A DNA stretch of 58,424 nt, counting the filler, from Platydemus manokwari (lineage: Eukaryota): the NCBI GenBank assembly GCA_037951405.1. It is 5 parts of 5 records of this genome, joined end to end, with 100 filler letters (N's around TTAATTAATTAA, not from the genome) between each part and the next. Parts side by side here need not be neighbours in the genome. Positions count along the whole stretch, not along the records: positions 13,434 to 28,190 come from JBBMOY011399201.1; 4 more parts are not named here. The stretch is one strand, 5' to 3'. The translations under genes and the position numbers were made by a program. This document shows positions 1 through 58,424 of this stretch, piece after piece. Under the pieces are notes generated by a model that was given only the letters and a program-made list of their open reading frames with translations, searched no databases and was not told the DNA's origin. Position 1 is the stretch's first letter; each line of letters opens with the position of its first letter.

Positions 1-841
1 CCACATTCAATTCGAGATCTAACAATTGATTGGTGAATATATTTCACATTCTTGTACAATTCATATGATCCACGAAAATAATCTAAATTTCATTAAATAT
101 TAAACAAGTTAATGAGTGATATTTTTACAAGTCGTTTCATTGCTTTTCACATAACGACGACCATATATTTCGACTTCACAAATGTTAATTGCACTTTCTT
201 TGAATTTTTTCGCAATAACAATCGATCTTGCCACCTAAATGTAAATTTTAAAAAAGGAAATCACGATTAAACTTAACAAGTCTGGTAAAAATAAAGCTGA
301 TATATATTTCTTTATCGCCTGGTGGTCCTTTGTAATGGTGTATAAAATAAAAGTTAGAACAGTCGTTTGTAAATTTTTTTTCGTCATTGAAGCTCGCATA
401 AAAGGTGAAATTTGTAGTTCGATAAACTAAAATGATCATTATTTTCAAAAAATGAAACGATAAAATGAAACCGTGTTCATCGGTTCTGAAATAAATTCTT
501 ATTCTTGTAACAATAGACAGAGCATTCAATACAATCATCCACCATTTCTTTCTATTTTCTTCCAAACTATGATAACATGATCCTGAAAAGTAAGGAATAT
601 TATAGGATATAACAATTTTATATTTAAACCTTTAAACATGTTTCCATTATAATTGCCATCCAACGCTTTTGAAGGAATTGCACTTTTCAACCATACAGAA
701 TTATATAAATAATTTGCTGCAATTGCTGTAGCATTCCTCGAAATGATTTCTACTCAGATATAATCAAATAAAACATAATCAAATATTACCATTTTTAGAA
801 AGAGCAAAACTAATAAGAGCTCCGACGCAAACGATAAGCAT
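1..841 (-). CDS. Secreted F-type lectin (fucolectin/FTP domain) gene, multi-exon, running off the window start (possible PAN/apple-like domain follows)
   Basis: Manual splicing (introns 750-789, 583-629, ~426-472, ~235-277, ~84-130, all GT-AG) gives MLIVCVGALISFALSKNE...KALDGNYNGNMFKGSCYHS...WWMIVL...IRIYFRTDEHVYR...INICEVEIYG...VRSRIECG: signal-peptide-like start, ALDGN Ca motif, H..RxDxxxxR fucose motif and C-terminal CEVEIYG typical of FTP domains. Confidence 0.85.
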
Positions 842-1399
842 AATAAAATATCACCGAAACGAAATGCAATGGGAATTAATTCTAGCATATAAATAATGAT
901 AAAAGACATTCAAGTATAACACAGAAAAAACAATGGATATAATAAACGTGTATGCAAACGATATGTCAGTTTTAATTTGAGATTGAAATATTTTCATACA
1001 ACTCCAATGACACAACTTTATAATTCATCGAGAAACAAAAAATAACTTTCTATGTGAATGCATTCTCAAAATTATTTTTATCAAAAATATATTATAACAA
1101 TTATAATTGTCCAACCGATTTTCGAAATCTATTTTATTTTCATTTAAGCATTTCCTATTTGGCTTTGTAAATTGTTAATATATTTCTATAGCATTATTAT
1201 AAATCTAGATAAATAAAATATCTTTCTCTTTTTAAAGAACCAGAAGTTGATCAAAACTTAAAATCAATGCAACTAGTGCCATTAAAATTATGAGTGAAAA
1301 ATTTTTTAAATCTTAAACCAAATCCATTTTCTTATAATTCAATGCGTTTATCACTATCTATACGTACCTAGTTATTGAAAAAATAATACCTACCACGAT

Positions 1400-2600
1400 A
1401 GATAATCGATTTCCTCATAGCGTCCCGTCGAATCTGACCTTTCAAAAGTACCCCGAAAATATGTAAATATTGTAAACGTAGACGTCCAAGCACAACAAAC
1501 TTGGGATAAGATGCCCAAAAATGAGATTAGACAACCACATTTCATCTACAAAAACCCAAACCAGACAAATATCTTACTGAGCAAATCTACACAAACTACA
1601 AACAACCGAGATTGTAAATCAATCGACCATGCTCAACAATGTCCAAAATTTTAAAATATGCTCAACCATACCCAATTACCAAAACACACAAACCCACAGG
1701 ACAATACACTCGATCTGGCAAATATAAATGGCACCATCACATGTAAAGTCATCAAATACAGAAAAAACAGGAACAAATTTAAGCCTGTTCTCAAAACTCA
1801 TAAACTACATTGGACCCTTTTCTTGCCAATGTAATGATTGCTCCAATCTGAAAAGAGAAAGCTCAAATAAGTTTTTCAATACAATGAGTTTAAAAAAAGG
1901 AAAATACACTAAGAAGCACAAAATATATCGCAAGTATAAAAAATAAATTCTATTGTGGACCAACTGCTCTGCAAATGCAGACAATGTTCATCCAAATACA
2001 GAAAAACATTTAAATCACTTGGAATCTTTAAAATTTACTTAACCATGAAAATGCCAATAACCAAAATGACCAACACATCATCACCGTTACAACAGAAGAA
2101 ACAGAATCACCTCAAATTTGAACTGAACTTAAGACAAGCAGAATATCTCAGCATCACCAAGACAAACAACCTGAAATTCTCTATTCACTCCAAATCGACC
2201 ACGACATAGATGGTATGATCCTGACACAAACCACGGACGGATCAATGACATCTTCTTAAATGCTGTCGGACTCACAAGAAGAAACAAATACAACAGAAAA
2301 CTACAACCAGCCCTCAAACAGACAATCCACGAGGACAAATAAAACTCAATCAATACTTATCTAAATTGTACGGAGGAGCAAGTCACACACCAGCCTACAT
2401 GACCGTGATTGATGATAAAAATGTCAAATGCAAAATGTGTCCGAAAAGGTATCGTTTCCCATTCACGAAGGCAACTATAGTTCCGAAACCTTTTAATCAG
2501 ACACACGACACCGCTCTCCACTCAGAATTTGCCGTACAAAGTTACTGTGGATACATTGATCCAGCCACCGGTATAAAATATCACTGCAATGAATAAAACC
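1400..2600 (+). other. A/C-skewed cluster of tightly packed small intronless ORFs with Cys motifs (virus/Polinton-like accessory region, degraded)
   Basis: ORFs 1728-1946 (SCQCNDCS), 1955-2209 (LCKCRQCS), 2366-2596 (KCKMC...YC...HC); strong strand skew unlike the flanking host genes. Confidence 0.35.
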
Positions 2601-3330
2601 AGCATCATTTAATACATGAGTAATGGAAACCAAAGTATCATTTTAAAAACATATTAAAATATGTATAATTAGTCATATTTAGAAATGCTTTTGAGAGTAA
2701 TCCTAGAATAGAAAAAATTCTAATTTCATTGCTGAGAAAGTTTTAAAAAATAATCAAAAAATATTTAGAAATAATATAATTGAAAGATTTCACTTTAAAT
2801 AAATAAAGATGAAAATTTCATTCGTTCGAGTTTGTTTCTTATGGATTAGCTCAATATAACAGTGGCACCATCAAATATGTGTTTCTTGAACCACTTATTT
2901 GTAAAATATTTTATAAAATAAAATAAAAATAAATTTTGTTGCTCATGTTAATTACATTTTTTATATTTAGTATAAAATATTATCAAGAATTAATCAGTTA
3001 TGAAATGAAACAATGTCGTCAATATTCTCTAATAGTTGTGATGGCACTTTTGTAAAGGTTCATATCTACATAAACAATCAAATGTACAGATAGGTGTTTA
3101 TTTAAGGGGTATAAGAAACAATATTAATTGTTTATTAGATATTATTAGTAAAATAATAATTTGTTATTTATTTTATATATAAATTTATAAATGCATATAG
3201 TTTATTATTCTAATTTTGATTTTACAATATTATGTGAGATATTTATTGAAAATTAAATTACAATTTAATTCAAATCTATTTTAATTTGTATTTTACTCAA
3301 ATTTAATTTTAATTTTATAAAAAATTAAAT

Positions 3331-3963
3331 TAAAATGTAAAATTAGAAATATTTGTTTAAATATTCGGATTTAAAATAGATTTGATTGTGTCTTGACTTT
3401 TTTGGTTTGGTTTTAGTTTGTAGTTTTTAAAGTCGTAGCGACTAACATGGCGACAACGCATCTGGAATCGAACCTGAAAAGAACAACGACTGTAAATTAT
3501 AAAGAAGATATAAGGAAGAGATAAACAAGTTGTAGAAGAGATAAAACGGAGATATAAAAGATGTAGAAAAAGATTTTAGAGAATATATTAGAGAAGATAT
3601 AATAGAAGATATAATGGAAGATATAAAAGAAGATATAAAATAAGATATAACAAAAGATATAATGGAAGATAAAAAAGAAGTTACTAAAAGATAGAAGAAT
3701 TAAGTTTTTCAGATTATTGAAGACAGAGATAATTAAGAAAATCAAAGATTTTAAAGAAAGGCGGATGTGAGATATTTTGTAGAAATTTAATTTTAAACAA
3801 TTTCTATTCACATTTTATTCAAATTTTATTCAAATTTTATTTAGATTTAATTTGATTTTATAAAAAAAATTTTAATTAATGTAAAATTAGAAATATTTGT
3901 TTAAATATTTGGATTTAAAATAGATTTGATTGTGTCTTGACACTTTTTTGGTTTTGTTTTAGT
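3331..3963 (+). repeat. ~85-bp direct repeat pair (3331-3417 / ~3878-3963) enclosing a degenerate 12-bp tandem array (GAAGATATAATA-like)
   Basis: aatgtaaaattagaaatatttgtttaaatatt(c/t)ggatttaaaatagatttgattgtgtcttgac occurs twice; the array at ~3500-3680 reads EDIIEDIMEDIKEDIK in one frame, with stops. Confidence 0.85.
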
Positions 3964-4456
3964 GTGTTGAAAAATGAAATTTTAATACATTTATGTAAAC
4001 ATCATTTTTAAATAAGTACATTGTGGTTCTTGCATTTATATAAAATGTCATATATTATTATTGCCTCGTGGTAGTGGTCTGATCAGCCACAAAATAGAGA
4101 ACTAAAAATACCAGACGGTAACATCAATGGTATAGTCAATTTCGAAAATGTTCTCTATAAATTTCGAATAAAATTAAATATAAAATTAAATATAAAATTT
4201 AAAAAAGGCAGTGGTCTACTGGTGGTAAAAAATGGACCTCCATAAATAAATAAAAGACCAATGTCCAATCACCAGTATGGTTACATTTTTTTCATAATGA
4301 TTATATATTCTTAAATTTCTGATCTTTTAAATTTATGAAGGTACCTGTTGATTTTTTATAATATTCAGTAGCTAAATTAAAATAATGTTCTAATTTATCC
4401 TTAGTTATCCATTTAACATATATAATTTTAGAAATTAATGAAGTATAACTTGAGGC

Positions 4457-4580
4457 TATGTGAAAAATGTTTTTTTTTATTTTCAAAAAGGGTGGGTATG
4501 TCAAAAATGTTTTTTTATTTTTCAGAAATGGGGTGTATGTCTAAATTTTTATTTTTGTATTTTAAAAAGGAAGGGGCTAT
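4457..4580 (+). repeat. ~40-bp tandem repeat, about 3 copies
   Basis: tatgt(g/c)aaaaatgtttttt..attttca.aaa.gg..ggg unit repeated. Confidence 0.75.
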
Positions 4581-4589
4581 CTGAGTTGA

Positions 4590-5880
4590 AATGATATTAG
4601 TAACATTAGTAATTGAAATGACAACACTGGTAATACAACCCTTTTAATTAAATAATTTATTTGAAAAAAACGAAATCAAGTAAGACTAAAACAGAACGAA
4701 ACAAATTTTACCAAAATGTGTAGTACACTGCGCAAGCAGATAACTCCTTGATACTCAAAACACCGAGTAGCGGAAGGAAAGAATTAGGGAGACGACACAA
4801 GACAATTAATATAAAATTAATTGAATTATGTACCAATTATGCAATGACAAATAATCTTGCGAATACGAATGAATAACCGGAACACGTATATCAATATCGT
4901 AGCTTAACTTCTGTAGTGTGTTATTCTGCGAATAATCGTCAACTGTGATAGTTAATTGTGTGGGGTGAATATTATGTTTATTTGGCATTTGCTATGGTGC
5001 TGTTTCCACAACGGGCGCTATTGTTATTCTTTGAAATTACATTTTATTTCTTATATTTGTCCAGCGCAATGGCTGTTACTAATTTTATTCTTTTTTGTTA
5101 CAGACATTTGTTTTTACCAATGGTAGATCTGATAAAAATCGAATAGAATAGATTTCTGATGTTACTATTTTTATTTCTCTGTTATCTGATTTATTTCGCT
5201 TCTTTTAGATAAGATAAAATATAACTTATTTTATGAATTGTACTTTTATTGTTATTATTATTGCATTTATTATTACTATCATTGTTATTATTTATATTAT
5301 TATCATTATGTATGTTATTATTGTCGTTATTTTTATTATTACCATTATTGTTATTATTATTATTATTATTATTCTTAATGTTATTATTATAAGTCTCATT
5401 ATCGCTTAATTTTTATTATTATTATTATTATTCTGAATGTTATTATTATATTTCTCATTACCGCTTTTAGTCTTACTGTGTTAATGTTATATATTTTAAT
5501 GTCAATTTTCGTCTTTTCCATTTACTGTATTCGTAAGTAGCTCATTGCCTAATTCCCATTATTTGTCTGTCGCCTCAGTATAATCTCTTCTTCCAGCTCA
5601 CAAAAACAAAGTTCAAGAATTATTATCAAACTTCACATACACACAGATTCAAGCAATATAAGCGAATATAAGCAAAATGAACGAATATTGTTGATAATCA
5701 AACTGTTGTTAGGATTGATCAATCAAATGTTATTGTTGATTTGGGATTGATTATTGATTATGGGGTTTGAATATAATGTTCTTTTTGATATTGATTTTCG
5801 GGAAATTGAGATTGATTATTGTTGCTGGGGTTTAAATATGTTATCGTTGTTTGATTTTGATGATGAAAGTGCATCCTCAA
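4590..5880 (-). mobile_element. Degenerate LTR-like repeat, inverted relative of 12150-13150
   Basis: Reverse complement cttgcgcagtgtactacacattttggtaaaatt matches cttgcgtagtgcgtttcataatttgggcaaaat (~12952); shared caatcctaacaa/atcaacaataa blocks; internal (TTA)n tract at ~5240-5450. Confidence 0.5.
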
Positions 5881-6416
5881 CAGAAAAGTAAATTGAATAA
5901 TAATTATAATAATATTATGAATAATAATAATAAAATCATTGATATAATTGTTATTTTAGATAATTAATGAGAAAAATACTAAAAGGTAAGATATTTAAGT
6001 CAAGGTAAAAGGGGTTTGAACAAAGTAAAGTTTACTGGGTTTCTGAGCACGGAAGAATAGACATTAAAAATGTAATGAGAAAATTTCATCTCATCGAATA
6101 AGAAATGCAAAAGTAATGAAATGACATCCGTTATTATGAAATCATTACTTCTTTGAAAGATATCAGGCGCTCCTTTCTATTCAAAAGGTAAAGCATTTAA
6201 TTCACACAAACTATCGGTATCTACGAGCTCTAATTTGTATTTATCCTTAAATTAAATTATCTTTCTTCAAATTTAATTATGGAAAATATCTCAGAATTTT
6301 CAGATTATATCATATATGGCTTGTGGCAATCGTAATGGATGTGTCCCTTTCCTTGAAATTACATTAAATTTTCGATATTCTACACACTACATAATTCTGC
6401 CATCTTTTTTATTCGA

Positions 6417-6674
6417 ATGAACATAAAATCTGGATGCCTCGGCAGCAGCTTTCAACTTTTTAATGATGATCTGATCAACACCGTATGTAATATAATTGGT
6501 GGCAGTGTTGAGCTTGTTCTAGACGACACTCAGTGCTGGAAAACCAAGCAGAAAAGTATGCATGTTGCAAGCGAATTAAGCTTGTTAAATATTTTTAACA
6601 ACACTGCATGTTCGGCACAACTAGATCGAATATTAATAGAGATAAAAAATAATAATCTACTGAAAAATTTATAA
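6417..6674 (+). CDS. Possible terminal exon or pseudogene fragment of an unknown gene
   Basis: 85-aa ORF with protein-like composition; upstream frame interrupted by stops; no recognised motif. Confidence 0.25.
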   Translation: MNIKSGCLGSSFQLFNDDLINTVCNIIGGSVELVLDDTQCWKTKQKSMHVASELSLLNIFNNTACSAQLDRILIEIKNNNLLKNL

Positions 6675-6819
6675 GCGACATTTTATTTAAAAAAAACAAT
6701 TTAACTAATTTATGAAAACTTAATAAATAATATATTTTGAGATGTCATGTTTTACAATAAATTGAAATATCCTGGTCAAATAATAAACTGGTCGACAAGA
6801 AAAAGATATCACTTGCCCC

Positions 6820-8973
6820 CTACAGTGGTAACCAGATAATAATTCTAGAAATTATTCTGCAATATCGATATCGAGAGTGATCATTAAATGACAACGATCG
6901 ATAAATATCGCCAATTTTTTCAATCACATTATCATAACATCGATTACCTATAAGATTCCAAAGACTTGGTCGTCGTCAAAGTAACAACTTCATTGGTATC
7001 ATGGCAGAGGGAAGCCAGTTGTATCAGAACTCTGCCATCTAATAATAAATATTCATCAATGTTGCCTAGCAACAACAAAAGCTAACTCTCTCCAATCATA
7101 TGGTTGACCTTCACTGACCCAATATGTTTCACCATCGCTTGAAACTCATTGTCGAGCGAGTAACATTGCTCGAATCTCTCGTTGACGAATGCCACATTCT
7201 CACCAATCTATTGACAACAAGATAAAACATCAATATTATGCGCGATATTTGTCACAGAACAAGCCAACTTGATCTAGATAAACAACAGGTCGAGACTGGC
7301 ATTGCTCTAGACGCATCTTCGCTGTTTGAGCGGCTTTCTGTGCGGTGGAAAGCACCTCATTGATGAGGTCGTCATCATCTTCATCTTCATCGTCAGCATC
7401 ATCGTCGGATATTTCGGACTGACGATTATGAGAATAACTGTCATCGATTTCTGATTCTGGAGATCCTGTAGACATTGCTATGGTAACATCTTCACCACAA
7501 GGTTAGAAGGCATTACCTGTATCCAAGCTGCTTTGAGCACAGGCTTTCTTTGCTCCGAGGATTTTCGTGTCGATCGTTTGATTCTTTCGTTTATTGTTTG
7601 TCATGCTTTGCTGGAGGACATTTTTCTGAATTCGGTTAAAATAAAGATAAATAGCATTTAGTATACATTATGTGAACAGTGTTGTCATAGTTACACACTT
7701 TTCATTCGATACATTCTCCACCAATAACAAGGCAGAGAACAAAATAATTTTAAAAAAAACTTATGATAGCCACATATTGAGATCAAAATGACGAATAAAT
7801 CAGGAGAAAAATTCCAGGTCATTGATAAATAAATATTTTTCAAATTTCTAACCAATTAATCTCACCTGCAAAGCTCTGTGTGGTCGACCACTAGGAGCAT
7901 TTTTAGTGACCTCACTCTGAATAATCTTCATACGAGCTAGACAAGTCTCCCAATCGCCCATTTCAGCATCATTCAATCCCTTAGTCCAATTAAGCCTCGA
8001 TGTAATCGATTTATGAATGTTGTCTCGGGAACTTATTTTTTTGACATAATTCAGCATCTGAAAGAGATATCCGTAATAAATAAAACAAATCCAATTGTTA
8101 TTAGCGCAAATCGATCACCAAAAAGAACTGTCTGCTGTAAACAATGATACCTGAGCAGCAATCTTGTAGTAAACAGTGTCAGAGGTGTTGTAAATGAGAG
8201 CGTTCTGGCACATGAGTACCATATCATCGATCATATCAACCACACAACCATATTCGCCACCATCTATCTTGTGACGAATTGTTCGGAGATCCATCGGATG
8301 ATCAATGATACTAGAATAGTTTGGAGCTTGCTCTTCTGTGACTGGATATGCAAATATCATGTGACAATCTTTCTTTTCAATCATTTTAAACAGTTCCAGT
8401 AGAACGGATTTTATATTTTCCAATCCACTGCTTTCTCGAGCATAGATTGGACATATAGAAAGTGGACTCGACCCTGCTGTAATTAAAAACAATAGATAAT
8501 CTTATAATGATTGATTCAAGATCTATTTGCTAATATATCCATTAATAATATTAATGAAATTAAATGAAATCAATGACTTAAAAATTATTTTTTTTATAAG
8601 TTTAAATACTAAAGTGAAATTCTTATTCAAAAAGAATATTTAAGAAAAGAACCTGAAACATCATCTCCGATCAAATCAGGTTTTTCATCTCCATTAATTG
8701 ATGTCGATTCCGAAATATTATCTAGTCCTAAACAAACAAACAATCAAAATTGAGAGCTATCCTGGGAAATAGAAAATAATTTTTACCGATTTTGTATCTG
8801 GGACTGTGATTTTTAATAGACTCATCTTTGATAAACTTTATCTTGACACATGGACTTTTACCTGGCGCAACTTCAGAAGAATTCTATTTTAAAAATATAT
8901 CATATAAATTTATTAATTTTATTTAAAAAACCTGTCTTTGAACGGTAAAACTATAAACATTATCCAAATTCAT
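6820..8973 (-). CDS. Bromodomain protein, BRD7/BRD9-like, multi-exon (3' end uncertain)
   Basis: Bromodomain FAYPVTEEQAPNYSSIIDHPMDLRTIRHKI...LMCQNALIYNTSDTVYYKIA (8115-8492); ATG at 8973; downstream exons splice in frame (7866-8057, 7517-7625, 7270-7477, 7087-7208, 6949-7038) with an acidic stretch and AQKAAQTAKMRL...VVYL reminiscent of BRD7/9. Confidence 0.8.
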
Positions 8974-9391
8974 TTTTAAATTTTGCTAAAAATTTCAAAT
9001 AATATTAAAACGAATCTCATATAAATTGACATTTAATGATATTCATTTGAAATCAGGTTTAATTAAATATCATTTTTATAAAAAATTATTTTAAAAAGTT
9101 CTAGCAAATTTATATTTTATTAATGAAAAATTAAAAAAACTCAAAAATAATCTCTATAAAAATATACATCAAATTAGTTTGCAGTGAACATTTTTGGTAC
9201 ATTGTTAATAATCTCAAACAGAAGTTTAATTATAACTCATTTTAAAAATACGAATTTATAAATTAACAATACCAATAATGAGGTAAAATTTATCTGATAA
9301 ATCATGTATGTGGCTTTAATGTTGCGCATTAGATTATATATTAAAACTATTTCATGAAACCAACAACTAAAATAGAGTATATTTACAACAA

Positions 9392-10294
9392 TCAATTATT
9401 ATCAAAATTATTCTCTCCTCGACAATACTGTTCAAGATCATCTGTATCACAGCTTTTGGAATTTAGTAATATATAATGCCTTTCAATTTCTAAATCCGGC
9501 CCGCAACACATTTCCCCTGTCGAATAATTCTTTACATTCATTTCTGCTGGTGTTCGTCGTTTTATTTCTAAATAATTCCCCGCGTCGTCTCGCTTTCTCT
9601 CGTGAGCCTTCAGATGAACATTACAATTTGATTTCTTTTGGAATCGTTTATGACAAATATGGCATTCATAAGGTTTAATACCCTTGTGAATCCGCTGGTG
9701 GATTTCGTAGTACACTTTCTTTGTGAAGCTCTTCTCACACAAATCACAATGGAATGTAGGATCGTTATGTGTTTGTAAATGAGGCCTTAAAAATTTGACC
9801 ATTTTATTGCAAACAGGACACTGTTGTAATTCCACATTTGAATGCATAAGCCCGTTATGGATTTTCAAAAGAACCTTATTATCAAAGTCTTCCTCGCAAT
9901 GATTACATGGAAACTTATTAGGCTGATCGTGTGTTTTCAAATGTGCTTCATATCGTACCTTGATTTTAAATTGTTTCTCACAAATTCCACACGAGAACTT
10001 TGTACTGCATTTATTTGATTTCTTAGCAGGAGTTTCTGAATTTAGAGATTCATTATTTCTACGTTTTCTGGAATTGTTCAAAATATTTAATTCGCAACTG
10101 ATATTTTCTTTATCAATAGACCTTAAGGTTCTTTTTACAACTTGTCCAAGGCAATCAGTGTTATTTTCGAATAAATTTTTTGTTATTTTTGGACAAATAT
10201 CTTCGTCTAGACCAATTACCTGATAAGTTTCATTTTGTTGTAATTTTGAAATTTTGAAATTTTTCTTACCTTCAGAAGATTTTATGTTTTTCAT
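9392..10294 (-). CDS. C2H2 zinc-finger protein (5 fingers)
   Basis: CGIC..HLKTH, CNHC..HNGLMH, CPVC..HLQTH, CDLC..HQRIH-KGIKPYECHIC..HLKAH; an AG acceptor at ~10305 suggests a possible upstream exon. Confidence 0.93.
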   Translation of the reverse strand: MKNIKSSEGKKNFKISKLQQNETYQVIGLDEDICPKITKNLFENNTDCLGQVVKRTLRSIDKENISCELNILNNSRKRRNNESLNSETPAKKSNKCSTKFSCGICEKQFKIKVRYEAHLKTHDQPNKFPCNHCEEDFDNKVLLKIHNGLMHSNVELQQCPVCNKMVKFLRPHLQTHNDPTFHCDLCEKSFTKKVYYEIHQRIHKGIKPYECHICHKRFQKKSNCNVHLKAHERKRDDAGNYLEIKRRTPAEMNVKNYSTGEMCCGPDLEIERHYILLNSKSCDTDDLEQYCRGENNFDNN

Positions 10295-10759
10295 TAAAAG
10301 TTCCTAAATGTTTTGACATTAATCCAAAAAAATTCATTATTAGTTTATTAAAACATTTAATACAAAAATTCATATGATTTTGGAAAATGTCCTCACAAAA
10401 TTTTTAAACAATAATTAGATAAAAAATAAGCTAATTAAATACTGAAATTCTAGTAACTAATCTTACAAAATATAATTTTAAATGATAATTGCGTAACATA
10501 TAATTATTTAAACAAATGTATTAGAACTATTATTTTGTACAATCATTAAAATGTTAAATTAATTAGCGTTATTTTATTTAGAATTTAGAAAATTTAGAAA
10601 ATTTAAAAATGTGAATTTTATAACCTTAATTTATATAAATAAGTTAAACAAAAGGAAATTTTATACCATAACTGAGTTTTCAAATTAAATTTTATTTTTA
10701 TACGAAAAATCTAGAGAGTAGAATTAAAATCATTAATATATTTAGATGAATTAATATTC

Positions 10760-12150
10760 AATTACTTTGATACGTTCAAGCTTCTCGGTAATTTTCAATG
10801 TTTACATTTAATCAGTTTCAGGCTACTTACTGATAATACTTCTGTATAACTATCACTCTTTCTGAGTTTCATAATAGAAGAACGGATTCGCACCTTGTAA
10901 CCCTTGTTTTAGCACTTTAAACATTTGCATACCTACACAACCATACGGGTATGGCGATCAATCAATAATACTTGAAAGGGAATTTAAATTAGTACTTTGC
11001 GAATAACAAAATTTTCTTTCTTTCATTATTACAATGGGCATATAATTTTTGTCCAATGTCTTCTTTGTATTGGGAAGAATAATCGAATTTCAAATTTAAA
11101 TTGATGGCTTTGGCAATTAACTATATTTTATGGTTTCATAGAGATTAAATAATGAGATGCCATTGATGCCTTCGAGCTTTTTACTAATAATTTGAACTGG
11201 ATTACTCAGAATATTTTATTTCATTTGATTTTCAAAATAATCTTTACATTATTTTAGTTACAATATGAGAACAATATGCTGAATATTAAAGGTATTTATT
11301 GTATAGGTTATTAAATATTCATCTCACTTTTTATTTTCGAGAAGTTGTATCCAAAAAAGATAAAAATAGACTGAATAATAAATTAACCCCAAATACATTA
11401 ACAGTAACTGATTAATAATTTAATAATTTAAAATAATAAAATAATTTACAGTTTTTCTTATCATTTATTTTATTTACTTTTATATTAAAATATTAAGTCA
11501 TCAGACATGAAATATATTGGGTACAGTTATTGGTCATCCTTAATTTCGAAGTCTTTGAAATGGTGAACTTTAAAATATTCATATAAAAAATAAGAAAATT
11601 GCTCAACTTTATATTGGTTGGATCTCTATGCAATGTTGAATTAATATCGTTTGATGAGTTAATTTTGTTGTGTTGTTTATCTTGCATCTATCACTCAAGA
11701 ATAATTAGTAAAGTACCAGCTTTGTATTAATTTCTGGACTTCCCATTAAATTTGTGATTCAAGGACTCTTTTATTGTTTCAGAGCTAAACTATAGATATA
11801 TTAGGTTTCAGAACCTTTTGGTTTTTAGCCAAATGTCTCAATGAGTGTCGATAAATATTCCTTCCAGTAAAAATAAGACATGCCTGATCAGAGGATGAAT
11901 TTGCAGAGTGTTTGTTTTACAGTCTTCAGCTAACTATTGGTTTCTCAAAAAATAATGGGTCATCTAAGCTGTTAATCAATGCTTATATATGAATTGGGTT
12001 GTCTATGTTTATTCTCTGGCATCAAATTTATTGACAAGGGACTTACTTAAATTTTGTTTTAATTTATTTCTTCGAAACTTTTATCTGGAAGTTTTATAAT
12101 GGATTAAATTATTTTTTATTTTCATATTCGCATCCCATTTTCTGAAAATC
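10760..12150 (-). pseudogene. Highly degraded Ty3/gypsy pol (RT/integrase) remnants
   Basis: Minus-strand translation VGMQMFKVLKQGLQGANPFF (~10880-10940) resembles the RT motif GxYxFxxMPFGLxNAPxxF; SNPVQIISKKLEG resembles SPxxLVxKKxG; many stops. Confidence 0.5.
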
Positions 12151-13150
12151 CTCAAGAATAATATTTACATACAATTTTTTACGATAAATCATAAATAATT
12201 ACCGCATTGAGCAGCACCTACAGCAATCCTAACAATATCAAGTATTACTAATATCAACAATAAATCCCAACCTAATATTTCAATTCAACAAATCATCTTT
12301 AATCTATAGAGTAAGATCTTAAATAAATTCTTGCAAAAACGACTCACCAAATCAATCATTTTTAACAATTTTTAATCAATCGAAATTCATATATTTCTAA
12401 TTTCTCTCAATATCCAACTATAATCAATACTGTCAAGAAACAGTCAGGTCAACATTCCCAAATACTAACACTGTTTTCAATTCACAAGGCAAAGCTTATC
12501 TAACAATTCAAATCCCAATTTAATTCTATTAAGTTATGAAAAACAGTAAACAATAAGGCAAGTTTAAATAAGATTAAAAAATATCTAATCATATCTGATC
12601 AGATAAAAGAAGAGCAGATTGCACAACAATAGAAAAATAATAGTAACGATTATTCTACCGTACAAATACTTATAATATTTTTTAACATAAAATAAAAACA
12701 TCACCATCACACAAATGGCACCCGTAGCGAATATTATATAAGCAGGCAGTAGTTTGAACAACAACAGACACAACAAATAACGAGAAGACGAAACATCTGC
12801 GAATTCAATTCCTTTCATAATTGTAGGTTACATTATCCTTATATTATCTCAATAACTCCAATTTAATTGATCTATAATTAACATTCATTGTTATCGCTCT
12901 CATTTGTCGCTTTCCCGGTATCCAGTATACGGATATCACGCAGAAAACTACTTGCGTAGTGCGTTTCATAATTTGGGCAAAATATTTTTGTTGATTATTG
13001 TTCGCAGTTTTCTTCATTTTATCTTAAATAAATTCTCATATTAGACCATCACATTCTAAATAATTGCAGCTTCAATAATTATAACTATTAACATATTATT
13101 TCGTATCAATGCTGCAAACCAGAAAGATGGAAACAATATTAATTGTTTTA
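12150..13150 (+). mobile_element. Degenerate LTR-like repeat (relative of 4590-5880)
   Basis: Shared blocks with the reverse complement of 4590-5880; TATA-like ctataatta at ~12872 followed by a GC-richer R-like segment and aataaa. Confidence 0.5.
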
Positions 13151-13433
13151 ACACAGAGGTTGTGATTTTTGATGATAATGTACCTAAAATTTTGGAAAAA
13201 TATATTAAGTTAAATTAAAAATTATATCCCAAAATATGGTTTTGAGTTTAGGAATATTATAACAGTAAAAAGTAATATTAGAGTTATTGGTAATTTTACT
13301 TATGAGTTTAATTTTTGGAAAACCGAGAAGGATNNNNNNNNNNNNNNNNNNNNNNNNNNNNNNNNNNNNNNNNNNNNTTAATTAATTAANNNNNNNNNNN
13401 NNNNNNNNNNNNNNNNNNNNNNNNNNNNNNNNN

Positions 13434-13510
13434 CATACATACATACATACATACATACATACATACATACATACATACATACATACATACATACATACAT
13501 ACATACATAC
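13434..13510 (+). repeat. (CATA)n microsatellite at contig edge
   Basis: About 19 perfect CATA units next to the gap. Confidence 0.97.
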
Positions 13511-15574
13511 CTTCAATTTTTACATAAATACCATTTATTTTTGTTTAAATTCCGATTCAGTTTATCTTGCTATTTTCTCAATTTTTGTGTTTGTTCACTT
13601 ATCATTCATTTTCACTTGTTATTCTTCATATCAAAACTTTTCAACTTCTTAGGATTATTTCATTGATTTTCATTGTTTGATTAGATAAAGTTCTTAGTTC
13701 TTTTTCAGATATGTATAAGTCCTTTTCGATTTTATAATTGTTAGGAACATTGCATCCTGTGTCCTAATCAGTGTTATCCTAGCAATTTATTTACCTATCT
13801 TTCTGGTAACGTTTTACAAATTTATTAAATATTCTTGTTGCCTTAATTAAACTTACTTAATTTTTCATTCCATTGTTATTTTTATTATTAGATTTGTTAT
13901 AAAAATCATCTCTTATTAAAGAACTACCTGTGGTGGAGCTATTATTATCTTTTTTATATATTATTAATGGTTCCATTTAACTTCTGCTAAAGAAATATAT
14001 GAAACACGATATTTTTTACATTGAAATATATACATTGACATTTTCAAACAAAACAGTCCTTGCACTCATTTTCAAATCAATATAATTAACATAAACAACT
14101 TCTTTTATCGGCTACCATTGGCAATAGGCCATCTTCTCTTCTACATTTAAATTCGGAGTTTGCGTGGTTTTTGTTTGGTAAATTTTAATTTGATGTTCTA
14201 TTTCCTCAATTCTAACTGGATTTATCGATATCTCATGACTTGGTTGGTCAATCTCCGTCTCTCATTGTTCGGTTTTCATACCTGCATGGTCGTGTAGGCA
14301 TGCATGTGTGAGAAGTATAAAATCAGGGATTCGAAATTGCGATTTTATGCTACATTCATCGCCACTCAACAATATCAACCGAATTATGCCGTTCACATAA
14401 TTTACCATCCATTATAGGCGAATTATTTTGATCAATGCGATTTATTCCCAGGAATGATTTATTCCGAAAGAATGCTGACTATTGAATTTGGTTTTAGTTA
14501 TTAAAAAAAGACTGCGTGTCTTTCCCTTGATTTGGTTTAAGTTATCGTTCAAACCTCTTATGTTCAAAAATTACAATATGGAAAGTTTTCTCCGATGAAC
14601 AATTAATTTGATGTATCAAGAAAATGGCATTTACTAAAATTCGTCCAAATTATTAGGAAACTGAAACAATTTTACCCACTACAAATTGTAAATTGAATAA
14701 CCAACTTTGACTATAAACAAAGTAAGCATGTTAAAATATAGAAAATAATAATGATTACAAAATGTTTCTTGTCGTTTATTGGGATGAAAATTTGACTAAA
14801 CTATACATGTGCCGAAAAGTGAAACCATTTTAATAAGTAATAAATTACACACTGTTTTGATAATAATATTTTAGTCACTCACAAGAATGGAGCATCTGTA
14901 AAATATCTAATATTGGGAGATAAAAGGCTTATTAGATTTGACAAGTTTAGTTAAATTTTCGAAACTGCACTTGATTAAGTCATTCTAAACCAACTATTCG
15001 ATATTAGATAGGTACATTACTCCATTATTGTACTTAGTGTCAAAAAAGTTATCAAGTGTTAAAAAAAATGCAATAAAATTGACAAATACGAACTTAAATC
15101 CTTAATCGTGAAACTAAACATGCAAAAATGACGAATATAAAGATCGACAGAACAAAAACACGAATTCATAGTTTGTCATTAAAATTTTTGAATAGAATTT
15201 TAAAATTCCAAATCCTAATTTTATCCAAATATTATTCAGAGACGAGACCCAGAACTCTTGTAAAATTATATTTCAACAAATTAATCTTAACGATCCTTTA
15301 GAAAACAATTCTCAAAACGAAGTGGAACTCGTGGATATTTAATAAACAAAACTAAATATAATAAAGCAGATATGATGTTGGTGAAATAAAAATCATATTC
15401 TGTCATGGAAAAAACGACACCATGACTATTGCACAGAGCACAATAAAATTGACACAAAAATCAGAACGAATATACATCAATAATAATAATTCTAATCGTA
15501 TAAACATTTTTTGTTAACCGATAAAATTTACAATACGGCAGAGATGATGTCAAATATTGCAGCTGAGCACTAAT

Positions 15575-16813
15575 TTAACAGAACTAAAATCCAATATTAA
15601 TCAAGATTAAAAAAAGAATAATCTTTACCTTCCATCTATGACCACAATTATTACAAAATGCAAATGTTGTCATTGGTTCATCAGCACTTCTTGTTTGAAC
15701 TTGATTATATGAGCAACGCGATTGACGACATTTGGGACATTTTATCAAATCAGTTTCGGTACCACCACCAATAGATAATTGTGACTCATGAATGACCTCA
15801 TCCATGTATTTATTACGAAGATCTTTCATTTCTTTGCTAGCCATATCCTTAACAAGTAATTTATTAGTATAAACTAATGTCTTCAATATATTGGTGCAAC
15901 ACTGATTCTAAAATAAATAAAAAAAATAAATACCTCTGACGACATGACTGCAAGTTTTTCAGCCGAAACAGATCCCGCCAAAACGTTCAATCGCAACTCA
16001 ACATTATTCTGATCTCTCAAATTCATAACTCTAGTACGAACTCTTTGCTTATAAGCAGGTCCCGAATTCATAAAAACATTAAAAATAGCGGTTTCGATTT
16101 GTACAGATAAATACTCCGTGTCATAAGAACCATCTGGTACATCTAATATTACACTTTTAAAAACCTTAAAAGTCAATAATCAAAATGTCATACGTCCACT
16201 TTCTAAAGCTTGACTTATCATGGACCTAGCTTTTATTCTAAAAGGATCACTGGTATCTGTATTTCTTTGAAATATCTGTTTTGGTGGATGAACCGAACTA
16301 TCTTTAGATCTTGAACTAATGATGCTGCTATGATTACTATTTTCATTTGCAGATTCTGAAGATTCTAATCGTATACGTTTTTCACCATTTGGTTTTTCGT
16401 CTTCACTTGAACCATTTTCACTGTCTCTTGAAGGAGAATGATCATCGTTTAGTCTAGGTCTTTTTGTGGTTTTCACGTCTAAATTCGAATACTAAAATTT
16501 AGCGACTCATGCACACTGAAACTACTTGGAACGAGTTTCTTCCATTGTTTTATCAACTGCTTCGCAACTGCAGTTACTGAACAATCCTTACATTTCTTAC
16601 GAAATTTATTAATTATTAAACCAATTCCCGTTTTTGTAAGAATATTAAGAGTCATTTCAATACCACTTAACCTTTCCATATATCTTATAATTGTCTCTGG
16701 ATCCTAATATTTTTAATATTCAATGAAAAAAAATTGAAAAAATAAATTTTAACTTCTTCATTAGAATCTAAAATCTTTTGCAGTCTTTTACAAATTTTTG
16801 AGGTATCTTCCAT
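15575..16813 (-). CDS. TCEA1: Transcription elongation factor S-II (TFIIS), multi-exon
   Basis: N-terminal LNILTKTGIGLIINKFRK, central YKQRVRTRVMNLRDQNNVELRLNVLAG, Zn ribbon CPKCRQSRCSYNQVQTRSADEPMTTFAFCNNCGHRWK|FC*; ATG at 16813, last intron 15584-15628, TAA at 15575. Confidence 0.96.
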
Positions 16814-17850
16814 TACAATAAATTATAAATAAATATTACAAATTTAAACAACTGTAAAATTGGTTTAGTCAATATTTAAACTTTTTAATTTTACACATTA
16901 TACTAAAAATTCTAAATACTAACATTAATTAAAAACAAATTAAGATATTTTAAAGTTTTATTTTTATAAATCAAGTGATGAAATTCACATCTTCGGGCAA
17001 TTCAAACATTATTTTATTAATAAAATACAATACAAAATTTCTCAAATTTAAGTTTTGATTAGTTTGATTTTTCAGAAAAATATAGTTTTTGGTTTCAAAC
17101 TAAAACTCAAGCAACAAACTTATTCTTTCAGTAATGTAAAGATTGGGAGTATTAAAAATAAAATGTTGAATATGTTAATTGCATTTCGAAAACCATATAA
17201 TTTAATTAAGCATAGTAAATTATAAACATTTTGAATTTTTTATTTAAATATCTAAGACAAATTTGAGTTCTATGAAATCAAAAATTAAATAAACTAGGCC
17301 TTCAATTTTTCACAGAAAATAATTATAGGAAAGCAAATCAAATTCGAAAAAGATAAAAATTAGCGATGATACATTAGAAGAAAGTGGTATGATGCACTGA
17401 AAACATGCAATTAATCTGTGATAAGCAATCATGTTATATAATTAAATGTGTCATGAGTTTAGTAAGTAAATTTATTATTTAAAAATATATAATTGAAGAT
17501 AGTTACAATTAAAATTGGTTATTGAAGTTTTCATTAAAATTACTTATTGGTGGAAGAGCTTTGATAATAACTCGAAGAATGAATGTATTTATCTTGATAG
17601 GCTCTTTATTGAGACTAAATGAGACTAAAATGAAACTAAATTTGTACTGAAATTAACGAAGTACTTTCATGTTATATAATTTATTATTTATATCTTCAAT
17701 ATTTATTATTCGCTGTGAGTATCCTCCTCTAATCTTTGTTTATTTTGTCATTAATAGTAAAATTTTGTTCTAATATTGTTAATTACAATACTACTTTTTA
17801 AAATTGATTTATCGTTATTTGTTAATTTCAATCATTTTTAGATAATTTAT

Positions 17851-18441
17851 ATGAATAAATTTCCCAATTTTAGATCTAAAAAAGTTGAAGATTTCAGCTA
17901 TGATGGGAAAATAATATACACTGCCGATGAGAATGAGATAAATTATTGGTGTTATCAATTGTTAAACGATTTAGAGAATAGTAAAAATATAGGGTTTGAT
18001 ATGGAATGGCCCATGTATAAAAAAACTGCTCTCATTCAGATATATTCTCCTAACTTTGGAGTTTTTATCTTTCAAATATTTTCTCTAACTTTACCGACAT
18101 TATTAGTGAAGGTTATATGTAATAATTCAATCACAAAAGTGGGTCTTAATATTAGTAATGATATACGCAAACTCTCAGAAGATTTTAATCACGACTTTAA
18201 TGATACAATACTGAATGGATTGTGCGATGTTGGGACATTAGCTCGGAAAAAATTTAATAACTCAGAACGATGGAGCTTAGCAAATTTAATTTTAAATTTG
18301 AGTGGTAAACAACTGCCAAAACCGGGTAACATACGCTGTGGCAAATGGGATCAATTTCCATTAACTCCAGATCAAATTAAATATGCAGCTTTGGATGCTT
18401 TTGCGTCGTATTGGGCTTATGAAAAATTAAATAATGAATAA
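17851..18441 (+). CDS. WRN-type DEDDy 3'-5' exonuclease (stand-alone, WRNexo/EXD2-like); an upstream exon may exist
   Basis: ExoI IGFDMEWP, ALIQI, ExoII KVGLNISNDIRKL, WSLANL..LSGKQLPK, ExoIII WDQFPLTPDQIKYAALDA; splice acceptor ttttag at ~17841. Confidence 0.92.
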   Translation: MNKFPNFRSKKVEDFSYDGKIIYTADENEINYWCYQLLNDLENSKNIGFDMEWPMYKKTALIQIYSPNFGVFIFQIFSLTLPTLLVKVICNNSITKVGLNISNDIRKLSEDFNHDFNDTILNGLCDVGTLARKKFNNSERWSLANLILNLSGKQLPKPGNIRCGKWDQFPLTPDQIKYAALDAFASYWAYEKLNNE

Positions 18442-20039
18442 ATTTTTTTATTTATTTTCATTATTTTTAATTTTTTGCAATGATCATTTCAAAGCTTTAA
18501 TGTGTAAAGTAAACGAGTAATTTTGATGTATTCTTACGAGTCAGATTTTTCACGAAACACTGAAATTATATTATAGTTACTGTAATTTACTAAACAAAAA
18601 TAATATTTAAAAAGGTTGGTCAGTGATGATTAAAATTTATTTAGTAATTTATTCACAAAAATGTAAATTAGAAGTTAATTCTTTCATATAAATGTAAAAA
18701 TAATTGTTTTTGATAAAGGCTATCTTCTGATTACCTAAACGATTACAAAACCTGAATGTTCTGAACGCATTGTCTTACTTCACTGAACCAATCAGTTAAT
18801 ACTACTCATTTAGAATAGGAAAAATTGATTAAGTAGGCAGATAGTGATAGATGATCAGATGATTAAGACAAAAGAAAATGAAGATTCCCTGCTAAGCAAA
18901 ATACTGGAACACAAAGAACCGGCCATTACCATACGATATTGTAAAATGGTCTGATAACTAACCGGGGAATAATTGATACACAAATAAAGAATAGCTATGC
19001 CATTGTTGGGAAATGAACACGGGCTTAAAGTAGTGGCAGTTAAGGACGATATGTTTTTATGTCTATTTTTATATTTATTGGCACCTTTTGAGAATGTCTG
19101 AGTCTTATCAGTGCTCTGGAGTTTTGATAACTCACAAGTAATCACAAACTCAATATTATGATTTTCTTTCTTCTCGATCAACTCTAATCCACGCATGGAG
19201 ACACTGCTTTATTGATTTCCCAACTATTTACTAAATTTTTATCTGATACTGAAGGTGATAATTTGATTGAAAATGAGATGAAACCAATTTCAATGTTAGA
19301 ACGATGTTTTATTTTAAATACACGTTGATTGACACCAAAATAAAATTATACAAATATTGGAAAATTTTAATTTTACAAATATTTGTAAAACGACAGAGTT
19401 TGGCTACAACTTCGGAAAAAGCTGATGGTTAATAAGCTCCCCAGAGGAATAAAACCAATTGTTTAAGGACTTTTGGATCAAACCCGATAAATAATATGAT
19501 ACAGTTGATGTAAATAGCTGATAATTTCACAAATACTGATCTTCCTATATGGCAGTGGATTGAAAATCTTCGCAAAGCAAAATCAATATCAAATTGATCT
19601 TCAAGTAATTTTTTTCAGAGCATATCATTGTTGAAATTTGAGTAATTGGACTTACGCAACAGAATTTTGAATAGCTTGACTGTTCTTAGGAGTTTTATAA
19701 TGGGGAAGGCTACTGAAGTTGTGAGCCTATTTATACAATTATTTATTTAAAAGTATTTTCCTTATCAATGGGGGCGTATTATCTATTTCATTTAATTTAT
19801 TCAGGGTTATTGCGTTTACAATAAGGGTTTATATTAAATAAAATCAAATATTGTTATTTTAATTAAGGGTTATTATTTAATTTTATTCAATAGAATATTT
19901 TGATCAATTAAAGAATCCCCTCCCTAATATTAATCAATTGAAGAAGCCTCCCCCAAAAATTAATAAAAAATAAACCAAATACTAAATCAAAATAAGTTAA
20001 ATATTAACCAAATTTATTTATTGGGGATATTGCAAAGTA

Positions 20040-20460
20040 ATGTGTTGGTACAGATTTTCAAATCCAATTGCACGAAATCGCTTTCATAAATTCTGAAATG
20101 TATGAATGTAAAATCCACACCTACGCATATTCTTTATTTGAGCCTTATGCTTGTTCTAGTAAGACTCAACATGTTGTGTATGAACTCCGGTTATTGGATT
20201 AACGGAGTTCATAGAATGAGAGTAAATCAAATACCTTGAAAATTCTTCTATGATCTCCATTCATCCGTGTGGATGTGAAAAATAATGCAAATTATTAATG
20301 TGTATAGGCTATATTAGGTTTAAATTATAAGCGCACAATCTGTAAAAATCTATTGATTAACCTTTATATCGGAATGATGTTAAGGTTATATAATAATATT
20401 GTACTATATTCTTTAACTTATCTGGAATCCACAGATAAGGTTGTTGTTGCAACATTCCAC
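20040..20460 (-). pseudogene. Merlin/IS1595(ISXO2)-like DDE transposase remnant
   Basis: Minus-strand translation FHIHTDEWRS* ... VNPITGVHTQHVESY*NKHKAQIKNMR ... SYISEFM, matching DDE_Tnp_IS1595 motifs. Confidence 0.8.
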
Positions 20461-20594
20461 TCAATGTAATAATAAATAATATTTAAAATATAAATGATAA
20501 ATTGCAAAAAGATTCAATAAGAACAAAATATGTTTGGTAGTTTACCGATAAAGTTATTATAATAAATAACAATGCAATATGCAGTATAGAGCTT

Positions 20595-21050
20595 GTCGGG
20601 TAGGTGCCCAGACATACCTCTCAAATAAAAGAAAGTGGGGAACCAACAATAGAAACTTGCAGGATTTTAAACGATCACAAGGCTAGAACTAGCTGCCGGT
20701 CGTAAGTGGATTAAAATAATAAATAAAAATTTACTCATTGTCATAATAAATCGAATAAAATGAAACTGAGGAAATATCGAATAGAATTTAATTAATGGTA
20801 TTGAATAATTCTTTGTAAAAATGAGCTCGAACAAATAAACTTGAACAAAATTTTCTTGCAAAATTGTACATTCGAGATTGTACGATTATGAAATTGTTTG
20901 TCAACTGATTGCTGGTTTATATAGTGTTGTGTGCTTTGTCTAAGTGATTAACCAGATTTCCTATATTTGTTACTATTTTTAGCAAGGTTTACATGTCATT
21001 TCTAAATTTAGTAACATCCAATAATTTTAGTTGATAATTTCACTATATTG
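20595..21050 (-). mobile_element. LTR-like segment on the minus strand
   Basis: Minus strand ends ...gggcacctacccgACA at 20595; TATA ctatataaacc at ~20920. Confidence 0.45.
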
Positions 21051-21252
21051 GGGTGATATATTTTTAGGTCTGACGTAGTCACTAAAAATACCATGATAGG
21101 TCACGGTAGCCGTCGTAAAACTTCCAGGTAAATATATACTGGATAGAATACTCCCTTTACCCGTAGTTGCATGGAGACGTGAACATTGCTACTTGCATAC
21201 TACAGGGGAACCTATCACAATTTGGATGGGTGGGCTTGATTAGCTCATCGAG

Positions 21253-21798
21253 ATGGCCCCCTTCCAAACCTTGGAAATTACCAAGTATGATCAGAGATTA
21301 ACCAAGGCCCGAGTGGAAATTTTAATGCCAACAACCAATCTCGTTATCGTTAAGTTAGACCCAATTATGGCACCCAGTCTCCCAGCCAGCACGCACAAAA
21401 AGAAGTACCCAGAAAAGGAGAGCAAGAAATTTAACCCAATGGAAGTCGATATAGACTGCGAGGAATACATACTAAGTACGTCCAACCAATTACAATCAAC
21501 TTCCGAAAAAAGAAGCATCTGGTCGCTGCCAAAGATACCAAAACGAAACAAATCTTATCCCAAGAAAACAAAAGTACCAGAGAAAATAGCCAAAGTAATT
21601 AAGGAAGGCGACTATGAATGTTATATAACAGGTGTCCACTATACTGACAAGAAAACAAAGAAAACGATGTTCCTGGAGTATCGAAACCCAAATCTCAAAG
21701 CGATATTAGCGGAGGAAACGTCAGAATCCCGAGTTTCAATAGACCTAACAGGAGGGGAGGACGAAGACACGGTGGACCTTACAGATGATAGAAAATGA
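21253..21798 (+). CDS. Unknown 181-aa ORF in the 3' internal region of an LTR retrotransposon
   Basis: Intronless, GC-richer ORF lying ~250 bp before a polypurine tract and LTR; the upstream frame continues past one stop; C-terminal SIDLT/TVDLT motifs. Confidence 0.5.
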   Translation: MAPFQTLEITKYDQRLTKARVEILMPTTNLVIVKLDPIMAPSLPASTHKKKYPEKESKKFNPMEVDIDCEEYILSTSNQLQSTSEKRSIWSLPKIPKRNKSYPKKTKVPEKIAKVIKEGDYECYITGVHYTDKKTKKTMFLEYRNPNLKAILAEETSESRVSIDLTGGEDEDTVDLTDDRK

Positions 21799-22045
21799 AG
21801 ATCGGAGCTACCAACTATCATGATTCGTGTTATTTAACTTATAATTGGGACAATTATCATTAACTCTGTTGTGAATCCTTGACAATTATCTTTACTCTTT
21901 ATCTTATTGTGATCATCAATTCTGTGCTTGCATATTGTAATTTCGCAATTTATTTGTAAACTGTATTCATTAATTTATTTTATGTAAAAGCTGTTGTGAC
22001 CCTACCTCCTTTTTCTTCTGTTTTAATTTTCGGGACGAAAATCTT

Positions 22046-22831
22046 AAAGGGGGGAGATATGTCGGGATAATACCCATGCAGGCCGCAAGCCTATAAATTA
22101 TAAATTATTATAATAAATTATTATAATACATAATAATTACACAATATTTATATAATAATAAAATGAGAACAGAAAACCCACATTAATTAAAATGTAGGCA
22201 TGTGGTCTCAATGATATTAATAATAGTTGTAAATTTTTTTGAAAAAATGATTAAAAATGATTATTAATCCACGTTGCCATGGTAATCCGAAATATAGTTA
22301 TTGAAATTCAAATTTAAATGCAAATTGCCATGACAACGATGGATCTTACTAAGGGAACCTACAAATCAAAAATAAAAGTCAATATGCACCCACATTCCAA
22401 ACCCGTATAAATACTGAAGTAAAATTCAGTATTTTGCCACAAAATTACGCAGTTCATAGCGATTACAGATACTTCAAGACTAAATTCGAGATTACAAATT
22501 CAAATTCGAGATTACAAATCCAAATTCGAGATTACAAATCCGATTACAAATCAAATACGAAGCAACATTCGCAGCAGAGTCAACTCATATACTCAACGAA
22601 ATTCAGTCATTTCAAGCCTCCGGCGACAATTGCTTACCTATTATTCAGCTCAATTATTGATTCAAAATGGTAAAAGTTCATTATTATTTTGCTCACCTGA
22701 TATCATTCTCCGAAAGGAGATTTGTTGTCAGTGAACATTAAACCCTCACAAAATCGTAACAGAGTTTGTGAGTCTAAAATCACTATTTCCTCCGGCGGTT
22801 GTTATTTACTGATAAATCTTCAGGGCACAAC
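22046..22831 (+). mobile_element. PPT plus 3' LTR of a Ty3/gypsy-type element
   Basis: PPT aaaggggggagata directly followed by TGTCGGG (22060); TATA gtataaata at ~22405; 20-bp tandem aaattcgagattacaaat x3 (22482-22550); ends ...gggcacaACA at 22831. Confidence 0.75.
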
Positions 22832-22949
22832 AGCTTACTTCTTTTAACTTACAGCATAACACATTTGATAATATTTATTATAATAAAGTATTTGCTATTA
22901 CATTATTGTTGTTCTTATTAATATTTATATAACTCATTCACATGCAACC

Positions 22950-23889
22950 TATTAATCTGTGAAGCTTCAGAGATTGGTGGAAACATCAATCTCGAACTCA
23001 TGGAAGCTCATTTAATTACATAGTAAATTATTGGTTGAAAAATCGTTGATTCACTGTTAACTTATCACCAAACAAGTTTCCATCACCGCTCCTCTGTAGT
23101 TTATTTTGAAATTATAGTTTCCTTCAAATATTTTAATTTCATTGAAAGGTGTTTGAAATGTCATTCCTTCAAGATTTAATTTATCAATATGTTTTTATTA
23201 TGACTTGCTTTATTTGGACGTCTTTGTCTTTCAATTGGATATAAATGGCCTAAAACAAAATACAAAACATTTGTTATCATAATTTTCTACATTTACTATG
23301 TTATTCAAGACAAACTGAAGAGGTAAATAATTACTTCCAGATATAACATTTATCTTTGAAATATTTACAGTTATATTCCCCAATTCAAATATATTCCATC
23401 CAATTCCCTGAACTCTCATTAAATCATTATTTAATTGTTATGGAAAATCTTTTATTATTTTCATTAGTTCTTCTTCCATAATACTTTCTAATCCAATTTT
23501 TAATATTTGATCTGAACTTAACGTTATTGTTACATATTCAATTTCTTCAGTATTTGAAATTATTTTTTGTAATAACATTTTGATCATTATTTGGAATTTA
23601 TGATTTGGGTATTTATTAAGAAATTCTAATATTTCATTAAACTCTTCTGAAATAATAGAAATTATTTTTTATTAATTTTATGGGTTTTGTAAATATCACT
23701 CATAGTTAATGAAGACGAGGCTTCATTAATTGTATTATTGTTATCGATCGTATTATTGTTATTGTTCTTATTATTTTTATTAATAGAAGCGTTAAATTTC
23801 GCTATATGTTTTTTTGATTTTTCATTGGCACTGAGAGCCTGAATCGTTTTAAACGTTGTATCGCAAATTCCGCATTTATGCACGTTCAT
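22950..23889 (-). pseudogene. Zinc-finger plus N-terminal region of a Polinton/adintovirus-type protein-primed DNA polymerase B
   Basis: MNVHKCGICDTTFKTIQALSANEKSKKH (ZnF-like); VQGIGWNIF...ISGSNYLPLQFVLNNIVNVENYDNKCFVF and KLNLEGMTFQTPFNEIKIFE match the GSGW..GSSYxPLP..NxxNxDxxCF and LNxxGIxFP..IxxFE motifs found N-terminal of pPolB. Confidence 0.75.
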
Positions 23890-24009
23890 TTTTAAGTATA
23901 CTTTTCTAATAGGATTTTTAATTTTTTGATTTTTGTAATTTTCTGTTTTTCTAATTTTTGTGATTTTTGTAGTTTTCGTAATTTTGCGATATTTTTAGAT
24001 AGTATTTAA

Positions 24010-24108
24010 AGTAGTAATATACACCAGTCTTTTGGAGGTGTAATCCTCAAATGCGAGCGTGAGAGTGTTTGAGGGCTAGGCTGCCAAAGACTGGTGTACA
24101 CAACTACT
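24010..24108. repeat. 99-bp fold-back palindrome bounded by AGTAGT...ACTACT (putative Polinton-like terminus)
   Basis: AGTAGT-aata-TACACCAGTCTTT...CCTCAAA..TTTGAGG...AAAGACTGGTGTA-caca-ACTACT. Confidence 0.85.
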
Positions 24109-24149
24109 AATGAAGCATTCTGTGAATAGTTCTGGCACCATATAAAAAT

Positions 24150-25516
24150 ATTGAAATAATTCTTCTGCGCAAATAGAACTCTTTAAAAAACCTGTACTGA
24201 AGGTTTTATTATTGGTTCTTTTGCATGTTTAATCTTATCCTTATTTTGATTGTATCATCTTTTTTCATTAATCTATTGACTAAATCTTCTCTTATTACAT
24301 TAAGCTCAATTTCAGTATCAAAGAGCAATCAATTTTCTCATTCTCAACTTTAAAATCCACTTTTGGCTTAATTCTGCCTTTACTGCTTTTGCCAACATTC
24401 GTCTTGGTTTAACTCCTTGCCCATTCACAATCTGTGCATAATTGTACTAGATCAAATTAAATTGATTGAGCTTAGACTTTCTTGGCTTAACTTATTTCCA
24501 GTTACCCATATCTAACATATTAAAGTCTTTCTGAGAAAATGTATCTAAGCTCGAGACAGTGTCCTGTTCTGATGTGATGCTTCTTTCTTTGGTATTTAAG
24601 TATTTGACATCCTTGACATCTGTAAAACAATCTTAGCAGATGGAGACCACCACATGGAGAACGTTCAATTGACTTACAAAAACGAGCATAATGTACTTTT
24701 TGTTTACACTTGAAACAAGTTACGTCTTCAATTGATTTCTCTTGCAATCTGACTTTCGAAGAGTTTCTGCGCACTTTTAATTTGGCAATATAGTGCTTGA
24801 GCTTTGAATTCTCAACCTTTAATCTGCTCATCCTATACATCTGATTTTATATGTTTCATATTCTACGGCATATCCAAATCTTTGGATTCTGACTTGGAGA
24901 CATCAGTTTCTTCCTTGATACGTTAGACTGCTTTATCAACCTCTTACTGAGAAGCCCTTTAATGCATATATTCTTTGAAACCTCTTCCTTATTTTGAATA
25001 CTAATTCTTTTTGAAAATTCTTTGATGGACTCTGATGACAGTGTATGAAGTGTCCCAATTATCGTACATGACGTCATTCTTGATTTCTTCTTTTTGTATA
25101 TATCGGGAAGAATTTTCTAAATTGAAGATAACTGTCTTACGTAACTTAAATCGGATTTTATTTCAGACTTTACACCAGAACCTACATAAATTAATATTAA
25201 TTTGTTTCTCAAATTTTGTTGTTTCTTCTACATATTAGTACACTGAAGTAAGAAATTCTTTCACATTTTTATAATTAAAAATAGTTGGTTTCTTGAAAAT
25301 TAATCGAGCTATTTCTAAATCTCCTCGTAACTCCACGTGATAAATAAATGTAGAATATTAATATTTATTAATTCAAAAAGTATTACAAATATATAGCATT
25401 TAAACAAATACATATTTATATATACATATATTACAAATGCCAAATACGACGAATTAACAATTGACGAAACTGTACTTGAAAAAACTAGAGAAACTTTCGC
25501 AATACTAGGTGTTACA
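24150..25516 (-). mobile_element. Ty3/gypsy 5' fragment: short LTR (25326-25516), gag with zinc knuckle, protease remnant
   Basis: TGTAAC...GTTAC-bounded ~190-bp LTR; TCFKCKQKVHYARFC (CX2CX4HX4C); LLFDTEIELNVI resembling the ALLDTG protease motif; frameshifts. Confidence 0.75.
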
Positions 25517-26879
25517 TAGAAAAGAAGTTAACATGAAGTTGCGGAGAAACAAAAAGTTTGTGTGATAAAATATTTTATAATCTATAATATTAAGATCTTA
25601 TATCAAATTCAAATCAACTACTCCCGACTATAAATTTCTTGAGTTAAAATAACGTTGCTAAGTAAACTAATTGTGTGCTGAACCGATTATTAATTAAATA
25701 ATCAATTTCAAAATTTACATTTGTAATGAATAACAATTACATTTTGTTGTTTATTTTTGAATTTTACTTTTAGTTATTATTTTTGAATTATCTGACTATA
25801 CCTTTTGTGAATCTGATTATTTAATCTTGCATGAAAAATTGTATTTATGATTTCGATTTATTTATGTGAAAAATTATATATAAACGAAAAAATAAAAATT
25901 ATAAAATTCAAATTATATATTCTATATCAAAACCACATAATTGAAAAACAATATTAATAACAATTATTATTTTGCGGGATAATAATAATATTAAAAATTA
26001 TTATAAGGAATGATAATAATATAAATTATAAATACCGGCAAAAATTAATTAATTAAAATGTGGGCGTATTTGTGATCAAAAATTGAAATTTTAAATGTAG
26101 GAGAAAAAGTAAAAGATTATAAATAATATGGATGAAAAATAAATTAAAATTATTAATTTAGTCGGATTTGAAAAATAATTTCAATATCCAATAAGAAAAT
26201 AGAAAATAATAATCCAAAAGGATTATTCAGAATCCGCCCTGAAAAACACTATATAAGGAGTGGCAAAGCCACTAATTTCACTTACTAAGTTTTGAGTCTC
26301 ACAAAAGTTGTTAGACGATATCACAAGGATTAAAAGGACTAAATTATTTGGAGAAGGATTCTATAAAAAAGTGATACGACAAAAGATAAAAAGATGTGAT
26401 TACGACATTTAAAAAGTGTGATTTGAGTTTTCTTTTCAAAAGATATCTTAAAATTATATATCAACACAAAGGAGGTTCGTTATCGGAACCTTCCTTTGTG
26501 GAGCACTCATTTCTTAACCTGCGTATTGCATAAATTGAAGTATTTTTTTGTTTGAGTAAAGAATTTCGTTTGAATTTTAATGGGATTTTACTGTAGTCAA
26601 GTTTAAACATATTTTTACAATGTTATAAAGGAAAGAATAAGTTTTATTGATATAGTTCTTGAATTTATTTATTTGATTATAATTATAGAAGCACCGGACT
26701 GACACTGCGCTTCAACCGGTAGTAACGAACTCACATATATAGGTTGATTACAGAACCATAAACCACGCCATATATGTAACTCATTTGCTCATCACTTACA
26801 ACAGCTAAGCTTTGTTCATTGTCTGGAACAGAACTTCGTTCATTACCTAAGACAGAGGTTTACTCATCTTCATGGACAA

Positions 26880-27170
26880 CTATCCTTTCATTGTATTTCG
26901 CAATATGCTTTCGTGATTTTCACGTGCTTCAAAAGCTTGAATAGTCTTAAATATTTTAAAAAATTTGGCATTTATATGCGTTCATTTTTAAGATTATATT
27001 TTGCATAGGGTTTTTATTTATTGATTTAAAAATAAATTTTATTTGATATATAGAGGTTATAGAGAATTTATAGAGGTCTGTCTTTCGACGGTGTAATTCT
27101 TAAATACGAACGAGTGAGAGCAAGTGAGTATTTGAGGATCAGGGTTCAAAGACTGGTGTAAATAACTACT
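26880..27170 (-). mobile_element. Second, truncated copy of the palindromic terminus plus zinc-finger ORF start
   Basis: 27080-27170 gtcttt..gtgtaat..aaatac..gtatttgagg..aaagactggtgta.aataACTACT; ATG at 26985 reads MNAYKCQIF/IFKTIQAFEAR/KSRKHIAKYN with frameshifts, homologous to the ORF at 23889. Confidence 0.8.
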
Positions 27171-27629
27171 TATTTGTGTTATTTTTTCATTATTGCTAGT
27201 AAAAATATTTAAATAGTAAGTCGTTAGTGTACAAAGTTATTTTTCAATAATCTATCAATAAAACAATGCCTCAAAGACAACGCAGACAACAAATAAAACT
27301 GGTTTGTAACTGTATAACTATCAAATTTTCTTTATCAATAGTTTATTTATCGATCAATTTACTTTGTTCACTAAATTTCGCATACTTATAAGTTTTTAGT
27401 TAAAATTTTCTTCATTTATTTTATAACTTCATTTTGAATTATTGCGATATATAATGTGAATGGAAATTTTGCATTTTTATTCTTGCTCCATTTATATAGA
27501 ACAAATTCAAAAAAATTAAAATTGGTTAATAGTCTAATTTGATTATACAATAAATTAAAAATAATCTTTTAATTATTTTATACTTATTGTTTTACTTGGT
27601 TAAGAATTTCAATACATGAATTAAATAAC

Positions 27630-28190
27630 ATGGATTATGTTGATGAATTATCTTTCAAACTTTCAAATATTCGTGAAATATCTCATATGTCTGTAGATCC
27701 TATTGGAAATATCGATTTTGTTGAAAAAAAGATTTCATTTTTAAATGAAAATGTGATTAATTCTTGTCAAGATTTTGATATTTTGTCAGGCTTTGATGAA
27801 AATTACAAACCAATTTCTTCTATAAAGGATGAAGATTATATTTTACATTGTATTTTGAATTTGCAGCTTTCAAAAAAGTATCTTACAAAAATCTTAGGCA
27901 AATAATAAGTTACAGTTTAGAATCATTCCAATGAAATTTGTTTCATATCGAGGAACTTACACAAAAATAGCTTATTGGCCATATGAAATTAGAGACGATT
28001 TAATGTTGTCTGTAATAAAAACTAAGGGAGTGGTTTTCATATGGCTTTATAAATCATGTAATGAAAATGAAGAATTAATTGCTCGTAAATGTTATTATTC
28101 AGCATATCGATTTAAAAAATTAATAACTCATATGCACAGTGATGATGTCGAAGGTAATTCAATATGATATTTTTCATGAGGTTTGAATTG
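27630..28190 (+). CDS. Unknown multi-exon gene (possibly beta-propeller), truncated by gap; a candidate first exon lies at 27266-27301
   Basis: ORFs 27630-27905 and 27931-28167 join in frame through a 43-nt GT-AG intron (27878-27920); IAYWP..LMLSVIKTKGVVFIW resembles a WD-like strand pattern. Confidence 0.6.
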
Positions 28191-29641
28191 NNNNNNNNNN
28201 NNNNNNNNNNNNNNNNNNNNNNNNNNNNNNNNNNTTAATTAATTAANNNNNNNNNNNNNNNNNNNNNNNNNNNNNNNNNNNNNNNNNNNNTATTTTATGT
28301 TATGACTTGTGTATTTAAAAGAAATTAATTTCATATAATCTTAACTATAAGATTAATAAATTCAATCATTAAACAATTAATTATTAAGTAATTAATTATT
28401 TACTTAAATAATTCAATAAGATCTAATAAAGAATATTTTATTAAATTTAATATAAGTGCGTGGTTATTATTTCATTAAATGATTTGGTTCCAATATCAAT
28501 AGGGGATTTAGTCCCCCCCGCCAGCAAAAACCCCTAACGACTGCCACATGAATTTATTTTTGAATTTTTAAATAATATTTTTGATTTCAATAAATAATTT
28601 CTTTTCAATTCTTATAAATAATTAATATTAATAACATCTTATTAAAAAATTAAAAAAAAAACAATTAATATTTGATATTATAATTGTTATCTTAGTGAAT
28701 ATGAGTAACATTCTCACAATTGATAATGTGAATAATTAATATCGTTAATAACACAAATCAAATGTTAAATTTTAGAAAGCAAATTTTAAAATGAAAGAGA
28801 TAATTTTAAAAATAAAACAAAAACTTCTCAGAAAATTAGTTTTTAATAAAAATGAATTATTTATCACCACTTAATTCGTGTATATCTCGCTGATAATATA
28901 AAACCAATGAATTAATCTTGTAAAAACCAAGTACTGACTAAAAGCATAATTTAAAATTCTGCATTGAATTAATGATTTCGTCTGTAGAACGAATCTTCAT
29001 AAAACGCAAACCCAAAGAACGAAGCTTTTTTTCATCAACATGATTAGTTAAATAAGTAATAAACTAACAAAGAACAATTAAATTAATTATTCTTTTGTTT
29101 GTTTTAATCGATTCACATTTAGTATTATCAAGAAGAAAAATAGAATCATTGTCATCGACTTTATTTTTTTTAGACCAGATTGATTAATTAATTGTTTCCA
29201 GCGCCATATTAATTTTAAACAACTTTCACACTCGTCCCATTTTCGCCAATTGCTCGATTCCATGATTTATTATCCCAAAAACCCAATGGAAAAATAAACT
29301 TATTCGATAATTTGGTGTTGTATGTCGATTCTGATTGATATAATATTGTATTGGAATGATAATATCGATCTGGATTTCTATTATTTACATTTACTAAAAC
29401 ATTATTCGAATTACTGCTATCATGTTGAAGAAAAATTTGTAGAATGTGTGTGAATAGTAATTAACAATCCAATTTCAGACTTCATTTAAGTTGACAAATC
29501 AAAAATGTTCAAAAATTTTCATGTTTTAATTAATATTTCATTTTGATTTTATTTAGAATAATTCTTTTTTAATATCGTATTGATTTTCCAATTGACAGTG
29601 ACAATGACACGCAAACACACGCACACACACACATTTTTATA

Positions 29642-29815
29642 CTGGGTGTCCAAAAATGTTCACCCGATTTTATAAGATTATTTAGCATTGTTGCATATTT
29701 GGTTCATTTATAGTTATCATTGTGCTAGTAGCTCTCATTCACCATAGAAAAAAATTCATTGAAACACTTGTATTCGTTTATCTCTAGAATTAGACAAAAC
29801 TTTTTGGACACCCTG
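29642..29815. mobile_element. Tc1/mariner-type MITE (~174 bp)
   Basis: TIRs ctgggtgtccaaaaa / tttttggacaccctg, TA on the left side. Confidence 0.75.
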
Positions 29816-32800
29816 CACATTGAAATAACTATTCTTATTATTACAATTGGTATTTTCATTACTATTTTATTATAATATTATTATTGTTATTTATTTGTAT
29901 TATTATTTTCATCATATTATTTATTTTATGGTCGATTTTAATGTTTCTCTTCCATTATATAAAATCCCATAGCATTAATTCGACATTTTATTATTGATAC
30001 ATATGTATTCGTTTGTAATACTTTACTTGGTATTTTACTCCAAACTCAGCTTGCAAAAACGAGGAAATGACAAAGCATCATATTTATAAAACAAATACCA
30101 TTATCATAAAATAATATCTTTGCAAAATAATCACATATATAATGCAGATATTTATTATTTATCTACACTTGCAATTCTGCCATTTCAAAATTATTTTCAT
30201 TTTCAAGAACTTATCTCTCTCTCTCTCTACATATATATATATGTCGATTTAATAATACATTTTATAATATAAGAATTATCGATTTTTACGTATACACAGC
30301 CGCACAATACCAAAATATTCACATAATAGCAAATTTATCGTAATCCCGTTCACCATTTTCTATTAACTATATCAATAAATTTATTGATGTTTACACTATT
30401 CATTTTTTAATGTTTGATTTGCATTGACCAGTTCCATACCTATCAGGTTATATTGACTAACTAGATGAATTAACTTATGTGGCTACAATATGTATAAAAT
30501 TGTTTATCAATGTATTGATTTTCGAAATAAAATAACAAATCACATTTTGTTATTATTATTACGGTAGTTATAACAATAATAAAGTCGTTAGGCAATTTTC
30601 GTAGTTCTTTCTATTCAACAGTTTAATAATCTGCTTTCTAAGCATTTCGGGTGCTTTAAATTCACGGGTACTTTCTACTTGTCTACATGCATCCGCTCTA
30701 ATTGCATATTCTATTCAAATCAGCATTTACCTAATAATAATACTAATAAATAATCATTATTATTACTATTATTATTATTAATCTACATTATTATTTTTGT
30801 TTGGTTCAGTTGCAACCATCTAAAATTATTATTAAAACTTGTTCATCAATTTCATCATAAGCATAATTTTTAAAACACATCTTATCACACTTTAGACGTT
30901 GTAATATCTAGTTAATGCTCTTTTTCCTAATAATGTCACTATGCATCTGAAACCCGATTAGATTTGAGATTTTTTTTTATACTTATCTTCTCTAATTGAT
31001 TAATTGAAAGAGTTTTTCATGTATAGGATGAGCTTTTAAAAAAGGAAATCTGTAGTAGATTGACGAAACACTTTGAAATGGCAGAATAGATTTTTGAAAT
31101 ATTTAAATGAACATAGATTTATTAAAATGATATTTGCTTGAAAATATTTTTGTCAATTTACAATATTTCTCTATTTTAATTTTCTACTTGGATTTATTTA
31201 AAATTATTAATAAAAATCCGTTTATCTATTCAATCCATCCAATTTTTCAGTAATATCTGCAAATTTAGTCATTTTCTTCTATTCCTTCCTCGTCGATAAT
31301 TCTATATACATATTTCATCAACAAAGTAATAAGTAGTTTCTTCACTATTTTTGTCCCGAAAAAGTCATAATCGGATGAAAATTTTATTAATTTGATTATA
31401 TTTAAAATTTAATATACGTCAATTTTCTTTCAACTCGATTTATTTATCTTTCTAGATCATTTGATAGAATTATTCGGCTCCTTTATCTATCAAATTTAGT
31501 TGATATCCTCGGGTTAAAATTTATTTATTAGATTATTTATTTTCTTTTTCACTCTGTTAATAATTCTTTTAAACATTGTAGCCCATTTACTTTTGGTAAC
31601 CAAAAGTACCAAGAAGAATTTACCGATGAATTGATCTTTTCCTTGTCGTTATTAGGATTTATTTAATTAAATAAAGTTGTTGTAATAATGAGATAAATGA
31701 TTAAACAATACAGTTTATTGCAGTTTAACATTTATTCTGTCAACGTAACACCTTACTTCCACGAATGTAAAACTGTCCTTGCTTGATGCTTAAAAGATAT
31801 TTAACTGCAAAACTAAAGTGTTTTTCAGTAAATTTATAATTGCTCTAAATTAAATGGTTGTAACGAACGTATATTATTTTGTCATAAGAACAAATATACA
31901 ACATGTCACTCTGTTGTTAACACAGAATGTTATAAGCAATTCCTATCATTGACAGACAGCAATATTTTGAAATTCATTCTGGTATGCGCGCAAATTGACT
32001 TCTGGCATTGACCTACTTATTTGACGCCTATATAGCCACATTGTCTATCAGTGAGTTCAAATTGAAACTATGAATGCTCAATCTTCCAAAGTTAACTCTG
32101 ACATTTTAATAATACAAATTCATATGAAAATATTTTATTATTTTAAAATAATGTCAAAACTCAATAATTCAATATTATTACAATTCGAAAATATTTAAGT
32201 TTAGCGAAAATTGCATCAGAAGTATTTTAATTTCAAAATGGATTTATAAAAATATCTTTTCATCAATTCTGAATGAACTTCTAAAATAGGAAAATCATTA
32301 TCGCACAGTAAAACAGATCCGTATTAATGAAGCAATAATTTTTATAAGTTTCCAATTAGTAATATTTCAGAAATCATGTTTCCGTAGAGAATGCTCAATA
32401 AATTTCCATCACGAAATCCTGTTTTTCAAGTCATAAAATTGATTTGATTTCAGTTTCTGTGTTTAAAATAAATCTTTCCTCGAAATGGAATTCTGTTGAC
32501 GGACAATATTGAGGTTTCATTTGTTTTTCTTTACTTTAATTAATTATTTTTTATTTTAATTTGATAATGTGTTGTTAATTAATGGTTTATTAAAATCAAC
32601 GGAAAGATTTAAAATCAGTGATTCACATCACATTGTTTAAAAATTCTTCAACAACTTCAGATTGTGAAAATAAAGAAAAAACTAATAATATTAAAACCTA
32701 TTAATGTTAGATTAAACGAAAATTTGAACTTATTATATTTACTGAATTATTACAAAATATATTATAAATAATAATTGGGTCTGTGATTTTTATGATACAA

Positions 32801-34753
32801 CAAATATTCATAGCCCGAATATTTTGGAATCTTATATCAGTCTGAGGAAAAAAGTATAAGCCAAGCATATCCTAATTCATACAAGTGATTCTCAAACTGG
32901 AGTAAACTTCGAAGGAGCCATTTGGTTTTGATTTTTGATTATTGATCCTAATTTTTAATTGCTAACTTAAAATTTTAAATGTCAGCGAAAATTTTAAAAA
33001 CCTGTCGAAATAACTAAAAAATATTTTAATATAATCTAAACGTGATTTTGTTACCATTCATAATTAGTTGAACTGGAACTCCAAAAATCTATTTTTAATT
33101 GTTTCGTGTAAATAATTATTTAATATTTGTAACAATTAAAATTTATTCGCGCTTGTTAAAGTAACTTCAAAAATTTTAAGAGAGAAATTCTAAAAGTTTT
33201 TCAAACTATTGAAGATAATAGATTACAAGTATTCTATAGTAAATTCCAAATAATAATTTTATATTGATATTAAGTGACTAGATATAATATATTTTATTAT
33301 TACAATAACACTAATTATTCGTAAGTATCATTTCAAAGAAAATAATTCTTTGATCAGTCAAATCGGGTAAATACGATTATAATCATTTAAGGAATTTTTA
33401 TTGACTTGATTTAGACACTATTTTTGTTTTATATAAATACAGTGAGTGGTTTCGCTTTGTAATGCATTTGAATGAAAGAGCTTTTCATCGAGTTTAGTCA
33501 AAATAGATTTTTCAAGATTTTAAAATTAACTATTAACCTGTGATTAGTGTGATGGATTTGTATAGAAACTATGTTATATGTTAGTATAATCGTTTTCGTA
33601 TATATATTTTTTAATCTTCGAAATTGATATTGGATCCAAATTAATGTACTACTTGTCATTAATTAAGAAACCGTTATCATAATAATCATAAATATTATAA
33701 TAAAAATTTTAATTCATTGCATGAAATGCACTTGATGAAGATAATTTAATATAAAAATAATTATTGAATTAAATGGTGGTTTCATGCATTCTTTGATGTG
33801 GGGAGGAATATTTCCAATGAAGTTCTGAGGCTTATAAAATTGAACCAAATTTAATGAAAAGAAAATATGATTTTTATCTGATTGCTTTTCATTTGCTTTA
33901 TGTTTGGTGAAGTTGAATATTCATATTTAAATGCATATTATATTTAAATTAATAAATTACCACAAAAAATCTCTTGTTTTAACTAATGAAATATAATGAG
34001 AAGATTTGGGAAAATAACTTTGAATTTTTGGAATTTCAAACGACCTTGATAAATTAATGAGTTTGTGAGGGATTTGGTGTAATGGAGGTATCTTGAAATC
34101 ATATCTGGTAGCTACAGGTCAACAGTATGACTTATTTGAGTGTAGGTTTGGGTCCACTTCAAGAGGAAATGATGAGAAGAAATGATTATTAAAAGGCATA
34201 TTGATAGATTTGATGTTGAAATTTTCTATTTTTAAACCCCTATACCTTTCAATAAAATAATATTTTATCAAATCTTTTAATTCTATAAACTGGTAAAACA
34301 CCTCACAGAAATATTATTAAAATTTTGACTGCAGAATGCATTTAATCTCGTAATTTATAATTTATCGTAAAACGTTAAATATAAAACTGTGAATAACATG
34401 TTTGATTTGAAAAAAAAACTATTAATTTTACTATCGTAAAATACTTTTCGACATTTTTCATTTACTATGTAGAATAGACAACCAAGTTAGACGAAATTTC
34501 ACATTACAATTTAATTACTTTATAATTCGGTTGCATTTAATGACTTTCATAGGAAATTTATTTGCAATTTCACATTTTATGAATTCTTCACAATTCACAA
34601 TTATCCGGATTTGACATGAAATACACACACATGTTTTATTTGTAGCAAAAAAACACACCAACTTTTTTAAACTGATTTGAGTTATATTCATTCAGGTAAA
34701 TTATTTATTTAAATCATTTTAGACTAACTTTCATTTTGATTATCCTCATTGAA

Positions 34754-35878
34754 ATAGAGTGTCACGTAGATAAAAATGAACACTTCCTGCATCTACTTCT
34801 TTATATTTTAATAAACATTTAAACGCAGTAGAAAGCCACCAGAATTATTTGTTGTGTTTATGGAGAAAAGGCGATCAGTGAACGAACAGCACCTAGGTGG
34901 TTTTCGAAATTTAACAGTGGAAATTTGGATTTAAAAGATGTACCTCTATCAGACAATTGATTCATAATGATCCGTGTCAATCGACACTAGCGCTTGAACA
35001 AGCCATGAAATGTGATCACACCTACTTCGTGACATCTCAAGAAAATGGGAAAATTTCCAAAGTTTGGATCATTGGTGCCTCACCTTATCAAAGAAAGTCA
35101 CAAAAATCAACGTGTTTTGATTTCTGCATCTTTACTCCCTCGCCATAAAACTGCTGTGCAGCAACGCTAATATTTTCTTTCCAGTATCGTAATAGGTGAT
35201 GAGAAATGGTGCCTGTATATAAATTTGAAACACGAAAAAGCTTTTGTAAGTCTTCAAAAGCAACCACAACCACGTGCGAAACCAGAAGCTCATCAAGGCA
35301 AAATCTTGTTGAGCGTTTGATGGGACCAAGTTGGTGTTATTCATAACGAAATCTTGCCAATAAACTAAACAATTATTGTCTAACTTTATTGTGAATAACT
35401 CAAGTGAGTTAACACTGTAATCAAAGCAAAGAAGACCAATATGAAGCAACATGACAATGCTGTCACCACAATGACAAAGTTGGCTATTGAAGAGCTTGGT
35501 TGGGAAGTTCTTCTCCATCCTCTATATTCGCACGACTTAGCCCAAACAGATTTTCATCTTTTCCAATCCATGTCGAACCATCTTCCTGGACTTACATTTG
35601 AAAATTAAGAAGTAATAACAACGTGGATTGTAGAATTTTTCAACCAAAAATCACCAAGTTTCTTCAAATGCGGGATTAACAAACTGCCAGAAAGGTAGAA
35701 AAAAGTGATCGTTTGTGGCAAAGAATATCTCACTGATTGAGACTGAGATATTTGTTTTTCTAATGATTTCATAAATTAATTTTATTATCTGGAATTTTTT
35801 GCATGGTTTTCATTCTTGATCAGTATGTATTTTTCATAATTGTTAAAATACCTCACAAACTTATGCACAAACCTAATA
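34754..35878 (+). pseudogene. Mariner (DD34D) transposase pseudogene with right TIR
   Basis: xECHVDKNEHF start, VYGEKAISERTAPRWFSKF, IVIGDEKWCLY, KILLSV*WD, QHDNA, GWEVLLHPLYSHDLAQTDFHLFQSM, GINKLPER*KKVI; TIR cacaaacttatgcacaaacctaa followed by (TA)n. Confidence 0.93.
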
Positions 35879-36719
35879 TATATATATATATATATATATG
35901 CCAATAATCAGAAACTTACATGAATAATAAGATAGTAGAATACGATGTCTTTAAAAGACTCTTTTCGATTGAAGCTTCTCAGTTGGAGAACATGGCGATG
36001 TCAATTTTAATGTTAAAAAACAATAATAAATTACGCTAAAATTTCTGTTTTATTTTTTCAATAATTTTTTAACTGCTAAGTTGATTTCGTTTGTATTTGC
36101 GTGACAAAATTGGGGATTCATTTTCGAGCAAATAAATTTGGAGATTATTTTTAATTAAAATTAATCAATGTAGATAAATTTGTTTTTGAATTTTCTATTT
36201 TCAATATTAAGTCGATCGTTTGTTTTCGTATTTCTGGGTCATATTTGCACTAATTAGTATCACAAAATATGATCTGTCTGATAAAGGTATGAATTTTTTT
36301 CTATCGATGAAAGTTTTAAACTCAAGTTTGAGCTGTGATGCTTTTTAATTTTCTTTATTAAATGCGTTTTTTATTGATTCGATTCAAAGGGTTGAAAAAT
36401 GTAGAACGTTGTTGTGATTCAAGTTGCACTATACGATTTAGAGAAATAAAATATAATTGTTTTAAATTTTTCCGATCTGAAGTCTCTGTGTAAATAAATT
36501 TGTTTCTCTCAAAACAAAAAGGAAGATTAATTGCTTATATTAGATCTGACATACGTTCACGATTTTTTATAAACCTTTATTTAATGCTATCTTAGATTAA
36601 TGATACATATCGGAAAGAATTATTTCAATCATGTCCATGGATTGGAAGTTTAAATTTATCACTTTTTTTAATTCGATGAGTTTTCACAGGTGTTCAGTGA
36701 TAAAATAAGGGGAAATAAA

Positions 36720-37450
36720 TACAAGGCATGTGGGAAGACCTTGGAAGGTTTATGGACAAGACATTCAGAAACTATTATATGTCAAAATGTTGGACATATT
36801 ATTAGAGCTATATAATATTAAGTAGGAGTTTAGCTACCATATATATGACACAGTATCTCAATTCTATAGTACTACAATTTTTTACGAGAAAAGATACATA
36901 AAACGTTAAATAATGTCCCATTTTACAGATTCCCAGTTATACTTCCTATCCTTTCTTTATTCTCAACGCACTAGGTCAATCCTCATCGATAGAGTGGTGA
37001 ACTACCGGGATCTACGATAACGAGTTGTTCATCGAGGAATTAATCTGAACCTACCTATGCCGGAATCGATTAATCAGTGTTCTCTTAATAGAAGAGATTA
37101 GAAGTATTCACTAAAATGTTAATCATTTCAAATGAGATAATCAAATGGGCATAATGATTCATTGCTCGATGTGATTAAGTGAAATAATTGATAATAGAAT
37201 TATTTGATTTTATGTGGGGATCAAGTCAAACGATCAAAGTCTGGGAAAATATTTATGAATGAGCTGTTATCTCAATATAAGCGGCGCAGTGACAACCTGG
37301 AATAATGTTCTCTTGGGATATGAATGATCCACATAGGAATCACTCATACTCTTTCTTTCTTTTACAAGCCCAAGATCATGAAGTCTTTACCATTATGAGC
37401 ATCCCAAGAGCATAGAATCACGATGTCAATGATATTAATGTTAGTATCGT
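36720..37450. pseudogene. Very degraded transposon coding remnants (integrase-like on +, possibly IS1595-like on -)
   Basis: GC-richer than flanks; HVGRPWKVYGQDIQK weakly resembles the integrase HHCC region; multiple stops. Confidence 0.25.
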
Positions 37451-40384
37451 GTCGGTTTATACAGCAAATTGTTTTCCTATTTTTTTGGTTATCTTATATA
37501 ATCATTTTAAAATTCTGAGCATATCTTCCTAAACGTTGATATTGATATTCACATTAAGATTTTTCTTGTAAATCAGATTGTATGGTGATGCGGATTTCGA
37601 AAGATTGAGAGTCGATACCAACGCACAATAACAGTGATCCAAAGAACTCATCACTGGAATATAATAATACATAGTTTATTCGTTGATGCTATACAAGTCA
37701 TAATGAAATGAGTTTCGGATCTAATGTTAGTTTTGAATTTTTTGTTCTTCAATTTCGAATACAATTTTGTATAGTGTAAAAGGAAATTTAAATTATAATC
37801 CAATAGAGATGAACTATTTTGGACTGATTATCATTTTAGTGTGTATATTTTCACCTGTAAAAATAAGACATTGGAATTATATTTTTAAAGATTGACACAA
37901 GATTTGTCTCGATTGAGAGGAGACGGTATTTCTAGAGTGACTCAACTGGAATTCAAAGATGTACATATTTACGCGGCAATGTTCTATATTTATCCAATCT
38001 ACATCTGTTATAAATTACGAAATTCACCGAACCGAAGCNNNNNNNNNNNNNNNNNNNNNNNNNNNNNNNNNNNNNNNNNNNNTTAATTAATTAANNNNNN
38101 NNNNNNNNNNNNNNNNNNNNNNNNNNNNNNNNNNNNNNTAACATTTTTAAAACATTTCAAAACTTTTTAAAACATTTTATATAAAAATATTAAATTTCAA
38201 AATGTTTTAAAAGTTATTTTTTAATTATTTTAATTAATCCTCACAATCACCATAATAAATTTCTATTCTTTCATCACATTCAACCCGTTGCTCAGTAAAA
38301 ACAAAATACATTTCTTACTTATTAGTTCAAACTGGCAATAGGTTATCTTTGCGTAGTCATTTATACTCAGAGTTTGGATGTGTTTAATCTGGTAAACCTT
38401 TATGCTATGTTTTCCAACTGGATATATAGATAATAAATGCATGCACAAGTAAAGTTAATGCAAGTAAAGATAACTGCATCGATTTGTTTACTAAAATCTT
38501 GTTGTTTATGACCCTTATATAAAAACTGAGATAGAGAACTCAAACTGTTGAGTTGGACACAAACAGCAAAATAACATCCTACACAATCCAACACCATTTT
38601 TATAGCTACTCTTTAAATTGCAAAATGCGGGAATTCTTTCAATTTGAATGTTGGCAATCCCTTGGATCAATTGAAAATATATTATCAAAATGTACCGATG
38701 CTAGGTAAGGAAAGAGCATTATCAATATAGTTTGTCAGTTCCTCCTTTAAATTTGAAGCTTCCATTTGTAAGTACTAATCAACAGTTCTGACTTTAAAAT
38801 TGAAATCATTGCTTTATCCTGTTCCTTATTACAAAAATATCGAATTACATTGCCTCCGTAATATTTAGTGGATCCATATTTGAGTTTTTTCACAAACCAT
38901 TCAAAACAAAGAGGAAACCAACCATTATAAACTCTTTTCACAAAAGGAAGAGTAAAATATTAACTAATTTATACCATGGCTAAATATTCATCCTCCTGAT
39001 TAAAATTATTTGTAACGCAATATCGGATATAAATTTTAATATTATATTTCTTGCATTACTATTGCGAAATTATTTTGTCACACGCTTGTAGAAATATGGG
39101 TTCACAAAATATTCTGTGTTTAACATTGCATCTTATCAAATTTTAATGGTTTAATGAGAATATTTTCTACCGAAACAATGGATGATCGACTAATAAGCTA
39201 GAGAATCACTGCTGTAAAAGATATCTTCACTTTCTCTTGGGATTTCTTTCATTATTGAAGGACATGTTAATCTGAGGCTTGAGAACATTGAAGACACGTT
39301 GTGAAAATGATTTAAAAGTTATAACACGATATATAACGAAAGAAATATTCCATATTAAAGTATGTATTTCTAGATAATTTATCCTTCATAAATATAATCG
39401 AAATTAGGTGAAATTATAAGTTAATATATTTACCCCGCACAATTTTCTTTCAAGTTATACATATTTCCGATCAAGCAAAATTGTTATTAAGACCTTCCAT
39501 TCCGTTGTAAGAATAGAATTTGTTATTTCTTAAGATAATCACTTATATTATGGTAATTAATTGTATTTTATTTATTTCTTCTCTGATACGTATCTAGTCA
39601 TACTTTACCTCAATGATACTTCAACACATCTTATTTTATAATTATGTATTTTCGTTCATGGAATAATAAACAATATCAATGTTAATTTTGTATGATCTTA
39701 CTAATTGCAACCATTTTTCTTTTTTGCATTCACAGCGATAATAATGAGAAAAATGAAACTAATGATTGTAAGAATTGTGAAAAGAATTGTGTTGAAAATC
39801 ATAATAATAATTCAATGAAATATTAATAATAAAAAATAATACTGATAATAGAAACGTTGATAACATTTTATAAGCGATGTTATTATATAACTTCTATTTA
39901 TAAGATTGCGATCATGTGGATTTTTAAGCTCAGCTATTAGGGTTTCCAAACATGAGTTCCTAGAAGCTTTAGTTTTAATAATTTAAATTTCGTTTATTAA
40001 TATATAAATGTCTTACATCAAACTTTTTAAAAGTGACATCGAATTGTCGAAATTTAAGAAACATATCGATAAAATAAATAATAATTAATTAGCATAATGA
40101 ACTTATAAAATGATATTCTATTTTAAATCTCAAATACTTTCGTTTTATAATTTTATGGTGATAAATTTAATTCATTAATATAAATATATATTTTATCAAT
40201 ATATTTTATCGATTTTTCATGAGATATAAAGTTTGACTAGTTTTGAAAATGATACTGCAATTTCGCATTTTTAGGTAATTTTTTATTTTTGATCATTTTT
40301 TGATTATTATTGCTTTTCAAATTATTAAAATGTTTTATTTTATTACAAATTTTTTAATGTACTCTTTTTTATTATAATTTTTAC

Positions 40385-40689
40385 GGCTAAGGTATAGACT
40401 ACTCTGAACATTGTTTTATCAAACTATTTTTACATTGTTACCATGGTTGCCAAGGTTATTTGTTATTAAAAAAATAATTTTTACCAAAAATTTTTATTAA
40501 AAAAATAATTTTTACCAAAATTTTTTTTACCATATTCCTGCGCCTTTGCTATTAATTGCATGTCAGGGAAACGTTCTCTCGAAATCATTTGTTAAATATT
40601 CATTTATATTCATATTCATAATATGTAGGTCAACTTTTAGATTAAATTAGTTTGATAAAACAATGTTCAGAGTAGTCTATACCTTAGCC
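40385..40689. mobile_element. MITE with perfect 42-bp TIRs and an internal 29-bp tandem duplication
   Basis: ggctaaggtatagactactctgaacattgttttatcaaacta (40385-40426) and its exact reverse complement (40648-40689); ttattaaaaaaataatttttaccaaaa x2 at ~40463-40520. Confidence 0.92.
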
Positions 40690-43524
40690 AGTTTCTTTTA
40701 TTATATATTTAATAATACAAATGAAAGAACAAAGAGAATGAGTGTATATGAAATGAACTGAAAAACAAAAATGAATAAGGAAAATGAAAAATTTGGTAAA
40801 GAGGAGAAAAATGGAAAAGAGAGAAAGGTAGAAATCATTAATAAAAAGTATGGTAATATAATTTTTGAGTACGGTGCTGGAGATGATTTATATTTCAAAT
40901 TAGACGTATTTTATTCTGATGTTCCTTTTTAGCTATTTTCTGAACCGACTTGATATTCTAAAATAAATCATGAAAGTTTATTGAATTTCTGTTGTACAGT
41001 GTGATTCATAAGTCTCCGCCTGTAAAAAAATTTTTTACAATATATCACAATGTATTCGGTAGAAATTTTTTTATAAATTTTTGTTTTTATAAAAATCTTT
41101 TGAAATATTGTACTTTTCAAAATTAATTTTTTAAATAATTTAAAAATAAAATTAAAGATATTCATCTAATTAATTTTATCATAAATTGAAAAGTAAAATC
41201 ATTATTAAAATTGATAATTCTAAATATTTTTAATAGATTATCCAATAAATTAATATTAATTCTATCCAATAATTCACAATATCAGTAAAACTAAAACATT
41301 ACAAATAAATAACTAATTCACCTAATTTTTCTCTCCATAAATCATTTTGATTGCTTGTGATGTGATTTAAATTTTATTGTCTAACAACAAATCCTTTCTA
41401 TTTCTGAGCACGTAACGAATCATCTCACTTTTGTGAAACATATCCAACATAATTAACTGTTCTTATAATAAAGTACCATAACCCAAGTATGTGGTTTATA
41501 TCGGTTAAGATACAATAAGGCGTGTTCTAATTTTTCTACTTATTAACATTGGCATTGATTAATGAAATATTCGAATAATCCAATTATTCAAGAATTTTAC
41601 GGTGTTCTAGCTTAGTTTGATAAGTTGACCAATTAGATTGATTAGTTTTTCTCTTGTTTCTATACAGTTATTTTTATCCTTTGTACTTTTGGACAGACTT
41701 TGACCCTTTTGGTAGACAACTTGTTCAAACTTCTCCTGGGCAGACTTCACTAAACATTCAGTTCATTGGGTGGAAGCCTTTGTTGATTGATATAAACAAA
41801 ATTGAGCAAAAACACTGCGAAACTTTAAAATTATATTATTTAAAATTTATCAAAATATTATCAGAATTTTGTCATTGTCGTGGACAATTTTATTGGTTAT
41901 TGTTATTGTTGTCTACATGTAGCTTTTTAGCAATAAAATTTCATATTGCAAATAAATTTCTTTGTTGATTGAAATATTAGTAATGATTATATTATTGTCT
42001 GTCAACCCTCAACATCTTTTTATATAATCGGTAGAGGCAGTATTAATTGAGAAACAGAAACTGATCAAAGAAAGAACTAATTTATCCACTCCTGTAATCA
42101 TGATATTATGAATATAGAGTGCGAAGAAAGATAAAAACCAAGACTAGTACGCCTTTCGATATTTGACAAATCGGCTAAAGTTAAAATTAAATTTTCAATT
42201 TAATCGAGTCCATTGCAAAAATTTATATAGTTTATTTAATTATATTCTTTAAAAACAATTTGAATTCTGTATTTAAATGCTTAAGAAGAATTTTAGTGGT
42301 TTGAAATTAAATATTAAATACACTAGAGCTTCAAAATCTCCTAAAATTTTATTATTTAAAAATTAGATCAAAGCAGGTTACATTGCAAATTAGTGACGAC
42401 TTCTTTTTAACATTAGAAGCAATTTGAGAGTTGCTTTCAATTTTTGCAATTATTTTATTAAAATAAGCAATGATATTATTAAACATCTTTGTAGCTAGCT
42501 AATTTCATTTATAATTTTAAAAAAATTAATTTTGAAACTCAAATAATCATATTATAATTTAGGAACTTGGTCTTAAGACTGTTTTGTGAGTCTTAAACAT
42601 CCTAAAAAGTTATATATTAACTGAATTATACGAATAAATTAAAAAACCGCAATTATTAGGTTGTAAAATTATCTTATGCGCGAAATTTCATTATTACGAA
42701 AGTAGGTAAAAGGACCCTTTTTATTAACTTAAGCCGAAAATTAAATCATAACCTCATATGTGATAGCATTTGAAGTTCATCCATTATGTAGAATTCTGTA
42801 AAAGTAATAAATATTTCTGAATTGGTCCTGAATTTTACTATTTATAAAGCGAGCGATTTTAAATTTACGAAAAATCCATATTTTATTTGATTTAATTATT
42901 GCAGTACAAGTAATCGAGTATAATAATATGAATTTAGATCTGTCTCGCTTTAGGACATTCTCTTATATCAATAACGTTTAAAGAGTACCAAAAATGTAAT
43001 GATGGAAATTATAAAAGAAATGAACAATTTTAAAATATATAATTGATAATAATAATAATAATGATTGTGTCAAACACTCCATTATCACATAAGTATTATT
43101 TATAAGACAATAATTCAGCTTAATATCTGATGTATCAATATATACATTTCGGAATAATGTTTTAAAGACTAAGGCCTAAATATAATATTATTATTAATAA
43201 TAATGGAGTTTTTGGTGTTATTATTCTAACATTATTAATAATAATGATAAAAGCGGCAATATGATCTTTTCTTTGTCGATCCAACTTTGAAGACCACCTG
43301 ATTATTATTATACTTAAATATCATTTACAGTCACAAACACATATATAACATCAAAAATTATGTATTTAATGTTATCCAATTAATTATTTGATTTGTTATA
43401 ATTTATCGTAACGTTAGTACTGTGATAAAAGAGTTTTATTAAACGAATAATATATCGAATAAATTCTCCCCGTAAATTTATTTTAAAACGTTCTCCAATT
43501 AAACAAGATCGATAACTCTATCGA

Positions 43525-43983
43525 ATGGTAATATCATTTGACGGACAAATAACTATCTAGGAATGTGAACCACCGGAATTTGAAGACTTATCTGACGAGA
43601 ATATCATTACTGATAATTCACCAATTGAATCAGTTATTTCCGAACACCAAATCAATACGAAATTAAACGTCAAGAAAATCAAAGGCCGAACAACATACAC
43701 ATGTCCTAAATGCCCGAAACTCATCAATTCAAGTTATGCTGTCAAGCATTTAATAAATCAGCATCATCTGACACTGGTTGAAGCTAAAAACATAACGTCA
43801 CATTATCGAAAAGCTTCGAAAAATAATTACCCGATCAATTTCAACAATAATCATGGGAAAAATGCTCAGAAACATTCTCAAAGAAACCACAAATTCTATC
43901 AAAATCGCCCAAACGACGAATCGACGAGCTTTGAAAACTTGAAAGGAGAAGATTTTACGAAAGATGTTGGTAATATGAGATGA
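43525..43983 (+). CDS. Single C2H2 zinc-finger protein (141 aa) with ATG-only first coding exon
   Basis: ATG (43525-27) | 33-nt GT-AG intron (43528-43560) | 140 open codons ECEPPEFEDLSDE...YTCPKCPKLINSSYAVKHLINQHHLTLVEAK...MR*; missed by the ORF track. Confidence 0.7.
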
Positions 43984-46479
43984 AGCTCAATTTCGTTACG
44001 GGAACCACTTTTCATAAATAAACTGCCGCTCTCTCTCTTTTAAATGCATTATATATTGAATGGTTTTGATTTGTCAAAAATGATTGTATGGTGATTTATT
44101 ATATTGATTTTATGTTTATATTGTTTGACTGACACCATGATTTCGATAATTGAATTGAGTTGATACCTCAGATTTTTGCTTGCATTATTTTTATCCACAC
44201 TTCTATCTCTCTATGGAATCAGGCATTTTTCGTCCGATAATATTTTATTTTCTCAGTCTCAGTTATATTTGTATATATAAAAAATCTGAAGAATAATTAT
44301 GTTTTGAAATGTTTTAATTGGTTATATATTTTCATTGTTATCTCATTGGATGTTACCAGATGTATTGATTTTTATTGTAAAATTATTTTCCTTGTGATGA
44401 AAATAATCGCATTGGAATTATACCGTAAATTGTATTGTATTACTTGAAATAAAAAAATTTGTACAATTTTTTGATTAGAAATTAATGAATCAAATAATAA
44501 TTTCATTTATATCATAAACACAAGCAAATAAACTTTTAGGTATTACAAAATTGTGATTGTCTTGTAGTTGATTCTATTATTGGGTTTTTCATTCAGATGT
44601 TGGCTAACTTTATTTTTTGTTTTTATTAATCGGATCATAAAGGCGACGTATTGAACTTGTTAGTTATTTATTCCTTGTGCACTAATTCATTGATACCCAT
44701 GGATTTGTTGCATGAAGGATAATATAAAAAATGAAATTTTTTAGTTCGTTTAAAGTAACAACTAATGTCAATGTTTATCACGCGTGACCAATTGATTGTA
44801 TAACATTTATTATTTTGATAACAAATCTATCGAAATGAACTAAGTTTTATACAAATAATCGCCATGAATCAGTATGATCAAATCGATTATCATGATACGT
44901 TTTAGGGTCAATGGTTTTCATTTTATTTAATAGATTTCTATTATATTACTAAATGCTCTATCCTCGTATTATATCAGTATCGAGAGCTCTAAGTAATACT
45001 AATAATGTTTTAACCTTAATTTTGATTTTTCTCTACCTCAAAGTTCAACAATTTATAAGAAGACAAGGTAAACGGTGTAGTCTAACACATTTACAATCGA
45101 TTTTATTCCTAATAACCTTTGCAGGACTAATGGTTTTACTTGAATTATTCGAACTGCATTCAATTTTATTATCAGTCCCAACTTTACAATTTATTTTAAA
45201 GCAAACTTTTACCACTAAAAAGGTGATGCAATGATAACGAATGCTGGTTTTCCTAAATACAGTGAAATGATGTCTCAAAGATTTTATCAAGAACAACAAC
45301 TTTTGTTTGATAAAAATATATTTCATACGATAAATACACTGTCGTTTCAAAATATAACCCAAAATAGATAATCATTTTACAATTAACGCTAAAAATCTGA
45401 CCAAATAATAATAAAACCATATTTTATATTTTAATTAATTGAATAGCTTCCATAAACTTTCCTTTGCTATTTTAACTAACTTTCAATAAATAAAATTGAT
45501 GTGGTTTTGGTTTGTGGTTTTTTGTTTTAATTATCATTCTCCAAATTTATACTTATTTTGGGATAGATAAATTTTATCTAATCAGCCTCACGTAGTTCTT
45601 AATCAAACCAAAGGTACAATTCTAAACCTTATAGTCTTCGATTATTTGCCTTTATTAATATTATTTTCAATTATGTTTATCTAAGGGAAGAGAAAAAATA
45701 TTGTTGGTAAAGAAATAAATTAAAAATAAAATAAATACAAAAAATAATAAAGAAATAAATTAAAATAAATAGATACAAGAAATAAATAGTTAACAAAGAT
45801 AAGTTAATAAATAAGAAAATTACAGAAGTGAATAATAAATGAATGCAAAGAATACATCTAATTAAAACGGATCGTCAGTATAAATAGTTGATTAAAAGAT
45901 GATCAACACCACCACACACTACAACTACTATAACAAGGCGAATATTTTGGAACACATACTTCGTGAGCTATAACGGAAGGTCTTAGCCAAATTCATCACG
46001 TAATTTTTTCAATAAATTTATATATAGCAATTCATCTTTTTAATCTTGCATAGTGACTTTAAAAATTCGATAATCATTGATAAGCAATATTTAAATTTAA
46101 TTTACTTTAGTAATAACGAATAAACGCTGTACTTAGTCAAATAACATAATATTATTAACATTTGATAAAAATTTAAGAACTTTAGATAAGAAATTATTAT
46201 ATTCCGGTAGTGTAGTCATCAATACTCACTATGGAGGCCCCTTATGATCAGTTGAAAATCAAAATTAAACAAACAAATATTTAATAAACAGTTGAATAGA
46301 TAATTATATTGTTGAAAAGGTAATTATAGTCAAATTCAGAGTTACATGAACATTTATAAGGATTTAAAATTTTTCTTCTTTTCTGAACTCATTACGAATA
46401 TTAACTTTGAAAATTGGTCAAATAAAACAATTTTTTTTGAAAAAGTAATGTTTGACAAATGAAATGTCACATATGAGAT

Positions 46480-46750
46480 TTGGATTGGGTTTCTGGCCAC
46501 TGGACCTACCAGGCAGAGATGATATAGATAAAAGATTTCAATTTTGCAGAAGACATGATACTACGACAGTGCATGTACAAATATTGATTGATTCCAGTTA
46601 TGAAAATCTATAGGCCCAATTGAAATCAGAGATAAAACATCTAATAAAAATTTACCACAAAACCACATCCAAACTAGGAGTATAAATGACGAGCTAAAGA
46701 TAGCCTATAACCATTTGAAGCCAATGAAAAAAGAGGACGTTGTTACGTTG
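46480..46750 (+). pseudogene. Degraded reverse-transcriptase fragment
   Basis: GFWPLDLPGRDDIDKRFQF resembles the gypsy RT motif GYWQxxLxxxDxxKTAF. Confidence 0.3.
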
Positions 46751-47098
46751 ATTTTGTTGATGATTTTGGATTCTAATTGCTAATTAACATTACAACATCT
46801 AAGCTTTTAAATATAAAGAAATTTTGAGAATATAATTAAGAAGTAATTTAAAGAATCGAAGTGAAGTGAGGTATACATTAAATGCAGAGAAAATGTTTAT
46901 CTAAATGTTATTATTTACGGTGAATTAATATAGATATCAGCTTAAATATTTATCATTATTAAATTGTTTGTTTATTTCTTAATAAATAATTTTATATTTT
47001 GTTTTTTATTAATTTTAACCAATAGAATTAAAATAAAATCAGAATTATTAATTTATTGCCTTCATTTGTTAATTTGTTAATAGATTAATTCAAAAAAA

Positions 47099-47968
47099 AT
47101 GTCCAACATTAAATTATTTCACAGACCTGATGATAATATTTCATATTTCAATGAAAATTATTTCATTCAAAAGTGGTTACAAAACAAACCATTCGGTAAT
47201 CAAGTAGTTGAAGCAATGAATCGATTTGATAACAATCAACCGATTATTGTCAAACTTATGTCAATGAATTCTCTTATTTATGTCTCTCGTTTCAATTTGT
47301 GTGTGAATAAAGAATTTTTCTTTCTTCATATTTTGAAAGACACAAATTTCTGTCCACAAATCCAAGAATATTTACAAAGTTCTTCAAGTTGTCATATTAT
47401 CATGGATAAATTATCCGATGAGTGGGTTAATTTTCAAGAAATCATTTTTGATATCGATAACAAACAAGTGATAAAGACATTGTTAAGAAATATAATCCAC
47501 ATTGTTATAGAAATGAATAGTTTGGGAGTTTTTTATATGGATATCAAACCAGCAAATTTAATGGTCAATATCGAAACTCTAGAAGTAAAATTTATTGATT
47601 TTGAAGATGCAATATATGATTTGAATAATCCATATCCATCTAGTTCAGGTTTGAAAGGAACATTAGGATTCACTGGTCCGGAAATACATACAGATCAATC
47701 GTATGATGTAAGAAAGTTTCAAGTATTCAATATTGGATGTTTGATATATTTTTGTATAGAGAAGAGATGTCCTTTCAAGACTATAAAAGAAACCAAAGAA
47801 TTAAATGTGAAATTCTCTCGGATAAGATCCGAGGAAGCCATTCATTTAATTAAATGGTGTTTAGAACGCGATGCTTTGAATCGACCGGATATAGAAGAAA
47901 TTTATGAAAGTTCTTTTCTAAACAATTATACGGAAGATAATCAGAAGATGACATGTCAAATATTATGA
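47099..47968 (+). CDS. Ser/Thr protein kinase, PIM/CAMK-like, atypical motifs, intronless
   Basis: IIVKLM (beta3 Lys), YMDIKPANLMV catalytic loop, FIDFE, GTLGFTGPE, VFNIGCLIY, LIKWCLERDALNRPDIEEI. Confidence 0.9.
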   Translation: MSNIKLFHRPDDNISYFNENYFIQKWLQNKPFGNQVVEAMNRFDNNQPIIVKLMSMNSLIYVSRFNLCVNKEFFFLHILKDTNFCPQIQEYLQSSSSCHIIMDKLSDEWVNFQEIIFDIDNKQVIKTLLRNIIHIVIEMNSLGVFYMDIKPANLMVNIETLEVKFIDFEDAIYDLNNPYPSSSGLKGTLGFTGPEIHTDQSYDVRKFQVFNIGCLIYFCIEKRCPFKTIKETKELNVKFSRIRSEEAIHLIKWCLERDALNRPDIEEIYESSFLNNYTEDNQKMTCQIL

Positions 47969-49368
47969 AAAGGAAAAATTACAAAATAAACTTTTAATAT
48001 TTTGGAAACCNNNNNNNNNNNNNNNNNNNNNNNNNNNNNNNNNNNNNNNNNNNNNNNNNNNNNNNNNNNNNNNNNNNNNNNNNNNNNNNNNNNNNNNNNN
48101 NNNNNNNNNNNNNNNNNNNNNNNNNNNNNNNNNNNNNNNNNNNNNNNNNNNNNNNNNNAAAAATACAATAATTTNNNNNNNNNNNNNNNNNNNNNNNNNN
48201 NNNNNNNNNNNNNNNNNNTTAATTAATTAANNNNNNNNNNNNNNNNNNNNNNNNNNNNNNNNNNNNNNNNNNNNGTAACTTCCGATGGACATTACTTTGG
48301 ATAACAGAATTGTACAAGATTTTCTTTAATAAACACTCAATTGTTCTAAAATAATTCCGGTTTTTAAGTTATAGACCCAATACCTAATATAAATTTAAAA
48401 TTGATTTTATGCACATCCTTCAATCGAAGTTCATTTCTAATGCGTGCTTTATTCAAAAGTTGTAAAATATTCTCTATCGTCTGGCGATAGTGGAAAGATT
48501 CGGCTTTAATATATTGATGAATGAGAGTTCAGTATCATTTGACTTTTTAAAGCAATCTGGATCAGTTTTCCAGAATATATTCAAACAATTAAAACTCTTC
48601 TCTTTACAAAGTTAAAAGCTAGCTCAAATTCAGAATCTATTTTTGTTTTGTGTTATTTAAAAAATATACCGCATTTTGATTCTAATTGTTTACCTTTAAA
48701 ATTTTAATAATATTTTAAATATTGATTGATAAACCTGTAAGCTGACTATCTGGCACTTATAATATTTGCATTTTAACTATATATTTTTTTTAATTATAAA
48801 ACACAAAAATTAACAATAATCGATATATTCACTGTTATATTGATTTTAAAATATTTTATAAGAAAATTATATTCCACACATGTTCGTTATTTTTTAAAAC
48901 TTTCTCATACATTAACGCCACCGAAGAGAATATTAACAGTCAGCTTTTAGTTTCAAATTGATTGGTTCTCATTGGTTCTCAAATATTAAAATTCTGAACA
49001 ACGTCACACCCTTTCCCGGAAATGGGACAAGAAATATCTCTTTTTATCTCCTATGCATTTAATGTAAAAATAAATTAATATTTTAATAGTATTTATATTA
49101 TATCGGATAATTTATATTAATAACAAAATCAGATTGATTGTCACAGAACCAAATTAATAATAAATTAACTTTTTAATTATGATTATATTTTTTGGATTAT
49201 TTACTTAAATAACAAAATCAAATTTATTGCTACAGAATCCATTTATTAATAAAGCACAATAATCGATAACACTAAATTCAGATAACAAACATCTCAAACT
49301 AACTAAATTTTAAAGAATGTAATGATTTAATAGACAAATCTAAGATTTCCATCACAATTCATAAAATT

Positions 49369-50262
49369 CTAAATGTTTGTCACAGGTTCAATTGATAAAT
49401 CTCGCACGAAAATCTTTCGTTTCAAATATTTGCTATTCATGATAAAAATAAGCCCATTCGATAAAACATTAATGGTGCACATGTATCGATATACCAGTGG
49501 ATAAGGTGCCGATGGATATAATAAATTATAGAAATGAGGTGCAAATGTTGAAGTATACACAATGCTTGTCAAGAATGATGTCATACTGACTTTCATTACG
49601 ATGTTAATATTCTTTGTTGCATTGCTACTTGGTGATTTGTAAATTTTAAAGATAAAAATACAAATCAACACAATATAAGCTATTAGATTTGTTATCATCA
49701 GCATACAAAGTTCCGATAAATAATAGCTGTTGTAAAAATTATTGATTAACTTTCGTTCAGGATTTGATAATAATGCAGGGAACATCATTATAATTTTATG
49801 AGCTGCTTCTATTGGTAATATTATGCCAAAAAATAGTAAAATATAGATTTTTATAATGAGAGATTTGTTCCACTTGATCGTCAAAGGTTTTAATATTGCC
49901 ATGAGTCTATCAATTGCTAAAAAAATAAATATAATAAATTCCGAAAGAAGTAAACAATTATCTGTTTCAAACAATACAGCTGTAAAATCAATACTGGCAT
50001 GTGGCATACAAATGGCACGAATCCACATAAACACACAAATAATTAAATCTGTAGCTGTCAATATTTTCATAATTGTTTCATACGTTACTCTTTTTCCTAA
50101 AACATGAACAGGATATCTGTGATATTGAAAAAGCAAAGCTCCATTTAATAACAATCCAATAGCATAGATTGGATAATAGGCCAATAAAAAATTAATTATT
50201 TCAAAGTGTCGCTCGATAATTTTCGATGTATTTGTTTTATTCATTTTAATAAATTTAGACAT
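49369..50262 (-). CDS. Rhodopsin-family-like 7TM GPCR, intronless
   Basis: Seven hydrophobic segments; TM1 GLLLN, TM2 LTATDL, TM3 LAIDRLMAILKP, TM7 INVLSNGLIF followed by a helix-8-like SKYLKR. Confidence 0.85.
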   Translation of the reverse strand: MSKFIKMNKTNTSKIIERHFEIINFLLAYYPIYAIGLLLNGALLFQYHRYPVHVLGKRVTYETIMKILTATDLIICVFMWIRAICMPHASIDFTAVLFETDNCLLLSEFIIFIFLAIDRLMAILKPLTIKWNKSLIIKIYILLFFGIILPIEAAHKIIMMFPALLSNPERKLINNFYNSYYLSELCMLMITNLIAYIVLICIFIFKIYKSPSSNATKNINIVMKVSMTSFLTSIVYTSTFAPHFYNLLYPSAPYPLVYRYMCTINVLSNGLIFIMNSKYLKRKIFVRDLSIEPVTNI

Positions 50263-50402
50263 TAGCTTTTTGTTTTTATATCGATTGATTTATGAAGTTT
50301 TGAGTTTGTTTTATCCAATGATATTACTTGACAAATAAAAGACAAGAAAAATATATTTTTCAAATTTATGTCATCACAACTAAATCGAAACTTAGTGTTT
50401 TA

Positions 50403-50752
50403 TCTTCATTAAATTTAAATAAGATTTTAATTTATAGTTTTGTGTTTAAAACAATATAAATTTATAAATAAATTGGAATTATTTTCAAAATCTCTGGCAT
50501 ATTTATTCATTAGTTGAGATATCATTTGTTTGTGAAGGTTATTGGGGCAAGTACTAAATTGAAACTTATTGTTTTATTGATTTTCTCTTCATTAAATTTA
50601 AACAAGTTTTATCATAAATTTTAATTTATGGTTAAGTGTTATGAAACAATATCAATTTATAAATAAATTGGAATTATTTTCTAAATCTCTGGTTTATTTT
50701 TTTATTAGTTGAGATGTTATTAGGTTGTGAAGATTAATGTGGGCAAGTACTC
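50403..50752 (+). repeat. ~184-bp tandem duplication upstream of the GPCR
   Basis: tcttcattaaatttaaa...aatttataaataaattggaattattttc...attagttgagat...gggcaagtact occurs twice. Confidence 0.85.
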
Positions 50753-51599
50753 CAATAAATATGTAGGCTCTTTAATTTATAATTAATATGTATGAACTAT
50801 TAATTATACAACAATAATGTGATTTGCACTCTGTTTCACAAAGTAAATTTCGATATCCTGTGAAATGATATTTGAATACAGGAATAAAATTATATATGAT
50901 GAAATCAAATGGACTATTTTTTAAAGATGTTAAATGGGGAAGAAATATATTCATGTTATTAAAATGTACGGATTGTGTAATAATTTAATTATTTGTTTCC
51001 TTTATATTATAAAATATTCTACAATAGCTCGTTATATAATGTTCATCAAATTAATTGATATTTGTACATTAGTTCACATCTCGAATCCATCAGTTTAATG
51101 TTTTTTCCTAAATATAATTATGCACAAAATATATTTTATTGAGTTGAATTTGCTTTTGATTATGGTAATTTCCACAAAATTACAAATTGATGTGAAAAAT
51201 ATAAATATGTTATCATAAACTAAATTAAAAGAATTTGTTGAAGAATAGAGTTTTAAAAATCACTTTGGTTGTTGATATTTTATTGGTTAAATAGTTAAAA
51301 AAATAATTTTTCCTATAAATGTTTACTGTAAGAATATCAATGCTGTGGCCCAAACATCTGGCTACAAAAGTCAGTAATTGAAAAGCAACCCTCTGTACTG
51401 CTTTTTAAAAGAAATTCATCATAATTTAATTGTCGTAGTTATGAATTTATTCCACTCTTTAGTATATATTATATATTGTTTCAGTTATTCTCCCATTTCT
51501 TATTAAAAGGAAAATAATAGCCTTTCTGGCGATAAGTAGTTATAAAAAGACTACTATAAAACATACCTCTTGCAAAAGCCAATTTTTTTCACATAAATC

Positions 51600-54150
51600 T
51601 AAATTTCATTCACTCGTTTTCGCTTGGTCATAAAATTTAATCTTTATCTTCAAGAAATTTGTCCTCGGAATTCTGATGCTAGACAAATCTTATATCTATT
51701 ACCTAAATTTTTATTATTACTAAATAATATAACCCCAATGTTTTGTGTGTTTATCATTATTTTCAATGTATTTTTATCATCAAAAAGGGGAAATAGCATT
51801 TTTTCTTATTCATAATTCTATATTATATGCATGTGTGATGTTAAATCTTTATTAATATATTTACCACCACATTATTATAAAGAACTTTTTAAAAAACTTG
51901 TTCAAAAATATCATTATTTCTTGTTATTTCTTTAATTCTTTTAAAATTGGTTTTATCTGTGATTATGTTGTATAATTCCTATTTTATGAAATAAGCTGAA
52001 ATAATATTTTCACCAGGATTTTCATATTTAAATTGAAAATTTTGATATCCTATAAACATCTCTTATTTTATCTAATACATCAACCAAAGTTTCATTTTCA
52101 TCTAATATTAACTCTATAAACAAAATGTCAGGTTCTGAATAATGTATTTTATATTTCCAAGATAAATATTTTTCCAATTCATTATATACAGAATCATACA
52201 TTACTATCTTTGCATTTTTAAAAAGGTAAATCTTATAAAATTAAATTTACCCAACTTTATGCTTGATTTATTCATATGAACAGCAATGCCATCTTCTGTA
52301 AATATCTTTGATGTCTCATAAGTTATTTTCAAAGTTATTTTGTCATGTTCCCTAGATCTATTGACTTTTTATATATATTGCGTTTTTTAGGATTTTCAAT
52401 TGTTTTTCCACAAAATGAATTATTTATTTAATTTAAACAATTCAATTCCTATATCACCCTTATTATATTTTGCTATATTTCTTTGTTTTAAATTAAATTC
52501 AACATAACTTCTAAACCAACATTTAGTCTTTTGACTTAATTTTCTATGAATCTTTTTTAATATCATTCATTGATCTAAATAGAAATCTAAATTATTTCCC
52601 AGCACGATATATTTATGTTTATTTCCTTGGGTCAACATTAACCTTTCAGAAAAAAATATTATTACCTTTTTAATACTTTCTGATAATAGGATAACATATC
52701 TTTACTTTACATATATTTACTTTCTTTTTATCTGGAGCTAACGGAAAGTATTTTATTTTTTTGTGAATATCATTACATAAACAAATATTTTATAGATTTT
52801 GAAAATTCCATTTTCATCAAACAGATTATTAAATTTTTCTATACTTTCATTAATTAAATCTTTACATCACTCTATGTCTTCATAAAATAAAGGTAAATGA
52901 TTACAACTTGAACACAAAGCATTCGCATCTAAATATTTTAAATGTGTTTCATTGAAAATATTTCCTGGTATTGTTTCTTCTCATTTAATTCTTTTGCTTT
53001 AATTTGATCTAATATTTTATAATTTACAAATCCTTCATTTGAATCTTTATTATTGAAATAAACAAATTTATCTCCAGTTATTCCAAAAAATCCTCCTCCC
53101 ACTTCTTTTTCAAAGAATAATTATTTATCACAGTTGTCTTCTATTTTGTTTTAATTCCAGAATATTTATTCATGCTTCCCAAGTTAAACTTCGTGCTGAA
53201 TAACCATAACAAGGATCAATCTGATAATATTTTAAACAATCATTTATCATATTTTCTAAATATTCCTTCAATATTTAAACGTCTTATTTCATATAATACA
53301 TCATCATCATTTGAATATAATTTAGTTTATCTAATAGGTATTCTTTTCTAGTTATTTCTCTTCTTTTTAATCTATCATAAAACCTAAATTTACTTGGAAA
53401 TTTAGCATCATTTAGTATTCTGTCAATATCATTAAAATTATTTGCTTTGGTGTGAAAATTTACATTTTAGGGTTTACATTAAATTCGTTTAATATTCTAC
53501 ATTTAGTCAAATCTTTATTTAATATAACCCCCATTTTATCAATTGATATTCCATTTTCCACTAATCTTAAGGAATCTAAAAATCTAATATTTTTATGATG
53601 AAAAGAAATATATTTTTCATCAGTATTAGCAATTATTTTGTTAATATTATATTGCAGGTTAATTTTTATAATATTATTGAAAAATAGATGAAAGTCAAAT
53701 TTACCTCCATTATGAAATCAATATGGTATAGAGAAATTTCGTATTGATTTCTCATTTTAAATTACAATTATTGTGTTCTGTCAATTATATTAGGCTGTGC
53801 AATCAAAACACTCACATTTTTTATTATGATGAATTATGTATAATATAAAATTTTCTTTTTATACAAACAAGATTATATCAAATTATTTTAACTCAAACTA
53901 GATTTTATGATAACAAATTGGTGAAGTAATCTGACTTTGAACCTGAGAACGTATTCTTAAATGTCCTTTGATTTAGAATATATAGTTTATCATATAGTTC
54001 CAAAGCAAATATTCTTAATCGAATTTTTAAAAGTGAATTGTGATGGAAATCCACCAGCTTATATAGGTGCAGATATTCAATAACTTTTACCTAGAATTTT
54101 CCTTAATTTTTTAAATTTTAATCATTTTCTGCTACTGTGTCCCTTTCATT
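51600..54150 (-). pseudogene. Protein-primed family B DNA polymerase (Polinton/adintovirus type) pseudogene
   Basis: In order on the minus strand: HNNCNLK (EndoVII-like), FHNGGKFDFHL, IRFLDSLRL, DPCYGYSARSLTWEA, VGGGFFG, KYLDANAL (motif A), ELFKL..NSFCGKTIENPKKR (motif B), HYSEPDILF (motif C remnant); many frameshifts and stops. Confidence 0.88.
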
Positions 54151-55849
54151 TTTGTACCTTAACCAAAAATTTATTAATTTGATTGATATTACAAATTTTA
54201 CTAAATAATTTGTCAACCTTTAAAATTTTTAATTAAAATCCTTTTTATTCTTTACATATTTCCTGACTATAATTGTTTGACTTATAAATAATATATATAT
54301 ATTATTGAAATATTTAACAATATCAATAAAAATAATCAATTTATTAAAATAAAAACAATCAGATATTTACAGATTCAATTCCATAAAAATTATAATCAAA
54401 GAGTTTAAATTAAAGTTTGATTATCAAAGATACATAAAAGTTAGAGTAGATTATCCTCAAGGCTTGAATATTTCTCTGGTTGTTGAATGAATGGATAATT
54501 TGGATTTTCGAATATGTGGAGAACCAATCGGGCCATTTCGACTCAACGAAATTATAAAACAGCTAGAAATATTAATATAATTTTTTTAAAGTAGAACAAA
54601 ACTATTCGTAAAATTTTTATTTTGCTTTATCACATTAAAATGAATCAAAACCATGGTTAGTAGAAAATAGTACTACAATCTAAAATAGAACTCGCAATGT
54701 ATGAAAAGTCAAAATAACAAAAGTTACTAAAAATAGCCACTCAAACGACAAATAGTAATATGTGTTGTACATATCCCAAAATTAGTAACATATACTACTA
54801 AGGATGAAATGTTACCAAAAATAACAACAAGGTGCATGAATCATACTAACATACCAAAACAGTATATAAGCTTGCATCAACAATCATTTTTCGCATAATA
54901 TTGACAAGCACAAAGTTGATTACCCGTATTGGTGAAAAGCTAAATTTTGTTAATATAAGTCAAACTATACAGTTTTGGTTCAAAAACATTTCTACCCATC
55001 CGTTTGCATTCAGAAGACATTTTGTTTTATTGTTATTATTATTCCAGAACCAAAATAAGTAAATTTTTTATTGTAATTAAACTCGACCCACGACTAATTT
55101 TATCCTCGTGGTCCTTTAAAATTATTAAGCACACTTTACTGGTTTCCCACTTTCTTTTTTTTAGAGAGGCTTGCATGGCTACCTAAGCGGGATATACTTT
55201 TACTAAAAAGTACTCTTACTTATACGATACATAATAATAGTCTATAGACTATAATTGAATTTATCTTGAAGAATTTTAAAATCATTTGCTTATTAATCAA
55301 ATATATTCTACTGTGTTATTTTATTTGTTTTTATTATTTAAATTTTAAATATTATTTTTATTATAACAGAGCGACAACGCAACAACGCCCATATGTGTCT
55401 GGAGCCCAGATAAGTTAGAGATTATAAAGTGATAATTATTATAAAACCTTCTGATTATATTTTAAGTGTTGATCAATAACTTTTTACAAATCGTTCATTT
55501 ATAATTTGACTTCCATCGAAATTCTATCTTTATTAAACACCTACAATCTTTAACAAATAGCAGTATCAGTAGAATTCAAACTGACCACCAGACATCCAGG
55601 TCCACACTCTAGTTTCTTATACCTCATGACTTTCATTTCGGGTTTGGTTTAATTGGTGCGGTCGACTTTTTAAACTCATTTTGGACTGTGGATGTTTGAG
55701 GTAGCAATGTGGGCTATAATGTGAATCTCTTTTTAACTAGACTATCTCTCCCATTCACCATACGAGCTGATTGTAATGGAATCTTTATCTTCTTAGCTCT
55801 CCTCACTATTTGAGAAGAGCACCATACGATTAATGGTTCCCCATCACAA

Positions 55850-56400
55850 TTATTACATGATATTTTCCATTGAAATGATCACGGTTTCTTAATTTACAGG
55901 CAGGATCTGTAAATTCTTTATTAGAATAATGACAATTTATTGATTCTCGAAATTTTTTTCATCTTAATCTGTCATTATCATATTACTTCTTCCATTTTCA
56001 TTTAATAGTTGAACTTGAAATCTTATATTTGATAAATATTTTTCAATTTTATCAATTAATTTAATGAATTAATCAATTACATTACATCCATATAATTCAA
56101 TGTATTTCGATTTATATAAATATTCATAATTACTCTTCATATAAATTTCTATCGATAATGGTTTTTCTCAAACATATAATCTGTGCTAAGCATTGCTGTA
56201 ATGCAAACGAAGTTGGATTGTCATCGTTGGAGACCAAATTATTTACAGGAACATTTTAAGTTTCAAAATCAGCATAAATAACAAATGGAATTTTATGCTT
56301 TTGATAAAACTTTTTATAACATAGATGTTGGGGTTCCGAGAAAATGACTCCCGAAAACATTTGCATGATATTGATTTTGGTGTATATAAGTATCATTTTT
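55850..56400 (-). pseudogene. Second pPolB fragment (ExoI region plus EndoVII-like start)
   Basis: HKIPFVIYADFET (~56260-56300) and RNRDHFNGKY (~55860-55890). Confidence 0.7.
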
Positions 56401-56749
56401 TATGGATATTGTAAATAATTCTGATGTGCAAATATTATCTTATTTTTTATCTTCTTTATTCTTTGAAGCAGAATAAAACCCTTAACAAATTAATTTAGAA
56501 TTTTTGGTTGTTAAATAATAATAATATTTAGTTAGAATTAAAAATAGGAAATAGTTAAGAAAATCTTTATCGCAAATTAGAATATTAAATATTTTAGTTA
56601 AAATATTAAGTATTTTGATTAATGATAATAATAGTAGTTAATTCTTTTATCATATTTTTATATGATAATTATTTAGGATAAAAATTTTAGTTAATTTTGG
56701 TTAAAATTTAGATAAAATGAAAATAAGTTAATTATTTTCATTTTCTGCC

Positions 56750-57560
56750 CAACGACTAAAAAATCTAATCTTTAAAATCCCTATTCTTTCGAAAATCACC
56801 CGTATATTAAAATTATACCCAACAATAAAAATCATCACGGGAACTAAGGCAGAGAGAAAATTCTTTTGAATTGTGAGAATTCGTCACAATAAAGAATAAA
56901 AGCCACCCGCATATTTTATTTAGCTCGAATAAAATCCCATTGTCCACGAAAACATATATAAGGCTGTAAAACATCATATGCCTTCGACCCGCCTGTTACA
57001 TAACAAGCCCCAGTTCCTGGTTGGAAACCACTTGAACATTACGTGAAGTTAAGAAGATCATTTTGCCGTCGACGCCGCCAATCTCTCTGCAGCCGTTGTA
57101 CCAGTTTATGCCCTATAATTTTATAGGTAAAGTATTAAATAATGCTATCAATCCGAAGACGAGATCACGTAAGAATAGTTACTGTAAAATCAATATATCC
57201 TTATTTATCTTGCATATTCTTCCTATTTATCGAGCCGAGCTCGGAAAAACCTCTGAAGAAACGGACACCTAATAGCACGAAGGGTAACTGTTTTGTCCAA
57301 CATCTGCTTCCATTGAATTTGCACGCCGAGTTAGTCCAGCGTTCGTGTGTATAAAAGTAGCATAAAAATCCATTGTATATTGTATTCATTGTAATAATTG
57401 CAAAGTAAAAGTAGTAATTTATAGTCCCATAATTTTATAAAAGTAGTGATTAGTGTATAATTGTAATCATAATAAAAATTCATAACCCAAAATCGAGTTG
57501 ACTTGTTGAATTGTTAGTTGATATAAGGTATCATAAATTCATATAGTTATACATCAGTAT
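56750..57560 (+). mobile_element. Probable LTR followed by a degenerate PBS
   Basis: TATA catatataagg at ~56953, GC-richer non-coding body, aataaa, end ...gttatACA (57553-57554) followed by tcagtatca, resembling the TGGTATCA iMet PBS. Confidence 0.4.
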
Positions 57561-58424
57561 CATTCATCACCGATTTGGGAAATATTTTGTTGAAAGAATA
57601 AAATAGAGACTGATAAAACGAGTGAGGAAAGTAGTATCAAAATCAGAACGATAAAGTTAAAATTCAAATGTCGATTTCTACGCCAATCCACTTATCGTCA
57701 TATAAGAAGTGATGGTCGAGGCGAAACAAATAATCAATAATAATAAAGTTTCACTGCTACCTGAGTGTCAATAACGGACTCAGAGCACTGATTAAGTCGT
57801 AGAATTCGATCAATCAATTAAAACAAACAAATAATAATAACAAGAAAAGAGAGTGACCCCAAAACGCATCATAGATATTCCACTTCTTTAGATTTTGGTT
57901 TAACAGGCACATGACTTTGACATTAATCGATATGAATTTTATATCCAGTTTCAGAGCTAAATTTATTTAAATATTTTAAATACATAAATTGTACATAATT
58001 TCTACGTTCATTTCCAAACATATTCATATTTTTACACAGTGCATAATGATTTTTAAATAATAATAAATTACATTCATTTGGATAATAGTGACGACTTAGT
58101 ATTCAAAGCTTATACATATCCATAATTATTATATAAATATATCAATAAAAATATATTATGATAATCAAATATTTGACAGTAAGTCTAAGGATTAGTTAAG
58201 TGTTATACTTCGTTTGTCTCGGATTCCTGAATGCAGCTGATTTTCCTTAAAGAGTGCTGTGAGGATTTATTAAAATAATTAAAAATAATAACTGTAAAAC
58301 ATTTTAAAATTTAATAGTTTTATAAAATGTTTTTAAAAGTTTTGAAAATATTTTTATAATGTTATTTTTAAAAAAAAATGTTATAATTAAAATTTTAATA
58401 TAATTAATTAAAATTTTAAAATAA

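Follow-up and report, generated by a model that had tools for sequence, protein, structure and literature searches.

The feature at 24010-24108 of the window is the pPolB-proximal end of a decayed element of the Polinton/Maverick class, and this end pairs with itself. The window is the whole stretch of Platydemus manokwari DNA that was analyzed (58,424 nt). Fold-backs of this kind are the ends of elements in one polymerase clade: they were 100-260 nt long with AGT-type tips on both arms, and their structure, their position at the element junction and their recurrence with changed arms were observed. We regard the fold-back as a real structure of the element end, at the level of a lineage, here carried by a decayed element of the Polinton class. 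As to its role, we lean slightly toward a local duplex origin for protein-primed replication.

The class assignment was indicated by a protein-primed family B polymerase (pPolB), present as decayed pieces only, by its terminal-protein (TP) and vOTU domains, and by a 5'-AG/(AGT)2 tip. Polinton/Maverick ends are described as 5'-(AGT)2//(ACT)2-3' (Barreat and Katzourakis 2021, PMC8097293), and their pPolB as bearing TP and vOTU domains N-terminally (PMC11161782). The window element resembled them in its AGTAGT tip, in this polymerase architecture, in its integration into host DNA and in its decay, decayed copies being the norm. Polinton ends pair with the far end through TIRs of 100-1,500 bp (PMC10748475), whereas here the inverted tip lay 99 nt inside the same end, and no far TIR, target-site duplication (TSD) or other gene was visible in the window. 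No remnant of an integrase, ATPase, protease or capsid gene was found in the window, where copies 1 and 2 are truncated (the scan took in 789 ORFs of 106 loci, with 37 clade ORFs at E 0.05). The window was joined from several contigs by 100-nt N linkers with a core of stops in all frames (at 13334, 28191, 38039 and 48175); therefore, adjacency across a linker is meaningless. Copy 1 of the end and its surroundings comprised the following.

24010-24108, no strand: terminal fold-back, copy 1; on its outer side the element ends at 24108
24086-24108, minus strand: outer arm, which is the element tip; its minus-strand sequence is AGTAGT-n4-TACACCAGTCTTT, and homology with copy 2 ends here
24010-24032, plus strand: inner arm, an inverted copy of the tip motif that differs in the 4-nt spacer only
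24043-24076, no strand: inner stem and CT/GA-rich loop; 12 positions with 8 Watson-Crick pairs, 3 G-T pairs and 1 mismatch
23915-23985, no strand: tandem repeats of period 9, A-rich on the minus strand, between the fold-back and the ATG; absent from copy 2
23665-23889, minus strand: start of the pPolB gene, a C2H2 (jaz-like) ZnF with a low-complexity linker, 75 codons
23090-23668, minus strand: decayed remains of the terminal-protein domain and of the first portion of vOTU, truncated at about 23090
24109-25200, minus strand: flank beyond the tip and outside the element; a repeat of high copy number that shows a gag-like CCHC knuckle (zf-CCHC_5, E 0.014, short of the cut-off)

The 99-bp palindrome with an AGTAGT-tipped outer stem, described in the first-pass annotation, proved real: 20 of the 23 positions of its outer arms (24010-24032 and 24086-24108) were paired, its folding energy was -22 kcal/mol (z -5.09), and none of 200 shuffles was equally stable. 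The inner stem CCTCAAA/TTTGAGG was likewise located (24045-24051/24068-24074), the repeats reported as 9-10 bp long were found with period 9, and the minus-strand ATG at 23889 does stand 219 nt from the end. In the computed fold, the plus-strand 3' end of copy 1 paired flush, with the interior as template. All 3 arm mismatches fell inside the 4-nt spacer next to AGTAGT (chance 0.0023), and the same spacer differed between copies 1 and 2; confinement of the mismatches to the spacer fits sequence-specific recognition of both arms. A public contig of 468 nt matched 23834-24301 with 0 differences, and because of this exact match the copy 1 hairpin is unlikely to be an assembly artefact, the contig coming from the single public run with the stretch, which may be its source sample. 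An exact contig of the same run also covered copy 2 (27005-27370).

The gene behind this end is a pseudogene. It had been read as a ZnF ORF continuing into pPolB, but it is not one ORF: the ZnF frame stops at 23665, and the pPolB part, in a different frame, contains 5 stops among its 203 codons and breaks off within the vOTU domain. This part matched residues 67-260 of a homologue, P0003, at 49% (over 195 aa), and in a tree of 235 tips and 135 columns it was sister to P0003 with support 0.99. The ZnF of the window fell below the Pfam cut-offs (best E 0.003), and that of P0003 passed the PF12171 cut-off. P0003, for which 6,820 relatives were found at E <=0.001, combines zf-C2H2_jaz with PF02945 Endonuclease_7, and full-length clade relatives matched PF03175. 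The architecture of PF02945 with PF03175 in these relatives is like that of the insect Mavericks Sf Maverick 1 and 2 (PMC5803895), and by the bidnavirus-hit criterion of PMC8502044 the relatives would, we infer, belong to the Alpha-class adintovirus PolB. Polinton terminal-protein domains have the little-finger fold of Y-family polymerases (PMC11161782); the best Foldseek matches of the P0003 model were Y-family polymerases (E 2.5e-3, prob 0.99, none at <=0.001), and the model suggests that the terminal-protein fold is kept in the relatives. The vOTU domain was named from its motif and from the same paper, not from a structural match; Cys C200 and His H308, at the expected vOTU positions, were invariant in 38 aligned relatives. 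An N-terminal C2H2-like motif occurred in 38 of the 169 proteins in the set, several of which share a cluster, and pPolB started less than 1.2 kb from an AGTAGT candidate end at five loci (L022, L040, L050, L056 and L065), so that ZnF fusion and a terminal pPolB are ordinary in this class. Cluster P0009 comprised nine ZnF-pPolB proteins, nearly identical and all annotated in a single moth species, which suggests a recently active family.

The boundary of the element was fixed by a second copy of the end, which the first-pass annotation had overlooked, along with a third pPolB at 51.7-58.1 kb.

27063-27170, minus strand: copy 2 of the terminus, in the same orientation as copy 1; its inner arm has decayed, while the outer arm and the inner stem persist
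26895-26985, minus strand: ZnF start of copy 2, frameshifted; its ATG is 185 nt away from the tip, and 139 nt align to copy 1 with 73% identity

Copies 1 and 2 had in common all 19 tip motif bases, the loop region and the ZnF start. Of the 12 inner-stem positions in copy 2, 10 formed Watson-Crick and 2 formed G-T pairs, and its outer stem retained the 6-bp core; its inner arm gave 15 of 23 pairs, and its fold was not significant (z -0.14). The last 100 nt of the two copies aligned at 0/1000 shuffles, against 56/1000 for the 200 nt past ACTACT. The homology thus ends exactly at ACTACT between unrelated flanks, and with the ZnF start adjoining the fold-back in both copies, the palindrome is linked to ZnF-pPolB and is, as had been proposed, a Polinton-type terminus and not an independent MITE. 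The 6-bp TSD that was to be looked for takes both ends of one copy; across the fold-backs themselves there was no perfect duplication, with 2-4 of 6 positions matching. Neither a far end nor a TSD was seen for any fold-back element (the window copies, L042 and L034), copies 1 and 2 being truncated within the window.

The flank at 24109-25200 is probably an LTR-retrotransposon fragment. Two further high-copy stretches, 22900-23085 and 26040-26300, were joined in other contigs of the public run (X1), and the first of them, which had no Pfam match, may by a motif be a retrotransposon RT. Among the matches listed (12 of 27), one contig of this run ran as copy 1 to 24028, then through 11 other letters, then as copy 2 from 27093. 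Its spacing was that of both copies, and 9 of the 11 deviating letters were the reverse complement of 27142-27150 in copy 2; this collinear contig is read, indirectly, as a further copy whose inner arm may be matched to the outer arm of copy 2. A 3.2-kb element spanning 24010-27170 (arms 92% complementary) was considered and rejected, as it had no target duplication and both ZnF starts point in the same direction. Rfam gave no match at E <=0.5 over 22500-27500.

Related elements carried the same kind of end. Loci encoding related pPolBs numbered 106 (830 kb); viral contigs supplied 26 of these, and metagenomes the best 80 of 449. The self-pairing end reported for the window recurred, with AGT-type tips, in two of the 106. 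L042 had a 126-nt AGTAGT...ACTACT fold-back at 5218-5343 (22/23 pairs, z -7.7), whose outer tip interrupts the pol gene of an LTR-retrotransposon and whose inner tip abuts mid-pPolB exactly. Upstream of both a small ORF and ZnF-pPolB, L034 had a 257-nt fold-back with AGTAAT...ATTACT tips (21/23 pairs, z -13.7). The L036 sequence starts within a homologous hairpin that was weak alone (z -2.0, 9/200), L031 showed a single clear homologous arm, after which came A-rich repeats and then the ATG, and in L028 a neighbouring gene occupied the place of the fold-back. Twenty shuffled sets of the 106 loci gave 0 such fold-backs. The L042 loop matched that of copy 2 in the same polarity (8/1000; the best tile in the whole window), and its match to the copy 1 loop was not significant (158/1000).

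L042, L034, L036, L031 and P0003 fell into one 23-tip pPolB clade with support 1.0 (FastTree; 171 sequences, 247 columns, 99 of the 106 loci being long enough), inside which the nodes were unsupported (0.0). Fold-backs occurred at 2 of 9 clade loci vs 0 of 97 others (Fisher p 0.035-0.13, on small counts). None of the 9 candidate AGTAGT ends at 8 loci outside the clade folded back (best 10-15/23); only those of L022 were confirmed by a TIR pair, and an AGTAGT at the L042 contig start, which is not that element's end, was excluded (10 to 9). Because the self-pairing end recurs in L042 and L034, a distinct lineage, as suggested earlier, is plausible.

In L042, ZnF-TP-vOTU is deleted at the inner-tip junction, much as in an adjacent deletion for which the inner tip is responsible; the same junction might also come from a mobile mini-element or from a deletion at the hairpin base. 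The outer tip of L042 lies inside an LTR-retrotransposon, as that of copy 1 probably also does. The exact tip motif had 0 matches in viral contigs, and scans of viral contigs with P0003, P0022 and the L042 ORF, one protein at a time, yielded no relatives. A tip-loop-tip pattern at 18 viral loci was in every case chance (arms 2-10/17, no pPolB), and in prokaryote genomes the pattern had 0 matches. On a Polinton-like contig, L054:590-793 is a hairpin of about 200 nt that lies between divergent genes and runs up to the ATG of pPolB; as it has no AGT tips, it was left uncounted. At L022:192-11300 lay an element of 11 kb whose pPolB is 159 nt away from the end; it has a pair of AGTAGT TIRs and encodes a major capsid protein of the virophage type. 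A 109-aa ORF in L027, without a Pfam match, resembles a Polinton protease by its motif only.

To our knowledge, the replication mode of Polintons has never been demonstrated. In the standard model two distant TIRs must pair, and in adenoviruses the TIR panhandle provides the duplex origin. If the fold-back is a local duplex origin, replication would remain protein-primed. Strand displacement would yield a single strand, and its 3' ...ACTACT end would pair with the inverted tip 80-240 nt inside, rebuilding locally the double-stranded origin that the long-range TIR panhandle supplies in adenoviruses and ordinary Polintons. The terminal-protein domain would then initiate on the (ACT)2 template with jump-back, and the same tip would serve as the integrase end. 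Copying through the hairpin would keep the two arms matched and would thus explain why arms that were only 5-10/17 identical between elements paired within each one (L042, L034 and copy 1). Tips of the (AGT)2 type are linked with jump-back initiation in protein-primed replicons (PMC8097293), and since the clade keeps such tips together with TP and vOTU, priming by protein is probable. The ACTACT junction in two window copies and the outer AGTAGT junction in L042 supported a local origin; against it stood the inner arm of copy 2, mostly lost, the single arm of L031, its absence from L028 and the weakness of L036 alone.

A more compact design was suggested by copy 3, which lies on another contig piece.

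51729-58120, minus strand: copy 3, a heavily decayed pPolB; profile positions 260-1122, two large insertions, 5' part beyond the window
51535-51722, plus strand: candidate decayed far end of copy 3; AGTAGT-n9-ACTACT at 51535-51555, loop-like motif near 51605, ATTACT at the pPolB stop

The copy 3 pPolB terminates near 51720 (profile match E 6e-22). The AGTAGT-n9-ACTACT, 165-185 nt past the stop, was equaled in 1/3000 regional and 5/300 window shuffles; the stop itself carried a 12/14 inverted match (40/2000), and the loop-like motif was joint fourth in the window. All of these were noticed post hoc, and the fold of the region was not significant (z -0.40). From these motifs, and from the lack of other Polinton genes in the window, one may construct a lineage of elements that are about 4 kb long and made up of nothing but fold-back, ZnF-pPolB and fold-back, with self-contained hairpin origins that are protein- or hairpin-primed, an endonuclease-VII-like domain of the polymerase that resolves the end, and an integrase acting in trans. 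We consider this rather doubtful. Clade locus L035, which has its pPolB and next ORF in common with L036, encodes an rve integrase, and at least part of the clade is therefore not pPolB-only; the compact pPolB-only element of the first-pass annotation loses ground on this account and retains the weak end-like motifs past the copy 3 stop. If true, such a lineage would connect the protein priming of Polintons with ends of the parvovirus type.

Parvovirus termini are hairpins, and the end could prime itself in their manner: the paired 3' ACTACT end would prime inward synthesis, and the endonuclease-VII-like domain or an integrase would reopen it. The geometry fits, as the terminal palindrome is similar in size to those termini and its plus-strand 3' end is flush-paired and able to prime. 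The PF02945 Endonuclease_7 domain was found in P0003 and L042, but also in pPolBs whose ends do not fold (L040), and the TP domain, the vOTU catalytic columns and the (AGT)2 tips are all retained, which argues against self-priming. Rolling-hairpin replication predicts flip/flop loops, although some parvovirus ends keep one orientation. The flip/flop foreseen earlier was not observed: the loop had one polarity in the 3 copies read (copy 1, copy 2 and L042) and in the one inferred from X1, which under flip/flop has a 1-in-8 chance and is weak evidence. Unlike parvoviruses, the elements, incomplete as they are, showed no NS1/Rep gene, with no Pfam match to an HUH nickase or SF3 helicase around copies 1-2 or among the scanned clade ORFs near any fold-back. 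Bidnaviruses possess a pPolB, and their TIRs form no hairpins (PMC4061559). Hairpin priming has been proposed for the palindromic ends of protist virophages and PLVs (10.64898/2026.07.28.741278); for the present ends we hold self-priming to be unlikely.

The same preprint offers accidental annealing as the alternative (10.64898/2026.07.28.741278), and the fold-back may likewise be a functionless by-product, for which the nascent strand would snap back at a short pre-existing stem and the tip would be copied by template switching, with repeated origin and decay. Template switching is conceivable, since the inner arm has decayed in copy 2; that arm is present in copy 1 and doubtful in L031, and the X1 contig suggests a different conversion tract. 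The copy 1 mismatches, however, all lie in a spacer that varies between copies (p 0.0023), as would be expected of a selected motif, the fold-backs are limited to one clade, and the loop motif is conserved in copy 2 and L042. We consider a by-product improbable. It is very unlikely that the fold-back is a self-mobile, non-autonomous mini-Polinton (a MITE of 99-260 nt) placed at element ends by chance: it has an integrase-type tip at both ends, the inner tip in L042 joins mid-pPolB exactly and in copy 1 and L042 the flanking 6 bp agree at 4/6, but two window copies whose outer flanks differ have it in the same place with respect to the ZnF ATG, and L034 and L036 in the same place with respect to the small ORF, the two sides of L042 are different elements and not an interrupted target, no duplication is perfect, and read depth in the public run was 240 and 41 over the hairpin bins vs about 4,600-17,800 over the flanking gag-like repeat, so that the hairpin is no high-copy MITE at >=80% identity.

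Terminal palindromes have been described in virophages of Halocafeteria seosinensis and in PLV subtype 4, for which hairpin priming or accidental annealing was offered (10.64898/2026.07.28.741278). The window end resembles these in having its palindrome at the very end, adjoining the host junction. The Halocafeteria palindromes are tight (52 nt in subtype 5, searched with a gap <=10), accompany preferentially non-pPolB replicases and belong to a protist, whereas here a long imperfect fold-back with a loop and AGT-type tips accompanies a TP-bearing pPolB in an animal genome. An AGT-tipped fold-back at a pPolB Polinton end was not found in the portions covered of PMC11161782, PMC10748475, PMC8097293, 10.1101/2024.01.15.575659, PMC8502044, PMC8363768, PMC12220804, PMC8504770, PMC5803895, PMC4028283, PMC3014272, PMC6431247, PMC4061559 and 10.64898/2026.07.28.741278, a scope outside which lie the founding Polinton papers, Repbase and supplements. 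The main text of PMC8502044 does not contain the word "hairpin", nor that of PMC5803895 the word "inverted". ZnF-pPolB near an AGTAGT end is ordinary, and terminal palindromes were already known in protist virophages and PLVs, mostly without pPolB; what is new relative to these sources are the AGT-tipped fold-backs upstream of pPolB in the metagenome loci L042 and L034, in the same pPolB clade and with different arms.

The finding extends terminal palindromes from non-pPolB protist virophages and PLVs to TP-bearing pPolB elements in an animal genome. With its own inverted tip, each end would provide a substrate of about 100 nt that separates protein priming from hairpin priming in vitro. Elements of this clade are predicted to tolerate short or unequal TIRs, and screens based on TIRs or on tight palindromes would therefore miss them.

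Elsewhere in the window, diverged direct repeats lay at 50449-50742 (spacing about 195 nt) and 3334-3947 (spacing 544 nt). Arms of 46 nt, 98% complementary and 213 nt apart, marked a probable MITE at 40385-40689. On the minus strand, 49369-50289 contained an intronless, divergent 7TM receptor ORF, a host gene indicative of an animal, that had no Pfam match and whose Atlas look-alikes were serpentine chemoreceptor clusters.
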